NCBI GenBank assembly: GCA_963422265.1
Contig: OY729416.1
Span: 1,344,001 to 1,408,000 of the forward strand
Direction of reading: 5' to 3'
Origin: Thermodesulfobacteriota bacterium
GTDB lineage: Bacteria; Desulfobacterota_D; UBA1144; Nemesobacterales; UBA2774
DNA length: 64,000 bases
Shown: positions 1 to 64,000 of the stretch, in pieces
How positions within the stretch are numbered: the first letter of the stretch is position 1
Layout of the letters: each line of letters starts with the position of its first letter
Made by a program: the position numbers and the translations under genes
Notes under the pieces: generated by a model
Databases searched by the model: none
What the model saw: the letters and a program-made list of their open reading frames with translations, nothing else
Told to the model about the DNA's origin: nothing

Positions 1-818
1 CCAATTATACGAAAATCAACCTCTCTTATGGGAGTTATCTCGGCTGCTGTGCCGGTAAGGAAAACTTCATCGGATATGTAAAGCTCGTCCCTTGTAAATC
101 TCTCTTCAACAACCGTGTAACCTTTATCTTTGGCAATCCGTATAATGCAATTTCTTGTAAGACCTTCCAAAATTGAGGTTAAAGGCGGGGTCTTTATAAA
201 ACCGTTTCTGACTATAAAAATATTTTCACCGCTACCCTCAGCCAAGTATCCCTCATTATCAAGCAATAACCCTTCATCAAAACCGAGTTTTGTGGCTTCC
301 ACTTTTGCAAAAATTGAATTAACGTAGTTTCCAGAAATTTTCGCTTTGGTCATAAAGGAGTTTACGCCCATTCTCGTAAAGGATGAAATTTTGGTTCGGA
401 TACCATTATTTATTCCTTCCTCTCCAAGATAAGTTCCCCATAGCCATGCGGCTATCGCCAACCTGATAGGGTTGTCTTTCGGATGAACTCCAAAGCTGCC
501 GTTCCCTATGAACACCAGCGGTCTTATGTAAGCCTCACTGAGCTTGTTCTTAATTAACAACTCTTTGATAACAGCTTTGATCTCTGTTTTAGCAAAGGGA
601 ACGTCTATTCCGGCAATGTGGCAAGAGTTATAAAGCCGGTTGATATGCCCATCCAGTAAAAATATTGCCGTGTTGCCGTTGGCGCATTTATAGGCACGTA
701 ATCCCTCAAAAACGCCTAATCCGTAATGTAAAGTGTGCGTGAGCACATGAACGTTCGCTTCTGACCATGGAAGAAATTTGCCATCTAACCATATTAATTT
801 AGGGTGATTCGTTGACAT
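1..818 (-). CDS. ilvE: Branched-chain amino acid aminotransferase, 3' end runs off the window
   Basis: Not in the ORF track. Minus-strand ATG at 818 reads MSTNHPKLIWLDGKFLPWSEANVHVLTHTLHYGLGVFEGLRAY, the class IV aminotransferase N-terminal motif. GGAG RBS upstream. Confidence 0.92.
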   Translation of the reverse strand, partial: MSTNHPKLIWLDGKFLPWSEANVHVLTHTLHYGLGVFEGLRAYKCANGNTAIFLLDGHINRLYNSCHIAGIDVPFAKTEIKAVIKELLIKNKLSEAYIRPLVFIGNGSFGVHPKDNPIRLAIAAWLWGTYLGEEGINNGIRTKISSFTRMGVNSFMTKAKISGNYVNSIFAKVEATKLGFDEGLLLDNEGYLAEGSGENIFIVRNGFIKTPPLTSILEGLTRNCIIRIAKDKGYTVVEERFTRDELYISDEVFLTGTAAEITPIREVDFRII

Positions 819-954
819 CAAGTCTCCAACTTATGTTCAAATTTTTAAAATTAAAGAGAAATACTGCAACTTTAAGAAGAGAATGTCAAGCAAGCACAGG
901 TTAAAACCAAGAGGAACTTGTATATGACAACTTTCTCTGATATGTTGAATCTCT

Positions 955-1995
955 ATGGTAAAGAAAAGGGCTGCTATACTCGGAGCGAGTGGATATACAG
1001 GAAGCGAGTTGATCAGGCTTCTCACGGTGCATCCCAACGTGGACGTAACTTATCTAACGGCTGACAAGCACGCGGGGAAGGCTGTATCAGACGTCTTTCC
1101 ACATTTGAGGGGGTTTTTAGATTTAGAGCTTAAGCCCCTTAAAGCCGAGTCAATTCCGGATGATATTGACATAGTTTTTGCTGCTCTTCCTCATGGGACT
1201 TCGGCCAGAGTGGTTGAAGAACTATACGAGAGAGATCTGATTATAATAGATTTGGGGGCGGATTTTAGGTTGAGTCATCGGAATTATAAGAAGTGGTATG
1301 GCGAGCATCCGTGTCCAGAACTATTAAAAAAATCGGTTTATGGAATCACGGAACTCAACAGGACTGAAATTAAGGAAGCCAAGCTTGTGGCGAATCCCGG
1401 ATGCTATCCGGTATCTTCCATACTCGCTCTCGCGCCATTGCTCAAGAATAATATCGTAGAGCGAGACTCAATAATCATAGACTCTAAGTCTGGAGTTACA
1501 GGAGGGGGAAGGTCTCCTTCACTTGACTATCACTTTTCGGAAGTGAACGAGGGATTAAGGGCTTATAAAATAGGAGAGCACCGTCATACACCTGAGATAG
1601 AAGAAGCTCTCTCAAAATTCTCTGGTCTTGAGGTAAAAGCATCTTTTACTCCTCACCTTGTTCCTATGGATAGAGGAATCCTCTCTACGATTTACGTCCG
1701 CACCAATACGAAAAGGATGACCAAGGAGCTTGTAGAGCTTTATGAAGACTATTACGCAAGCGATAAGTTTGTGAGAATTTCTCCGGAGGGGGTTTATCCT
1801 ACTACGTCTCAGGTAAAGGGGTCTAACTACTGTGATATAGGAGTTAAGACGAATCCATCTAATAACATAGCTGTAATAGTTTCCGTCATTGACAATTTAG
1901 TAAAAGGGGCATCAGGGCAGGCAGTGCAGAACATGAACGAGATGATAGGATTCAAAGAGTCATCAGGGCTTGAAACGGTGCCTATGTTCCCCTAG
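955..1995 (+). CDS. argC: N-acetyl-gamma-glutamyl-phosphate reductase
   Basis: GASGYTG Rossmann motif, ANPGCY catalytic motif, DNLVKGASGQAVQNMN. Confidence 0.97.
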   Translation: MVKKRAAILGASGYTGSELIRLLTVHPNVDVTYLTADKHAGKAVSDVFPHLRGFLDLELKPLKAESIPDDIDIVFAALPHGTSARVVEELYERDLIIIDLGADFRLSHRNYKKWYGEHPCPELLKKSVYGITELNRTEIKEAKLVANPGCYPVSSILALAPLLKNNIVERDSIIIDSKSGVTGGGRSPSLDYHFSEVNEGLRAYKIGEHRHTPEIEEALSKFSGLEVKASFTPHLVPMDRGILSTIYVRTNTKRMTKELVELYEDYYASDKFVRISPEGVYPTTSQVKGSNYCDIGVKTNPSNNIAVIVSVIDNLVKGASGQAVQNMNEMIGFKESSGLETVPMFP

Positions 1996-2007
1996 TAGCC
2001 TAGCTAT

Positions 2008-3171
2008 CTATAAGTTGGTTTTCCTTATCCTTTGAATGATTCTAGGAATTATATCTGAAACGTAATTGATATCATCTTGCTCGGTAAATCTTCCTAGACT
2101 TATTCTAATTGAGGAAGCTGCCTCATCTTTTGACCTACCCATAGCGGATAAAACATGAGAGGGATTCCCTATTCCCTCAGAGCAGGCTGACCCTGTAGAT
2201 ACCGCCACGCCGTTTATATCAAGGCTCATTGCGAGAGAGTCTCCCTTGATGCCTTCTACACTGATATTAAGGGTGTTCCAAAGCACATTTTCTAGCGTGC
2301 CGTTTAGCTTAACCCGGTCCACATTGCGGAGAACGCTAGCCAAAAGCGCGTCCCTTAATCTTCTCACTTTAGACTCGTCAGTTTTCATTTGGATGCGAGC
2401 AATTTCGCACGCTGCACCCAAACCGACTATACCTGGGACGTTCTCAGTGCCAGAGCGTTTTCCCCTTTCTTGTCCCCCGCCATGGATATGCGCGTTCAGG
2501 GAAATACTCTGAGACATGCCATCTCGGATGTAAATGGCTCCCGCTCCTTTGGGTCCATAGAGTTTGTGGGCGGAGATTGAAACGAAATCGGCTGGGATTT
2601 TCCTAAGGTCTATGTCTATTTTGCCAGCCGACTGGACAGCGTCCGTGTGAAACAATGCACCTTTTTCCTTTACTAAATGGGCAATTCTATCTATGGGCAA
2701 GATGTTTCCCGTCTCGTTATTTGCATGCATACAGGAAACGAGGATCGTCTCGTCAGTAATGGCTTCGTTAAGCTCCGCTAGGTCAATAAAGCCTCTGGGA
2801 TCGGTATCCAGATAGGTAACGCGGCAACCTTCTTTTTCAAGGTAATTAAATGATTCAAGAACGCATTCATGCTCAACCTTGGTGGTTATAAAATGATTGC
2901 CCTTTTCCCGAAGGTCACTGCGTGCAGTGCTTTTTATACTAAAATTGGCGCCTTCGCTTCCTCCCGAGGTGAATACTATCTCCCGAGCGTTTGCCGATAA
3001 GAGCTCGGCTACCTGCTCTCTTGCGTTATCAAGGGCTTCTCTCGCCTTTCGACCGAAAGAATGGATGCTTGATGGATTGCCGTAGTCTTCCCTTAGATAA
3101 GGTATCATCGCTTCAAGCACTCTCGGATCCAGAGGAGTGGTCGCATTGTAGTCCAGATATATTTTTTTCAT
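2008..3171 (-). CDS. iscS: Cysteine desulfurase, IscS/NifS group I
   Basis: YLDYNATTP, SAHKLYGPKG (PLP lysine), STGSACS catalytic Cys. Confidence 0.9.
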   Translation of the reverse strand: MKKIYLDYNATTPLDPRVLEAMIPYLREDYGNPSSIHSFGRKAREALDNAREQVAELLSANAREIVFTSGGSEGANFSIKSTARSDLREKGNHFITTKVEHECVLESFNYLEKEGCRVTYLDTDPRGFIDLAELNEAITDETILVSCMHANNETGNILPIDRIAHLVKEKGALFHTDAVQSAGKIDIDLRKIPADFVSISAHKLYGPKGAGAIYIRDGMSQSISLNAHIHGGGQERGKRSGTENVPGIVGLGAACEIARIQMKTDESKVRRLRDALLASVLRNVDRVKLNGTLENVLWNTLNISVEGIKGDSLAMSLDINGVAVSTGSACSEGIGNPSHVLSAMGRSKDEAASSIRISLGRFTEQDDINYVSDIIPRIIQRIRKTNL

Positions 3172-3215
3172 TACGAGACACTGATGAGTAAAGTAGTTAG
3201 TTGAGGATAAAGATT

Positions 3216-4550
3216 TTACGTTGGATGCCCTAGTATGCTTTCCACCTTTTTTACGGCTTCGGGAAGAGAGAAAATGATCACTCTGTCGTCTAAAGAGGCT
3301 ACGTAGTCTCCTCTGGGAATTATAACCTCATTGTCCCTAAGCACGATTCCTACTATTGAGCCTTCGGGTAGATGAGCGTCTCTAAGAGCCTTTCCCAGTA
3401 TTTTAGTGTCAGGCTTAACGTTAAATTCCAGAACCTCCGCTTTTCCTTCCTCAAGCAAAGCTACCTGCGCTACCCCGCCGATGTGAAGCGGACTAAGAAT
3501 TTCATTGGTTACCGACAACCTTACACTTATGGCTCTATCAACACCTATAGCTTCAATTACGTCTATGTAGTCCGGCTTGGTATATAGAACAGTTGTTCTT
3601 TTCGCTCCCAGACTTTTGGCAAGGAGCGCACTTAGCACGTTGTTTTCATCATCGCCCGTGAGCGCTATGAAGTAGTCAGCCGATTCAACGCCTGCTTCCT
3701 TCAAAGTGTCACTGTCCGTGGCGTCTCCCTTAAACACAAGAACGTTATTCAGTTCCTCAGCCGCCAATTCTGCACGGGCGGGATCGCTTTCAATTATGTT
3801 GACGCTAATACCTTTTTGACAAAGTGTTCTAGCTGCTCCCCTGCCAAGCCTCCCTCCTCCAACTATAACTACTGATTTCACTTGCTCCTCCTCTTTAACT
3901 CCAAAAAGCTCTTTAAGCTTATTGAGCACACTGGGCACTCCAATAGCGTAAATATAATCCTCTGTATGTAGTATTGTCTCGCCAGTTGGTATTGTTATTT
4001 TACCGTTCCTTGAAATGGCAGCGAAAATCCAGGCTTTAGCAGGTCCTAACTCAGAAAGCCTTTTTCCTACGATAGGGATGTTTTTTTCTACCTTGAGCTT
4101 GAGCATGTTGATTTTGCCCATAGCCAATTTTTCCGTTTTCCATGCGAAAGGCGAGCTTATAAGTCCTACAATTTTCTCGGATATGATTTTTTCAGGGTTG
4201 ACTACGAACGTCTCGGACTTGTTAATTAACTTAGCATAATCAAGGTAATTCGTATCTCTTATTCTGATAATAATTTTAGGGACTCCCACGGACGCCGCCC
4301 ACGATGAAGCCATTATATTCACTTTGTCATTTCCCGACACTGCAAGCATAATGTCAGCTTTTTCTATCTGCGCCTCTTTCAATACGGCGGGGTTGTCGCC
4401 ATCCCCCAGTATTATGAGAACATCGTGGGATTCCTTTAATCTTTCCGCTGTTTCTTCGTCTTTTTCTATGATTACTATATCGTGCTCGGAGGAAAGATTT
4501 GTCGCGATGAGCGACCCAACTTGCCCAGATCCTAGTATGACTATGTGCAT
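3216..4550 (-). CDS. trkA: Trk potassium uptake NAD-binding subunit
   Basis: Two RCK_N (GSGQVG, GGGRLG) plus RCK_C repeats, 444 aa. Confidence 0.92.
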   Translation of the reverse strand: MHIVILGSGQVGSLIATNLSSEHDIVIIEKDEETAERLKESHDVLIILGDGDNPAVLKEAQIEKADIMLAVSGNDKVNIMASSWAASVGVPKIIIRIRDTNYLDYAKLINKSETFVVNPEKIISEKIVGLISSPFAWKTEKLAMGKINMLKLKVEKNIPIVGKRLSELGPAKAWIFAAISRNGKITIPTGETILHTEDYIYAIGVPSVLNKLKELFGVKEEEQVKSVVIVGGGRLGRGAARTLCQKGISVNIIESDPARAELAAEELNNVLVFKGDATDSDTLKEAGVESADYFIALTGDDENNVLSALLAKSLGAKRTTVLYTKPDYIDVIEAIGVDRAISVRLSVTNEILSPLHIGGVAQVALLEEGKAEVLEFNVKPDTKILGKALRDAHLPEGSIVGIVLRDNEVIIPRGDYVASLDDRVIIFSLPEAVKKVESILGHPT

Positions 4551-4566
4551 TTCACACTTACCTCAT

Positions 4567-5319
4567 TCAGCTTTTCGTTCCCGTTTTCTTGATCCTATAT
4601 AGCATTACCATACCTAGTATTATGAAGACCACTGAGATTATTTGAGCTTGGGAAACCCCAGGTATAAAGCTGGGCGACGTGCTTCTGATAAGCTCAATTA
4701 AGAACCTTTGAGAACCTAATATAATAAAGGTAATTGCAGTCATCCATCCCGCTACAAACTCTCTCTTACGTATCTTCCACAGTACTAGAAATACAATTGT
4801 CATGCTGATAGTATCATAGAGCTGGGTCGGATGAACTTTTTCAAACGTTGGGGGAGAACCATCTGGGAAAGAGAGCGCCCACGGTAAGGTGCTCGGAATT
4901 CCGTAATCGTCGCCAACCAGGAAACATCCGACTCTTCCTACGGCGTAAGCGAGAACTAAGCATGGACCCAAGGAATCCGTTACTTTCAGATAACTCACCC
5001 TTTTTATTCTGATAACGATCCAGATTAAAATTAATGCTCCTATAAATCCCCCAAAGAATGTGAACCCTGAGGCGAGATACCTTGTCGGCTCGGCGATAAA
5101 TTCTGAGAAAGTCGCCTGCTGATATAGAAAAAGCACCTTTGCCCCCCCAAGCCCGCCGATGAAGCACGCTATGAAAATATAATCTGCTAAATCGCCGTTT
5201 AGCCCCTTTCTTTTGAGTTCGGACTCACCTATTAAATAACCTGTGATAAAGGCTAGAAGAACCATTACGGAGAAAGAAGATATGGAAATACTGCCATATG
5301 AGATAAGAGTAGGATACAT
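4567..5319 (-). CDS. lgt: Prolipoprotein diacylglyceryl transferase
   Basis: GRVGCFLVGDDYG and HPTQLY motifs, multiple TM segments. Confidence 0.88.
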   Translation of the reverse strand: MYPTLISYGSISISSFSVMVLLAFITGYLIGESELKRKGLNGDLADYIFIACFIGGLGGAKVLFLYQQATFSEFIAEPTRYLASGFTFFGGFIGALILIWIVIRIKRVSYLKVTDSLGPCLVLAYAVGRVGCFLVGDDYGIPSTLPWALSFPDGSPPTFEKVHPTQLYDTISMTIVFLVLWKIRKREFVAGWMTAITFIILGSQRFLIELIRSTSPSFIPGVSQAQIISVVFIILGMVMLYRIKKTGTKS

Positions 5320-5442
5320 GTTTGAACTCCCTGATCGTTGTGTTAAAAATACATCTTACACAGTTTAAGCTTTACTGTAAGGGGAGGGTAATAATTTGTT
5401 CCTTGACCATACAGTCCTTTCGTGTTAGTTTTAGGGTGAATT

Positions 5443-5592
5443 ATGAAAAGAACTTATCAGCCTCACGTGAAAAAAAGATTACGAGTGCATGGGTTCCGTG
5501 AAAGGATGAGTACTAAGGGGGGGCGACGCACTCTAAAAAGGCGGATGGCGAAGGGTAGGCACCAGCTTACTGTCCAGCGTTGGAAGAAATGA
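5443..5592 (+). CDS. rpmH: 50S ribosomal protein L34
   Basis: Below the ORF-track cutoff. Reads [49 protein letters not shown]; stop overlaps the rnpA start (ATGA). Confidence 0.97.
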
Positions 5593-5948
5593 GTTCCGAC
5601 TTAGATTTTTCTTTCTCAAAAAAAGAGTTGAAAATTCGGAAGACCCAACAATATAAAGAGGTCTTTAGGAATGGCCATAGGGTGAGGAGCAAGAAGTTCA
5701 ATATTCTTTACGCTTCAAATGCGCTTGGTTATTCTAGGCTGGGCTTAGTCGTCGCTAAGAAGAATGTCCCTTCCGCAGTCCGTCGAAATCGTGTAAAAAG
5801 GGTTTTACGAGAGTTTTTCAGGAGAAATAAGTCCTTATTTGGTTCTAACGATGTTTTGTTACTTGCTAATAAAGGAAGTGACAAGCTAGTTGATTACGCC
5901 AATGTGAGAAGAGAGATTGAAAAAGCCATTGGATCAAATTTATTATGA
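5589..5948 (+). CDS. rnpA: Ribonuclease P protein component
   Basis: RLGLVVAKK and [13 protein letters not shown] (RNR motif), canonical position after rpmH. Confidence 0.95.
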
Positions 5949-6169
5949 GATTAAGTTTTTTAGCGTCTGTGTTTATCTATATAATAAATGCTTATAAATA
6001 CTTCGTCTCACCCTTGTTGCCGTCCTCTTGTAGGTTTTATCCTAGTTGCTCTACTTACTCCATAGATGCCTTCAATAAGTATGGGTTTACTAAGGGATTT
6101 TGGCTTACCATAACAAGGATCGTAAGGTGTAATCCGCTAAACGTCGGAGGTTATGACCCGGTTCGGTAA
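5945..6169 (+). CDS. yidD: Membrane protein insertion efficiency factor
   Basis: CRFYPSCSTY and RCNP..GGYDPV motifs, synteny. Confidence 0.95.
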   Translation: MRLSFLASVFIYIINAYKYFVSPLLPSSCRFYPSCSTYSIDAFNKYGFTKGFWLTITRIVRCNPLNVGGYDPVR

Positions 6170-6195
6170 TTACGTTCTACGGTAAGGTTGAGCAA

Positions 6196-7893
6196 ATGGC
6201 GGATAACAAGCTAAATTATATACTGTTTATAATACTATCCATTGGTATAATACTGGGTTTTTCTATATTTTTTAATGATCCCCCCCCTAGACAAGATAGT
6301 GAAAAAATGGGGGACGTGGGACAGCTATCAAAAAGTAGTTCTCCCACTACAACTGAAGATTTTCCCTCTGATAAAGCCGACTATCTTAAGGAAGGTTTGA
6401 ATTTTCCGGACGAGCCAGAAAATTTAGCTCAGGGTGAGTTGATAACAGTTCAAACGCCTCTTTATGTCGGAGTGATTGATACCTTAGGGGGAAGAGTGAG
6501 TTCTTGGCACCTTAAGAAATACAGAGAGAGGGTTGACGACGGTAAAACCTTAGTCAATTTGTTTAAGGGCTCTCCTCCTGGATTCAGCCCGCTCTTAAAG
6601 GTTAGCGGGCTTAGATTGCCTGAACTGATTCCATTTGAGTTTAACGGTAAATCTAACATAGACATAAGAGAGGGAACGAGAGAGATATCGTTATATTGGG
6701 ACTCTCCTCAGGGTATAGGCGTAAGAAAGACGTATAGCTTTGATTCTTCAACTTATGTGGTAAAACAAAGTCTTGAAGTAATAAACTCAGGCACCGTGCC
6801 GCTTAGAGAAAGACTCTTTATTGGCTGGCACGGTAATATAGAACAAAAGGGTAGAGGCGAGTCCAGCACAAGCTTCATAGCACTTGTTTCAAATGAGCTG
6901 GAGAGGGTAGAAAAATCCCCAAAAGAGGCAGTTGACTATAAAGGCGTTATAAATTGGTTTGGATACGCGAGCAAGTATTTTATGGTAGCTTTGCTGCCAA
7001 ACATAGGGGCAGATACAGTTATACGCCTGACGCCGACCGCAGAAAGGAACGTTGTCAAGGCTGTTTTTGGATATCCGAGCGATACCATTCCAACTGGTAA
7101 GGAGTCAATAAGGAAATGGGAAATTTATCTGGGACCTATTGAGCCTGAGACTCTAAAGCCTGTAGGTCATAACGTTGAGCAAGCGGTCAATTACGGGTGG
7201 CTAGGCTTTCTTGCTAAGCCTCTACTTGGTTTTCTAAAATTCTTGAACACCTACATCGGCAACTACGGAATATCCATAATCGTAATCACCATAATAATAA
7301 GGGTTCTTTTCTTTCCACTTACGGTTAGGAGTATGGCGTCAATGCGACAAATGCAGCTTAAGATGGAGAAATTTAAGCCTGAGATGGACGCCTTAAAGGA
7401 GAGATACAAGGACGACAAAGCCAAGCAGAATGCTGAGCTTATGAAACTTTACTCAAAGCACGGCGTTAATCCACTTAGCAGCCTTGGCGGCTGTATGCCT
7501 ATGCTTGTGCAAATTCCGGTCTTCATAGCGCTTTATGACGTCCTGCTTCATTCTATTGATCTTAGGCACAGTTCCTTTTTGTGGATAAACGATCTCGCCT
7601 CGCCGGAGATGCTATTTGATATACCAGTGTTAGGCGTGCCGTTCAGGATACTGCCCTTATTGATGGGTGTTTCTTGGTACATCTCACAGAAGATGACGCC
7701 TATGACCGCCGCTGCTGCTAGTGATAACATGGCTTTACAGATGAAGATGATGCAGTTCATGCCTATAATTTTTACCTTTTTGTTCTGGGGTTTGCCATCG
7801 GGCTTGATACTTTACTGGACGGTGAGCAACGTGCTTTCTATCGGACAGCAAATATACGTGAACCGTCGCGTAATCGCTCCCAAAGGAGGATAG
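6196..7893 (+). CDS. yidC: Membrane protein insertase
   Basis: GNYGISII, GCMPMLVQIPVF, PSGLILYW motifs. Confidence 0.96.
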   Translation: MADNKLNYILFIILSIGIILGFSIFFNDPPPRQDSEKMGDVGQLSKSSSPTTTEDFPSDKADYLKEGLNFPDEPENLAQGELITVQTPLYVGVIDTLGGRVSSWHLKKYRERVDDGKTLVNLFKGSPPGFSPLLKVSGLRLPELIPFEFNGKSNIDIREGTREISLYWDSPQGIGVRKTYSFDSSTYVVKQSLEVINSGTVPLRERLFIGWHGNIEQKGRGESSTSFIALVSNELERVEKSPKEAVDYKGVINWFGYASKYFMVALLPNIGADTVIRLTPTAERNVVKAVFGYPSDTIPTGKESIRKWEIYLGPIEPETLKPVGHNVEQAVNYGWLGFLAKPLLGFLKFLNTYIGNYGISIIVITIIIRVLFFPLTVRSMASMRQMQLKMEKFKPEMDALKERYKDDKAKQNAELMKLYSKHGVNPLSSLGGCMPMLVQIPVFIALYDVLLHSIDLRHSSFLWINDLASPEMLFDIPVLGVPFRILPLLMGVSWYISQKMTPMTAAAASDNMALQMKMMQFMPIIFTFLFWGLPSGLILYWTVSNVLSIGQQIYVNRRVIAPKGG

Positions 7894-7899
7894 ATAATT

Positions 7900-8553
7900 A
7901 TGACAATAGTGATAGAAATGGAAGGCAAGACAGTATCTGAAGCTACTATTAGTGCCTGTGAAGAACTAGGCGTTCCAAGAAGTGGGATTGAAGTCGAAGT
8001 GTTGGAAGCAGGATCAAAAGGGGTTTTAGGGCTTGGGAGCAGGAGCGCTCGGGTTAGGGTTACCGTAAAGGATAGCAGTTTAAGCGAAAAGGGTGTCAGG
8101 TCAAAGAGGGTGCTGGAGAATATTTTAGGTTATTTGGTTTCTGCCTACTCCGTGGAACTTAAGGAAACTGCCGATAAGATAGAGCTCGATATTAAAGGCA
8201 CAAACGAAGAGGGGCTTTTGATTGGAAAGCAGGGTGAAATGATTAAGGCAATGGAATCTCTCATAGGTAAAATTGCGGGGCGTATCAGTAACGGAGGGAA
8301 AGAAAAAAGAATATCCATAGACGTAAGTGGATATAAGAAAAGAAGATACGAAAGGGTCTCGAGACTCGTAAAGGAAACGATCAGTAAAGTTCGTCAATCG
8401 AAAAAGCCAGCATTACTTGAAACGATGTCGGCATCCGAAAGAAGGGTCGCCTACCTTACTCTTAAACGAGAGGGTGGTGTTGATTATGATACTAAGATCG
8501 AGGGCAATCGAAAAAAGATTATTGTTAAACCCTTATTAAAGGGTAAGGATTGA
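7900..8553 (+). CDS. jag: Jag/EloR RNA-binding protein (Jag_N, KH, R3H-like)
   Basis: EGKTVSEA...GSKGVLGLG N-terminus, LLIGKQG KH motif, position after yidC. Confidence 0.88.
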   Translation: MTIVIEMEGKTVSEATISACEELGVPRSGIEVEVLEAGSKGVLGLGSRSARVRVTVKDSSLSEKGVRSKRVLENILGYLVSAYSVELKETADKIELDIKGTNEEGLLIGKQGEMIKAMESLIGKIAGRISNGGKEKRISIDVSGYKKRRYERVSRLVKETISKVRQSKKPALLETMSASERRVAYLTLKREGGVDYDTKIEGNRKKIIVKPLLKGKD

Positions 8554-8572
8554 AGTGGATTACGCATTGACG

Positions 8573-9046
8573 TCAATTTTTTTCATTCTTACGCCTTAGC
8601 GTTCTAAAAAACTCCTTAATTAAGCCTGCGCATTCGTCCCCGCGCACTCCTTCTTTCACTTCTACGCTGTGATTTAGCTTGTTGTTGTCTTGACCAATGT
8701 TATAAACTGAAAATACAGCACCCGCTTTTGGGTCTCTAGCTCCAAATACTAGCCTTTCAATCCTAGCTAATACTATAGCCCCCATACACATCGCGCATGG
8801 CTCGATTGTAACATATAGAGTGGAGTTGTTCAGCCTCCACCCCCTGGACTTGGATGCCCCACTTCTAATCGCTATGATTTCTGCATGCGCCGTTGGGTCA
8901 TGTTTTGTCTCGCGTAAATTGTATCCACTTGACAAAACGTTGTTGTTTTTATCCGTGATTACAGCACCGATGGGAACCTCACCTATGCGCCCGGCTAATT
9001 GGGCTTGTTCAATAGCCAGGCGCATGAATTTGTCGTCCTCTGCCAT
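8573..9046 (-). CDS. tadA: tRNA adenosine(34) deaminase
   Basis: HAEI and EPCAMC zinc motifs. Confidence 0.93.
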   Translation of the reverse strand: MAEDDKFMRLAIEQAQLAGRIGEVPIGAVITDKNNNVLSSGYNLRETKHDPTAHAEIIAIRSGASKSRGWRLNNSTLYVTIEPCAMCMGAIVLARIERLVFGARDPKAGAVFSVYNIGQDNNKLNHSVEVKEGVRGDECAGLIKEFFRTLRRKNEKN

Positions 9047-9083
9047 CAGGTGTGGTGAAGCACTTCAAATAGCTATAGTGTCT

Positions 9084-10811
9084 TTACTTTCTTGCACTAA
9101 ACTTAAGATCCGTTTTACTCCTGTCCCACGTTTTATCCGTGATTTCTTTAATCTCAGCTACTTTGATTTTTTGGGTAGCCGTTACCGGAAATCCATCTTC
9201 GTAAACCTCGATGAATCTAGGCACCATCGCTACTATTACCCTTTCAGCCATCCACTTGCTAAACTCTATGGGGTCAAACTCAGCTCCGCTCTTCAATGTA
9301 AGGTTGAGTTTTATTTCGTCGTCTGAAACGTTGGGCAGTCTAATTCCAACTGCTATCGCTTCTTGTATAGCCTCGTATTGCATAGCTACATCCTGGACTG
9401 CAATGGGATCAACGTTTTCTCCAGATACCCTTATCCTGCTGAATCTCCCCACAAAGTAGTATCTTCCATCTATTCCCCTTGCGAATAAGTCATCAGAGTT
9501 AAAAAAGCCTTCGTCGTCAAAGGCTTCTCTCGTCCTTCTCTCGTCCTTAAAGTATTCGTTTAGGGTTGTATGGGGGACAAGCGGTTTTATAAATAATAGC
9601 CCTTTTGCCTCATCAGGGGGGGTCGGATCTTCATAAGGATTCCAGAATGGTCTCAGCACGGAGTCTGAGTTTTGGGAATCTCTCAATTCAACGTAATACC
9701 CTTCCATGGGAAAACCTGACGATCCGGGTCTGTGGTCCTCAGGATCCTTCCAAAGCACCATGCCCATCTCGGTAGATCCGTATCCATCTATAACCCTAAC
9801 GCCGAATCTTTCTTGAAACTCTTGCAGATTCCTAGGAGCTGGAGACCCAAGCATTATTCTGATAGTGTGTTTTTTATCCCATTCGCTTGGCTCCGCTGCC
9901 CATAGATACTCGGCTACGGCTCCCAACATGTTGACGCATGTAGCCCCGCAATTAGCAGCCCATTTCCAGAAATTTGAAGCCGAGAAACGAGGGAAGAAAA
10001 CAGCGGTGGATCCCGATCCCATAGCACTGAATAGGCACATGACCTGGGCGTTGGCATGCCCCAGGGAGAGCACGCTCATAAGGGTATCTTCACTTCTCAC
10101 ACCTTGCTGTTGTAAGTATGAACGCACAGTCATTACCACTCCGCCGTGGTCCCTGGCTACGCCCTTTGGCATTCCAGTCGTTCCGGAGGTGAACATACAT
10201 CTTTCCATGTCGTGGGTAGTAACTTCAACGCCGGTGTTATCACTTGAGCATTTATCAAACGTGTTAAAAGGCAGTGTTTTTATTCCACCAATATCCTGAG
10301 GAACGTCATTAGGATCACCCGTAATGAATATAACTTCTAGGTTAGCCAAGTCTCCGGCAATTTCCTTAATAAATGGGATGCTACCGGGATCAACTACGAG
10401 AGCAGTCATTTCTGAATAGTTAATGACGTAGGTAAGCCTCTCTCCCTTCTCGTCTTTGTTAATTGGAACCTGTACTCCGCCCAGTTTATGTATCGCTATT
10501 ATTGAGACCACGTATTCAGAGCAGTTCAGCATATACATGCCAATCTTATTGCCTTTGGAGATTCCAAATTCTTCCATCAGCCCGTTGGCGATCCTGTTTG
10601 CCCATTCATTTGTCTCCTTATAGGAATAGCTTTCTACAATAGCTCCCTTCCCATCGGCTACCCGAAACATCGTTTTATCCGGAAATTGTTCAGCACCCAT
10701 TTCTAGGCACTTGGTAATCGGCTGCCACTCTGAGCTGTCATCGAATGATCCGAATGGAAGCGATCCTTCTCCCAGGTATTTGGCGCCCCGGGGCTTAAAT
10801 AATAAACGCAT
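9084..10811 (-). CDS. AMP-forming acyl-CoA ligase (CaiC-like), paralog 1
   Basis: FTSGTTGMPKG AMP-binding motif and YGSTE. Confidence 0.85.
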   Translation of the reverse strand: MRLLFKPRGAKYLGEGSLPFGSFDDSSEWQPITKCLEMGAEQFPDKTMFRVADGKGAIVESYSYKETNEWANRIANGLMEEFGISKGNKIGMYMLNCSEYVVSIIAIHKLGGVQVPINKDEKGERLTYVINYSEMTALVVDPGSIPFIKEIAGDLANLEVIFITGDPNDVPQDIGGIKTLPFNTFDKCSSDNTGVEVTTHDMERCMFTSGTTGMPKGVARDHGGVVMTVRSYLQQQGVRSEDTLMSVLSLGHANAQVMCLFSAMGSGSTAVFFPRFSASNFWKWAANCGATCVNMLGAVAEYLWAAEPSEWDKKHTIRIMLGSPAPRNLQEFQERFGVRVIDGYGSTEMGMVLWKDPEDHRPGSSGFPMEGYYVELRDSQNSDSVLRPFWNPYEDPTPPDEAKGLLFIKPLVPHTTLNEYFKDERRTREAFDDEGFFNSDDLFARGIDGRYYFVGRFSRIRVSGENVDPIAVQDVAMQYEAIQEAIAVGIRLPNVSDDEIKLNLTLKSGAEFDPIEFSKWMAERVIVAMVPRFIEVYEDGFPVTATQKIKVAEIKEITDKTWDRSKTDLKFSARK

Positions 10812-11025
10812 AACGCTCCTCCTTAGTATATTTAGTTATAACTTTCCAAACTCAAGTAATATATGTTCAATACTGACGCATTGTCAAACTTGAAGAGACC
10901 ACAGCGCCTAAATTTATTGATAAAGAAGACTATGCGTTTATTAGAATCGTGCTAGTATTTGTGCGCTTGCATCTTTCGCATATTAGCGTTTAATTACCAC
11001 CTGTGAATTTTTTTAGGGATAACCA

Positions 11026-11970
11026 TTGGATATATTCGTTAACATCTTATTTTCCCTCACCGGGCTTGCTGCCCTCTTTTTAGGTGGGGAATGGGTGGTC
11101 AGAGGCGCTTCCCGCCTAGCCCGGATCATCGGGGTAAGCCCTATAGTAATAGGGCTTACGGTTGTGGCGTTTGGGACTTCCGCTCCTGAATTCATCGTCT
11201 CTCTTATAGCTGCCCTTAAGGGTTCAAGCGATATAGCTCTCGGAAACATAGTCGGGAGTAATATATCAAATATAGGACTCATACTCGGCATATCAGCTAT
11301 CATAAGCCCCTTTGTAATTAACCTAAGACTAGTAAAGGTTACAGTCTCTTTTATGATTTTATCCTCTCTCGTTCTCTATTTTATAGCTTGGGGGCTTGAA
11401 ATTAACAGGATAGAAGGGGGGGGACTCTTTGGGATGCTTATCATTCTTATAACCTACACTTACCGAATTGCGAAAAAAGAAGCCCTTGATATTGAGCAGA
11501 AAAACGATCAAATACAGGGTCCTGAATATGCCAAGTGGAGGCAAGTGGGCTTGATCGCCCTTGGGCTAGTAGGATTGATTATAGGGGCAGAGCTTTTGGT
11601 TGACTCAGCTATTCTAGTCGCCAAAGCACTCGGCGTGAGCGAGCTTATTATCGGTATTACTGCAATAGCTGTTGGCACGTCCCTGCCTGAACTTGCCACC
11701 TCAATTATAGCAGCCATCAGGAAAGAGACCGATATTATGGTAGGCAACTTAATAGGTAGCAATGTTTTCAACGTGGGGATACTAGGGTTGGTCTCGGTTA
11801 TTAAGCCAATACGGGTAGAGGTATCGTTGCTCAGTTTTGAGCTCATAGCAGTGGTTTTCTTTTCGGTTTTGGTTCTTCCAATTATGGCGACGGGAGCTAG
11901 AGCAAATAGGTTAGAGGGGGTGTTGCTTCTAATATTTTATACTGCGTTTATTTTGAGTTTGTTCAAGTAG
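11026..11970 (+). CDS. Calcium/sodium antiporter (YrbG family)
   Basis: Two alpha repeats, GTSAPE and GTSLPE, with GSN motifs. Confidence 0.9.
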   Translation: MDIFVNILFSLTGLAALFLGGEWVVRGASRLARIIGVSPIVIGLTVVAFGTSAPEFIVSLIAALKGSSDIALGNIVGSNISNIGLILGISAIISPFVINLRLVKVTVSFMILSSLVLYFIAWGLEINRIEGGGLFGMLIILITYTYRIAKKEALDIEQKNDQIQGPEYAKWRQVGLIALGLVGLIIGAELLVDSAILVAKALGVSELIIGITAIAVGTSLPELATSIIAAIRKETDIMVGNLIGSNVFNVGILGLVSVIKPIRVEVSLLSFELIAVVFFSVLVLPIMATGARANRLEGVLLLIFYTAFILSLFK

Positions 11971-11977
11971 GCTTGTT

Positions 11978-13702
11978 TTAACGAGTGCGGAATTTAATTC
12001 CCGCTTTGGCTCTATCCCAGGTGTTTTCGCTTATTTCCTTGATTTCAGATACCTTGATCTTTTGCGTAGCGGTTATGGGGAACCCTTGCTTATAGACTTC
12101 TATGAACCTTGGGACCATAAAGACAGGGGATCTATCAGCCATCCACGTTACGAATTCAACCGGGTCAAACGTGGTGTCTCTCTTGAGCGTAATGTTGAGC
12201 TTAATTTCATCATCAGATATATTAGGCAGCCTAACTCCGACTGCTATAGCTTCCTGTACTGCTTTATACTCCATAGCCACGTCTTGCACTGCAATGGGGT
12301 CAACGTTTTCACCAGAGACGCGGATTCTACTATATCTTCCCTGAAAGTAGTATCGCCCTTCTATCCCTTTGGCAAATAGATCGTCAGAGTTAAAAAACCC
12401 ATCGTCATCAAAGGCTTCTCTGGTTCTTCTTTCATCTTTGAAATATTCGTTTAGAGTCGTATGTGGTATTAAAGGCTTTATAAACAAAAGTCCCTTTGCC
12501 TCATCAGGGGGGACAGGGGTTTCAAAAGGGTTCCAGAACGGACGGACTATTTCACTTGTATCCTCCGGGTTTCTAAGTTCTACGTAATAGCCTTCCATGG
12601 GATAGCCAGATGACCCGGGACGATCGTCTTCTGGGTCTTTCCATAGCACCATACCCATCTCGGTAGAACCATAACCGTCTATAACGCGCGTATTAAAGCG
12701 GTCTTGAAATTCCTTGAGGTTTCGGGGCGCGGGACCGGAGAGAACGGTTCTGATTTTATGCTTTTTATCCCACTCACTAGGTTCGGCTGCCCACAAGTAC
12801 TCAGCAACCGCCCCAAGCATTCCAACGTAAGTCGCCCCACATTCATAAGCCCACTTCCAAAAATTTGACGCTGAAAATCTAGGGAAGAAAACAACGCTCG
12901 CCCCAGCGCCTATCGCACTAAAAAGACCCATGACCTGGGCGTTAGCGTGTCCAAGCGTTAGCACGCTCATAAGGACATCTTCACTCCTTATGCCCTGTTG
13001 CTGTATGAAGCCCCTTACGGTAAGCACTACACCTCCATGGTTTCTTGACACGCCCTTTGGCATACCTGTGGTTCCAGAGGTGAACATACATCTCTCGACG
13101 TCCTTAATGGTTACGTCAACTTCAGGATTTTCATCCGAGTAGCTATCAAATACGGAGAATGGCAGCGTTTTTATGCCATTTATATCATTGGGAACATTAT
13201 TGGAATCGCCTGTCATAAATATTACGTCAAGGTTTTGCAGGTCTTTCGCTATTTGCTTGATGAACTCTGAGCTCTCAGGATCAACGATAAGGGCGCTCAT
13301 TTCCGAATAGTTGATTACGTAAGCTAGTCTATCTCCCTTTTCATCCTTATTAATTGGAACCTGAACGGCTCCAGTTTTATGACAGGCGAGGATAGAGACG
13401 ACGTATTCAGGGGAGTTAAGCATATATATTCCGACTTTTTTGCCTTTGTTAACGCCATGATCGTTCTTAAGACCGTTAGCTATTCGGTTTGCCCATTTAT
13501 TAGTTTCTTCATAGGTATAGTTATTATTGAGATTTCCATTCCTGTCCGCAACCTTAAACATTGTCTTATCAGGAAATGCAAGAGCTCCCTTTTCCAGATA
13601 TTTTGTGAGCGGTTGCCACTTAGACAAGTCCTCAAAGGTTCCGAAAGGAAGTTCACCTTCTCCTACGTATTTTGAATCACGCGGTTTTAATAGTAGCTGC
13701 AT
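11978..13702 (-). CDS. AMP-forming acyl-CoA ligase (CaiC-like), paralog 2
   Basis: Same motifs as 9084-10811 and colinear with it over the full length. Confidence 0.85.
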   Translation of the reverse strand: MQLLLKPRDSKYVGEGELPFGTFEDLSKWQPLTKYLEKGALAFPDKTMFKVADRNGNLNNNYTYEETNKWANRIANGLKNDHGVNKGKKVGIYMLNSPEYVVSILACHKTGAVQVPINKDEKGDRLAYVINYSEMSALIVDPESSEFIKQIAKDLQNLDVIFMTGDSNNVPNDINGIKTLPFSVFDSYSDENPEVDVTIKDVERCMFTSGTTGMPKGVSRNHGGVVLTVRGFIQQQGIRSEDVLMSVLTLGHANAQVMGLFSAIGAGASVVFFPRFSASNFWKWAYECGATYVGMLGAVAEYLWAAEPSEWDKKHKIRTVLSGPAPRNLKEFQDRFNTRVIDGYGSTEMGMVLWKDPEDDRPGSSGYPMEGYYVELRNPEDTSEIVRPFWNPFETPVPPDEAKGLLFIKPLIPHTTLNEYFKDERRTREAFDDDGFFNSDDLFAKGIEGRYYFQGRYSRIRVSGENVDPIAVQDVAMEYKAVQEAIAVGVRLPNISDDEIKLNITLKRDTTFDPVEFVTWMADRSPVFMVPRFIEVYKQGFPITATQKIKVSEIKEISENTWDRAKAGIKFRTR

Positions 13703-13736
13703 AACTTCACCCCATCTTGTTGATTTTTGGCATTGG

Positions 13737-14318
13737 TTAACTGCTTTTGCACTTAGCTATTGAAATGAAGTTCTTAAGTAAATCCTTCCCATGTTTCGTG
13801 AGAATAGACTCTGGGTGAAACTGCACTCCCTCTACCAATAACTCCCTGTGCTTGATACCCATAATTTCCCCCTCGTCCGTCCATGCGGTTACATATAAGG
13901 TATCAGGTAGCGATTCTTTATCAACTAATAGCGAGTGGTATCTTGTGGCTTCAAACGGGTCAGGCACGTTTTTGTAAATACCCTTACCGTCATGATAGAC
14001 TTGAGATGTCTTTCCATGAAGAAGTCTTTTCGCTCGCACTATTTTGCCTCCAAAAGCCTGAGCGACCGATTGGTGACCGAGACAAACCCCTAATACGGGC
14101 AGTTTACCTGCAAACTCTTTTACCGTATCCACGGATATGCCAGCTTCTTTTGGGGTGCATGGTCCCGGTGAAATCACTATCATTTCTGGATTGAGTTCGT
14201 CAATGTCCTCCAGCCCTATCTTATCATTTCTGTGGACGACTACCTCCTCTCCTAATTCAGCTATGTAGTGAACTAGGTTGTAAGTAAAGGAGTCGTAGTT
14301 ATCTATCATCAGTATCAT
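13737..14318 (-). CDS. trpG: Anthranilate synthase component II (glutamine amidotransferase)
   Basis: [21 protein letters not shown]; directly downstream of trpE. Confidence 0.92.
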
Positions 14319-14320
14319 TA

Positions 14321-15811
14321 TTACAGTCCCGCTTTAGCTGCCTCCACGGCTTTGACCAATGCTTTGACTTTGTTAACCGTCTCGTCATATTCCCTTTCAG
14401 GATCGGAATCGGCAACAATCCCAGCACCAGCCTGTATGTAAATCTGACCATTTTTGATTACAAACGTTCTGATTGTTATGCAGGTATCCATATTACCCGA
14501 AAAGCTGACGTATCCTACCGCTCCACCATAAGCTCCTCTTCTTGAAGGCTCCAGTTCTTCAACTATTTCCATAGCCCTTACCTTTGGCGCTCCTGAGAGC
14601 GTGCCTGCAGGAAACGTAGCCTTAATGACGTCAAAGGCGTCTTTGTCTGAATCTAGCTTTGCAACTACGTTAGATACTATGTGCATAACGTGGGAATACC
14701 TTTCCGTAACCATTAGCTCGTCAACGTGAACCGTTCCTGTTTCAGCTATCCTTCCTAAGTCATTTCTAGCTAGATCCACAAGCATTATATGCTCGGCTCT
14801 TTCCTTGGGATCTGCTAGGAGTTCCTTCTCAAGCTCTAAATCCTCAACTTCAGTTTTCCCCCTAGTCCTGGTGCCAGCGATAGGGCGACTTTCCAATTTG
14901 CCGTTCTCGACCCTAACCATAACCTCAGGAGAGGATCCAACTAGTGTCTCGGAATCCGTTCTTATATAAAACATATAAGGAGAGGGATTGAGAACTCTAA
15001 GGGCTCTGTATAAGTCAAAGGGATCAACATCGAGCTTTGTCTTCCATCTCTGAGAAATTACCGCTTGTATTATATCTCCAGCCTTGATGTATTCCTTGGT
15101 TTTTTTAACAGCTTTTTTGAAGTCCTTAGGCACAAAATTTGACTCAAGCCCGACTGTTACTTTACTATTGTCTTCATTACCTCGCCTTTTATTCTCTCCA
15201 TGTTGAACAGGGGCGGTCATTAGCTTTATGCTTAGATTCTCTATTTTATTTATAGCATTTTCATAAGCTGCCTCAGATTCTTCATGCTCCGGCACGTAAG
15301 CGTTGCATATAATTTTAATCTTATGGCTTACGTTATCAAAAACGAGGATAGAGTCGGTAATCACGAACAACGAGTCTGGTAGACTAAGCTCATCCTCCCC
15401 TACTGCAGGCAGATTCTCCACGAACCTTACTGCGTCGTAGCTGAAGTACCCAACGGCTCCACCGTGAAATCTGGGCAGCTCGGGAGAGTATATAGGTTTG
15501 TATCTCGACAAAAGTCTCCTGAGATTATCAAACGGATCGCCTACCGTTGTTTTAGTCAGACCGTTTTCCGTTATCTCTATTCGACTTCCCTTAGACCTAA
15601 AGATTACTGAGGGTTCAGAGCCGAGTATGCTGTACCTTCCCCACTTTTGCCCACCTTCCATGCTTTCTAACAAAAAAGCGTAACTGCCTGATTCTATTTT
15701 CTTAAAAGCTGATACGGGGGTGTCAAAATCAGCCAGCACCTCTTTCCAAATGGGGATTACGTTGCCTTGATTTAGCTTTTTCTTAAACCCTTCAAAGGAG
15801 GGGAAAATCAT
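14321..15811 (-). CDS. trpE: Anthranilate synthase component I
   Basis: [37 protein letters not shown]. Confidence 0.93.
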
Positions 15812-15977
15812 GGTGTGAAATAATAAGAAGCCCTCTGATTAAAGTCAAGGTGGTTATTCTGTGAGGTTACTGAAGCCCTAAAACTAATAGGTTCAAACAT
15901 GTCCCCAACTCCGAGCAGGGATTGGAAACTAAATGGTGGTTAATTATAATATGATTATTAATGAAGGTGGATAGTTA

Positions 15978-16346
15978 ATGATGGCTAATGCAAGAGTGGA
16001 TAAGGTCAATCCTCTTATTTTTCAACAATGTCGTGAACAAACAGGTTTGAGCATTGAGAAAGCCCAAGAGAAGGCAGGGGTAAAGACCCTTGGAAAAATA
16101 GAAACAGGCAAGACTAAACCTACTTTTAATCAGCTTGAGAGGCTCGCCCATCTGTATAATGTTCCACAATGGATTTTTCTAAAAGAACAACTACCCAGTC
16201 AGTATCGTTTTAGATCTATCCCCTCCTTCCGGCGGTTTGCCGATGCCAGCCCTGTTTTCGATAACTACAAAGTGAGGGTTATTACAACTTCGGATTACAA
16301 AAGCTATGTAAATTGTTCGGAATTAGAAGGGTATCTGATGCTCTAA
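15978..16346 (+). pseudogene. XRE-family HTH protein, probably a truncated XRE/ImmA-IrrE fusion
   Basis: N-terminal HTH (REQTGLSIEKA...KIETGKTKPTFNQLERLA) followed by a PSFRR linker typical of XRE-peptidase fusions; no HExxH domain follows. Confidence 0.55.
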
Positions 16347-16485
16347 AATTAGAAGGTTCACTGTGAAGTATTGTTTAGACACAAATTTGTATTCATTGTT
16401 GAATTATTACGTCGGTGTAGAATAAAGGTCTAAAGTTACAAATCCAAAATTGCGTAAAATCATCTATTAACTAGATTATAAATAT

Positions 16486-17847
16486 ATGCCAAATATAAAT
16501 CCACAGATTTTCAGGGAATACGATATAAGGGGAATTGTTGGAAGGGATGTTGATGCTGATGTCTTTGAAACTATAGGGAAGGCTTATGGAACACACGTGA
16601 AGGATTATGGGGGCAAGACGGTCTCCATGGGTAGGGATTGCAGGATCAGCTCCGCTGAGCTTGCTAAGGCTATGGCTAGGGGGATTAACTCTATTGGCGT
16701 TGACGTTATAGACATCGGATTAGTTACAACGCCTATGCTTTATTTCTCTCTTTATAATTTGGACGTGGATGGGGGAGTTATGATAACGGCTAGTCATAAT
16801 CCGGGGGAATATAACGGGATAAAAATGAGCGTTGGCAAGGACTCCATTTTCGGCAGTGAGATAAAAAAAATAGGTGATATTGCAAAGAGCGGTAATTTTA
16901 CTTTGGATAATGGGGCGTTAGAGCAAAGAGACATTAGAAAGGATTACATAGACTTCCTGATGAACAACGTGAGTATTAAGCCCGGCATCCGTCTAGCTAC
17001 TGATTACGGTAACGGCATGGTAGGGATTATAGGTCCCGAGGTACTGACAGCACTCGGTTGTGATTTGACCGAGCTTTACGTAGAACCTGATGGGACGTTC
17101 CCTAACCACCATCCTGACCCTACAGTTGAAGAAAACTTGGCTGAGCTTATTAAAACCGTGAAAGATAAACGGCTTGAGCTAGGCATAGGTTTTGACGGCG
17201 ATGGCGATAGGATAGGGGTTGTTGACGAGAACGGAAGCATAGTATGGGGGGATATGCTGGTGCTTATACTTGCAAGGGCAATTATTAAGGAGAGCCCTAA
17301 CACCAAGATAATAGGGGACGTTAAATGTTCTAATAGATTGTTTAACGGCGTGCAGGAAGCTGGAGGAAAGGCTATAATGTGGAGGACGGGACACTCGCTA
17401 ATCAAAAGTAAGATGAAGTCCGAAGGTGCCGCGCTTGCGGGAGAAATGAGCGGGCACGTATTCTTTGCCGATAAGTATTTTGGTTACGACGACGCCCTTT
17501 ACGCTTCATTGCGATTACTTGAGATCATATCAAAAACCGGAAAGAAGGTATCTGAGCTTTTGGACGGAGTTACCACTGCCATTTCTACCCCTGAGATCAG
17601 GGTTGATTGCCCTGAGGACATAAAGTTTCGGGTTGTAGAAGAGGTGACAGAGAAACTAAAGCATTATTATGAAGTTATAGATATAGATGGGGCAAGGGTA
17701 AACTTTCCTGATGGGTGGGGACTTGTAAGAGCTTCTAACACGCAGCCTGCCCTGGTCCTAAGGTTCGAAGCTGAAACTAACGATAGGCTTTCTGAAATCC
17801 GCTCAATAATAGAAGGTGAGCTAAGCGCCGCAATGGGTAGGTTATAA
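16486..17847 (+). CDS. Phosphomannomutase/phosphoglucomutase
   Basis: TASHNP phosphoserine loop, FDGDGDR metal loop, GEMSGH. Confidence 0.95.
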   Translation: MPNINPQIFREYDIRGIVGRDVDADVFETIGKAYGTHVKDYGGKTVSMGRDCRISSAELAKAMARGINSIGVDVIDIGLVTTPMLYFSLYNLDVDGGVMITASHNPGEYNGIKMSVGKDSIFGSEIKKIGDIAKSGNFTLDNGALEQRDIRKDYIDFLMNNVSIKPGIRLATDYGNGMVGIIGPEVLTALGCDLTELYVEPDGTFPNHHPDPTVEENLAELIKTVKDKRLELGIGFDGDGDRIGVVDENGSIVWGDMLVLILARAIIKESPNTKIIGDVKCSNRLFNGVQEAGGKAIMWRTGHSLIKSKMKSEGAALAGEMSGHVFFADKYFGYDDALYASLRLLEIISKTGKKVSELLDGVTTAISTPEIRVDCPEDIKFRVVEEVTEKLKHYYEVIDIDGARVNFPDGWGLVRASNTQPALVLRFEAETNDRLSEIRSIIEGELSAAMGRL

Positions 17848-18109
17848 TAGTCTAGTCTTGCTCTATTCTAGACGAAATAACACCAGACATAAAAACAATC
17901 GTTTGTTACAGCATTACACGCATTTAGAAAGTATTACTTCTTATAAAATATAAGTTAATAAAAACAAATTAACTATCACCTCTTTTTTTATATTATAATT
18001 ATTCAACTTTCATATTATAAGCACTCTACTATTGTTAAAATTATGCCTTGCCTGCCAGTAGCGAATAGGAATTGCCGTTTCTGGGTTGGGTGGAAGCCGA
18101 AGAATAACA

Positions 18110-20613
18110 ATGAGTGATAAAGCCAAAGAAAAGCGTTTTCTCAATGCGTTGGAAGCTCTGTTTACAGGGGCGGAAGTAGAGGGAGACTCCGGCTTCATCA
18201 ACCTGATGCGCATGAAGCGCGACTACTTCAAATCTATAAGTCCAAAGCTGATGGAAGCGATTGACGGGCGCGTTGAAAAAGACACCGCTTTTCGCGAGGA
18301 ATTGTTTGATAAACTCTACACATTCTTCTCCCGCTACTTTTGTGAAAGTGGTTCTATTTACTTTCGCCACCTGCCGGCTTTTTCAAAAACATACGAGCGC
18401 GTCTATGCCGATGGCGAGGACGTCGCTTTGTCGTGGAAAACACGGATGCTCTACTACGTCAAGTCCGACGTATTGGTGCGCTCCATGCCAGTTGATTTGA
18501 TTGATGAAAAAAAACCACAGAATACGAGGCGGTTTTACTTTAATGCATCTGAGGTTGAAAACAAGAAAAACAACGAGCGGCGTGAGTTTGTTTTTGAGTT
18601 TGACAAAGTGGAAAACCAGCAGGAAGGGTTGTTCATCTCAAGGTCGCCTATTCCGAAAGAGGCAGGAAAACCAAGACTGAAGACATTATCAAACAGTGCC
18701 GCAAAGTCGGTGTGTCGCTAACCGATGAACAGCTTAATAAAGCCATTAACATATTCCGCCGTCAGACTGAAGCAGATTTTTTTATCAACAAGGATGCACG
18801 TGGCTTTCTGTGTGAACAATTCGACCTGTGGATGTATCAATACATATTTCAGGAAGAAACCATCTTTCAGCAAGAGAGGCTTAGACAACTACAGTCAATT
18901 CAACAAACCGCCTACGACATCATCGACTTTATCTCCCAGTTTGAAGACGAGCTCTGCCGCGTGTGGGAAAAGCCTAAGTTTGTGCGCAACGTCAACTATG
19001 TAGTCACGCTAGACAAATTGACGGGCGGAGTTCTAAACAAGATATCAAAACATCAAGGCGCCAACGCGCAGATAGAAGAATGGCGCGAACTAGGGATGGT
19101 GGACGACCAGTTTTCAATCAAGGAGATATTCAACGGACAAAGGAGCCTTGATGACGCCAATGGCGCAAGCGGTGATTATAAATTTCTGCCACTGGACACC
19201 AAACATTTTAAGGACTTGGAGTTAGAGATCATTGACGCGCTAGGAAATTTAGACGAAGCGTTGGACGGTGAGCTTGTGCATAGCGAAAACTGGCAGGCGT
19301 TGAATACCTTACAGAAACGATACAAAGAGAAGGTGAAATGTATTTATATTGATCCGCCGTTTAATTTGGATAGTAGCGACCAGTTTAACTACCGAACAAA
19401 CTATAAAAATTCCTGTTGGGCAACACTATTGGAAAATAGAATTTCCCTGGGGAAAAACTTTCTTTCTGATGACGGATCAATTTTTGTGCGGTGTGATTAT
19501 AACGGGAATTGGATTGTGAGATTTCTTATGGACAATACATTTAATCATGAATTGATCAACGAAATACAAGTGAATACTACTCAGAAGATATTTGAAGGTG
19601 TCCATGGCTATAACATTGCTACGAATTCGCTTTTTTGGTATGGAAAGTCTTACCATGTTTATATTTCTCCACAGAGAATAGCAAGAGATAACATCTATTG
19701 GTTGCCATGCCATTCCGGTGGCGAACGAAAGCCTCCAGAAAGAAACTTCTTTGGAAAAACACTGTTACCCCCTTCTGGTAGGCATTGGACTTTTATTCAA
19801 GACAAAATTGATTACATGATTAAGGATAATAGGATAAGGATAAATCAGGATAAAGAGTATGAAGATATGCGAGGAAGTTTAATTAAAGGGATGCCAGAAT
19901 ATCAGATTGCAGAACGAAAATTACTTAATTCCAATTGGACAGATATCCCGGGATACACTTCTACAACAAGTTTTCCAACCGAAAACTCAGAGAAATTACT
20001 CAACCGAGTAGTTAAAACTGCTTCTATGAGAGAGAATGTCGTTTGTGACTTCTTTTCTGGTTCCGGCACCACCACCGCAGTCGCGCACAAACTTGGTCGC
20101 AAATGGATCGGAGTGGAAATGGGAGAGCATTTTTACAGCGTGATTTTACCAAGAATGAAAAAAGTTTTGGCTTATGATAAATCTGGAATTTCTAAAGAAG
20201 TAAAAGAATACAAGGGTGGCGGTGCATTCAAATACTACGCGCTAGAGCAATACGAAGAGACACTGAAAAACGCTCACTATCAAGATGGCGAGCAGATTGA
20301 AATAGACAGCATGAAATCACCGTTTGAGCAATACGTCTTCTTCGGCGACGACAAACTCGCCCATGCCGTTAAGCTCCCGAAGAAACCTAGCAAGGACGGT
20401 AAACTGAAGATCAACCTGCGCAGCCTCTACGCGGATATCGACATCGCCGAGTCCCTCTCCAACGTCCTCGGCAAACCTATCCGCAAACGTACTGCCGACA
20501 GAGTAACTTTTGAAGACGGCACTACCAAGAAAACCAACCCCGCAAAGATGACGGCAGCAGAACAACAGGATTTCATCTCTCTCATCAAACCCTATCTGTG
20601 GTGGGGGGAGTGA
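18110..20613 (+). pseudogene. mod: Type III R-M methyltransferase (Mod), frameshifted near 18626-18628
   Basis: ORFs 18110-18721 and 18712-20613 join if one base is added at GGG 18626-28 (..QQEG-VVHLKVAYSERGRKTK..). Motifs YIDPPFN and DFFSGSGTT. Confidence 0.85.
20261..20613 (+). repeat. mod 3' segment, copy A1 (~350 bp)
   Basis: Near-identical, with scattered substitutions, to 22738-23088. Confidence 0.95.
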
Positions 20614-20643
20614 AATAATACGCAAACTAAAGGGGGAAACACC

Positions 20644-22614
20644 ATGAAACTTAAACAATATACCGTTAAAGAATTCCAAAGCGTCTGGGATTCAGGGGCC
20701 ATCAAAATAGAAGACAAGATAACGTGTCTTGTCGGCAAAAATGAAGCCGGGAAAACGGCTTTGCTTAAAGCTCTTTATCGCACTAACCCTGTTACTCAAG
20801 ATGACAATGTCTTTGATATAACTTACGACTACCCGAAACGTGAAGTGGAGGATTACAGTATTGCGGTTGATAGTAACGAACGAGAAAAGGCTGTGGTGGT
20901 GTCGTGCGAATATGAACTTGAAGACAAGGATATGGAGCACATTCATGAGCATCTTGGTTCTGGGACTTTGAAGCAGAAGACCTTTCAGGTAGAAACATAT
21001 TATGGCGATGATAAAAGCAGGTATGTTCTGGATGTGGATGAAGGGAAGGCAAGACAGCATCTTGCGAGTAACCCAAATCTTGTAGAATCGTTAAAGAGTA
21101 AATTGAGAGATGCGAATGATTGGAATAGGTTCGCTGCTGTGCTTAACAAAGAAGTTGAGTCTATAGGTGCCATTTCAGAGATAAAAAATTTAGTTAAAAA
21201 TATCAATGAACAGGGCTTGTCATCCTACATTGCTGAAAAATGGATACAGCCACATATACCGAAATTTCTCTACTTTGATGAATACTATCAAATGCAGGGT
21301 TGCACAAATCTGGATGCGCTTATTGGGCGAGAAAGCCAAAATCAACTTGAAAATTCGGATTGTCCTCTAATCGGTTTAATCAATCTTGCTCGCCTTGATC
21401 TTCATACACTGACGAAGATAAGCAACACCACAGAACTAAAAAATAAACTTGAGAGTGCGAGTAACTATTTGACAAAACAAATAATTAGTTATTGGTCACA
21501 AAACAAGCATATTAGGATGATATTTGACGTGCGCCCTGGAATGTCGAGCGACCCTGAAGGGATGCGGCAAGGTATGAATATCTGGAGCGCAGTCTATGAT
21601 TCTGTTCATCTTGCGAGTACGCCTCTCAGCTCTCGGTCAAAGGGTTTTGTATGGTTCTTCTCCTTTATTGCCTGGTATGAAGATATTAAACGGAAGAAAG
21701 GAAATGTCATCCTCTTGCTGGATGAACCTGGTTTGTCCTTGCATGGCAGGGCGCAGGGCGATTTGCTCAGGTATTTTGAGGAAGGGTTGTCAGAGCATCA
21801 ACTTATCTATTCGACGCATTCTCCTTTTATGATAGACCCGCGAAGGTTCGAACGAATACGGATTGTTCAAGATTCAGGAATTGACACTGATAAACAGCTT
21901 CCGAAGGAAGAAGATGGCACCAAGGTTCTATCCGATGTTTTTGCCGCCACCAGCGACAGTTTGTTTCCTCTTCAAGGCGCTCTTGGCTATGAAATACAAC
22001 AAACTCTGTTTGTAGGCCCAAATGTGCTTATCGTGGAAGGTCCTTCTGACATGCTTTTCCTTTCAGCGATATCCGGTCAGATGGAACGCGAAGGACGCAT
22101 CGGGTTGTCGGAGAAATGGGTTATTACACCTGTTGGTGGTAGTGGGAAGATTCCTACTTTTGTTTCATTGCTGACATCCCAGAGAGGTTTAAATATTGCT
22201 ACTCTTCTGGATGTTCAAAATAAAGACCGTCAACAAATCGAAGTAATGTATCAGAAAAAGATGCTCAAGAAAAAACAAGTACTTACTTACGCAGAATTTC
22301 TAAACCGGAACGAGGCAGATATTGAAGATATTTTTGAACGAAACTTTTATATCAATCTTGTTAATCAAGAATTCAAGAAGGAACTTGCTGATAAGCAGAT
22401 TGAGGTGAAAATGCTTAATGAAAAAGAACCACGCACAGTTCGAGCGATAGAAAAATATCTTGAAAAAAATCCATTTATATCAGGTTCGTTCAGCCACTAT
22501 CGCCCGGCTCGATATTTTATGGAACATGTTGATGATTTGTGGAGAGACTTGCCAACAAAATCAAAAGATTACTTTGAAGATATTTTCAAGAGACTTAATG
22601 AAATGCTGAAATAA
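20644..22614 (+). CDS. OLD-like ATP-dependent nuclease (ABC-type ATPase plus TOPRIM)
   Basis: Walker A GKNEAGKT, Walker B LLLDEPG, STHS switch, TOPRIM-like VEGPSD and later acidic motifs. Confidence 0.78.
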   Translation: MKLKQYTVKEFQSVWDSGAIKIEDKITCLVGKNEAGKTALLKALYRTNPVTQDDNVFDITYDYPKREVEDYSIAVDSNEREKAVVVSCEYELEDKDMEHIHEHLGSGTLKQKTFQVETYYGDDKSRYVLDVDEGKARQHLASNPNLVESLKSKLRDANDWNRFAAVLNKEVESIGAISEIKNLVKNINEQGLSSYIAEKWIQPHIPKFLYFDEYYQMQGCTNLDALIGRESQNQLENSDCPLIGLINLARLDLHTLTKISNTTELKNKLESASNYLTKQIISYWSQNKHIRMIFDVRPGMSSDPEGMRQGMNIWSAVYDSVHLASTPLSSRSKGFVWFFSFIAWYEDIKRKKGNVILLLDEPGLSLHGRAQGDLLRYFEEGLSEHQLIYSTHSPFMIDPRRFERIRIVQDSGIDTDKQLPKEEDGTKVLSDVFAATSDSLFPLQGALGYEIQQTLFVGPNVLIVEGPSDMLFLSAISGQMEREGRIGLSEKWVITPVGGSGKIPTFVSLLTSQRGLNIATLLDVQNKDRQQIEVMYQKKMLKKKQVLTYAEFLNRNEADIEDIFERNFYINLVNQEFKKELADKQIEVKMLNEKEPRTVRAIEKYLEKNPFISGSFSHYRPARYFMEHVDDLWRDLPTKSKDYFEDIFKRLNEMLK

Positions 22615-22750
22615 TGACCCCTGCCCTTGAAACCATATCCCAATCCCTAAACTACGGAGACCTGCCTGAAACATGGCGTGTGCCAGATATTGAACGGTTT
22701 TCACCTGATAAAACGCTTTACGATTATCAGGAAGACTCACTGAGAAACGC
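22614..22750 (+). repeat. res 5' segment, copy B1 (137 bp)
   Basis: Diverged copy of 25107-25243. Confidence 0.95.
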
Positions 22751-23088
22751 TCACTATCAAGATGGCGAGCAGCTTGAAATAGACAGCATGAAATCACCGT
22801 TTGAACAATACGTTTTCTTCGGGGACGACAAGCTCGCCCACGCCGTCAAGCTCTCGAAGAAACCTAGCAAGGACGGTAAACTGAAAATCAACCTGCGCAG
22901 CCTCTACGCGGATATCGACATCGCCGAGTCCCTCTCCAACGTCCTCGGCAAACCTATCCGCAAACGTACTGCCGACAGTGCAACCTTCACCGACGGCACT
23001 ACCAAAAAAATCAACCCCGCAAAGATGACGGCAGCAGAACAACAGGATTTCATCTCTCTCATCAAACCCTATCTGTGGGGGGGGTTGA
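22738..23088 (+). repeat. mod 3' segment, copy A2
   Basis: Diverged copy of 20261-20613. Confidence 0.95.
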
Positions 23089-23156
23089 ACAACAAAGCGT
23101 TGTGTTTGTTTTTCTGTTTTTTTTAGTGTTATACGGTATAATTTTCTTGAAAGAAA

Positions 23157-24560
23157 ATGCCATTCAAGCTAAAAATAGAGAACTTTGGAAAATTATCTGA
23201 TGCAGAAATCCACATTGGGCAATTTACTGTATTTGCTGGACCTAATAACACAGGCAAAAGTTCTGTCTCGAAATTGCTTTATTCACTGTTTGATGGAATG
23301 AACGCTAACCATGCTTTAGTGTATATCAATAATTTGATACACCCATTGCGGAGAGGTTTGGGTAGATCAAGAAGATGGTTATATGACGATGGACATGAGA
23401 AGGAGGGACTGTTTCAAAAGAGGTTTCTACTTTCCTTAAAGGATGAGATAGATAAAATAGAGTACCTCGTCCGGTCATGGTCTATTGATAATTTTGAGCA
23501 AATTGAGAAAGAGTTACCTAAGCTTTGTGATTATATAAAAAGGATACGCGAATTATATGAAGGGTTTAATCAAAAGCAATTACCACAACGGGAATCAAAA
23601 TCTTCCTCTGCTGTTTATTCTGATTTTGAGAGTTTAGGAAATTCATTAAATGAACTATATGAAGAGATTAAAGAAGTAGGTGCCGAGGATGTTGTTAAAA
23701 ATGGCGTAAGACAGAAAATATTTCAAAATATAATTCAGAATTTTCAAGTATCTGACCTTTCATCCCTGGCAACACAACAAGAACATCCGTCTAAAGTTTC
23801 TATTGATGGCATTGGCAATTTTAAGTTTAGGAACAGTGACACTGTTAATTTCGACATTAAAATTCCTGGACTGCAACAACTACAAAATTACTCAAGAGTG
23901 ATATATCTAGAATCGCCTGTTTACTGGAAGTTGAAGTCTGCTCTGGAAGACATTCAGATAAACCCACGTTTTTTCCGTTCTATGGGCAGACATAGACGGA
24001 ACGGAGTCCCTGGATATTTCTATGATTTGGCAAGTGCTCTAAGATCAGAGTATGCCGGTGATATTGCTTTTCCTAATTTGTATCAAAAGTTAACTTCAGA
24101 AGACGTTGTAGGCGGAAAAATCTCGGTCTCTGAAACTGGAGAGGTGAATTTTCAGGAAAATGGACGCAGTTTTTCATTACATCTGACCGCAATGGGAGTG
24201 GTCAACCTTGGCATCATAGCATTGCTTATTGAACGCAAGATTATAGATAAAGGAACCTTTCTTTTCATTGATGAGCCAGAAGCTCATTTGCATCCAGCTT
24301 GGCAGGTGATCATGGCTGAGACTTTGTTTGAATTGGCAAAAGGAGGGGTAAATGTTGTCATTGCCACTCACAGCGCAGATATTCTCAAGTGGTTGGAAGT
24401 GCATTTAAAAAAGAACCCCGATGATGAGCATCTGGTTGCCTTGAATAAATTTCCGGCCAATGGTAAGGAGATAGACAGACAGGATTTCAGCGATAAAATA
24501 GCATCTATCAAGCAAGAATTGACCAAACCTTTTGCTGATCTATACCTGGAAGGGATATGA
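23157..24560 (+). CDS. ABC-type ATPase (AAA_15/AAA_21-like)
   Basis: GPNNTGKS, FIDEPEAHLHP and ATHS motifs. Confidence 0.85.
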   Translation: MPFKLKIENFGKLSDAEIHIGQFTVFAGPNNTGKSSVSKLLYSLFDGMNANHALVYINNLIHPLRRGLGRSRRWLYDDGHEKEGLFQKRFLLSLKDEIDKIEYLVRSWSIDNFEQIEKELPKLCDYIKRIRELYEGFNQKQLPQRESKSSSAVYSDFESLGNSLNELYEEIKEVGAEDVVKNGVRQKIFQNIIQNFQVSDLSSLATQQEHPSKVSIDGIGNFKFRNSDTVNFDIKIPGLQQLQNYSRVIYLESPVYWKLKSALEDIQINPRFFRSMGRHRRNGVPGYFYDLASALRSEYAGDIAFPNLYQKLTSEDVVGGKISVSETGEVNFQENGRSFSLHLTAMGVVNLGIIALLIERKIIDKGTFLFIDEPEAHLHPAWQVIMAETLFELAKGGVNVVIATHSADILKWLEVHLKKNPDDEHLVALNKFPANGKEIDRQDFSDKIASIKQELTKPFADLYLEGI

Positions 24561-25123
24561 CTGCGCTTGCAAAATTCTTGGAGAAGATTGATGTTGCTGG
24601 TAAGACTCTTGGATATCAGGCATATCGTATGGATGGCAACTCACCAAAGCCTGATATGAGGAAATATGTCGGCTTGGGTACTTGTAACTGCTGCGATTAT
24701 TTCATGTTCAGCAAGAAGGAAAACATTACAGTCTTGATTGAAGAAACCAAGCTCAACGAGCAAATCAAGGATTTGAAAGGTGAATACCGTTATTTTGAGG
24801 TTAAGGACCTAACCGAGTTTGTCAGGAAGTACATCCGAAATGAAAACAAACTGAAAGTCTATGGGTCAATGCTCGTATTGTGTCGCTTGGCTACTGCATG
24901 TAAAAATGTGACACGTCTTCTGCAAACGAAAAAATACAAGTTTTGGCTCGTCGTCAGCGATGAGCGTCGTGTTGTCGAGGATGCAAAATGGTTGGATCAC
25001 CTCACAAAGGATCTGAAAGATGATCTGAAAAGTGTCTTATCAAAAAAACTTGTAGATGATGTTAAGATCATACCATCCGGCAAATTTGTTGAAAAGCTAT
25101 CGCAATATGCAACCCTTTCTTGA
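24557..25123 (+). CDS. Hypothetical protein coupled to the ATPase, possible PD-(D/E)xK nuclease
   Basis: ATGA overlap with the ATPase stop; CDY...VLIEETK resembles a D...ExK motif. Confidence 0.6.
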   Translation: MTALAKFLEKIDVAGKTLGYQAYRMDGNSPKPDMRKYVGLGTCNCCDYFMFSKKENITVLIEETKLNEQIKDLKGEYRYFEVKDLTEFVRKYIRNENKLKVYGSMLVLCRLATACKNVTRLLQTKKYKFWLVVSDERRVVEDAKWLDHLTKDLKDDLKSVLSKKLVDDVKIIPSGKFVEKLSQYATLS

Positions 25124-28053
25124 AACCATTGCTCAAACCTTAAACTACGGAGACCTGCCTGAAACGTGGCGTGTGCCAGATATTGACCGGTTTTCACCTG
25201 ACAAAACGCTTTACGATTATCAGAAAGACGCACTGAGAAATGCGGCGCGTGCGCTGTATCTCTACTATGAAAAATCGCACGATTGGCGTTGCACCGAACA
25301 GCAGGATACGATTAACAGGCGCAAGCAGGATTTTGCTAACAGATACGCCACCTCTCAAATTGGCGACTTCACGATAAAAAAATTATGAAAGTAATGCAGA
25401 CAGAAGAAACCAGCGACGAAATCCCGTGTTCCGTATTCTTTCCGAATATATAACCCCATTTGGCGAAGAGATTCTCTATTCACAACTAATCAATCGTATG
25501 TGCTTCTGGATGGCAACGGGAAGCGGAAAAACGCTTGTTATGGTTAAACTGATTGAGTATCTCCACTCTTTGATACAACACAGGGAAATCTCGCCGCATA
25601 ATATTCTTATTCTTGCGCCAAGCGATCACCTAATCAAACAGATACAACGAGCTGTAGATGAGTTCAATCAGGTTGGATTACATATTGATCTTATTCCGCT
25701 ACGTGAAAGACACCACAAGCACCAGGGACGGCTTGGTAACGCGACAACTGTTTATTACCACCGCAGTGATAACATTTCCGATGTTCAGAAAGATGCGCTG
25801 ACCGATTATCGCGGTTATGAAAACGGTGGGAAGTGGTACGTGTTTTTGGACGAAGCGCACAAGGGAGGCAAGGAAGACTCAAAACGGCAGGCTTATTATG
25901 CAGTCATGGCACGCGATGGGTTCTTATTTAATTTTTCGGCGACTTTCACTGACCCCCAGGACATTGTAACAACAGTCAAAAAATACAATTTACAGGAGTT
26001 TGTTAAAAACGGTCACGGCAAAAACATCTACCTGAACGATGTAGAATACAACGCTTTCAAAAACAGGGTAGAAGAAATAAGCCACGATAAAAGACGTAAG
26101 ATCGTTTTGAAATCACTCATAACGCTAGCTTATGTTTGCCTGCGCATTAAAGAACTCCGCAGATATACGGGTTTGGAGGAAAAACTATATCACCTACCCC
26201 TTATGCTGACCCTTGTTAATTCAGTCAATACAAACATTGAAAACGAAAGAAACGACTTATGGGCGTTTTTCCAAACCTTGCGTGAAATTGCGAGTGGAGA
26301 GATTGATGAGGCGATTTTCCAAACGTTAAAAGATGAACTGGTTAATGATTGGAGCAAGGGGAGTATGCTCTTTGGAGAGGACGCCGGGGGAATTATCGGA
26401 ACGGATAAAACCTCTGTTACTGAAATGGAGATTGCCGATCTGCGAAAGAGTGTATTCTTGAGCAGTGAAAAGGGATCGCTGCAACTCATCCGCAGCAATG
26501 ATAATAAAGAGCTTGCATTTCAGATGAAAAATGCAGATGATCCGTTCGCGCTGATACGCATAGGAGATACGTCAAAGTGGCGCAAAGACCTTCTTGTCGG
26601 ATATGAGGAGACGTCAACTCTTAGGGAAGAATCTTTTTTTGATGATTTGGAGCAGAGTAGCATAACGATACTGATGGGTTCGCGATCGTTCTTTGAAAGC
26701 TGGGATTCAAACCGTCCAAATGTGATTAACTTTATAAACATTGGAGGGGCAGATGCAAAGAAATTCGTTGTTCAATCCGTAGGCCGCGGCGTGCGGATTG
26801 AGACGCTTCGCGGCAAGCGCCGCCGTTTAGCTTTTCTGTCGAGCAATGACGCAGATGAAAAAATCCTACAAAGTTGTCACGACCGCGTGCAACCTGCGGA
26901 GACACTGTTCCTGTTTGCTACGAACCGAAATGCGGTGAAATCCGTTCTGGAAGGACTACAAGCAGAAAAAATCGGCGTCTTTGAAAGGATTGAAGGCTTT
27001 GCGAAGTCGGAAAAACCAAAAGTCAACGGCAAAGAGATGCCTCTTCTCATTCCTGAATACAAAGACGTAAAAGGCAATGACGCGAGACGGGCAAAGTTTG
27101 CGATGAGCAATGAAACCCTGAACAGGTTTAAGGGGTGGGTTCAAGGCACTTCTGACTCAGTGTTTGCCGTTCGTGATAACCTTTCAATAGAAGAAATACA
27201 AGGTTTGCGTGACACAACAGAAGGACAGAACGTCCAGATAAAACCAGAGAAGAGTTACGTAAGCCTTTCCTTTCTTCAAAATCGTATTACGTCTCACCTT
27301 GCAAAAATGGGAAAAACGACCGACCAAGTGCGAGAATTGAATGAATATGAGGACATTGTTCACTTCCGTCAGATTCGCATTCATGCTGAGTACGTTAGTA
27401 AACTTCAAGAGAAGGTCTGTCAGGTTAAAAAAGGAAAACTTTCAGACGAAGAACTCACAGAATTGTTTGAGCAGTTTCAGAGAAAAGAGATAACAAGAGA
27501 AGAATATGACAACAGGTCTTCTGGAAAAACGCAGGAGACCTTCAAAGACTTGACCATCAAAAAATTACTTGGTCATTATTACCTGCCTGTCATATTAGGA
27601 GACGAAAAGGCACATTACATAAAGCACATAATCAAGGTCAAAAGCGAAATTGACTTTTTAACTGCTCTTGAAGAGTGGGTGGGGAAGAATGAAGTTAACT
27701 GTGATGGCTGGATGTTCAGCAAGATAGACGAGGGGTTGGATAACGTTCATATTCCCTACTATGACTCGAGTAAAAATGAATATCGCCGTTTCCTGCCTGA
27801 TTTTGTTTTTTGGACATGTAGAGATGATGAATACCGCATTGTTTTTGTTGACCCCAAAGGAGTAGAGCATGCATCCTCTTATCGTAAGATTGACGGCTAT
27901 AGACAACTTTTCATCAAAGACAACGCGTTCAGGATCTTCAATTATGGCAAGCACAAGGTTTCAGTAGCCCTTTTGTTTTATAATCCCCAAAGCAATCCTT
28001 TAGATTATTATACGAATTTCTGGATTGAAAGCCCATCTCAAATATTTGTATAA
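25107..28053 (+). pseudogene. res: Type III R-M restriction subunit (Res), frameshifted at the A7 run 25376-25382
   Basis: N-terminal piece 25107-25388 continues in another frame (YESNADRRNQRRNPVFRIL). Motifs MATGSGKT, DEAH and C-terminal PDF...DPKG nuclease. Confidence 0.85.
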
Positions 28054-28264
28054 CAGGAAAAATGGCTTGGCGATTTTGGTCAACATATGTATTGACGTTT
28101 GATATTTGGTTTTAAGAAATTTGCTGCTAAATCGGTCTCATAAAACGGTTTTTTAAGAGTCCATTAAGCTCCGTTTAACACAGTTTTGAATGTGGATTAA
28201 AGGTGCTTTATTGTATGGCGGGGTTTTTCCAATTTTTGGGTTATTGTATTTACTATAGCTAGGG

Positions 28265-29413
28265 CTATTCGCGTTTAACCCCACTTAGCTCTTGAAGTAA
28301 GGATTCGAGAGTTTCCAACTTGATCTCATACTGTTCAGATATTCTGTTGAGTTCAGCTTGGCGTAAATCAAATCTTGGATAAGTGTTGTTGTTGACAGAG
28401 AATTCAGGCTCGAGCGCATCGGTTTTTAGCGCAAGTTGCGCCACGTCCCACCTCGAATAATGTCCTAGAGAATCAAAAACGGCTTTCACCGCTTTTATCT
28501 GATTAGCGTAGCATTCCGCATACAAGATCGCGTCCTTCTCAAAATTAGGCTCTGCCAAATATCGCCCGGCGGGGTTTACTATTGAGCTCCCCCCAAGAGC
28601 CCAGTCGTAGTTTATGTGATCGCCGTCGCGTATATAATGCCACTTCTCCGGAAAATCCTCAGAAGACAGGTATCCACAACCACTTAGGACGAACGCCCCT
28701 GCCTCAAACGCATGGACTTTTATTAACGATTGCAAGTTGCATAAGGCTCCACCTGGGCTCGTATCGGCTTCAAGCAATTTTTCCGACCCCCTCTTCCAGT
28801 TGCCTGGCCATACTGCTATATGAAACTCTTCGCCCCTGTGAATCATCGCCGATCTGACTAGCGGCATGTGGTTTTCCCAACATATAAGTCCCCCTATGCG
28901 CCCTATTTCCGTATCAAAAACTTTTATATCGCTGCCATCTCCCATGCCCCAATATATCCTTTCGGTATAGGTAGGCATCAGCTTTCTATGCTTTCCCATA
29001 ACCTGCCCTTGATTATCTATAAATAGAAGCGCGTTATAGACCGTTTGGCTTCCATATCTGTCATCTAGCTCGTTGAATCCTATTACCACGTAACAGTTTG
29101 CCTCTTTTGCGGCATTTCCAAGCAAGTCGGTGTCTTCACTGGGAACAACTATGGAGTTATCCTGAAGTGCAATCATAAAGTCCGTCCACTCATGCGGAGG
29201 GGTTTCGTATCCAACAGTGTAATACGCTGGATAGCCGGGTATGAAGGCTTCTGAAAAGCTTACTAGCTCGGCGCCGTTCTTTCCTGCATCCCTGATCAGA
29301 CCACATGCTTTCTGCACTGTCTTTTCCCTATCCATGAAGACGGGAGAGGCTTGAACAACGGCTACCTTAACCTTTTCCTTACCCCCTAGAATTTTGCTGT
29401 TCATTGAGTTCAT
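28265..29413 (-). CDS. Nitrilase (carbon-nitrogen hydrolase)
   Basis: Catalytic triad contexts SEAF, HRKLMPT and ICWEN. Confidence 0.9.
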   Translation of the reverse strand: MNSMNSKILGGKEKVKVAVVQASPVFMDREKTVQKACGLIRDAGKNGAELVSFSEAFIPGYPAYYTVGYETPPHEWTDFMIALQDNSIVVPSEDTDLLGNAAKEANCYVVIGFNELDDRYGSQTVYNALLFIDNQGQVMGKHRKLMPTYTERIYWGMGDGSDIKVFDTEIGRIGGLICWENHMPLVRSAMIHRGEEFHIAVWPGNWKRGSEKLLEADTSPGGALCNLQSLIKVHAFEAGAFVLSGCGYLSSEDFPEKWHYIRDGDHINYDWALGGSSIVNPAGRYLAEPNFEKDAILYAECYANQIKAVKAVFDSLGHYSRWDVAQLALKTDALEPEFSVNNNTYPRFDLRQAELNRISEQYEIKLETLESLLQELSGVKRE

Positions 29414-29414
29414 A

Positions 29415-29807
29415 TCAGGAAATTATTATGTTTCCCTGAGCGCCGCGCTGCGCATCTGTCTTCCGAGCCGTTTTAGTGGCTCTGGAACCTATTAACGAAA
29501 GGAGCTTATTCTTAAAATCCTCTTCATAGTCGCATATAGAAGGTATGATATAACCTAGCATAGCTATCTGTAGGAAGTACTCGGTGTTTGCCAAAAGGTG
29601 ATCCTCCTGCATCCGCTCTCCATACATTTGTTTCAAATTCGTATATATAGTGTTTCCGAGCTCACCCGTAACTTCCGTCACACTTTTGGTGCCCTGAGTT
29701 TGCTGATTGAAAGACACCCCCAGGTTAAAAGCCATCAATATGGATTTTTCCATATTGCCCTGCTCGGGTTGGGCTTTGGAACTATTTGTTTGTTCTTGGT
29801 CTGACAT
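29415..29807 (-). CDS. Hypothetical protein co-transcribed with the nitrilase
   Basis: GGAGG RBS before ATG 29807; stop lies 1 bp from the nitrilase start. Confidence 0.7.
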   Translation of the reverse strand: MSDQEQTNSSKAQPEQGNMEKSILMAFNLGVSFNQQTQGTKSVTEVTGELGNTIYTNLKQMYGERMQEDHLLANTEYFLQIAMLGYIIPSICDYEEDFKNKLLSLIGSRATKTARKTDAQRGAQGNIIIS

Positions 29808-29954
29808 GTTAGTTACCTCCTTGAAATTCAAACTATTCTAACACATTGTAAAGTTAAATGCTCGGAACTTACTCATCAACTTGCGTTAACTTGCGTTTGA
29901 TTTGCATTCTTAAAAGTGTAAGAGTATTGGCAGATACTAAATGGAGGCGTAGAA

Positions 29955-31655
29955 ATGGCATCAGCATCAGTGCAGGGTGGATGGCTTGTCGCTAAGACGC
30001 TGCGTGAGCTTGGCGTGAGAGACGTGTTTTCGCTGGGTGGTGGGCATATAAACCCCATTTATAAAGCTTGTTTGGATTGCGGCGTCAGGATTATAGATAC
30101 GCACCATGAGCAAGGGGCTTCTATGGCGGCGGACGCTTACGGCAGGGTAAGAAGAAAGCCGGGGGTTTGTCTAGTTACGGCCGGTCCCGGTTTTACTAAT
30201 GCTTTGACTGGGGTCGCCGGGGCTTATATGTCAAACGCGCCCTTTATTATAATTTCGGGAAGATCGGGAGTAGAGGAGAACGATAGGCTGTCTCTTCAGG
30301 AAATTGACCAGCAGGCTATGGTTGCTCCCATTACAAAGTGGGCAAGGACAGTATATGACCACAAACGCATTCCAGAGTATATATCCTCAGCTTATAAAAA
30401 AGCCATCTCAGACAGACCTGGACCAGTGTATCTCGGCATGTCCTACGAGGTGCTTTATCCTTATTGCAAAGAGGATGAAGTAGTGCCTTACAATACCACC
30501 GTCCCCGCTTATAAAATAGAAGCTCCCGATAGCGTAATAGAGGAGGCTGTTGGCATTTTGAAGTCATCGGAGAGACCAGTAGCCATAGCAGGGAGCGGCT
30601 CGTGGTATTCAGGGGCGGATAAGGAAATCGCCAGGCTTATCAATATTACGAATATGCCCTTGTTTACTTTAAATTTCGGAAGGGGAATTGTATCGGACGA
30701 TCACCCAGCGTGTTTTGGGGCAGCAAGTCCATCTGCCCCGAACGCGTTCAGAGAGATAACGTCGCAGGCTGATCTGATAGTCCTCTTGGGCGTAAGATTA
30801 AGTCTTTACATTGGTTTTGGACAAACTTTTAATCCCAACGCAAAAGTGATTCAGGTTGATATTGACCCTGCGGAAATTGGCAGAAATAGACCGGCCGATC
30901 TAGGGGTTGTGGGAGATCTGGGAAAAGTAGTGGCAAAAATAAATGATCGCATTCGAGAAGAGTCAACTAACTTTAATTATGGAACATGGTTAAAAAAAGC
31001 CCAAACGCTTAGGGATAAGGAATGGCGAAGGGTGGGTGATTTGATAAGCTCAGATAAAATCCCTATACATCCCGTCCGGGTTGTAAAAGCAGTTCAAGAC
31101 GTGCTTGGGGGAGATGGTATTTTTGTCATCGACGGAGGCGATACGCAATCGTGGGCAGATGGATGCTATCAAGTGAAGAATCCGGGACACTACGTGAAAG
31201 GTGGACCACTCGGCTGTATGGGAGTCGGTGTTCCTTTCGCAATTGGGGCAAAAACCGCCGTTCCCAATAGACAAGTCGCCCTCGTAAGCGGAGACGGAGC
31301 GATAGGGATGAACTTTATGGAGTATGAAACGGCTATCAAGCATAAAATCCCTTTTGTAGCCGTTGTTTGCAATGATCGGGCTTGGGGTATGACTAAGCAT
31401 CAACTTGAGATAACGTATGGCAAAGAAAGCCCTAAAATAGGGGTGGATCTCGAGTTTACGCCTTTTCACGAGGTAGTAAACGTTTTAGGCGGGTATGGAG
31501 AGCTTGTAACTGATCCTGCTGAATTAAGGGGAGCATTAGAGCGTGCTTTTTCTTCTGACCTTCCCGCTTTGCTAAACGTCGCTACTGACCCTGAAGTGGT
31601 AAGCGGGGCAACCCATGCGATAACGCAGATGATGATGTCCGTTAATAAAAGATGA
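29955..31655 (+). CDS. ThDP-dependent enzyme (acetolactate synthase-like / 2-hydroxyacyl-CoA lyase family)
   Basis: HHEQGA, TAGPG and GDGA...ND ThDP motif. Confidence 0.85.
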   Translation: MASASVQGGWLVAKTLRELGVRDVFSLGGGHINPIYKACLDCGVRIIDTHHEQGASMAADAYGRVRRKPGVCLVTAGPGFTNALTGVAGAYMSNAPFIIISGRSGVEENDRLSLQEIDQQAMVAPITKWARTVYDHKRIPEYISSAYKKAISDRPGPVYLGMSYEVLYPYCKEDEVVPYNTTVPAYKIEAPDSVIEEAVGILKSSERPVAIAGSGSWYSGADKEIARLINITNMPLFTLNFGRGIVSDDHPACFGAASPSAPNAFREITSQADLIVLLGVRLSLYIGFGQTFNPNAKVIQVDIDPAEIGRNRPADLGVVGDLGKVVAKINDRIREESTNFNYGTWLKKAQTLRDKEWRRVGDLISSDKIPIHPVRVVKAVQDVLGGDGIFVIDGGDTQSWADGCYQVKNPGHYVKGGPLGCMGVGVPFAIGAKTAVPNRQVALVSGDGAIGMNFMEYETAIKHKIPFVAVVCNDRAWGMTKHQLEITYGKESPKIGVDLEFTPFHEVVNVLGGYGELVTDPAELRGALERAFSSDLPALLNVATDPEVVSGATHAITQMMMSVNKR

Positions 31656-31697
31656 TGGCGTATTATAATTTTATAATAGGTTTCTCGTGATCTCTCA

Positions 31698-33497
31698 TTA
31701 TTCCTGCGTTTTTAAGACGGCTAGAAACGCATCTTGAGGAATCTCTATCCTACCGACGTGCTTGAGACGTTTTTTCCCTTCCTTTTGCTTTTCAAGCAGT
31801 TTTCTTTTTCTAGTTACATCTCCCCCGTAGCATTTAGCCGTTACGTCCTTTCTGACTGGTTTAACCGATTCACGGGCGATGATGCGATTGCCTATTGAAG
31901 CTTGTATTATCACTTCATATAGTTGTCTTGGTATCAATGACCTTAACTTGGACGTTAATTCCCTTCCTCTCTCATATGCTCTGTCTTTATGAACTATTAT
32001 TGAAAGAGCGTCAACCGGCTCGCCATTTACCAAGACGTCGAGTTTTATTAGGTCCGAAGCACGGTATCCTATCGTTTCATAGTCCATTGAGGCGTAACCG
32101 CGGGAAACTGATTTCAACCTGTCGTAAAAATCAAACACTATCTCGGCTAGCGGGATTTCATATTCTACTATCACCCTGTCCTGAGTCATATATCTAACGT
32201 TGCGCTGCGTCCCCCTTTTCTTGATACAGAGGTCAAATATGGAACCCAGGTAAGCCCCTGGAGTGTGAATGGACACTAATACGTAGGGCTCATCTATCAA
32301 CTCCATTTTATCAGGCGCAGGTAGATCGCTAGGATTGTCTATATAGCTTATTTCCCCGCTAGTATTCGTGACCTTATATATGACTGTGGGGGCAGTGGTA
32401 ATAAGTTCGAGTTCAAATTCACGCTCAAGCCTCTCCTTTACTATTTCCAAATGCAGCAGCCCGAGAAATCCACACCTAAACCCGAACCCCAGCGCGGCTG
32501 AAGTCTCTGGCTCATAAGCTAGGGAAGAATCGTTCAACCCTAGTTTTTCGAGAGACTCCCTTAATCTTGCGTAGTCTCCTGAATCTATGGGGTACAAACC
32601 ACTAAAAACCATTGGTTTCATCTCTCTAAATCCCGGTAGGGGCGTCTCCGTAGGTTTAATGGCATCCGTGATAGTTTCTCCTACTTTAGCCTCGCCAACT
32701 TCCTTAATTGAGGCAGTAACAAAACCAACCTCACCGCCTGAGAGCTCTCTTACCTGCGACGCTCTCGGAGAAAAGACTCCCAGCGTCTTCACCTCATAAG
32801 ATTTACCAGTTGACATCAGCGTAACCTTACTACCTACATCTATTCTACCTTCAAATACCCTTATCAGCATTACGACTCCCTGATAAGAATCAAACCAGCT
32901 ATCAAAAATAAGTGCTTTTAATGGCTTATGGGATTTATCGGGGGGCGGCTCTACCCTTTCTATAATGGCTTCAAGGATTTCTTTCGTTCCTATGCCCTCT
33001 TTAGCACTTGCGGCTATAGCATCCTCAGCACTTAAGCCGATTACTTCTTCAATCTCTTCCTTTATCCTTTCTGGGTCTGCGGCAGGTAGGTCTATTTTGT
33101 TGATAACGGGTATCAGTTCAAGGTTTGAATCAGAAGCCATATACGCGTTTGCCACGGTTTGAGCTTCCACGCCTTGCGAAGCATCAACTATAAGTAGAGC
33201 GCCCTCACATGCCATTAGGCTTCTGGAAACCTCGTAGCTGAAGTCAACGTGCCCCGGTGTATCAATTAAATTAAATTGATAAATGCACCCGTCGTCGGCT
33301 TTATAGTTGATCCTTACGGCTTGAGCTTTGATAGTAATGCCTCGCTCCCGCTCGATTTCCATCTGGTCAAGAAACTGCTCCGTCTTATCGCGCTCTGTTA
33401 GCGTCCCAGTAAACTCCAAGATCCTATCCGCAAGGGTCGATTTGCCGTGGTCAACGTGCGCAATTATAGAAAAATTCCTGATGTGTCTGGGTTTCAT
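31698..33497 (-). CDS. lepA: Elongation factor 4
   Basis: [32 protein letters not shown]. Confidence 0.98.
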
Positions 33498-33675
33498 AAG
33501 GTCATTTACATCAATGGCGTTGAATCAAACTAGTTATTATAAAGTAACAGGGTTGAGATACAAACTTTTGTCATATTACATGCCAAAATTCACGGTGAAA
33601 ATCGTAGGGTGAAACGCATAAACTCTAAGCACGATTTGACAAAACAACCGCCACAACGTATTTAGGTGCAAATGA

Positions 33676-34929
33676 CTATTTCAGAAAACTGGCTAAATGA
33701 TCTCTTATATCGGAGTCGGCAAGTTTTCCGAGAGCAGCTTTTTCAATCTGCCTTATTCTTTCACGCGTTAAATTGAATCGCTTTCCAATCTCGTCTAAAG
33801 TATAGGTGCTCTTCTGATCAATACCGAACCTTAACCTTAGTATCTCTTCTTCCCTGTCATTTAGTAAAGTAAGGGCTTCCCTTAGCTTGTCCGTAAGATC
33901 GGATTTAGCTACTAATGAATCGGGTATCACTTTTTCGTTATCGGCTATAGAGTCAAGAAGAGTAGCTTTTTCTCCATCTAAAATCGGCGTATCTAGGCTA
34001 ATAGCATCTTTTGTGGAGCGTAATATTCGTTTAACAACCTCAACCGATATGCTGCAACTTCCAGATATTTCCTCAGGAGTAGGCTTACGGTTTAGCTCTT
34101 TAGCTAAAAGAGCATGAACTTTATAAACTCTGTTTGCCTGTTCAAGTAGATAAACGGGCACTTTAATCGTTCTTGTCTGTCCTTGCAGAGCTCTTAAAAT
34201 CGCTTGGTGTATCCACCATGAAGCATAGGTAGAGAACTTGAACCCTTTTCTGTGATCAAACCTTTCAACTGCTCTCATTAACCCCATGTTGCCCTCTTGA
34301 ATCAGATCGGACAAAGGTAACCCACGCCCCATATATTTTCTTGAAATGGTTATAACCAACCTTAAATTAGCCTTCACAAATCTCTGTTTTAGTTTCTTTG
34401 CATTTTCAGAGTAAACCATTATAAATGCGTTTAGACTTTCAATGCGCTTGGCAATCGCCGCCTCGGCTGCACTATGGGCAAATTTACTACCGCCAGTGTT
34501 GACGACACGGTAGCTTAACTCTCTTGCCCCTTCTTCGCTTTCACGGGGACAAGGATTTTCAGTCAATTTCGTTGGCTGCGCTCGGGACGTAAGTTTCTCT
34601 ACGACGCCAGTTAACTCCCCTACTTTTAACTCGCACTTTTCTATTTTAGCGGAGATCTCTATTTCTTCCTGGGCTGTGAACAAGGGCTCCACGGACATGT
34701 CCTTAAAATAAGCGTAAAGCAATCTGAGCTGCTCGTCAGGAGTCTCATCCGATTTTGACTTTGGCTTAACACCTTTTGTATTGTATTTACGATTAGAATC
34801 TTCACTATCAGTATAACTACCCTTAAAACTCAAAGACGTTACCCGCTCATCGTCCTGATCAAATCCTTCATACTCATTTCCTGCAATAGATTCGTTAGAT
34901 TCGTTGAACTCTTTGTATTTTGTCTCCAT
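33676..34929 (-). CDS. RNA polymerase sigma-70 family factor (RpoD/SigA-like)
   Basis: ANLRLV, DLIQEGNMGL, KFSTYASWWI, TRERIRQIE; no obvious region 1.1. Confidence 0.9.
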   Translation of the reverse strand: METKYKEFNESNESIAGNEYEGFDQDDERVTSLSFKGSYTDSEDSNRKYNTKGVKPKSKSDETPDEQLRLLYAYFKDMSVEPLFTAQEEIEISAKIEKCELKVGELTGVVEKLTSRAQPTKLTENPCPRESEEGARELSYRVVNTGGSKFAHSAAEAAIAKRIESLNAFIMVYSENAKKLKQRFVKANLRLVITISRKYMGRGLPLSDLIQEGNMGLMRAVERFDHRKGFKFSTYASWWIHQAILRALQGQTRTIKVPVYLLEQANRVYKVHALLAKELNRKPTPEEISGSCSISVEVVKRILRSTKDAISLDTPILDGEKATLLDSIADNEKVIPDSLVAKSDLTDKLREALTLLNDREEEILRLRFGIDQKSTYTLDEIGKRFNLTRERIRQIEKAALGKLADSDIRDHLASFLK

Positions 34930-35259
34930 CTGCTTTATTCTATTCTCCGTTACTCAATCAAGTTGAGAACAAGCTACAAGGGATGTGTTTTTCCCTTTCC
35001 GATAAATATGTGATTTCTTAGTTCACCGGGACCCTAGGTTGGTAATGCTGTCGTCCCATCACCCTAAATGACCCCGGAAAACCTTTGCAGAGAGAAGCCG
35101 CAACGCCTCCTGTTAAATAGATAAAAACAATAATAGCGACGCCGTAATATAAGCCTAGAATTGCAGCGTTTCATATAAAAGCGCACGTTAAACCTGAAAA
35201 GTCCACTCTTATGAGCCCTGTCATCGCCCATTCTATCGAATGCTTAAGGTTAATTCAAC

Positions 35260-35871
35260 CTATTTATAAGCTGAATAGTTAGCGGCGACCTGATCCCAGT
35301 TTACGACGCTCCACCACGCGGATATATAATCCGGTCTTCGGTTTTGATATTTGAGATAGTAGGCGTGTTCCCAAACGTCTAGTCCTAGTATCGGCTTTAG
35401 TCCTTCAGACACGGGATTATCTTGATTTGGCGTTGAGGTTATCGTTAGGTTTCCACTCCCACCGATGCAGAGCCAAGCCCAGCCACTTCCAAATCGTGTT
35501 GCGCCGGCTTTGGCAAACATATCCTTAAAAACCCCCAAATCACCAAAGGCTGAGTTAATAGCTTCTGCTAATTCGCCCGTAGGCTCTCCTCCGCCATTTG
35601 GGCTCATGCAGAGCCAAAACATTTTATGGTTGGCGTGCCCTCCCCCGTTGTTCCTTACGGCTGCTCTTATATCTTCCGGCACCGAACTTAAATCTTCTAG
35701 CAAGCTCTGTAAATCTTTGTCAGCCAGCTCTGGACGTTTCTCTAAAGCCGCATTTAAATTATTGATATAGGTTTGATGATGCTTAGAATGATGAATTTCC
35801 ATAGTCTGCACGTCTATGTATGGTTCCAACGCGCTGTAGTCATAAGCGAGCTTTGGTAGTTCGTATGGCAT
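35260..35871 (-). CDS. sodA: Mn/Fe superoxide dismutase, probably Mn-type
   Basis: [23 protein letters not shown]. Confidence 0.92.
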
Positions 35872-36101
35872 TATATTGCCTCCCTATGTAACTTGTTATG
35901 TAAATTGCTCAGTCTGCTATTTCGAGTTAAACTTGTGAGCCAAGAAACCGATATCCTCATTATTCGTCTGTGATATTTTTTATTAACTCATTTTTTTGAA
36001 ACTTCTAACTTCCCTAGAATAACTCATCAATATCATTTTGTCAAAAACTATCTCAACTTATAGAGGGTTCAACGCGTTGGCAGTTCTAAGCCTTTCACTG
36101 A

Positions 36102-36134
36102 ATAGTTGACATGAAACTAACTAGATGGTAATTT
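36102..36134 (+). promoter_or_regulatory. Putative sigma70 promoter of the suf operon with an overlapping inverted repeat
   Basis: TTGACA (36106) - 17 nt - TAATTT; TAGTT...AACTA dyad over the -35 element. Confidence 0.45.
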
Positions 36135-36336
36135 CTACTGTCTAATAATACACGTTCCAGATGTTAAGAATCAGTATTGCATGGGTGTCAATGTGCGGGC
36201 AACTAAAACGTTGGATTGTGCAGTTAGGTCTTTTGCACTTATCTATTTTTCGGAAGATGTTACGTCTAGAAAACATACTTAACGAGTAACGCGGCAAGTA
36301 GTTCGTCGAGCTAAACCTAAGGAGGTTCGTTGGTTT

Positions 36337-37773
36337 ATGAGCGTTGATTTGGAGAGATTGGCAGAGCAGGAATATAAATACGGCTTCGTTACAAACGTTG
36401 AGCAGGATATAGCACCCAAGGGTTTAAATGAAGACGTCGTCAGGTTCATCTCTTCAAAAAAAGGGGAGCCCGAATGGCTTCTTGCCTGGAGACTAAAGGC
36501 TTATGAGCGCTGGCTTACCATGAAGGAACCTGAATGGCAGCACGTAACTTATCCATCTATTAATTATCAAGACATTAGCTATTATGCGGCTCCTAGGCAG
36601 AAAGAGTCTCCTAAGAGCCTAGACGATATTGACCCTGAAATTAAAGAGACCTATGATAAGCTCGGAATCCCTCTCGAGGAACAGAAGATGCTCGCAGGCG
36701 TGGCGGTAGATGCAGTGTTTGACAGCATTTCCGTTATCACGACTTTTAAAGAGAAGCTAGCCGAGGCAGGGGTGATCTTCTGCTCCATTTCAGATGCGGT
36801 TCGCGAGCACCCGGAGTTGGTTAAAAAATATCTTGGCTTCGTCGTTCCTCGCAATGACAATTTCTTTGCAGCCTTGAACTCGGCGGTATTTTCAGATGGG
36901 TCGTTCGTTTACATTCCCAAGGGCGTGCGCTGTCCTATGGAGCTATCCACTTATTTCAGGATTAACGCAGAAAACACAGGTCAGTTTGAAAGAACCCTGA
37001 TTATTGCTGAAGAGGGAAGCTACGTTAGCTACTTAGAGGGATGCACCGCACCCAAACGAGACGAGAATCAGTTGCACGCCGCAGTGGTCGAGCTTATAGC
37101 ACACAGAAACGCTACGATTAAATACTCAACTATACAAAACTGGTATCCGGGAGATAACGAGGGCAAGGGCGGCATATATAATTTCGTCACCAAAAGAGGC
37201 AGATGTCTAGGCAATAACTCTCATATATCATGGACTCAGGTAGAGACGGGATCAGCCATAACGTGGAAGTACCCAAGTTGCATATTAGAGGGGGACAACT
37301 CAGTTGGAGAGTTTTACTCCGTAGCATTGACGAACAGGAGACAGCAGGCTGACACAGGAACAAAGATGATACACGTAGGAAAGAATACCAAGAGCACTAT
37401 CGTATCTAAGGGAATCTCCGCGGGATTGGGGCAAAATACGTATAGGGGGTTAGTGCAAATTGGTAGTGGTGCCACTGGGGCGAGAAACTATACGCAGTGT
37501 GACTCTATGCTTATAGGGGACAAGTGCGGCGCGCATACGTTTCCTTACATAGAGGTAAAAAATTCAACGGCTCAAATGGAGCATGAAGCCTCTACGTCTA
37601 AAATAGGCGAGGATCAAATGTTTTACTGTCAGCAGAGAGGGCTTTCAGCAGAGGACGCGGTGTCACTTATTGTAAATGGATTCTGTAAAGACGTATTTAA
37701 GGAGCTTCCGTTCGAGTTTGCAGTAGAGGCTGAAAAGCTGCTTAGCATCAGCCTAGAGGGCAGCGTTGGGTAA
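36337..37773 (+). CDS. sufB: Fe-S cluster assembly protein SufB
   Basis: [27 protein letters not shown]. Confidence 0.97.
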
Positions 37774-37829
37774 AAACTCCACCTAATTCCCTGCTAAGAC
37801 TAACCTGTAAATTACTAAGGAGAAACAAG

Positions 37830-38594
37830 ATGCTGGAGATAAAGGATCTACACGTTAGTGTGGATGGCAAGGAGATTATAAGGGGTCTTAATCTAGAAAT
37901 CAGACGAGGGGAGATGCACTCGATTATGGGACCGAATGGGTCTGGTAAAAGCACTTTAGCCCAGGTGCTTGCTGGGCGCGATTCGTATGAGGTTACTGGA
38001 GGTGAAATGATCTTCGATGGAAAAGACCTTCTTGATCTGTACCCCGAAGAAAGAGCCTGCGAGGGCATATTTCTCGCTTTTCAATATCCGGTCGAAATAC
38101 CGGGGGTGGCTAATACTTACTTGCTTAGAGAGGCTTTGAACTCCGTTCGCAAATACAGGGGTGAGAAACCCCTTAAGCACGTGGAATTTGGAAAGCTTGC
38201 CAAGGAAAAGATGAAGGTTTTAAACATCGGGGACGACTTACTTAAGCGCGCAGTTAACGAAGGATTTTCCGGTGGAGAAAAGAAGAGGAATGAAATTTTT
38301 CAGATGCAGATACTTGAGCCTAAGCTTGCTGTCCTAGATGAAACAGATTCGGGGTTAGATATAGACGCTCTTAAAATCGTAGCAGAAGGCGTGAACCATC
38401 TGAGAAGTCCCAAAAGATCATTCTTAGTAATAACGCACTATCAGAGGCTACTAAACTACATAGTTCCTGACTTCGTTCACGTGCTGGTGGATGGGAGAAT
38501 AGTGAAGTCAGGCGGGAAAGAGTTAGCGCTTGAACTCGAGGATAAAGGTTATGGCTGGGTAGAAGACGGCACCGAAGCAGCGGTCAACAATTAG
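37830..38594 (+). CDS. sufC: Fe-S cluster assembly ATPase SufC
   Basis: GPNGSGKST, GFSGGEKKRNE, LDETDSGLD. Confidence 0.97.
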   Translation: MLEIKDLHVSVDGKEIIRGLNLEIRRGEMHSIMGPNGSGKSTLAQVLAGRDSYEVTGGEMIFDGKDLLDLYPEERACEGIFLAFQYPVEIPGVANTYLLREALNSVRKYRGEKPLKHVEFGKLAKEKMKVLNIGDDLLKRAVNEGFSGGEKKRNEIFQMQILEPKLAVLDETDSGLDIDALKIVAEGVNHLRSPKRSFLVITHYQRLLNYIVPDFVHVLVDGRIVKSGGKELALELEDKGYGWVEDGTEAAVNN

Positions 38595-38611
38595 GAGAGA
38601 ATAACTAAATA

Positions 38612-39961
38612 ATGAGCATCACCTTAACCACTAATGAAAACGGTTACCTAGACGGATTTGATAAGTTTAGAGAAATTGCGCCGGGAAAAGATATTGATTG
38701 GCTTATGTCGCTAAGGGAAAGCGCTATAGCAAGGTTTTCAGAGCTAGGGTTTCCTACGGTCCACAACGAGGATTGGCGCTTCACTAACGTAACCCCGATT
38801 GCGAGGACAACTTTTCAGATGCCTGAAAACGTAAGTGGAAAGGTTAAGCCTGACGTCCTTAGTCAGTTTACGTTTCCGGGGATTGATTGCAGTCGCCTCG
38901 TATTTATAGATGGCTTATTTTCATCTGAGCTATCATCAATAAGGCAGCTACCAAACGGCGTAAAAGCACTAAGTCTTTCTCAGGCTTTGACGAAAGATCA
39001 AGAACTATTGAGTGAACGACTGGGAAAATACGTTGATTTTGATGAGGATGCTTTCTCAGCCTTAAACTCTGCTTTTTTTCAGGATGGAGGGTTTATCTTT
39101 GTTCCTAAAGGCACCCAATTTGAGGATCCCGTTCATCTACTTTACGTTACGACTAATAGCAAGTCGTCACCAGCAATAACGAACCCGCGAAACCTGATAG
39201 TCGTTGAAGATAACTGTGAGGCAAACATCATAGAGCATTACGTTTGCCTTACTGATGGCGGTGCCTACTTGTCCAACGTGGTAACGGAGCTTATCTTAGG
39301 GCAAAACAGCACGGTGGGACATTATTTAATAGAAAATGAGAGTAAGGATGCTTATAACATTTCCACTCTTAGGGTTCAGCAGGAGAGAAGCTCAAATATG
39401 AGGTCGCACTCTGTACTAATTGGCGGGGCATTGGTAAGGAACAACGTGCATCCCGTTCTCGCGGGCGAGGGGTGTGATTCTCTGATCAACGGGCTATTTA
39501 TGTCTAGTGGAAGGCAGCACATGGACAACTATATGAAGGTTGAGCACGCGAGCCCGCACTGCGACAGCAGGCAATTTTATAATGGAATTTTAGACGGCAG
39601 GTCAAGAGGGGTATTTCATGGGCGCATAATTGTTCATGAAGATGCCCAGAAGACCGATGCAAAGCAGACGAACAGAAATCTCTTGCTCTCGGATACTGCC
39701 CAGATAGATACAAAGCCACAGCTTGAAATTTATGCTGATGACGTTAAGTGCACGCACGGCGCTACTATAGGGCAAATAGACGAAAACGCCTTGTTTTACA
39801 TACGCTCTAGAGGGATTTCTGAGGAGGCGTCTAAGGATATAATATTAAATGCCTTTACTAATGAAACCCTTGAAAGTATGAATATAGAAGCGGTGAAAAG
39901 ATATTCTGAATCTCTTGCGGCCGACTGGTTTGCAAGAAGGCAGCACGCCCATAATGGCTGA
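38612..39961 (+). CDS. sufD: Fe-S cluster assembly protein SufD
   Basis: EDWRFT, KPQLEIYADDVKCTHGAT. Confidence 0.95.
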   Translation: MSITLTTNENGYLDGFDKFREIAPGKDIDWLMSLRESAIARFSELGFPTVHNEDWRFTNVTPIARTTFQMPENVSGKVKPDVLSQFTFPGIDCSRLVFIDGLFSSELSSIRQLPNGVKALSLSQALTKDQELLSERLGKYVDFDEDAFSALNSAFFQDGGFIFVPKGTQFEDPVHLLYVTTNSKSSPAITNPRNLIVVEDNCEANIIEHYVCLTDGGAYLSNVVTELILGQNSTVGHYLIENESKDAYNISTLRVQQERSSNMRSHSVLIGGALVRNNVHPVLAGEGCDSLINGLFMSSGRQHMDNYMKVEHASPHCDSRQFYNGILDGRSRGVFHGRIIVHEDAQKTDAKQTNRNLLLSDTAQIDTKPQLEIYADDVKCTHGATIGQIDENALFYIRSRGISEEASKDIILNAFTNETLESMNIEAVKRYSESLAADWFARRQHAHNG

Positions 39962-40268
39962 GTTTGAAAGAGTCGCCAAGGTATCAGACGTTGCACCCGG
40001 CGAGATCAAATCCTTCCCGTTAGGTATTGAAATGATTGCTGTATGTAAAGTTGACGGAAGGATTTACGCCTTTAAGGACGAGTGCTCTCATCAGGCTCTT
40101 CCCCTATCCGACGGGGTTCTTGAAGGTAAGACTATTACCTGCGCGTATCATGGAGCCGAGTTTGACATTGAGACCGGCAAGGCGATTTGCCTCCCTGCGA
40201 CTGACGGGGTTGAAACGTATGAGGTAAAAGTGGAAGGGGACTACGTATGCATTTTAATTCCGGATTAA
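39954..40268 (+). CDS. Rieske-type ferredoxin
   Basis: CSH...CAYH Rieske ligands; start overlaps the sufD end. Confidence 0.9.
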   Translation: MAEFERVAKVSDVAPGEIKSFPLGIEMIAVCKVDGRIYAFKDECSHQALPLSDGVLEGKTITCAYHGAEFDIETGKAICLPATDGVETYEVKVEGDYVCILIPD

Positions 40269-40644
40269 AACCCCTATAGCCCAAAACTGATTCTATGCAG
40301 CCTCTTGTAGGGGTAACTCTTCCCCAATCGAGTTGGGGACATGCATGGTTAGCCGGACCCCACTGTCATTTCTAGTAGAGCGGATCCCTTAGGCTTTGCT
40401 CAGTAAATGGGCAGAAATGATATATTGATATATAGGACAATCCTCCACCCGTCATTCCCGCTCCCGTATCAGGGGACGGGACAGGCTTTGAGCAAGAATC
40501 CAGAAAGGGGGTAGCAACGTCTTCTGATTTCTTCTGAATTAGATCCGTGGAGCAGTTCATATTACTTGACTCTGACCTTTAAAATATGTATATGTAATTC
40601 TTAGTGCTTTATATGAACGTATTGAATATTTAGAACAAGAGCAA

Positions 40645-43014
40645 ATGAATAAGGATACAAGCCAATCACTCTCCTTATTCCTTATCTTTGTTGCTTTGGC
40701 AGTGCCAGTGGCCGTCACTTCCTGCGGGGGGGTGGGGGCACAGAAGCCCAAAGTTAGATCCGAACCATGGTGACCCCGCCGCAACGGCGCCATCGGCATT
40801 CAGGCTTGAACCGGTTTCCCATGGTGCCGTATTCTCGAAAATGACCGACCTTGCCCCAGGGGCGATACCCTCAAATTGGCCGTACATGCAAAGAACACCC
40901 GCCATCTGGCCTTCAAGGTGAGGCAAATCGGGACACAGGGACGATACGAAGAAATACCGCTAACGAATGCGTCCACGTCCGAACCTTGCTATGACGGGGA
41001 CGGAGGAGACGCTATCGCGGACTACCCTGCGCGGGAAGGGCGCCCTTCCAGTCATATTCTGCGTGGCTGGTTTGGCTGCCATTCAAGCGACGGCACATGG
41101 CTTGCTTCCACGAACAGCGATGCTAAATGCCGGTGGTACACACTGCGACAACCTCAGCCACCAACTCTATACCACACATACACAATTATAGGGCCGCAGC
41201 CCGCGCCGGTAATTCAGGAACTCCACGGCAGACGCTATGTGTCATTAGCTAATTGGACATATAATGTTGAAGTGCCCATTCCAGAAGACTGGTAGAATGG
41301 ATTCTACGAATTCGTTTCACTTCCCCATGATGGGACCGTCGACTGGACCATGCAGGACACCGCCCCGTTTGTCGTCGAGGACAGGTCCGCACCGGAGCCG
41401 GTATGCATCGTGGCCTCGTACCTGACTGCGGCCGCCTACAACACCGGCTTCGGAGCAAGCCTCTACAAAGGTTTTGACGGGAGAGCGTACCACCCCCGCC
41501 TGCAAGCCTCCGCCGTCAGCATGCAGCGGCCATAAGTTAGCTATTATCGGCACATCAAACCGGTCGTGCAATTTCTTGAGGGTTCGGACGTGCCGATCCG
41601 CTATGCGACAACCTTGTTGGTTCACAAGGATCCAACGATCCTCGAGGGGTGCCGGGTCATCGTCTTGGCGTATCATCCCGAGTACCTATCAAGTCGGGTG
41701 CGGACCGCAGTGACGAGCACCATTAAGCAGGGCGTGCATCTGTTGTTGTCCTTTTCCGCCAATGCCTTCTACTGGAGGGTGGCATTGCATAAAGACGCCT
41801 TCGGACACGACATCATGATGGTTGACAAGAAGGCAGGCAATCTCTGGAGAAGCCAGGGCTATGCATTCAGCGAACAGAACATCTTCGGAGCTCGGTATCC
41901 GAAGGGCGCCTGGGGAAGCAACAATGCGCTATTTGTCGTGGAGCCCCGTACGCACGCCAATGCGACGCCAGATCCCGGACTCATGTCGCATTGGATATTC
42001 GAGGGCACGGGGTTGCGTTTCGGAGATAGAATCGACGACCTGATGGGCGGGGAGGTTAACACGTTTCACCCGTCCTACCCGGTTCCTGACGTGCAGGAGC
42101 AGATTGTTTTCCTCTCCCCTTACTACAATAAAGAAGGAAAAGAGTTCATGGCGCACACGTCATACTTCATGCGCCCGAACGGCCAGACGACTTTTCATTC
42201 GGCGTCGTTGCGGTTCCAGCACGCCCTGGTGTCCACGAACGAGCCAGGATGGAACAATTCAGCGGATGATCGGGAATATCCTACCGAAGATGCTGAATCC
42301 GGACGATAGAATCATATCCAAAAGCAGCAACAAGGATTCGCACACCTTCCGCTATGCCAAGTCTCATCTGCACGACGGCCGTATCTGGAGCAATCGCAGC
42401 GATATGTTCTAAAAAAGATTTACTCACTGCCGACCTCTCTACCGCATCCGGATGACGTGTATAACTGGGTCGGCTGCGGCGCCACAAGATCTAATGTCTA
42501 TCTCGTCTGGCTCTACGAGGCAGAAGCGTTACATTACGAATACAGACCCAAGGAGTTTGCCGCATTGTTGCCCGGCATGCAGGTCGCGAGGCGACTCTGG
42601 AGGATGGAATCATATTCAAGATCAGCAAGGATTCATGCAACAATACGGAACATCTGGATAAAAATTCTGGAGACTATCGGCAAGGACGCCCGACTGCTTG
42701 CCCGCTCTGACTTTGATGTGTATAAGGACAAGAATGAAAACAGGCTGATTTACGTCCGGGAGGAATGTGGCGGCGAAGATAGTCGCCCTGAATTTTTTCT
42801 GCACATCTTCCCCGTGAACAGGGCAGACCTCCCTGCAGAGCGCCGCCGCTTTACTTATGACAATTTGGATTGTTGCTTCGATTATCACGGGTTTCATGAC
42901 GGTGCGCGTTGCGTGGCGGTGCGTGATCTTCCCGACTATCCCATTGCCCGTATCCGCACCGGCCAGTTCATACAGGGTCAAGGCAGACTGTGGACGAGTG
43001 AATTCATGCCTTGA
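40645..43014 (+). pseudogene. Decayed N,N-dimethylformamidase beta-subunit-family protein with lipoprotein-like N-terminus
   Basis: Fragments join into one reading: VAVTSC signal, PG.TLKLAVH, IPEDW*NGFY, TAAAYN, QRP*, YHPEYLS, SANAFYWRV. In-frame stops at 41293 and 41533 plus several frameshifts; visibly GC-richer than the flanks. Confidence 0.65.
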
Positions 43015-43321
43015 TGAACAACAGTCTCATGGTGCCCAAGCCACCCAACGCGAGCCGCTTCGCTGATGGCTTTATAAGGGTAGTCACGCTTATCTTTCAC
43101 CCTCCTTTTTAGCTATATTGCAGTTGAGAAATATCCTCCTACGTTAGCGTAGAAGCCAAGCTAGCTTTTTCAGAAACATTAATCACTTTACGCCCTGTAA
43201 TTTAAGAGTTTTGCTTAAGCAGATATTAAGAGCTTCCAAGTAATCAAATGGCAGATAGTCTTGACATAAGATAGGTAGGGCTTAACATATTTCTACTAGA
43301 CAATTTATGAGAGGCTATGTA

Positions 43322-43450
43322 ATGATAGAAAGAGATGAAACGGGTTCTTATGAAGGAATTTTCGCGATATTAGCTTTTGGGATTTTACTGGCTACTGTTC
43401 TCCTTGCGATAGGTGGTATTTACTATACTTTCATCAATCCTTCATTTTAA
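43322..43450 (+). CDS. Small single-pass membrane protein (42 aa)
   Basis: GAGAGG RBS; MIERDETGSYEGIFAILAFGILLATVLLAIGGIYYTFINPSF; TTGACA at 43261; ends 5 bp before the next gene. Confidence 0.55.
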   Translation: MIERDETGSYEGIFAILAFGILLATVLLAIGGIYYTFINPSF

Positions 43451-43455
43451 TACGA

Positions 43456-43959
43456 ATGAGTGACGCAAAATCTCTAAATTTGGAAAGAGCGTCGTTAATC
43501 GTTCTCATAGCGTTGTCCGCTGTGGGGATAGGCATAACGAATTTTGCACCTATAAAAAGTTTTTGGTTCTGGGCTGCGATGCCCCTTATATTCGGGGCGA
43601 CTAGCTTATACATAGGCTGGCGTAAGGCTAGACTGCGCGGCGAGTGCCTATCCAGAATAATTAAATTACAGCTTCTTCATTGGGCAAGCCTATTAGCTGT
43701 GATCGTATTGACTTACTCTCTATATGAAACAACGGGTAGAATCAATAATAATGAGCTTGCTTTAGTAACGCTCTTTTCTTTAGCCATTACGACTTTTCTC
43801 GCCGGCGTTCATTTTGATAGTAGGTTCCTAATAGTAGGGGTAATTTTGGGAGCTGCCTTGGCGGGAGCGGCGTTTATAGAGCAGTTTTTCTGGATTATTA
43901 TCTTTCCTATTGTCGCAGCCGCTGGCTTAATTATCTTTTGGCAGAAACGTCAGACTTAG
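43456..43959 (+). CDS. Hypothetical integral membrane protein
   Basis: 167 aa with about 5-6 hydrophobic segments. Confidence 0.75.
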   Translation: MSDAKSLNLERASLIVLIALSAVGIGITNFAPIKSFWFWAAMPLIFGATSLYIGWRKARLRGECLSRIIKLQLLHWASLLAVIVLTYSLYETTGRINNNELALVTLFSLAITTFLAGVHFDSRFLIVGVILGAALAGAAFIEQFFWIIIFPIVAAAGLIIFWQKRQT

Positions 43960-43975
43960 AGTTGCTCGTAACGTT

Positions 43976-46900
43976 TTAAGAGATAGTTCTCGGCTTGGTA
44001 CTCTTGGTCACCTCGTGCGTGTATTGGTTTCTTCTCCGTAAGAAGGAGTCCCATTGTTTGCTTAAATAGGCGTGTAAGTCATCCAAAATAAGATAAAGGC
44101 AGGGTATTAACAACAACGTTATGATTGTGGCAAATAAAAGCCCAAATCCTAATGCTATAGCCATCGGGGCGAGAAACGCTGCCTCACCTCTAAACTTAAT
44201 CATCAGTGTTGCGAGACCCCCAAAGGTCGTGGCCGTTGTCAGTATTATTGGTCTAAATCTATGTTTAGCCGAGAGAGCTACGGCTAGCACTCTATTCATT
44301 TTCTTAAAGCGTGCGTTTATAAAGGTCATCAGCACTAGGCTGTCGTTAACAACAATCCCCAATAACGCGACGGTACCAATCAAGGCAGGCAGGGTTAGTG
44401 GCTCTCCGCGGAGCAGGACACCTATCATAACTCCTATAATAGCGAACGGAAGCACAGACATAATAATAAAGGGCTGGGTGTATGATTTAAGCATGCTTGC
44501 CAGAATTAAATAGATTAGCATTATAGATATTATAGCGGCTCTCTTTATACTCTCGAGCGATTCTCTCGTCTGCTCTTCCTCCCCGCCGAATGCGTATAGG
44601 TAGCCCTGAAAGTCAGATAGCTTCTCGTCAAGAAACGAGGATACTCCTGCATTTACTTCTGTTGCGGTGATTATCCGTTGATTTATCTCAGCCGTGATTC
44701 TTACTGATCTTTCCATATTATGACGGGATATACTTAACATGCTCGGCTCTATAGACATATCAGCCACGTTACCGAGTGGCACCCAGCCACCTTGGTCCGT
44801 TTGTATTTGATAGGACTCAAGTATCGACAGCAAGTTGCCCGAAGGTAACTCATACTTAACTATAATATCCGCCTCCTCTGTGCCCAGGCGCGTCTGGGAT
44901 ACCGTTAAACCTTCTGCGGATGCTCTTATACTTCTTGCGATAGTTCTAGTATCAAGACCATAAATAGAGGCTCTTTCTTCATCTACTTTAATGCGCAGCT
45001 CCGGTTTTCCCCATACCAGATCATCTCTTACCCCTTTTACTCCGGGGATACCTTCTAGGTACTCTTTGGTATCATTTGCGAGTTGTTTGAGGATATTAAA
45101 GTCTCCTCCTTGTATGCGTAGGTCAACTGGCTTTCCCACGGGTGGACCCTCGTTGACTATAAAGTCAACTGATGAAGGTCCTACAACCTTAGTCTCCACG
45201 CTGTTTCTTATCTCTTGCATTAATTCCTTACCGTTTTCCTCTCGTTCTTCAAAATCCTCATACTCTACTATGACAGTCGCAAGATGATCTCCAAACTCAG
45301 GCTTTTCCGACAGATACATCCCTGTCAGTGATACAGTGTCTTTTAACACGTGCTCCGGGACCACTTCCTTTACTACTTCTTCAATTTTGACTACGGATTC
45401 TTTAGTGGAGTTAATATTTGACCAAGTAGGATTTTCAATTCTAACGTAAAATTGAGCAATATCCTGTGAATAGAATAATATTTTGGGGATTTTAATGAAA
45501 ACTACTAACGTCAGAGCAAGAATCAGTATAAAGCTTAGAACGGTTACGTATCTGTGTCTAATAGCAAATATAACGGATTTCATATATTGACAACGGATTT
45601 TATGAACCCATTTTCTAGTAGGTACGTTTCTACGCTGGCTTTTTAAGAAATCGGCGCAGTGAGACGGCAGTATAATCAGGGCTTCTATAAGAGAAACCAG
45701 AAGGGCATATATAGCGACCTTAGGTATGACAGACATAAATTTCCCGATCACGCCCGTTGCGATAAGAAGCGGGATGAACGAGGCGATATTAGTGAGAATG
45801 GTCGCTACTACCGGAAGTGCAACCTCCTTTGCGCCTTTTACGGCGGAGTCTATGGGTGAATAGCCCATCTGTATGTATCTCTGTATGTTCTCGGCGACTA
45901 TAATAGCGTCGTCAACAATAATGCCCAGCACCAGAATCAAGCCGAACATGGATAGTATGTTAAGCGTTATGCCTGAGAACTGCATGAGTATGAACGCCCC
46001 AAAAAATGCCACCGGAAGCCCTATCGCCGCCATAATGGCGGATCTCAAGTCAAGAAACAAAACGAGTATAACAAGGACGATTAAAAGCCCTATTGCGCCG
46101 CTATTCACCATTGTGTTAAATCTTTGCTTTACCCAGTAAGAGCTATCGTTAGTTACGAATATTTTTAGATTATCAGGCACTCTGTTCCTGAAACTATCAA
46201 TCTCTCTTTCAATTTCTTTTACCGTTTTTATAGAGTCTGCGCCCTTTTGTTTGTTTATCCAGAAGTTTATTGCCGGAAGACCATTTACTCTTGCCATTGT
46301 CTTTACGAGTTTCTCTCCCTGCTCTACTCTTGCAATATCTTTGAGCAGCACATGCCTTCCAGTCGGGTTTTTTTTAACTGGAATATGGAGCAAATCCTGC
46401 GCTTTCTGCACTCTGCCAGTTACTCGCACAAGAAGCTCTGCGTCTCCTTGCTTCACAGCCCCTCCGGGCAGGTCGATATTTTTTCTTTCTATGGAGGACG
46501 AAACCTGTTCTAGCGTAACCTCGTATTGTTTGAGTTTTTCGGGATATATGTAAACCCAGAACGCAGGGTCTTCAATGCCCGTAGCAACGATGTTATCAAC
46601 GCCCGGCGATAGCTTGAGTTGGTTTTCTAGGACGAGCCCGTAATATCTGAGCGTTTCCCTCGGGACGCTTCCCGCTATAGCAACGCTAATAAGAGGAAAA
46701 CCGGCGGCAATCTGTTCTGTCACCGGTTCTTCCGCATCTTCAGGAAGTTGGGACCGAAGCTTCGCTACTTCCGATCTTATATCCTGGGAGAGCTTTTGTG
46801 TATCTTCTCCGACCTCTATCTCAGCTACGACGGATGAAAGCCCCTCCGAGGACTTTGAGCGTATATTTTTTACGCCGCTTAAATCGTTTATTTCCTCTTC

Positions 46901-47101
46901 AATGGGTATTGTTATCAGCTTTTCTACGTCCTCGGCGGAGGCTCCAGGAAAAGCTGTCGTTATTTTGACTAGTTCTAGCTTAATTGATGGAAATAGTTCT
47001 AGTGGAAGGCTTAAAGCGGACATAACGCCCACGACCAATATAGCAATCGTCAAAAGGTTGACAAGCACCGGATTTTTAACTGAAAATTTGGCTATATGCA
47101 T
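43976..47101 (-). CDS. RND efflux permease (AcrB/AcrD/AcrF family)
   Basis: 1041 aa; GIIVDDAIIVAENI and RFRPIILTT. Confidence 0.93.
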   Translation of the reverse strand: MHIAKFSVKNPVLVNLLTIAILVVGVMSALSLPLELFPSIKLELVKITTAFPGASAEDVEKLITIPIEEEINDLSGVKNIRSKSSEGLSSVVAEIEVGEDTQKLSQDIRSEVAKLRSQLPEDAEEPVTEQIAAGFPLISVAIAGSVPRETLRYYGLVLENQLKLSPGVDNIVATGIEDPAFWVYIYPEKLKQYEVTLEQVSSSIERKNIDLPGGAVKQGDAELLVRVTGRVQKAQDLLHIPVKKNPTGRHVLLKDIARVEQGEKLVKTMARVNGLPAINFWINKQKGADSIKTVKEIEREIDSFRNRVPDNLKIFVTNDSSYWVKQRFNTMVNSGAIGLLIVLVILVLFLDLRSAIMAAIGLPVAFFGAFILMQFSGITLNILSMFGLILVLGIIVDDAIIVAENIQRYIQMGYSPIDSAVKGAKEVALPVVATILTNIASFIPLLIATGVIGKFMSVIPKVAIYALLVSLIEALIILPSHCADFLKSQRRNVPTRKWVHKIRCQYMKSVIFAIRHRYVTVLSFILILALTLVVFIKIPKILFYSQDIAQFYVRIENPTWSNINSTKESVVKIEEVVKEVVPEHVLKDTVSLTGMYLSEKPEFGDHLATVIVEYEDFEEREENGKELMQEIRNSVETKVVGPSSVDFIVNEGPPVGKPVDLRIQGGDFNILKQLANDTKEYLEGIPGVKGVRDDLVWGKPELRIKVDEERASIYGLDTRTIARSIRASAEGLTVSQTRLGTEEADIIVKYELPSGNLLSILESYQIQTDQGGWVPLGNVADMSIEPSMLSISRHNMERSVRITAEINQRIITATEVNAGVSSFLDEKLSDFQGYLYAFGGEEEQTRESLESIKRAAIISIMLIYLILASMLKSYTQPFIIMSVLPFAIIGVMIGVLLRGEPLTLPALIGTVALLGIVVNDSLVLMTFINARFKKMNRVLAVALSAKHRFRPIILTTATTFGGLATLMIKFRGEAAFLAPMAIALGFGLLFATIITLLLIPCLYLILDDLHAYLSKQWDSFLRRRNQYTHEVTKSTKPRTIS

Positions 47102-47120
47102 TTCTGGGATATTTATTAAG

Positions 47121-48248
47121 CTAACGCATTAAGCGAACCGGCTGTCCACCAGCTAGACCGACGTGACCCTCTGTAATGATCATCGCTCCTTCTGGTATCA
47201 AACGTGCAGGGATGCAGCCTTCTTCCTCGTTGATCCACTCTACTGAGATAGGGATTTTAATAGCTTTCCCATCCTGATAAACAAATATGAAAGAGTCTTC
47301 GCTATCAGATAAAACGGTTGTTCTGGGAACAATTACAACGTCGGTTAGCAGATCTACGGGAATTTCCATAGATACTACCTCTCCAGCCAGCCAGCTATGG
47401 TTATCATTTATTATTCTGGCTTCAACCGAGTAGGTTCCTGAAAATGAGTCCATATTGGGACTAACCCCTATTATCTCGCCTTGATTCTCTTCGTTCGCCC
47501 TTGTCCTTAGCCTCACTTTCATGCCAGGCTTAATTATCCGCGCCTGACGCGGCTCGACTCCAGCTGCTACCCTTTTCTCCTTGGCGCTTGCCATTTTTAT
47601 AACAAGTTCTCCCGCTCTGACCTCCTGTCCCACGTCGGGTAGCACTTTCACAATCCGCCCTGATATTGGTGAGGCAATATTAAGGCTATCTACATCCCAC
47701 CTCATAAGATTGTATGAAGCTTTGAGAGAGTCGATCTTAGCTGATTCAGAAGCGATTTGGTTAGAGAGCGAGTCCAGAATATCGCGGGCGACAATTCCCT
47801 TTTCAACAAGTGTAAGTGACTGTTTGTGCTTTCTCTCAATCTCATTCAGATTGGCGCGGGCTGATTTAAGACGAGCTTGGGCTTCTTTGAGCTTTAGCAG
47901 CTTCCTTGAATCCTCAAGGACTATTAGGGACGCACCCTTTTGGACGCTCTGTCCGAGAGCTACCTTTTTTTCTACAACCCATCCACCCACGTCGGCTATT
48001 ACGTCTATAGTCTGTGCGTCCTCGACGCGCGCAAGGAAGCTTGACGCCTTCCAAACTTCTTGGGTTCTTATAGCCTTCTGAGCGCGCACCGGGGTCAGCT
48101 TGTTTTCAGATGCAGTGTCAAGCGTGGCAACTCGCACGAACGTCATCCGAATGTAGAGACCGATTATAAGTGCTATGAAACATATTAGGAAGCCAAAAAA
48201 CCAAACCCACTGCTTTTTTTGCCTAAACATCTTTTTTATGGATAACAT
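47121..48248 (-). CDS. RND periplasmic adaptor (membrane fusion protein)
   Basis: N-terminal anchor, lipoyl half-motifs (IASPISG), coiled coil, upstream of the RND gene. Confidence 0.88.
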   Translation of the reverse strand: MLSIKKMFRQKKQWVWFFGFLICFIALIIGLYIRMTFVRVATLDTASENKLTPVRAQKAIRTQEVWKASSFLARVEDAQTIDVIADVGGWVVEKKVALGQSVQKGASLIVLEDSRKLLKLKEAQARLKSARANLNEIERKHKQSLTLVEKGIVARDILDSLSNQIASESAKIDSLKASYNLMRWDVDSLNIASPISGRIVKVLPDVGQEVRAGELVIKMASAKEKRVAAGVEPRQARIIKPGMKVRLRTRANEENQGEIIGVSPNMDSFSGTYSVEARIINDNHSWLAGEVVSMEIPVDLLTDVVIVPRTTVLSDSEDSFIFVYQDGKAIKIPISVEWINEEEGCIPARLIPEGAMIITEGHVGLAGGQPVRLMR

Positions 48249-48394
48249 GCCTAACCTTATTTAATGAAAACTATTATAAGAGTTTAACACATGCTACGTA
48301 TTTTTATTTGCTCTCAAAACATGCAATTGATTATACTAAGATTTGTGTATAGAGTTTGTATAAATAACTAAATTTGTTAGAGGAGGAGAGCACA

Positions 48395-48700
48395 ATGGGA
48401 GGAAAGCCTATGACAAAATCTGAATTATCAAGCTACATTGCTGAAAAGACTGGTGTAACGAAAAGGACGGCGACGGCGATGCTAGATGAGTTAGCTACGA
48501 TTGTGTGTTCAGAAGCTAGGGACAGTAAGCAGTTTACTATACCGGGTATTGGCAAGCTTGTCCTTGATAACAGAAAAGCGAGAATGGGACGAAATCCTGC
48601 CACGGGGGAAGAAATAGAGATACCTGCTAAGACCGTAGTCAAATTCAGGGTAGCCAAGGCTTGTAAGGATGCGATTTTAGGCAGTGTCCCAAGCTCGTAG
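48395..48700 (+). CDS. hup: HU-family DNA-binding protein
   Basis: MTKSEL, RKARMGRNPATGEEIEIPAK; AGGAGG RBS. Confidence 0.92.
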   Translation: MGGKPMTKSELSSYIAEKTGVTKRTATAMLDELATIVCSEARDSKQFTIPGIGKLVLDNRKARMGRNPATGEEIEIPAKTVVKFRVAKACKDAILGSVPSS

Positions 48701-48956
48701 AAGGGTTGATTGTTTAACAAGCTAGGGATAGTTAGCGTGCCAACTTCCCATCAATCGCTTTTCGGACTACATTATATTGCAAGGCTGATATGGTTCAGAG
48801 GGAGCAGTTAAAAGATATGGTTGTTAAGCACGGTGTGCAAGATTATCATCCGCATTCCGAGCTCGATTCAGAACTAAATTCTTTTATAACGTAGCGGGCA
48901 AAGCGTAACATGAGCGTAGCCTAAGGGGTAGGTTCTGCCTACGGTTAGGTAGTAAT

Positions 48957-50171
48957 TTATCTTATATCAGCTCTAGCCTTTCTTAAATCTGAAATTTTAT
49001 CCAAGATTCTATCCGCTAAATCATCCTTTGACATTATAGGAAGCGCCTCTACCTTGTCTTTACCGTAAACAAAGTGAGCTATGTTAGTGTCTCCTTCAAA
49101 TCCCGCCCCTGGTTTTAGCACGTCATTGGCTACGATAATATCCGCGTTTTTTCTCTTGAGTTTATCCTTGGCGTTTTTCACCAAGTTTTCAGTCTCAACT
49201 GCAAAGCCTACCACAATCCTGCCGTTTTTGTTCCTTCCAATTTGCTCTAAGATGTCGTTTGTTTGTTTAAGCCTAAGGATGTTGTCTTTTAAATCCTTTT
49301 TGATTTTGTCTTTAGCTTTACTTACGGGCGCATAGTCGCCCACGGCCGCAGCCTTCACAACTATGGTTGACCAATTGATATGCTCCATAACTGATTCATA
49401 CATGTCATAAGAGCTTATCACGTTCACCAATTTTACGCCGTGCGGCGGTTTTAAGTTACACTTTGCTGAAACCAATACTACTTCAGCTCCCCTCCTGTAA
49501 GCCGCTTTGGCTATTGCGTATCCCATTTTTCCGCTCGATGGGTTTGATATGAATCTGACTGGATCTAGAAATTCCCTGGTCGCTCCAGCAGTAACCAATA
49601 CCTTTTCCCCCATCATATCTTTTGGCGTTAACGTTCTCTCAATTTTCCCAACTATTTCCTCTATTTCAGGAAGCCTCCCCTTTCCTTCCCATCCACAGGC
49701 AAGATAGCCCTCTTCAGACTCCACAATCATAAGCCCACGCTGTCTCAATTTGCGTATGTTCTCTTGCACTATAGGATTCTCATACATGTTCACATTCATG
49801 GACGGACAGAGAATAATGGGAGAACGGGTAGCTAGAATTATCGTTGAAAGTATGCTGTCTGCGATCCCTGAGGATAGCTTGCCGATAAAGCTCGCCGTAG
49901 CGGGGGCAACTACTATTGCATCGGCATTATCCGCAAGAGCTATGTGTCCGATTTCCGCCTCCCATTCACTATCAAATACGCTTGTCGCAACACGTTTTCC
50001 AGATAAAGTCTGAAGCGTGAGCGGGGTAATGAATTGGGTTGCATTTTGCGTCATCACTACCTGTACTGATGCTTCTTCTTTAACAAGCTGTCTCACAAGC
50101 TCGCACGATTTATAAGCGGCTATTCCACCCGTTACACCTAATATAATGTTTTTCCCACTTAGAATAGACAT
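48957..50171 (-). CDS. coaBC: Phosphopantothenoylcysteine decarboxylase/ligase
   Basis: GVTGGIAAYK, PSMNVNM, DPVRFISNPSSGKMG; likely start MSILSGK. Confidence 0.95.
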   Translation of the reverse strand: MSILSGKNIILGVTGGIAAYKSCELVRQLVKEEASVQVVMTQNATQFITPLTLQTLSGKRVATSVFDSEWEAEIGHIALADNADAIVVAPATASFIGKLSSGIADSILSTIILATRSPIILCPSMNVNMYENPIVQENIRKLRQRGLMIVESEEGYLACGWEGKGRLPEIEEIVGKIERTLTPKDMMGEKVLVTAGATREFLDPVRFISNPSSGKMGYAIAKAAYRRGAEVVLVSAKCNLKPPHGVKLVNVISSYDMYESVMEHINWSTIVVKAAAVGDYAPVSKAKDKIKKDLKDNILRLKQTNDILEQIGRNKNGRIVVGFAVETENLVKNAKDKLKRKNADIIVANDVLKPGAGFEGDTNIAHFVYGKDKVEALPIMSKDDLADRILDKISDLRKARADIR

Positions 50172-50697
50172 TGCGCTTGTATGCTCCGCTCGAGATATTA
50201 TAGGGAGTAACGGTAAATTGAGCAAACAGGCTAATTTGAGTATGGTCAATCTTCTCCCTACCGCAACGAAGCGAGACTGCCTGCCCTGCTATTACGCTTC
50301 ACTCTGAGCCTGCTTTGGAATTCCTCTTTTGTCATTCCAAATAGAGAGACGTTCCCAGGTCTCGGGCTAAAATCCACTGAGGATTTTTTCTTCTACTCGG
50401 TTGGAGAACCTGTCGAATCAGGGAGAGGGATGCAAGTTCGGATTGGAATGAGGGCGGCGCCCTAAGGCATCGGCGTGAGCCCAGCCGAACGCTTGTCGAA
50501 GGGTATCTATAAGCTATCTCTCCTAGCCATTCCTACCTAGCCTTCGCTGCTTACAACTTTGGGGGTATGCTTATTAAGCAGGCAACTGGCGACCCACTTC
50601 TTTTGCTTCCCTCTTTGATAAAGGGGGATATAGAGAGTTCAAATAGAGTTAGCTCTATAGCAAGTATCTGAGCTTTATGATAATTTATCTAGCGCTA

Positions 50698-51474
50698 ATG
50701 AGAATGAAGATTGAGTTTAGTTCAGACGACGAAGTCCGCCTTCCAATACATCATAACCATATAATACAGGGCGTTATTTACAGCTCTATTTCTTCCAAGC
50801 TGGCTAAAATGCTTCATGACAAAGGGTTTGAGTTTAATAATAGGAGGTTCAAACTTTTTACCTTTTCCAGAATCGAGGTGAATTTCAGAGTAGATAGAAA
50901 GGAAAATACTATAGTTTTTGGCTCTCCGTTCAGGCTTGTTATAAGCTCTGCCCTTAACCGGTTCATCGAAGAACTAGGAAACGAAATGCTCCGAAAAGAG
51001 CGTCTTAATATCGGAAAAAACACGGTAAGGGTCAACTCAATTGAGATCTCCAATTCTGTGCTATCGGACAAGAACAGGATAAAAATCCTCTCTCCCATAA
51101 CCATATACAGCACTCTTAAGAAAGCGGATGGGAAAAAGAAGACCTATTACTACTCGCCTTTTGAGGAAGAATTCTCTCACCTTGTCTCGGAGAATGCGAA
51201 GAAAAAGTTCAAAGCGTTTCATCAGGTGCATCCCCGAAAGCTGTTACCCAAGAACGTGAGTAAAAGCATTGAAGTAAAGAGAGCAATAAGCCTATCTCCG
51301 GTAGGCGTAAGACCCAACAATCAAAAGATAGTCAATTACAAAGGAACGATTATCAAAGGATGGATGGGAATTTATGAACTGAGCGGAGACCCCGAGCTTA
51401 TGAAGATGGTCTATGACGCCGGTCTCGGTGGCAAAAACTCACAGGGTTTTGGATGTTTTGAGGTTTTGGGGTGA
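50698..51474 (+). CDS. cas6: CRISPR-associated endoribonuclease Cas6
   Basis: FKLFTFS and C-terminal G-loop GLGGKNSQGFG. Confidence 0.95.
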   Translation: MRMKIEFSSDDEVRLPIHHNHIIQGVIYSSISSKLAKMLHDKGFEFNNRRFKLFTFSRIEVNFRVDRKENTIVFGSPFRLVISSALNRFIEELGNEMLRKERLNIGKNTVRVNSIEISNSVLSDKNRIKILSPITIYSTLKKADGKKKTYYYSPFEEEFSHLVSENAKKKFKAFHQVHPRKLLPKNVSKSIEVKRAISLSPVGVRPNNQKIVNYKGTIIKGWMGIYELSGDPELMKMVYDAGLGGKNSQGFGCFEVLG

Positions 51475-51509
51475 TAGGATTGACTATGCGGGAATGAGTA
51501 TTAGTTTTT

Positions 51510-51590
51510 ATCCAAGGGATACCTACGAGGGATTGAAACTTTGGATTGTTATAAGATTGTTCAGCATATCTACCTATAAGGAATGAATGG
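51510..51590 (+). ncRNA. CRISPR mini-array (degenerate repeat, 21-nt spacer, degenerate repeat); crRNA-like regulator of CreA/CreR type
   Basis: 51520-51539 TACCTACGAGGGATTGAAAC matches the array repeat 3' end at 18/20; 51570-51581 CTACCTATAAGG matches the repeat core; the spacer matches 51633-51649. Confidence 0.8.
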
Positions 51591-51601
51591 TCTTGACAGT
51601 T

Positions 51602-51649
51602 TTGATATGATGTTCATCTTAATTTTATGCTATTTGGATTGTTGTAAGA
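51602..51649 (+). promoter_or_regulatory. Putative sigma70 promoter with the mini-array target site
   Basis: TTGATA (51602) - 18 nt - TATGCT (51626), followed by the spacer-matching TTTGGATTGTTGTAAGA. A second TTGACA lies at 51593. Confidence 0.6.
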
Positions 51650-51684
51650 AACCTACCAAACACTAAATTGTTTAGGAGTAAACA

Positions 51685-51750
51685 ATGAAACACATAAGCG
51701 TAAAAATCGAAGAGCAAAGAGAAAAAGTTGTCACTAAGAAATCAATATAG
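51685..51750 (+). CDS. Mini-ORF MKHISVKIEEQREKVVTKKSI
   Basis: AGGAG RBS 6 nt upstream; first ORF after the targeted promoter. Confidence 0.4.
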   Translation: MKHISVKIEEQREKVVTKKSI

Positions 51751-51953
51751 ATACTCTTGCGTGCAAAATGACAGCGAAACATACGTTGATCCGACAACTC
51801 ATTGCTCTCGCAACCAACGCAGTTGTTTGCATCCCATAGGTTTACAGGGGAAGAGAAGAGGAGATGATTCAAGCAATGACAAAACCCAACAAGATGTTGA
51901 GAATAGGCTGAATGGGTGTGGATAAAATATCAGAGAAGGTTATTGTGTAAGAG

Positions 51954-53315
51954 ATGAACATGTTAGAAGAGATTATATATCAAAAATCAATGGGAAATCC
52001 ATTCATTGACGCTGGTGTGAGTGTAATGAGTCAATGGTTGGATATAAAGCCGCATGAAATTACTTCTGATGATTTAAGAAGGGTTGTAAAAGGAATTGTC
52101 CCTGTGTTTAACAATACGAGTTTTAAGAAAAGTTTATATTCTATATTTCCCAACAGTACTTTTACTAATAACTCTATAAGAGGTGATAGAAAAGCGAAAT
52201 TCATTTGTGATTGCAATAAATATATTGATGCCATTATAGTAATGCAGGACTCGGGCGATTGCCTTGGGTGTGGTAGGCGTAACTCAACCTACAAATTAGG
52301 AAAAGATAAAGTTCCTTTAACAGGAAGTGGAAAACTTGCAAATTTCTTTCCGAGTTTTGACAAGGGTGTGGGATATTGCTCAGCTTGTACTCTTGCAATC
52401 CAGTTTTCACCCTTATCATTTGTTGCCAGCGGTGGAAAATTGTTAATGCTTAGTTCTACTTCATGGCAAGCAATGGTTTCATGGACAAAAATATGCGTTA
52501 AAGACATACGAAGCAAGATGTTAAAAGGTGAAGACGTAACTTGTTATAACCCTGGATACTCTAATCCACGTAATGGCTTATTTTACATGGCAGGTGAAAT
52601 GATTAAGCTCGAGGAAGGCGGGGTAACAAATGAAGATGTGTCTATGCAGGTGTTTTATTTTACAAACTACAATCAAGGTCCGGAATTAGAAATTTTTTAT
52701 CTTCCTACACCGGCATTTAGATTTCTCCGCTATGCTAACCAAATTCAATATAAATCTGCGTGGATTAGCATTGTCAAAAGTGGCTATCAGAAAGTAAACT
52801 GGAACAAAGTAAAATTAGAAGATGATTACAAAAATAAGTATAACCTTGTTTATGAATATCTTTTACAAGAAAGGTCAATTATACAGTTCTTTCTAAATCA
52901 GAAGGAAAGAAAACAAAGAGGTGATTGGGAATTACTCTCTCTTTACTTAAAGGAGGTTAGAAATATGAGTGAAGAAAGGATTGAAGTGATTAGAAAAGTA
53001 GCTGATAAAATCGCAGATATTATAGAGAAATCTAGAAGTGATAAAAGACTAGGTCAGTTGGAAAGAGCAGGAAGCTACAGGGAGTTCCAAAACATACTTA
53101 GGTTTATTATAAAAGACAGATTAAAAAATGATGAAGATGAATGTCTTTTTACGTTGGATGAATATACAAAACATTTATTTCCTGATGGTTCACGCACATG
53201 GAAAGAGACGCAGTATTTATTATTGTTCGGAATTTACGAGACTCTTCATGAATGGCTTAAAGATAAGGGAATAATAGAAGATGAAAATACAAACCAATCA
53301 ACGGAGGAAAACTAG
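51954..53315 (+). CDS. cas8b1: Type I-B large subunit Cas8b1/Cst1
   Basis: GNPFIDAG, CxxC...CxxC zinc motifs, FTNYNQGP, position before cas7. Confidence 0.85.
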   Translation: MNMLEEIIYQKSMGNPFIDAGVSVMSQWLDIKPHEITSDDLRRVVKGIVPVFNNTSFKKSLYSIFPNSTFTNNSIRGDRKAKFICDCNKYIDAIIVMQDSGDCLGCGRRNSTYKLGKDKVPLTGSGKLANFFPSFDKGVGYCSACTLAIQFSPLSFVASGGKLLMLSSTSWQAMVSWTKICVKDIRSKMLKGEDVTCYNPGYSNPRNGLFYMAGEMIKLEEGGVTNEDVSMQVFYFTNYNQGPELEIFYLPTPAFRFLRYANQIQYKSAWISIVKSGYQKVNWNKVKLEDDYKNKYNLVYEYLLQERSIIQFFLNQKERKQRGDWELLSLYLKEVRNMSEERIEVIRKVADKIADIIEKSRSDKRLGQLERAGSYREFQNILRFIIKDRLKNDEDECLFTLDEYTKHLFPDGSRTWKETQYLLLFGIYETLHEWLKDKGIIEDENTNQSTEEN

Positions 53316-53317
53316 TT

Positions 53318-54343
53318 ATGTCTAAACATATTATTGGACTTGTACTTATAGACGCACCGTTTTCGGCTCTTAATAACGCAGGGACAGAAGCCTCTCAATC
53401 AACTGAAAACATAGTTGCTGTAAAAACATTAAGAAAGGGGCGGAATGTGTATCCCTATGTATCAGGACAGGCTTGGAGAAATTGGTGGAGGATTACTCTT
53501 GAGAAAGAACTTGTATGGAATCTTTCTCCCATTACACGGGGAACGAAAACAGCTTTTACTGCTGCAGATCCGGTGGAATATCCTGATGACGATCTTTTTG
53601 GTTATATGCGTGCGCAGTCAGAAGAGGTTCACCAAGAAGGCAAGAAGCCTAAAAAACAAAACATTACAGTTACTCGTTTATCTCCTCTCAAATGTTCTCC
53701 TCTTATCTCAATTGAGTCTCAACAGCCAACTAACGACTTTGGAGTTATGGCACGACAAGAGGACAATCCTGTTCCTTATGAACATCAATTTTATTCAACT
53801 GTCTTAAAAGGAATTTTTTCACTTGATTTAAGCGCCGTCGGCACATTTTGGAACGTTAATAAAACGGGTTACAAAAATGTCTCTGAACAATATGCCGAAA
53901 AGATCAGAGAAAACGGTGGAATACAGTCTGATGATAAAACTCATTGGATTCTGCCAAAAGATATACGGCTAAAAAGAAGCAAAGACGTAATTAAGGCTTT
54001 GTCTGTAATAAGCGGTGGGGCGAATTTAACCTCTCATCTAACGGATGTTACACCTAAGTTAATAATTCTTGGAGTAAATGAGGGTGGAAATCATCCATTT
54101 ATGCATCTGGTGGTAGAGAAACAAGGGAAAGGTGAATTTAGCATTCCAGCATTTAAGCAGGTTTTAGAAGATTATAAGGATAGGCTGGATTCTATCTACG
54201 TAGGGAGGAGAGAAGGTTTTATGGATGAGCTAGATGACTCTCTAACTAATCTCGCCAAATATAATGAACGAGTGATCTACAGTTCGCCTAATAATGTTAT
54301 TAGTGAACTGACCGAAAGCCTTGGACAATACTTAGATGGGTAG
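53318..54343 (+). CDS. cas7: Cas7/Cst2/DevR backbone subunit
   Basis: YPYVSGQAWR, DDDLFGYMRA, TRLSPLK. Confidence 0.92.
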   Translation: MSKHIIGLVLIDAPFSALNNAGTEASQSTENIVAVKTLRKGRNVYPYVSGQAWRNWWRITLEKELVWNLSPITRGTKTAFTAADPVEYPDDDLFGYMRAQSEEVHQEGKKPKKQNITVTRLSPLKCSPLISIESQQPTNDFGVMARQEDNPVPYEHQFYSTVLKGIFSLDLSAVGTFWNVNKTGYKNVSEQYAEKIRENGGIQSDDKTHWILPKDIRLKRSKDVIKALSVISGGANLTSHLTDVTPKLIILGVNEGGNHPFMHLVVEKQGKGEFSIPAFKQVLEDYKDRLDSIYVGRREGFMDELDDSLTNLAKYNERVIYSSPNNVISELTESLGQYLDG

Positions 54344-54362
54344 GTAAGAAGGCAAGTAACCA

Positions 54363-54989
54363 ATGGAAGTCCTAAGGATTCACATAACGGGTTGGGTTGC
54401 TTCATTTCGCAACCCTTTATTTGTAAGTGGGTATCAGCCTACTTTATCTGTTCCACCAGTTTCGACCGTTTACGGTTTAATCTCGGCAGCTTACGGAGAC
54501 TACATAACTCCTGGCCGAGCAAACATAGGGTATGTTTTTCACAGTGAAGGTAGAGCAGTTGATTTGGAAACCATATATGAATTTGGGGGAGGTTTAGATG
54601 CAAAGCCCAACATCATAAAACGTGAATTTCTCTTATCACCGCATCTATATATCTATACCCCAGATATATGGTTGAAAGAAGTATTTGAGGAACCTCATTA
54701 TCCTTTACTATTGGGTCGTTCCACAGAACTTGCAACAGTTGAATCAATAGAAAAGATCGTATTAAAAAAAGTAACCGAAACAAATTATTGTGGCACCCTG
54801 ATACCATTTCCAAATGACCAAATATCTGGGACTTTGCATGCTCTTCCAACTCACTTTACTCAAGACCAACCTCGTCGTCCCCAGGGTATTCGTGCTTTTC
54901 TTGCTGTTACAAAAAGAAATGGTTACGTAGGGGATGCATGGGAAGATAATGATAAGGGGTGGGGTGTTTATTTTTATGGGAAAGGATAG
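54363..54989 (+). CDS. cas5: Cas5b
   Basis: ASFRNP...PPVSTVYGLISAA and LLGR. Confidence 0.92.
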   Translation: MEVLRIHITGWVASFRNPLFVSGYQPTLSVPPVSTVYGLISAAYGDYITPGRANIGYVFHSEGRAVDLETIYEFGGGLDAKPNIIKREFLLSPHLYIYTPDIWLKEVFEEPHYPLLLGRSTELATVESIEKIVLKKVTETNYCGTLIPFPNDQISGTLHALPTHFTQDQPRRPQGIRAFLAVTKRNGYVGDAWEDNDKGWGVYFYGKG

Positions 54990-57231
54990 CTCCGAACCTA
55001 TTCTTGCTAAAAGTGAACCTAAAGAAAGTTTATTAGATCATACCAAGAACTGCATTGAAGTCTATTTGAGCATTAGAGATAGAATGCCGTTCTTGGGAGA
55101 CACATCTGGAAATTCTGATTTCTTTGAACATTTGTATTATGCAGTTGCTTTGCATGATCTAGGAAAAGCCGCAGAAGGTTTTCAGGATCAGCTTAAACCT
55201 AACGGTAGAAGATGGAATTATAGACATGAAATACTATCAGCTGGATTCACAGTTGGAGTGCAGTTGCCAGATATAGCTAAACAGGCAATTGGGCTGTCAG
55301 TCCTTACACACCATAAAGATATTAAAACTCTTAGGAGTAATTATCCATGCTTTCCAGAAAGGAACCCAGGCTTTGCAACTTATCAGAAAAAAGTGAAAGA
55401 AATGAAAGCAAATTGGGAACAAATAATTCAAATTCAAAACTACATAATAAAGATGTGTCCTGAGAACGAATGCCGATTTGAGCCTGTTGAAGATACTGGT
55501 GAAGTAATAAATGCTTACGAAAGTTATCTCTTGCCCTATTATAAGAATATTGAAAACGGGGACTCTACCGACTTACGGAACAACTATGGAATGCTTATGC
55601 GTGGGTGTTTAATTGCATGCGATCATCTGGCTTCGGATAGTTCGGGAGAAAATAAAATAATCTGTGCTTTAGAAAATTTAGATGGAGCTTTAAAAAGTAA
55701 TATTAGGGATAGGAACATAAAATGGAATAGCGTGCAAAAATCCTCTATGGATACTCATGGCAATTTAATGCTTTCTGCTCCTACGGGGTCGGGGAAAACA
55801 GAAGCATCTATGTTATGGAGTAGCATTAATCAGAATAAGACAAATGGTAAGAGAGTATTTTACGTATTGCCTTATACCGCTAGCATAAATGCAATGTATA
55901 AGAGATTGAAAGGAGTATTAACAGGTGAGAGAGTGTGTATGTTGCACGGCAAAGCATCTTACTTTCATTATAGATCTCTTGCTAATTGGGAAGATGATTA
56001 TTTCACAAGGCAAACTACTGTCAAAAAAATACAGAGCTTATCTCGAAAGATATACAGACCATACAAGGTATTAACACCATTCCAATTACTTAAATCTTTT
56101 TTTGGCATCAAGGGTTTTGAAATGCAGTTTGCTGAGATGTCAAATGGATTGTTCATCTTTGATGAAATTCACGCTTACGATGAGCATACCACCGCATTGA
56201 TAATAAAGATGATTGAGAAATTATATAAAGACTACAATGCAAAAATTTGTGTTATGACTGCCACTATGCCTAAATTTCTCAAAGATAAGATTGAAGATGT
56301 TTTTTGTAGAGCGGACTATAATGACGTGGCAATGCCATCAGATGAGAGGAATAAATCATATACGCGTCATAAGGTTAAGATGTTGGGTGATAATATGCTT
56401 GGAGTAATCCCACATATAAAAGAGGAATTAGAGCGCGGCAGAAAAGTAATGGTTGTGTGCAATACGGTAAAGAAGTCACAAGAAGTTTATAAAGAGTTAC
56501 AAGATGACAAGACCAAGTCCGTGCTTATACACAGCAGATTTATTCTGAAGGACAGAGAACGAATAGAGGCCAATTTGAAAGATGTTGATTTAATTGTGGG
56601 GACTCAAGCCGTTGAAGTTTCGCTTGATATTGACTTTGATGTTTTATTTACAGAGCCGGCGCCGTTGGATTCTCTAATTCAAAGGTTTGGCAGGATCAAT
56701 CGTAAGAACAAAAAAGGTATTTGTAATGTATTTATTTGTAAAATAGGGGGTAAAAGTGATAGATATATCTATTCACAGAAAATTGTTGATAAGACAGTTG
56801 AGGTGCTTGTAAATATTGATATTTTATATGAGTCTGAAATACAAGGCTTGATAGACACCGTATATGGTCAAGGGTATACAGAGGTTCAGGAAGAGAAATA
56901 TAATTATATAAGAGATACTTTTGAAACACATTTAAACTCTTTAAATCCATTCATTGAAAATCCCGAAAGTGAGCAAGAGTTTGAAGGATTATTTAAGAGT
57001 GTTGAAGTTGTTCCTGAGCAATTTCAGAATGAGTATTTAGAATGCGTTGATCAGAAAAAATATTATGAATCTATGTCTTATATAACTCAAATATCTCAAC
57101 GACGATTCCAGAGATTAAAGAAGGAAAAGTTGATCAATATTATTGATGGAAACTGTATTGTTAATGTTGGATATGATGAAAAACTCGGATTATTGGTTGA
57201 AAAGGAAAATCATCCGTATAAGGAATTCTAA
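54976..57231 (+). CDS. cas3: Cas3 HD nuclease-helicase
   Basis: HDLGK, APTGSGKTE, DEIH, QRFGRINR. Confidence 0.96.
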   Translation: MGKDSSEPILAKSEPKESLLDHTKNCIEVYLSIRDRMPFLGDTSGNSDFFEHLYYAVALHDLGKAAEGFQDQLKPNGRRWNYRHEILSAGFTVGVQLPDIAKQAIGLSVLTHHKDIKTLRSNYPCFPERNPGFATYQKKVKEMKANWEQIIQIQNYIIKMCPENECRFEPVEDTGEVINAYESYLLPYYKNIENGDSTDLRNNYGMLMRGCLIACDHLASDSSGENKIICALENLDGALKSNIRDRNIKWNSVQKSSMDTHGNLMLSAPTGSGKTEASMLWSSINQNKTNGKRVFYVLPYTASINAMYKRLKGVLTGERVCMLHGKASYFHYRSLANWEDDYFTRQTTVKKIQSLSRKIYRPYKVLTPFQLLKSFFGIKGFEMQFAEMSNGLFIFDEIHAYDEHTTALIIKMIEKLYKDYNAKICVMTATMPKFLKDKIEDVFCRADYNDVAMPSDERNKSYTRHKVKMLGDNMLGVIPHIKEELERGRKVMVVCNTVKKSQEVYKELQDDKTKSVLIHSRFILKDRERIEANLKDVDLIVGTQAVEVSLDIDFDVLFTEPAPLDSLIQRFGRINRKNKKGICNVFICKIGGKSDRYIYSQKIVDKTVEVLVNIDILYESEIQGLIDTVYGQGYTEVQEEKYNYIRDTFETHLNSLNPFIENPESEQEFEGLFKSVEVVPEQFQNEYLECVDQKKYYESMSYITQISQRRFQRLKKEKLINIIDGNCIVNVGYDEKLGLLVEKENHPYKEF

Positions 57232-57732
57232 GTGAATGAGGTAGCAATTACTGGAAATATAGTCCAATACTATTTCATTTGTAAGAGGAAAATATGGCTT
57301 AGTTCAAGACAAATATCGCCTGACCAAGATAATGCCCACTTAGAATTAGGCAGATTCATAAGCGAAACCACGTATAAAAGAAATAAAAAAGAGATTAGAT
57401 TAGAAAACATTATCGTTGACCTTTCAAAACTTGATAGTGAAAAGGTGGTTGTCGGAGAAGTAAAAAAAAGCTCCAAAGCTTCGGAAGCAGCTAGGATGCA
57501 GCTTGCGTTTTATCTTTACACCCTAAGAGAATATGGGATAGATGCTGAAGGCGAGCTTCTTTTTCCAAAGGAGAAGAAAAAGGAAAAGGTGCTTTTAGAT
57601 GAAGGGCTTACACAGAAACTTGAAAATGCAATTGAGGAGATAAAAACCATCGCAGCAGGAGATGTGCCACCGCCTGCGGTTAAAATCAGATATTGCACGA
57701 ACTGCGCCTACAGGGAGTTTTGCTGGAGCTAG
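57232..57732 (+). CDS. cas4: Cas4
   Basis: CKRKIW, D...EVKK, CxxCAYREFC. Confidence 0.95.
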   Translation: MNEVAITGNIVQYYFICKRKIWLSSRQISPDQDNAHLELGRFISETTYKRNKKEIRLENIIVDLSKLDSEKVVVGEVKKSSKASEAARMQLAFYLYTLREYGIDAEGELLFPKEKKKEKVLLDEGLTQKLENAIEEIKTIAAGDVPPPAVKIRYCTNCAYREFCWS

Positions 57733-57769
57733 TTTGGACTTTAGTGGAATAATCGTTCAACAACTTTAT

Positions 57770-57960
57770 CTTTACTCACTCCTCTCTTACTATATGCAAT
57801 CGTACTAAAGAAGGAGCGGACTCATCGGAATCATAATGATACTTTAGAGCATCTTTTATATTACTTCTTAGCTTCTTCAAGAGTGTCACCTTCGGTAAAT
57901 ATAGAATAACCAAGTGCTCTTGCCGTATATCCACCTTCTGGATCATCTTCTACCATAAAC
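57770..57960 (-). pseudogene. HicB-like antitoxin remnant
   Basis: Minus strand reads MVEDDPEGGYTARALGYSIFTEGDTLEEAKK, then after a frameshift NIKDALKYHYD...VRLHIVREE. Confidence 0.65.
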
Positions 57961-58017
57961 TACCTTACAATTCCGGTGCTTTTGCAAAGTTGATATCTAT
58001 ACGCCATATTATAGTTT

Positions 58018-58400
58018 ATGAGAAGAACCCAGCTTTATTTGAAAGAAGAGCAGTGCGATTATCTGTTAAAAGAGTCCCTTAATAAATGGAAAAACATTGC
58101 GGGGATTATAAGAGAATTGATAGACGTTAGTATCTCTTCAGAACGGAATAAATTGGGGCGCAGATCTTTCTGGAACGTCTGCGAAGACGGCTTTTTAACC
58201 GGGATCAAAAACGGATCAGTTTCTCATGACAAGTTTATATATATAAATCTAAATTGGATATTGATGAATAGCAAGAGAGTTTTTATTGATACAAGTGCGT
58301 TTATTGCATTAACCCGATCGCACAAATTTTTCAATTTACAATAGATTAAGAATAAGAGAAGTTTTCGCATTTGATGTGCATTTTACCAGTTTGGCAAGTT
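58018..58400 (+). pseudogene. VapBC-like remnant: RHH/CopG antitoxin fused to an internally deleted PIN toxin
   Basis: MRRTQLYL (RHH) reads into MNSKRVFIDTSAFIAL (PIN start, 58264); a PIN-like tail EVFAFDVHF follows within ~100 bp. Confidence 0.6.
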
Positions 58401-58437
58401 AAAAATCATTGATAATTATACTAAGAATAGCTAGCAG

Positions 58438-59439
58438 ATGGCTAATAGAATATTTATTTTCAGCAACGGGGAACTAAAGAGAAAGCAGAACACACTTTTC
58501 TTTGAGAATGGGGATGGCGAGAAAAAGTATATTCCCGTTGAAACTACTCAGGAGTTGATGGTGTTCGGGGAGGTAAGTCTTAATAAAAAGTTTCTGGATT
58601 TCGCTTCACAGAACCAGATGATCCTTCACTTCTTTAACTATTACGGCTATTACTCAGGAAGCTACTATCCGAGGGAACACCTAAACTCGGGACACATGAT
58701 CCTAAGGCAGGCGGAAGCTTACCTTGGTACGGATAGAAGAATAGGGATTGCGCGAAAGATTGTTCAAGGTGCAGTCCGGAATATTCTTAAAGTTATTGAT
58801 TACTACGTAAGAAGAAAAGAGGATGAACAAGTTAGAGAAGTAAGGTTTCAAATAGATGACCTTTATGCAAAAATTGCTGATCAGGATTCGACAGACACGC
58901 TGATGGCTATTGAGGGAAATATAAGAGACAGATACTACTCTGCCTTTGACAAGATTGTTGAAAACGACACTTTTAAATTTGAAAGTAGGACGAGACGCCC
59001 TCCCAAAAATAGGATGAATGCTTTAATCAGTTTTGGAAATTCACTCCTTTATACAACCGTGCTTAGCGAAATTTATAAAACTCACCTTGATCCTCGTATC
59101 GGTTTTCTTCACACGACCAATTTCAGAAGGTTTAGTTTGAACCTTGACATAGCAGAGATATTTAAGCCCGTGCTCGTTGATAGAATGCTGTTTTCCTTGA
59201 TAAACAAAGGCGAGCTGAAGGCTAAACATTTTGAGAAGAGGATGGGAGGAGTGGTTATGAATGAGAGTGGAATGAAGATTTTTTCAAAGGAATTTGAAGA
59301 GAGGCTTCAAAGAACCGTGAAACACAGAAAGATTGGCAAGCCCGTATCAAACAGAAGGCTCATGAGGCTTGAGCTTTATAAGCTGGAAAAGCACCTGATC
59401 GGCGAAGAAGAATATAAGCCCTTTGTATGGGAGTGGTAA
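58438..59439 (+). CDS. cas1: Cas1 (type I-B)
   Basis: RRPPKNRMNALISFGN, GFLH, DIAEIFKP. Confidence 0.97.
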   Translation: MANRIFIFSNGELKRKQNTLFFENGDGEKKYIPVETTQELMVFGEVSLNKKFLDFASQNQMILHFFNYYGYYSGSYYPREHLNSGHMILRQAEAYLGTDRRIGIARKIVQGAVRNILKVIDYYVRRKEDEQVREVRFQIDDLYAKIADQDSTDTLMAIEGNIRDRYYSAFDKIVENDTFKFESRTRRPPKNRMNALISFGNSLLYTTVLSEIYKTHLDPRIGFLHTTNFRRFSLNLDIAEIFKPVLVDRMLFSLINKGELKAKHFEKRMGGVVMNESGMKIFSKEFEERLQRTVKHRKIGKPVSNRRLMRLELYKLEKHLIGEEEYKPFVWEW

Positions 59440-59443
59440 AGCA

Positions 59444-59707
59444 ATGTTCGTGATACTTGTTTATGATGTGGGGCAGAAGAGGGTCGCCAAAGTTTTAAGG
59501 ACTAGCAGAAAGTATCTTAACTGGGTTCAAAACTCGGTTTTGGAAGGAGAGCTTACAAAAGCGCAATACGAAACCTTAAAGTTCGAATTAAATGGTATAA
59601 TAAAAGAGAAGTATGATTCTCTTATCTTTTATACTTTTAGAACGAGGAAGTATTCTCTAAGGGAGTTAATTGGGGTTCAAAAAGGTGGAGAAGAGGTATT
59701 TATCTAA
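59444..59707 (+). CDS. cas2: Cas2
   Basis: MFVILVYDV...WVQNSVLEG. Confidence 0.96.
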   Translation: MFVILVYDVGQKRVAKVLRTSRKYLNWVQNSVLEGELTKAQYETLKFELNGIIKEKYDSLIFYTFRTRKYSLRELIGVQKGGEEVFI

Positions 59708-59896
59708 GGTTTGAGTTTGCTTCGGTATCTTCAGTCTATGTGTAATAAAGTAAAAATGGCGGTTCTTTGACTGAATGCTACTTTTTATATATGTTAAATG
59801 ATTTGAGGCTGTTGTAACTCGTGTCGATTTTAATTAGAGGATCATTATACCGCTCTTTGAAAACTAAATATTCAATAGTTTCAGTGGATGGGATGC
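59708..59896 (+). promoter_or_regulatory. CRISPR leader
   Basis: AT-rich non-coding stretch between cas2 and the first repeat. Confidence 0.75.
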
Positions 59897-62800
59897 CTTT
59901 TTTGACTACCTATAAGGGATTGAAACAGCGTAAACTTAGATCACTTTTCAAAGCCATTTTCAACTTTTTTGACTACCTATAAGGGATTGAAACCTGTGCA
60001 TCTGTAATTTACCTCCATTTTACAACCTCCTTTCTTTTTTGACTACCTATAAGGGATTGAAACATCACTAAAATTTGGCATCTCGCCTCCTTATGGCGGC
60101 TTTTTTGACTACCTATAAGGGATTGAAACTCCCCTTCCCGGATCGCCTCGCCGTAGCCGTCCCCGACTTTTTTGACTACCTATAAGGGATTGAAACTTGT
60201 CGATCTTCAGGGGAGCGTAGCAGTTCGTTCTCCCTTTTTTGACTACCTATAAGGGATTGAAACTTGCCATTGCGGTACGCTCCCCCATAGCCGTCCCCTC
60301 TTTTTTGACTACCTATAAGGGATTGAAACTCGAAAATATCCCCCGCTCCTAAATTACGGGTACCTTCTTTTTTGACTACCTATAAGGGATTGAAACCTGC
60401 CTTCACGGCGCGCACTACAGGCGCCGCCGCCAACTTTTTTGACTACCTATAAGGGATTGAAACTAGAGATTTTGCTCGGGTCGAAAGAATCGGGGGTTGC
60501 TTTTTTGACTACCTATAAGGGATTGAAACGTAATTCGCATAATACAACCTCCTAGTAATTTGATTGCTTTTTTGACTACCTATAAGGGATTGAAACTGAT
60601 GGTGGCAGCGTCGAAAGAAGAAATTGAAAGTGACTTTTTTGACTACCTATAAGGGATTGAAACGCATAAGGAGGTAGGACATGAAAGATATCAGAGGATA
60701 TCTTTTTTGACTACCTATAAGGGATTGAAACACTCTCCCGTATGTCCAGGCCACGAGAGCGAGCCGTCCTTTTTTGACTACCTATAAGGGATTGAAACTT
60801 GCCATTGCGGTACGCTCCCCCATAGCCGTCCCCTGCTTTTTTGACTACCTATAAGGGATTGAAACTTGTCCTGTGCCTCGTCCAACAGAGAGTAAACCCA
60901 GTCCTTTTTTGACTACCTATAAGGGATTGAAACCTCGTAATCTCGCTCTGCCTTTTCTAGAGCATCGCCCCTTTTTTGACTACCTATAAGGGATTGAAAC
61001 AGTTGAAATGAATTCTAAATGTTCGAATCCAGTCATTCTTTTTTGACTACCTATAAGGGATTGAAACTAGAGGTGGACTACCTCTACGATGAAATTGAAG
61101 AAGACTTTTTTGACTACCTATAAGGGATTGAAACGTTGTCGTTCGCCTCGTCCAACAGGGCGTAAACCCAGCTTTTTTGACTACCTATAAGGGATTGAAA
61201 CTGATTGGACTTAACCCTACACACTTCTCGGGTCACCTTTTTTGACTACCTATAAGGGATTGAAACTGAAGATCGACAATGGCTGTGGGAAGAGGCAATC
61301 GCCTTTTTTGACTACCTATAAGGGATTGAAACTAAAAATAATGATTAAGCCAATCTTCACAATCGCCAACTTTTTTGACTACCTATAAGGGATTGAAACA
61401 GACAATTCCCTCGTACCTATCTCTGCGGAGTAGTTTACTTTTTTGACTACCTATAAGGGATTGAAACAATAGTATAAAGTATACTATCTACATATCAAAC
61501 AAGACTTCTTTGACTACCTATAAGGGATTGAAACCCGTTTTTGCTTCGTTTTTCTCACAGGGGCGTTCATGGCTTCTTTGACTACCTATAAGGGATTGAA
61601 ACTCCCCGATGTGCCACGCGTGCCCGTCGCCGTCCCCCTCCTTCTTTGACTACCTATAAGGGATTGAAACACATTGAATCAGCATAAGAAGGATTAGCCT
61701 TGTCCACTTCTTTGACTACCTATAAGGGATTGAAACTCTCAAGTCTCTTGTTACGACTGGTCGTGTTCGGAAGCTTCTTTGACTACCTATAAGGGATTGA
61801 AACAACAATAGAATAGTTAATAAAATGATTATAATCATAACTTCTTTGACTACCTATAAGGGATTGAAACTGCGATACGAGTTTCCTTTGCCTTCGCCAT
61901 CATGGCCTTCTTTGACTACCTATAAGGGATTGAAACTCAAGAACAATTTTTTTATTTCTGATCCCATCAGGGACTTCTTTGACTACCTATAAGGGATTGA
62001 AACCGATTCTACCCTCAGAATCGCGATAGGTTTGATGCGGCTTCTTTGACTACCTATAAGGGATTGAAACTGTTCTTTCCTCCTTATGCGGGCGGTTTAT
62101 ACGCCCCTTCTTTGACTACCTATAAGGGATTGAAACTATTTCTAATGGGTACGGGATCCTCGGGGAGGCAAGCTTCTTTGACTACCTATAAGGGATTGAA
62201 ACTGCCTTCTTCTGCTGCAGGTAGCCCTGTAGTTTGGCCCTTCTTTGACTACCTATAAGGGATTGAAACCCTTGTGCCAAAACGCAGTTTTCATATTGTG
62301 TCCGTCTTCTTTGACTACCTATAAGGGATTGAAACATCGGCACTTTGAGAGAAGAAGATCGACAAGCGTTAGCTTCTTTGACTACCTATAAGGGATTGAA
62401 ACTAGAAAAGGATTGTGCTCGTATAGATAAACTACTTCCTTCTTTGACTACCTATAAGGGATTGAAACTGGGAACGGACTTTGTGAAAAGAGCTCAAGGC
62501 GGGACTTCTTTGACTACCTATAAGGGATTGAAACCGTCGTCGATCAACTCGTTCAACAGCGCGTAAACCGCCTTCTTTGACTACCTATAAGGGATTGAAA
62601 CGCGCCCATATGACCTATACCGGTCTGAAGTCCACGAGCTTCTTTGACTACCTATAAGGGATTGAAACTGATTCTTCAGATCCCAGTAAAATTTCTACAG
62701 GTTGGCTTCTTTGACTACCTATAAGGGATTGAAACCCCGTAACGGCGGCGGGGCGTAATTGGTAATTTTACTTCTTTGACTACCTATAAGGGATTGAAAC

Positions 62801-63733
62801 GCATAGGAGGAAAGAAATAGGAGGTAATAAAATGTATCTTCTTTGACTACCTATAAGGGATTGAAACCATTGTGCCAAAACGCAGTTTTCCAATTCTGCC
62901 CGTCCCTTCTTTGACTACCTATAAGGGATTGAAACCCCGTAACGGCGGCGGGGCGTAATTGGTAATTTTACTTCTTTGACTACCTATAAGGGATTGAAAC
63001 CTCTACAAAATAGTACGATTTGAAGAAGGTTCCACATTCTTCTTTGACTACCTATAAGGGATTGAAACTTGCAAGGAAAGCTCAAACGGGTGTCTGGATT
63101 AGGGCTTCTTTGACTACCTATAAGGGATTGAAACGTCGTGTTCGTGATAGAATCCAGAAAGTAGAGCAATCCTTCTTTGACTACCTATAAGGGATTGAAA
63201 CACGTAGAAACTGGCAGCCAGCCATATGAAACCGCCGCCTTCTTTGACTACCTATAAGGGATTGAAACTGCGATACGAGTTTCCTTTTCCTTTGCCATCG
63301 TGGCACTTCTTTGACTACCTATAAGGGATTGAAACTGGAAATGTTATCTTAAGATGCCTGGAGTGGTTCATTCTTCTTTGACTACCTATAAGGGATTGAA
63401 ACTCCGAAAAACAGGTATCCACACATTTTCCATCTTCTCCTTCTTTGACTACCTATAAGGGATTGAAACTGAGCAAAGTCATAGACGAAGCAGGCGACAA
63501 GTCAACTTCTTTGACTACCTATAAGGGATTGAAACTGGAAATGTTATCTCAAAATGCCTGGCGTTGTTCATCTTCTTTGACTACCTATAAGGGATTGAAA
63601 CGCGCGAACTCCCGGAACATCTGTCTGACTTTGTCGCTTCTTTGACTACCTATAAGGGATTGAAACGCAGGATCGAGTAGCCTTAGAATCATATGTTGCG
63701 ATTCTTCTTTGACTACCTATAAGGGATTGAAAC
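59897..63733 (+). CRISPR. Type I-B CRISPR array, 58 repeats of 30 bp and 57 spacers of about 35-40 bp
   Basis: Repeat CTT(T/C)TTTGACTACCTATAAGGGATTGAAAC, counted by hand; ATTGAAAC 3' end; probable extra spacer and degenerate repeat out to ~63790. Confidence 0.98.
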
Positions 63734-64000
63734 CGCACTGAGGTAGTGGTAGTGGCGCGTGCGGGGGGTTGGGTAATACCTACGAAGCGGCCTCTGAGCC
63801 TTTGGAAAGAGCCATAATGATGAGAAAAGCGACGCTGACTTCCTCTGGACGAGAGATAAATAAGGCTGTAAGGTGTAAAGGGGATAGCATTTATCCGGCG
63901 ATAGTAGATCAATGCTCTGGTTGGGGTGGATTTTGAGGACAGAAATCCTGACGAGGGAAAAATTTTTTATTTCGCTTGCCGCAATTAGGATTTTCGGTCA

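Follow-up and report, generated by a model that had tools for sequence, protein, structure and literature searches.

An integron is a co-oriented, promoterless and stackable cassette array behind one promoter, and in type III R-M phasevarions small changes in repeat length switch mod and res or lead to their loss. Embedding of defence genes in a host system has been described for Hma, BREX, DISARM and R-M type I (Payne et al. 2024, preprint, doi 10.1101/2024.01.29.577857). A related case is the PrrC anticodon nuclease, which is located inside the type Ic R-M locus EcoprrI (PMC12707154). T6SS effector-immunity arrays, Rhs C-terminal displacement and orphan CDI modules have been attributed to homology-facilitated illegitimate recombination (HFIR), in which a conserved gene acts as the homologous anchor, the other end is illegitimate, and old modules are kept with stubs at their boundaries, as outlined by Kirchberger et al. 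(2017, PMC5361080).

The locus analyzed here lies in a window of 64,000 nt (the whole stretch of DNA that was analyzed) and has the order mod-A1-cargo1-B1/A2-cargo2-B2-res, with two cassettes between the genes of a type III R-M system. As in the embedding of Payne et al., extra same-strand defence genes are nested in a DNA-modification-based system and the cargo pools overlap, whereas the host here is a type III R-M system and the cargo lies precisely in the interval that separates the mod stop from the start of res. The main text of that preprint uses 'type III' only for a DRT system, does not contain the word 'recombination', and does not describe scars recording array growth. An ABC-type ATPase effector within an R-M operon is shared with EcoprrI, which, in the published account, differs in being a type I operon with a single gene whose guard function was shown by experiment; at the present locus the R-M system is broken in this strain, and any functional link between cargo and R-M would be putative. 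The T6SS and Rhs arrays, as portrayed by Kirchberger et al., consist of toxin/immunity modules in which the old effector is displaced, whereas stubs from both mod and res, no displacement and putative anti-phage cargo could be seen here. The first-pass annotation had considered the arrangement undescribed. This holds in a narrower sense, as embedding in R-M type I, BREX, DISARM and Hma and stub-leaving T6SS/Rhs arrays have been published, while a literature search retrieved no report of embedding in the type III mod-res gap or of such scars.

Architecture of the two-cassette locus

All features described below are located on the forward strand. The mod gene is present in two pieces. The N-terminal piece (18110..18721, frame 2) matched the type III methyltransferase profile of PADLOC (MTase_III PDLC03638, E 3.7e-53), and residues 23-195 of Mod from a related locus, L006, matched 18110-18628 at 79% in tblastn. 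The main piece (18712..20613) carries an N6_N4_Mtase domain (Pfam PF01555, E 1.9e-33; PADLOC MTase_III, E 3.9e-195), i.e. an N6/N4 methyltransferase of the type III kind, and among PDB sequences it matched the type III Mod subunits 6k0w and 4zcf best, though weakly in both cases. The res gene lies downstream of mod, which is the type III R-M order. It consists of an N-terminal piece (25107..25388; repeat comparison and tblastn), the first 137 nt of which form B2, and a main piece (25426..28053) representing a ResIII/DEAD helicase-type restriction subunit (Pfam ResIII 7.6e-16; PADLOC REase_III 5.5e-21) with 66% identity to residues 103-993 of L006 Res; the PDB sequence search gave no match for res.

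Repeat A, the last ~354 nt of mod, was found at 20254-20553 and 22731-23030 with 93% identity over 300 nt and a spacing of 2477 nt (354 nt at 94% by BLAST). Repeat B, the first ~125-137 nt of res, was found at 22626-22750 and 25119-25243 with 91% identity over 125 nt and a spacing of 2493 nt, and at the protein level it starts at the res ATG (22614 and 25107). A search of the whole 1,783,595-base genome revealed exactly two copies of each repeat, in agreement with the repeated mod and res ends of the first-pass annotation. The near-equal unit lengths, which had also been pointed out there, received no support beyond coincidence. A1 (20254..20613) is the mod 3' end including the mod stop codon, while A2 (22731..23087) is a mod scar, a second copy of this end without a stop codon, which L006 Mod residues 754-867 matched at 22731-23084 in tblastn. 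B1 (22614..22750) is a res 5' scar copying the first 137 nt of res, as determined by repeat comparison and by tblastn, in which L006 Res residues 11-59 matched 22605-22751.

B1 and A2 meet in the hybrid junction CACTGAGAAACGC (22738..22750), whose sequence follows res as far as the G of CACTGAG and mod from the C of AAACGC onwards; the crossover therefore falls within a 3-nt AAA inside an 11-of-13 matching patch. By our own estimate, tens of pairs with an 11-of-13 match are expected by chance between genes of such size, which points to a site used by recombination and not to a designed site. The junction is in frame, as had been claimed, and joins Res residues 1 to ~46 to the C-terminal ~120 residues of Mod in a chimeric ORF of 170 aa (22614..23126, ORF list). 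The chimeric ORF matched only the C-terminus of MTase_III in PADLOC (9e-9), with no family found in Pfam or NCBIfam, and it is probably a by-product of the join.

Cargo 1 (20644..22614) encodes a 656-aa protein probably of the OLD family, with an ABC ATPase and a putative TOPRIM nuclease, based on Pfam, PADLOC and PDB comparisons. The Pfam match to AAA_15 (1.4e-21) was above the cut-off, and that to OLD-like_TOPRIM (6.8e-4), at 20.6 bits, was below the curated cut-off of 23.2. PADLOC matches were obtained for Old (2.5e-21) and AriA (1.4e-23), and the OLD nuclease 6p74 matched residues 347-482 (2.1e-7). Homologues of cargo 1 with 61-62% identity are located outside any type III slot in two genomes (G057 and G060). 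Cargo 2 consists of two genes. Cargo 2a (23157..24560) encodes a 467-aa ABC ATPase (AAA_15/AAA_21; Pfam AAA_15 2e-24; PADLOC HEC-02A 1.5e-29, PD-T4-4_A 8.9e-25 and PDC-M47A 9.7e-22), and its homologues (49-53% identity) occur immediately upstream of res in L063, L064 and L066. Its 188-aa partner, cargo 2b (24557..25123, ORF list), belongs to no known family; nothing exceeded the cut-off in Pfam or NCBIfam, the best match was a weak one to PDC-M47B (PADLOC, 6e-4), and an AF2 model with a pLDDT of 58.6 was set aside. The partner is kept beside the ATPase in L063 and L066, at 42-45%.

The two cargoes differ in gene number and are unrelated, as first proposed, apart from the ABC-ATPase fold that is common to both. 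Overlap of each cargo stop with a res start had been suggested as well; the stop of cargo 1 does overlap the B1 ATG (TAATG, 22612-22616), and the last ORF of cargo 2 ends at 25123, 17 nt inside res. Both cassettes are same-strand genes nested within a multi-gene defence system, which is embedded defence in the sense of Payne et al. (2024). Promoter and terminator scans gave no excess over shuffles, and the gene packing suggests a single operon co-transcribed from the mod promoter. The cargo is predicted to have an anti-phage function.

The mod-res gap as a cargo slot in related loci

A survey of 128 related mod-res loci having both gene ends revealed cargo of 0.45-7.4 kb in 88, while mod and res were adjacent (gap <150 nt) in 39. 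Nearly all slot cargo ORFs (165/166) were on the mod/res strand. Loci with 900-nt flanks that were 85-94% identical carried unrelated cargo or none, which supports the earlier proposal that the mod-res interval is an exchangeable slot. The slots contain protein families that belong to known or candidate defence systems, and the pool includes OLD, PrrC-like AAA_13, SIR2-HerA, DarTG, GmrSD, TIR, Schlafen-like ATPases, M78/DUF4411, MNT-HEPN and Fic. Slot proteins matched PDC-S23, PDC-S13, PDC-S06, PDC-S45, PDC-M23A/B, HEC-02A and HEC-06 in PADLOC. AAA_13 (PDC-S06) proteins, which we take to be of PrrC's own family, were present in the type III slot of L119 and L133. Many ORFs of the 88 occupied slots had no Pfam or PADLOC match. 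Modules of this kind occur in L039, L055, L056, L114, L138 and L159, together with cargo 2b of the present locus and the module of L021, whose near-identical copy in L117 was scanned in Pfam only. Such unmatched slot ORFs are direct candidates for new anti-phage genes, and 'guilt by embedding' can thereby be extended to type III R-M.

Scars comparable to A2 and B1 could be detected in other slots. Copies derived from the last 400 nt of a locus's own mod occurred in 8 of 88 slots and from the first 300 nt of its own res in 4 of 85, and all copies were in direct orientation at module boundaries. In the controls, inner mod gave 1/88, inner res 0/78 and the opposite strand 0. By our own tally, scars were present in 11 of 26 slots of at least 2.2 kb, whereas all 62 slots below this length lacked them. 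The mod scars were 30, 43, 48, 60, 66, 69, 110, 165, 304 and 354 nt long (range about 30-360 nt) and the res scars 42, 78, 88 and 125 nt (range about 42-137 nt); at other loci a mod tail of 30-110 nt often occurs alone, without a res part. The variable scar lengths between loci indicate that the joins are illegitimate and not site-specific, and the same junction did not recur with different cargo. The same architecture is found independently in L162 and L063. In addition, L073 and L056, with flanks 87% identical, form a before/after pair, in which L073 has module 1 of L056 and L056 consists of module 1, a res scar and a second module.

Movement of cassettes could be evaluated by comparing cargo with flanks. 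The cargo of L093 and L112 is 99.9% identical against 80% for the last 300 nt of mod, and that of L011 and L093 is 97.4% identical against 78% and 86% for the flanks. Among 64 informative locus pairs with like cargo, cargo similarity exceeded that of both proximal flanks in 26 (in 6 by at least 10 points) and was below that of the flanks in 16, and 22 were mixed, so that independent cassette movement is clear only in a minority. A wider reading, for which the chances seem to us a little below even, is that the type III operon family, from Patescibacteria to archaea, may work as a cassette platform without any recombinase. Homology handles would be provided by the conserved C-terminus of Mod and N-terminus of Res, a shared cassette pool would be swapped and occasionally stacked, and each stacking would leave a dated scar. 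If this is true, defence islands would be built from inside the operon and the scars would be a readable history of assembly.

Strain variation and origin of the array

Strain-level variation was evident in public sequencing runs. Run X1 is ~2% divergent, alike across mod, cargo 2 and res. In one contig of X1, position 20613 is separated from 23085 by only 3 letters, which leads from the mod stop directly to cargo 2, and the X1 contigs gave zero cover over 20770-22517; cargo 1 is thus absent from the X1 strain. The mod end of X1 retains the stop codon that A2 lacks, and X1 therefore did not arise from the window form by a simple A1xA2 deletion.

The structure was probably produced by the fusion of two allelic operons by HFIR, with no dedicated recombinase. 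We infer the following order of events, together with uptake of DNA. Between the mod stop codon and the start of res, the operon would accommodate anti-phage cassettes that are co-oriented and promoterless. Two alleles of the operon, with flanks ~6-9% apart, would have been fused, the first carrying the putative OLD nuclease and the second the gene pair with the ABC ATPase. An illegitimate crossover in the chance 13-nt microhomology would have connected nt ~137 of res in the first allele with a point ~354 nt ahead of the mod stop in the second, and the other side of the exchange would be ordinary homologous recombination in mod or res, with the conserved Mod C-terminus and Res N-terminus as handles and no dedicated recombinase. 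With incoming DNA as the partner, this pattern would correspond to HFIR, and the outcome would be a two-cassette array with a res/mod scar in which both cassettes are kept. Two elements expected of HFIR are present, a short-microhomology join (AAA in 11/13) and 91-94% homology in mod and res. The codon differences between A1 and A2 (10 synonymous and 9 non-synonymous, 3 of the latter 9 in the junction codons) fit two alleles that diverged as working genes. A near-identical donor allele with cargo 1 alone was not found among the relatives, the best of which have ~60-78% protein identity. The assembly of defence islands has mostly been inferred from gene co-location, whereas the joins themselves are preserved here and copies of neighbouring gene ends mark the stacking; together with the one-cassette sister strain and before/after pairs in other phyla, this makes the mechanism testable.

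Integration of a circle by a single crossover and deletion between tandem operons give an identical product, and the route is not readable from the structure. The circle route, in which a donor-operon unit [A-cargo-B] is excised at the mod/res microhomology and then integrates by one crossover in A or B, is unlikely. Its product would be exactly the observed structure, and A (354 nt) and B (125-137 nt), with 91-94% identity, are long enough for homologous crossover, but two rare steps would be required, and a 2.5-kb circle unable to replicate would have to enter another cell or encounter a second allele. A fixed circle junction also does not predict the scars made of a 30-110 nt mod tail without a res part, and a one-step join of an incoming allele by a homologous and a microhomology crossover gives the same product with fewer assumptions. 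No joint of an excised or deleted form was present in the contigs of run X3, although contigs drop rare variants. A circle formed between A1 and A2 or between B1 and B2 has the junction of the chromosome, and junction reads therefore cannot reveal it.

Slightly less probable still is an origin from tandem operons or a duplication, followed by an internal deletion from res1 to mod2 at the microhomology, or by replacement of the cargo of the duplicated unit by double crossover. Microhomology deletions are common, and tandem type III operons exist, as in L036, where a second mod-res follows ~430 nt after the first; however, the L036 systems are 36% and 47% identical to the query and so not allelic, prior integration of a whole second operon would be required, and X1, only 2% away, is a single-cassette form with a normal mod stop.

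An artefact, by which the assembler merged strain haplotypes or placed together a chromosomal unit and a separate 2.5-kb circle, is highly improbable. The X3 contigs, from a run that may itself be the source of the assembly, break inside A1 (20276/20572) and A2 (22803/23049); the tandem order is thus not fixed by these short-read contigs and rests on the closed assembly, in which the genome is one closed contig. Against an artefact, the depth of the X3 contigs was 20.7 for both cargo 1 and cargo 2 and 20.1-22.8 for mod, res and neighbours, while merged haplotypes would halve the cargo depth. Moreover, the X3 contig 20572-22803 spans the B1/A2 junction without difference, reaching 53 nt past it. 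The equal depth and the spanning contig indicate one molecule rather than two haplotypes, and the merged-haplotype objection raised at the outset is largely removed. Pieces of both cargoes at ≥99% were also detected in run X2 (2013, low depth), and the independent occurrence of the architecture in L162 and L063 is likewise contrary to an artefact.

A dedicated site-specific, integron-like system, in which an undetected recombinase would act on a site in the mod tail, is very improbable: the cassettes are co-oriented and tightly packed, and many of them follow a duplicated stretch of the final 30-110 nt of mod, superficially a recurring boundary element, but scar lengths and end points vary by locus, the ORFs checked within ~10 kb have no recombinase domain, the surveyed slots contain no recombinase domain apart from one IS transposase (L008), and no inverted repeats were found at the cassette boundaries. 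As for the integron itself, the scanned ORFs of the 9-37 kb region, which outside the locus were those of at least 110 aa, contained no recombinase domain, and neither a tRNA, a recombinase nor an attC-like inverted repeat was found near the locus. No IntI, attI or attC was found, junction positions vary, and of the integron comparison made earlier only the co-oriented, promoterless, stackable cassette array remains. The accompanying remark that no dedicated recombinase was in view agrees with these searches, and flank-copy scars do recur at module boundaries elsewhere.

Frameshifts in mod and res

Both mod and res are frameshifted in this strain, a feature absent from the first-pass annotation. 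In mod, one AGGA unit is missing after 18620 (18613..18628), changing frame 2 to frame 1. The res gene is split at 25361-78 with a change from frame 3 to frame 1, and an A7 run (25376..25382) puts it out of frame, as judged from the letters and the frame change. With the 4-nt mod deletion and the res A7 run, the R-M system is predicted to be off in this strain, and the cassettes would then probably be the working part of the locus. Should it be common, as in this strain, for R-M to decay and the cassettes to persist, the operon might function mainly as a carrier.

The public runs differed at both positions. AGGA is inserted behind 18620 in X1 (depth 40.9/40.9), while X3 and X7 read as the window. 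A base is omitted at 25383 in X1 (48.3/48.3), X7 (19.3/19.3) and part of X3 (6.4/19.3). The changes in X1 restore one frame in both mod and res, and those in X7 only in res. Similar to phasevarions, the differences thus involve small repeat-length changes: mod varies by one AGGA unit and res by an A7/A6 run, of which both forms occur within X3.

Organization of the type III R-M operon and its repeats

The type III R-M operon was located on the plus strand between a phosphoglucomutase gene on the mod side (16486–17847) and a carbon-nitrogen hydrolase gene on the res side (28265–29413, minus strand). Seven head-to-tail reading frames were crowded between and within mod (approximately 18110–20613) and res (25107–28053). 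The 3'-terminal ~354 nt of mod (A1, 20254–20613) recurred as A2 (22731–23087) with 93–94% identity, and the first 125–137 nt of res (B2, 25107–25243) recurred as B1 (22614–22750) with 91% identity. A search of the entire 1,783,595-base single-contig genome revealed two copies of each repeat and no more. B1 passed directly into A2 at the junction CACTGAGAAACGC (22738–22750), which was res-like up to G and mod-like from C onward; the crossover could therefore be placed within the three A's, in a short stretch with 11 of 13 positions shared between mod and res. The in-frame join produced a 170-aa ORF (22614–23126), consisting of Res residues 1 to ~46 followed by the C-terminal ~120 residues of Mod. 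Thus the repeats, the hybrid in-frame junction, and the res/mod chimera described in the first-pass annotation were correct at every point checked. The reading frame of this scar may have been kept by chance (one in three); that it helps ribosomes continue to cargo 2 is a speculation. A1 and A2 differed by 10 synonymous and 9 non-synonymous codons, three of the latter within the junction codons, and these differences fit two alleles which had diverged as working genes. The G+C content of the island (0.36–0.45) was not clearly different from that of its neighbours (0.39–0.48). No tRNA genes were found, and an Rfam scan of the window found no family.

Cargo 1 (20644–22614) encodes a 656-aa probable OLD-family protein (AAA_15, 1.4e-21; PADLOC Old, 2.5e-21), with an OLD-type TOPRIM match scoring slightly below the Pfam cut-off and a match to the solved OLD nuclease structure 6p74 at 2.1e-7. 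Two genomes from the same order carry homologues of it (61–62% identity), neither of them within a type III operon; one adjoins a small methyltransferase close to a TraG gene, and the other sits among unrelated genes. Elsewhere, therefore, cargo 1 exists as a gene in its own right. Cargo 2 consisted of an ABC ATPase gene (23157–24560; best PADLOC matches HEC-02A, PD-T4-4_A, and PDC-M47A) and an overlapping gene for a 188-aa partner of no known family (cargo 2b, 24557–25123), for which no reliable match was obtained from Pfam, NCBIfam, or PADLOC. An AF2 model of the partner based on three sequences (pLDDT 58.6) was too poor for a fold search, and a language-model look-up in the Atlas placed it nearest to a NERD-domain protein among named clusters (0.85), which is a weak lead. 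Three distant relatives conserve the pair immediately ahead of res (loci L063, L064, where a contig end cuts it, and L066).

Slot contents and scars in related loci

Related loci were gathered with Mod or its C-terminal 232 residues as the query, 80 from genomes and 80 from metagenomes, with several records present in both sets or twice (L067=L144, L070=L156, L017~L091, L120=L122, L147=L154, and L137~L139). They came from many bacterial phyla and some archaea, mostly at 40–60% identity. Scans of genome and metagenome contigs for closer alleles revealed no relative above about 60–78% protein identity, and this mod was present in only one of 60 relatives' genomes (G033, at the same place as locus L006, the closest relative; 64%), with two more at 32–34%. 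The slot, the gap between the mod stop and the res start, could be measured in 128 loci having both ends. It was shorter than 150 nt in 39 (24 of the 66 genomic and 15 of the 62 metagenomic loci), 247 nt in one metagenomic locus, and 451–7359 nt in 88 (42 and 46, respectively). In these 88 occupied slots, 165 of the 166 ORFs obtained by a longest-first call on both strands were on the mod/res strand, and their starts and stops frequently overlapped the mod stop and the res start.

Based on Pfam and PADLOC, the commonest cargo was Schlafen/AlbA_2-HATPase_c_4 proteins. Other cargo included Peptidase_M78+DUF4411 pairs, Fic/RhuM (PDC-S23), Bro-N (PDC-S13), DUF3800, DUF6119, MNT+HEPN pairs, AbiU2, DarT-Macro, SIR2+HerA, ThsB-like TIR, GmrSD (HEC-06), AAA_13 (PDC-S06), PDC-M23A/B, PD-T7-4, and Ppl-like and other ABC ATPases, while many ORFs had no match in either database. 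This is largely the same pool that has been reported as embedded in other defence systems. One slot held an entire type II R-M system (methyltransferase and MjaI-type endonuclease) together with a Fic protein (L044:859-3910). In another (L008:11935-14856), a single IS with a DDE_Tnp_1 transposase followed a 97-aa N-terminal ABC ATPase fragment and preceded a Schlafen-like gene; this cassette appears to have been broken by the insertion. Locus L036 (4330-14738) contained two complete type III mod-res operons, head to tail and ~430 nt apart, each with res directly after mod. In five loci (L005, L028, L032, L048, and L052), the Mod match was interrupted by an extra 340–600 nt after query residue ~105–185; this additional sequence could be either an insertion or a domain that varies.

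The proposal of the first-pass annotation that the mod-res interval is an exchangeable cargo slot was supported by tabulating cargo against 900 nt of flank (last 450 nt of mod and first 450 nt of res). Loci with 85–94% identical flanks often had unrelated cargo or none: L103/L134 (94.3%) had only a Fic module in common, L095/L146 (91.7%) had nothing in common, and L044/L137 (89%) and L119/L143 (87.7%) were further examples. Empty slots were opposed to occupied ones in L094 (empty) and L141 (91.6%), L013 and L099 (empty) and L135 (86.9%), and L027 and L127 (empty; 86.7%). Above 96% flank identity, all eight pairs with cargo in both loci shared it and three more pairs were cargo-free in both; for some of these pairs, both loci probably derive from one organism. 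Cargo could also be far more similar than its flanks. In L093/L112, cargo identity was 99.9%, compared with 80% for the final 300 nt of mod and 96% for the initial 300 nt of res; the corresponding values were 97.4%, 78%, and 86% for L011/L093 and 83%, 60%, and 71% for L077/L110. Among 64 informative pairs with like cargo, cargo identity was above both proximal flanks in 26 (six by at least 10 points), below both in 16, and mixed in 22; the picture is not uniform across loci.

Copies of the mod 3' end or the res 5' end within the slot (scars) were searched for in each occupied slot using the gene ends of its own locus (E <= 1e-6). The last 400 nt of mod matched on the same strand in 8 of 88 loci, and the first 300 nt of res in 4 of 85, with no opposite-strand match for either (0/88 and 0/85). 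The control segments gave one match for mod −800 to −400 (1/88 same strand, a 25-nt repeat; 0/88 opposite) and none for res 300–600 (0/78 on both strands). Counting L162 once, 11 loci carried scars, or 10 without the duplicate L122; by our tally, they occurred in 11 of the 26 slots of at least 2.2 kb versus 0 of the 62 shorter slots. The scars were always between modules. Locus L028 reads MNT/HEPN, 48 nt, Schlafen, 43 nt, M78/DUF4411, and L120 reads GmrSD, 30 nt, ATPase+Schlafen, 110 nt, M78/DUF4411. A 165-nt scar (96% identity) separates SIR2/HerA from a TIR module in L052, and 88 nt of res separate a two-gene module from an ATPase module in L056. In L162, a TIR module is followed by a ~78-nt res scar, a mod scar of 66 nt (tblastx gives 78 nt), and Schlafen, the same design as in the window. 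A 304-nt mod scar precedes an ATPase pair like cargo 2 in L063. Modules also occur singly elsewhere; L073 corresponds to L056 with a single module, and the second module of L015 is found in L121. Recurrence of one junction, as envisaged in the first-pass annotation, was not observed: scar lengths vary from locus to locus, and there is therefore no fixed crossover site.

Two further repeats were seen near res. In L134, a Fic cassette is flanked by a repeat (11848–11946 and 12928–13026) beginning ~20 nt before the res ATG; it contains the Mod-tail-like TTGGTGG, and the sequence immediately upstream of res therefore resembles an old mod end. In L133, the final 21 nt of mod are repeated right before res. 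It may be that the tail of Mod also provides the ribosome-binding site of the following gene.

Alleles of the operon in public sequencing runs

Public sequencing runs were compared as contigs rather than raw reads. Run X3, possibly the very source of the assembly, holds 98% of the window's words, and its contigs match without any difference. One contig spans 20572–22803 (cargo 1, B1, the junction, and 53 nt of A2) and a second spans 23049–25253. Both A1 and A2 interrupt the contigs, a break to be expected where repeat copies are 94% identical, and the closed assembly is therefore the basis for ordering the two units. The first-pass annotation had raised the possibility that the assembler merged two strain haplotypes; the even depth of X3 (20.7 for both cargo 1 and cargo 2; 20.1–22.8 for mod, res, and neighbours) argues against it.

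Run X1, carrying the same organism label, diverges by ~2% alike across mod, cargo 2, and res. It has no cover at 20770–22517, and in one contig three letters separate the mod stop (20613) from 23085; this allele is a one-cassette form, mod-cargo2-res. A plain A1×A2 deletion of the window form does not account for it, as the X1 mod end retains the stop codon lost by A2, and in our reading the one-cassette allele is the older of the two. Another X1 contig (depth 51.8) links 20613 to 25113 and may represent an empty or different allele. In run X7, the res-start contig (depth 19.3) differs from the window upstream of 25119 and the cargo bins have depths of 3–9, a hint of a mixed sample in which the predominant strain carries different cargo. 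An X7 joint from 20534 to 23012, with 67 letters fitting both sides, is also treated as a hint and may be a graph artefact.

Compared to the proteins of the closest relative, a frame change was present in mod (18613–18628) and in res (25361–25378), and neither gene was intact. Other long genes in the window look whole, and thus these frameshifts are not general sequencing noise. The mod frameshift (18621–18624) is the loss of one AGGA unit from a two-unit tandem, on which X3 and X7 agree with the window. X1 has an additional AGGA behind 18620 and one A less at 25383, leaving mod and res each in a single frame. Res is broken by an A7 run (25376–25382) that is A6 in X1 and X7; in X3, the shorter run accounts for 6.4 of 19.3 depth, and run length is thus variable inside one sample. 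This A6/A7 mix may reflect phase variation of res or sub-strains in one sample. An X1 contig also skips or replaces 447 nt mid-mod (19522–19970), where a 14–16-nt tandem repeat is located (19821–19853); it probably reflects another target-recognition segment between strains.

Proposed route of stacking and possible function

Neither a tRNA gene nor an inverted repeat at the boundaries was present, and the ORFs scanned within about 10 kb of the locus encoded no recombinase domain. In the simplest reading, DNA of a second operon allele with another cassette would have recombined with the resident allele. One crossover would have been homologous, within mod or res, and the other illegitimate, through a fortuitous microhomology linking points that do not correspond (nt ~137 of res; ~354 nt ahead of the mod stop), so that a cassette would be added rather than replaced. 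This pattern matches the homology-facilitated illegitimate recombination which PMC5361080 proposes for Rhs displacement and for the effector-immunity arrays of T6SS. The plain replacements, which are much commoner, would result from ordinary double crossovers in the two handles, the mod end and the res start. The same product would be obtained by deletion between operons in tandem, and tandem type III operons do occur (L036); circle excision and integration, proposed in the first-pass annotation, would do so as well. Both were rated lower because they require extra steps.

Co-orientation and overlapping stops and starts suggest that mod, cargo, and res are on a single transcript from the mod promoter; consensus promoter and terminator scans gave no excess over shuffled sequence and were uninformative. 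The cassettes are probably independent, putative anti-phage systems. By likeness to PrrC in EcoprrI (excerpts of PMC12707154), a guard role against anti-restriction proteins, discussed also in parts of the Payne preprint, is possible. With R-M off in this strain, any benefit must therefore come from the cassettes. Defence genes nested within Hma, BREX, DISARM, and type I R-M are described in parts of the Payne preprint, also cited in excerpts of PMC12988326, and the type III slot, with its pool of cargo, extends this known embedding. Searches of the main texts of open-access papers and bioRxiv found no account of cargo in the type III mod-res gap or of flank-copy scars; what is new is that the joins are preserved, that strains show the states before and after, and that stacking is recombinase-free.

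Elsewhere in the window, a long CRISPR array (60100–64000) reaches the window end, with a ~30-nt repeat CTT(C/T)TTTGACTACCTATAAGGGATTGAAAC and a period of ~66–67 nt; ORFs at 51954–59439 stand upstream of it.

Follow-up and report, generated by a model that had tools for sequence, protein, structure and literature searches.

In the 64-kb window, by which we mean the whole stretch of DNA analysed here, a type I-B locus carries in its cas6-cas8 interval a degenerate two-repeat mini-CRISPR, which probably encodes a CreR-type, crRNA-like RNA that would park Cascade on the cas8 promoter without cleavage. The anatomy of this unit, a guide-target match that is not random, and the joint change of guide and target across three loci were all read directly from the DNA. 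CreR/CreA-like guidance of Cascade to the cas8 promoter had been put forward in the original prediction for this stretch, and it is supported by the comparison of the three loci with respect to seeds, mismatches at sixth bases and pyrimidine-pyrimidine-A flanks.

The type I-B locus in the window is complete and belongs to the Cas8b1/Cst1 variant, as indicated by Pfam and NCBIfam matches above curated cut-offs and by the presence of an array. The full gene set, i.e., cas6, cas8b1/cst1, cas7/cst2, cas5t, cas3, cas4, cas1, and cas2, was found, and all features of this locus whose coordinates are given below lie on the plus strand. The cas6 gene (50677..51474; Pfam Cas_Cas6_C, 2.8e-39; NCBIfam TIGR01877, 5.4e-41) encodes an endoribonuclease that would be the expected cutter of a mini-array transcript. 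The gene is placed upstream of the targeted promoter and not within its unit. The first gene of the presumed repressed unit is cas8b1/cst1 (51954..53315; Pfam Cas_CXXC_CXXC; NCBIfam TIGR01908, 5.9e-45), after which cas7/cst2, cas5t, cas3, and cas4 follow closely packed (53318..57732; Pfam/NCBIfam). An ORF of 108 aa comes next in the gene order, followed by cas1 and cas2 (58438..59707; Pfam). The CRISPR array (59897..63733), from which the repeat consensus was derived, comprises 58 repeats of 30 nt and lies on the same strand as the mini-array. Its spacers are 35–40 nt long vs. 21 nt for the guide of the mini-array. The latter is held in the spacer between cas6 and cas8, which is 479 nt in length.

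The mini-array is built of two degenerate repeats, psiR1 and psiR2, around a 21-nt guide (psiS, 51540..51560). The first of them, psiR1 (51510..51539), starts 36 nt after cas6; both arms of its hairpin are preserved, and so is the 8-nt 5′ handle ATTGAAAC. Relative to the array repeat it is identical at 20/30 positions, with 18/20 over the last 20 and 8/8 over the handle, and the stem CCT...AGG is retained with two changes in the loop. These values agree with the earlier description of an intact handle and a CCT/AGG stem altered in its loop only. In Rfam, psiR1 gave a sub-threshold match to CRISPR-DR2 (24.6 bits vs. a gathering score of 37). In psiR2 (51561..51590), the 3′-handle part and part of the hairpin are kept and the 5′-handle part is lost; identity to the array repeat is 16/30 overall, 12/12 over repeat positions 10–21 and only 3/8 over the last eight. 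Apart from the array, the 64-kb window contains one exact copy of the repeat core, namely the core of psiR2. The positions of the two pseudo-repeats and of the 21-nt spacer, as originally predicted, were confirmed when the sequence was re-read and the comparisons recomputed. A promoter preceding the mini-array had been proposed as well. The sequence TTGACT-16-TAGTTT is indeed present (51480..51507), but it is weaker than implied, as it matches the consensus at 8/12 positions by hand count, with 3/6 in the −10 box, and is absent from the listing of the consensus scan. Alternatively, the transcript could arise by read-through from cas6.

The 5′ part of the guide finds a near-identical sequence a short distance downstream. 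Guide bases 1–17 are 16/17 identical to a protospacer-like site at 51633..51649 (hereafter the target), with a single mismatch at position 12, while bases 18–21 show no pairing identity there. Guide base 1 is precisely where the similarity sets in, and the sequences flanking the two copies are unrelated. In the 64-kb window, the 17-mer has 4 matches at ≤3 mismatches vs. 0.44 expected, and no site other than the target has fewer than 3. When guides were shuffled, 0/5000 reached the observed anchored score within the cas6-cas8 spacer; with every sixth base ignored, 2/20000 reached the match seen in the window. The match is not due to chance. The target starts 1 nt after the TATGCT of a predicted promoter-like site, TTGATA-18-TATGCT (51602..51631), which scored 9/12 in the consensus scan and has a −10 box that reaches into the 5′ flank of the target. 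This flank, CTA (51630..51632), is a putative PAM of the YYD class. The scan returned 8 promoter-like sites in 2 kb vs. 4.1 in shuffles, and is thus weak evidence if taken alone. Both the pairing of spacer positions 1–17 with one mismatch at position 12 and the abutment of the target, with its CTA flank, on the −10 box had been claimed before; the former was reproduced by re-reading and recomputation, and the latter was confirmed for a promoter that is itself a prediction from the consensus scan. The start of the target lies 321 nt upstream of the cas8 start.

From this arrangement we infer transcription, processing, binding and repression as the successive steps of a regulatory circuit. The mini-array would be transcribed along with cas6 or from its own weak promoter, and cleavage by Cas6 within psiR1 and psiR2 would release an RNA of ~51 nt composed of the 8-nt AUUGAAAC handle, the 21-nt guide and a 22-nt 3′ handle. 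This RNA would be loaded by Cascade (Cas8b1/Cst1, Cas7, and Cas5). Cascade would then recognise the CTA flank, and guide bases 1–17 would pair with 51633–51649, over the start region of the predicted promoter. Position 12 corresponds to a flipped-out base, so that the mismatch there should cost little; with a guide of 21 nt of which just 17 pair, the R-loop would be too short to license Cas3. Sitting on the −10 box or immediately behind it, the bound complex may be a roadblock for the promoter reading to cas8-cas7-cas5-cas3-cas4. The outcome would be negative feedback on the effector genes, which could be eased when ordinary crRNAs titrate Cascade or when Cascade is inactivated. Being upstream of the block, cas6 would escape repression, as is reported for the upstream cas6 of H. 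hispanica in the available part of Liu et al. (bioRxiv 10.1101/2023.03.10.532045). With regard to guide length, in the portion of PMC10551041 that was accessible, type I-B guides with ≤26 nt of complementarity are described to repress without Cas3 cleavage in P. thermoglucosidasius, and the switch from cleavage to repression is placed at 24 nt in H. hispanica. The guides of the three loci compared below, at 21–25 nt, are at or under this I-B switch length. It should be added that cas8 could be driven from a promoter-like site in the leader, outside the cover of the guide, since the target is 321 nt away and three such sites lie in between.

Search with Cas6 across 120 genomes of the phylum gave 10 genomes with a match, and search of the phylum genomes with Cas8 gave one relative, G024, at 65% identity. 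A mini-array occupies the same cas6-cas8 position in G024 and in G027 (same family, another genus). In both, it reads in the direction opposite to that of the cas genes and of the main array. The two are alike in psiR1, in psiR2 and in a hairpin that follows psiR2 and was listed as terminator-like in G027, and their pseudo-repeats display the same pattern of handle vs. hairpin conservation as those of the window. Their guides (25 nt in G024 and 23 nt in G027) differ from each other and from that of the window, and each matches, from guide base 1, a site ~90 nt away on the cas-sense strand. For G027, the match is 20/22, with mismatches at positions 6 and 9 and the flank TCA, and the site is unique in the 3.0-Mb genome at ≤3 mismatches. 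The first base of this target coincides with the final base of the −10 box in TTGACT-17-TATCAT (10/12), 54 nt before the cas8 start. The G024 guide matches at 14/17, with mismatches at positions 6, 9, and 12 and the flank CCA. Under plain scoring, shuffled guides did as well in 235/5000 cases for G024 and in 0/5000 for G027, the same as the value given above for the window; with every sixth base ignored the counts were 4/20000 and 0/20000, respectively. The G024 match is thus weak under plain scoring and its significance depends on the sixth-base rule, which is well established for effectors of type I.

None of the three guide-target pairs has a mismatch at positions 1–5, 7, or 8, and these same positions make up the seed defined biochemically for the T. 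maritima I-B system, according to the part of that work available. Over the three pairs, 4/6 mismatches fall at positions 6 or 12, a clustering at sixth positions with a probability of ~0.009 by binomial arithmetic for an expectation of 1 in 6. The seed together with the mismatch pattern is consistent with the type I seed and sixth-base rules. The Cas8 of G027 belongs to the TM1802/Csh1 family, while those of the window and of G024 are Cst1, so that the mini-array design is common to two Cas8b families. Guide and target change together in 3/3 mini-array loci, each guide matching its own cas8-proximal site. Covariation of spacer and target in related loci had been named beforehand as a check on the prediction, and it held up, with three different guides and a separate target for each.

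The comparison of the three loci also bears on a simpler account, in which the mini-array is a functionless relic, i.e., a decayed fragment of an array, or in which the 17-nt pair is a local duplication or a set of binding sites for a regulator, that is, a protein operator. Degenerate repeats are common in cas loci, many of them with no detectable target, as stated in the available part of Shmakov et al. (bioRxiv 10.1101/2023.03.03.530964), and the absence of the mini-array from most related loci agrees with a relic. However, the similarity starts at the first base past the handle in 3/3 loci and ends inside the guide, the mismatches favour every-sixth positions, and a PAM-like flank is found at the target copy only. 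Moreover, the two copies are direct in the window and inverted in G024 and G027, while the orientation of the target towards cas8 stays constant; a change in the orientation of the guide over a constant target is to be expected of an RNA guide, but not of a symmetric pair of operators. In G024 and G027, which have psiR1, psiR2 and the downstream hairpin in common, the guides differ in step with their targets. We therefore regard a relic or an operator as highly improbable and retain an RNA guide for Cascade as the preferred interpretation.

The original prediction had questioned whether CTA would be accepted as a PAM. The target flanks in the three loci are CTA (window), CCA (G024), and TCA (G027), all of which fit the YYD PAM of the T. 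maritima I-B system; the flanks of the guides themselves are AAC or AAT, with AAC in the window. In the part of the T. maritima data that was available, the PAM consensus is YYD, A is the base preferred most at −1, and AAC, a disfavoured repeat-adjacent sequence, is among the least favoured. The same literature, as far as it was accessible, states that all I-B systems profiled to date prefer a pyrimidine at −2. PAMs accepted in C. thermocellum are TTN and TNA. For P. thermoglucosidasius I-B, the accessible part of PMC10551041 lists CTA and TCA as active PAMs that are far weaker than TTA, CTA being about two orders of magnitude weaker than TTA in interference. The doubt about CTA is thus weakened by its fit to the T. 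maritima YYD consensus and by its activity, albeit weak, in P. thermoglucosidasius. By analogy with these systems, CTA as the PAM of the window system is plausible but unproven. Among the 57 array spacers, only background matches of 13–19 nt were detected in the own genome; the whole array gave no match against 50,697 phage records, and two spacer patterns gave no match in IMG/VR. These searches brought up no protospacer to set against the CCN preference that the original prediction had suggested from the array spacers.

The distribution of the element among related loci is uneven. In the sample of 10 phylum genomes with Cas6, three carry the mini-array and five do not, as a search with a repeat-like pattern revealed no repeat-like unit after cas6 in these five; the remaining two are outside the count, G047 ending 33 nt after cas6 and G038 being a partial Cas6 match only. 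Likewise, no repeat-like unit was found within 900 nt after cas6, on either strand, in 11 Cas6 loci of the species collection, 8/11 of which had at least 2.6 kb of downstream DNA. In five Cas8 relatives from metagenomes, the gap between cas6 and cas8 is at most ~60 nt, which leaves no room for a mini-array. The N-terminus of the window cas8b1/cst1 aligns with those of relatives in which cas8 starts 10–60 nt behind cas6. As relatives without the mini-array have their cas8 at this short distance, the mini-array, the promoter and the leader together look like a regulatory module inserted into an otherwise continuous cas6-cas8 operon. Its absence from most related loci indicates that the element is dispensable for such systems.

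Variants of the region were observed in sequencing runs. Contigs of run X5 agree with the window as far as guide base 11, beyond which their sequence is different. One 384-nt contig of run X6, from a variant strain, tracks it up to guide base 15, then diverges and continues with a better-preserved second repeat. Search for the cas6-cas8 region in runs X7 and X8 gave no matching contig. The X5 and X6 variants hint that only the 5′ part of the guide is under selection.

Between the target and cas8 extends a leader of ~300 nt (51650..51953), which holds a 21-codon ORF and three further promoter-like sites (51728–51755, 51841–51868, and 51876–51904). The ORF (51685–51750) is preceded by AGGAG, placed 6 nt before the ATG at 51685, and begins ~35 nt past the end of the target; a mini-ORF with strong translation signals is thus present directly behind the target promoter. 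This layout raises the question of CreTA-type addiction, in which the guide would also, or mainly, serve as an antitoxin (CreA) against a toxin, either a small RNA or a peptide, that the leader encodes and that would be the first product of the repressed promoter; loss of Cascade would free the toxin. Such a role would be compatible with repression of cas8. It is favoured by the long leaders, as the distance from target start to cas8 is 321 nt in the window and 214 nt in G024 vs. a cas6-cas8 distance of 10–60 nt in relatives without the mini-array, and by a strong Shine-Dalgarno sequence with a short ORF ~35–50 nt past the target in both loci (21 codons in the window and 14 in G024). In addition, the creTA of H. 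hispanica also sits at the cas6-cas8 position, according to the accessible part of Liu et al. (10.1101/2023.03.10.532045), and in G024 a TTGACA-16-TAATTT sequence, noticed by eye nearer to cas8 and unlisted by the scan, could be the own promoter of cas8.

Known CreT toxins carry two consecutive rare codons (AGA or AUA) and a stem-loop, as described in the available part of Cheng et al. (NAR 2021, PMC8501985). The codon signature, i.e., two consecutive rare codons after an efficient start, is missing from the window ORF; it contains no tandem rare codons, and all of its 21 codons are common as judged from 253 long ORFs of the genome, in which ATA accounts for 43% of Ile codons and AGA for 32% of Arg codons. 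Furthermore, the short ORFs of the window and of G024 are unrelated in sequence, and that of G024 starts with TTG. The leader folds no better than its shuffles (z = −0.57). Its 65- and 66-aa ORFs gave no PADLOC match, the 65-aa ORF also no Pfam match, and Rfam returned nothing credible on the leader; nor was there any colinear similarity to the cas6-cas8 spacers of G024 and G027. By eye, an imperfect 9-pair hairpin can be seen ~65 nt past the stop codon of the 21-codon ORF. In G027, only 54 nt separate the target from cas8 and there is no room for a toxin, which implies that the shared design works without one. On balance, a toxin-antitoxin role in the window is unlikely, and CreR-type repression of the cas8 unit remains the preferred explanation.

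The guide of the window has a second match elsewhere in the genome. Guide bases 1–18 are found at 17/18, with a mismatch at position 15 and the flank TCA, at G000:C1:721419-721436, inside a gene (G000:C1:721171-721641) for a 156-aa protein with a cNMP-binding domain that is convergent with sufE. Pairing of the crRNA at this gene would be with the non-template strand. If CreR-type guidance holds, binding of Cascade at this site should be about as good as at the cis site. As a trans-acting regulator the guide would, in a manner compatible with self-repression, also send Cascade to a gene elsewhere on the chromosome, apart from the CRISPR locus, and tie the expression of that gene to the level of free Cascade. 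A genomic match comparable to this one was found for just 163/20000 shuffled 18-mers. In G024, the guide has one other PAM-plus-seed match, which lies over the −10 box of the sole promoter-like site before rhodanese-sufE, and the secondary sites of the two genomes fall within one syntenic block, rhodanese-sufE-cNMP gene. Against this, the secondary match of G024 is 14/15 with two positions ignored, for which ~0.8 matches are expected per genome by chance (arithmetic), G027 has no secondary site either genome-wide or in its syntenic block, and the common rhodanese-sufE neighbourhood was spotted after the fact. Elsewhere in the genome, copies of the 11-mer seed occur without a YYD flank. We consider a trans-acting role of the guide quite unlikely; a second, selected target in the cNMP-binding gene, with guides converging on the rhodanese-sufE block, is very unlikely. 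If true, it would mean that free Cascade is wired to a cluster for sulfur trafficking and cyclic-nucleotide sensing by convergently evolved guides, and that a type I system has a host-gene regulon beyond self-regulation.

Two further candidates were set aside. The 11-mer seed appeared enriched in the genome (7 copies vs. 1.4 expected), and the extra copies were found to be devoid of YYD flanks or extended pairing. A phage-borne mimic of the guide was considered upon a match of handle plus seed (19 nt) to 14 IMG/VR contigs, which was judged to be chance; 13/14 are copies of one conserved, coding-looking stretch, the 14th is unrelated, and none is preceded by a repeat-like hairpin.

The proposed Cascade self-repression has clear counterparts among described systems. 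CreR RNAs arise from degenerate mini-CRISPRs in type I-B, I-E, and V-A systems, as reported in the available part of Liu et al. (bioRxiv 10.1101/2023.03.10.532045). As in the cases presented there, the window has a psiR1-psiS-psiR2 unit within the cas locus with no obvious toxin, psiR1 keeps the 5′ handle and psiR2 the 3′-handle part, and psiS shows, in its 5′ portion, partial complementarity to a site with a PAM-like flank at the predicted effector promoter; autorepression is predicted here from sequence. Unlike the CreR cases, the unit belongs to a Cas8b1/Cst1 system of an uncultured bacterium, its target is 321 nt before cas8 with a long leader, and in two relatives it is inverted relative to the cas genes. 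With CreTA of the I-B systems of Haloarcula hispanica and Halobacterium hubeiense, in so far as it is covered by the accessible part of PMC8501985, the window shares the cas6-cas8 position, a crRNA-like guide of partial complementarity, a target flanked by promoters (predicted ones in the window) and a Shine-Dalgarno-led ORF downstream of the presumed repressed promoter. It differs in that its short ORF is free of consecutive rare codons and in that the system is bacterial and not haloarchaeal; in its G027 version the design leaves no space for a toxin.

The regulatory mini-arrays of Shmakov et al. (bioRxiv 10.1101/2023.03.03.530964), which in the part of that source available are found in ~19% of bacterial I-B loci, are also similar: their spacers of 20–60 bp match a cas promoter partially, over at least 10 bp, mismatches at sixth positions are tolerated, and the target is flanked by a canonical PAM, where the window has the putative PAM CTA. 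The I-B targets given there are at the cas6 promoter, whereas that of the window lies after cas6 and before cas8. Finally, the predicted repression by a short guide and the putative PAM CTA have parallels in the I-B system of Parageobacillus thermoglucosidasius (Nat Commun 2023, PMC10551041, available part), in which short guides repress transcription and CTA and TCA are usable; the guides there were engineered and the best PAM was TTA, while the guide of the window is natural.

The type of circuit is already known, and the window is a clean new example of it. As a natural case in which a short guide would have Cascade repress its own genes, it is comparatively well supported, and it comes from an uncultured lineage with a Cas8b1/Cst1 I-B system. 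Features of local interest are the inverted unit in the relatives, the involvement of two Cas8b families and the long leader; if any part holds something new, it would be the 300-nt leader or the second chromosomal match. The natural guide may also offer a ready design for cleavage-free repression with this or related I-B tools. Taken together, the three loci constitute a small natural experiment in which the repeats were conserved and the guides swapped, in either orientation and with two Cas8b families. They suggest that the circuit would depend on the seed, on a YYA flank, on a guide no longer than 25 nt and on a target located at the cas8 promoter.

The guide of the mini-array between cas6 and cas8 has, outside the window, a second match in its own genome (G000), at G000:C1:721416-721436 (L014 1498-1518). 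Counted from base 1, 17 of 18 positions are identical and the flank is TCA; any comparable match was found for 163 of 20,000 shuffled 18-mers. The site lies within a gene for a 156-aa cNMP-binding-domain protein, which adjoins sufE and is located downstream of dprA. For the guide of the mini-array in the same-family genome G024, one match to PAM plus seed was seen besides the cis target, at G024:C2:294347-294364 (L050 1488-1517). This secondary match (14/15 identical, TTA flank) overlaps the -10 box of a TTGAAT-17-TACAAT promoter-like sequence, with a two-domain rhodanese gene and then sufE downstream, and it shares a syntenic block with the second guide match in G000.

The mini-arrays of G024 and of another genome of the family, G027 (L021 14231-14324 and L022 8263-8359), run antisense to the cas genes, and both end in a common hairpin. 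As G024 encodes a Cas8b1/Cst1 protein, whereas that of G027 is of the TM1802/Csh1 type, the likeness of the two loci stops at the guide. In contigs of related strains, the start of the window guide (51540-51554) is kept over the first 11 bases in sequencing run X5 and over 15 in run X6, with divergence beyond. Both variants lack 4 bases at 51510, and in the X6 variant the second repeat is nearer to the array repeat.

An exact 19-nt string composed of the handle and the guide seed is common to 13 phage contigs from IMG/VR (L060-L073), where it sits in one conserved, coding-looking stretch. Since no repeat-like hairpin was found at the string in these contigs, we judged it to be a chance match.

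The array itself contains duplicate or near-duplicate spacers at window positions 60244/60779, 62706-62800/62906-63000 and 63305/63505. One repeat-spacer-repeat unit is present as an exact duplicate, one pair of spacers is 94% identical, and the leader-distal repeats have C instead of T at position 4. A 700-nt gap from cas4 to cas1 (57733-58437) contains a 108-aa ORF (58018-58344), for which no match was obtained in Pfam or NCBIfam; PADLOC gave only a weak match (E = 0.021), with a Cas11 model for type IV systems.

The cas6-cas8 gap was also noted in two sister-family genomes. In one (L001 3770-3960; identical in sequence to L043), a GGGAATGACA-like motif recurs in several inverted copies within the gap, which is ~270 nt long and has no resemblance to the CRISPR repeat. 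In the other (L002 3858-4301; identical in sequence to L042), a 68-aa ORF lies in the gap together with a split ORF, the N-terminus of which, judged by eye only, reads like that of a PIN-domain toxin. The L002 gap could represent decayed toxin-antitoxin cargo, at the site that is occupied by the mini-array in the window.
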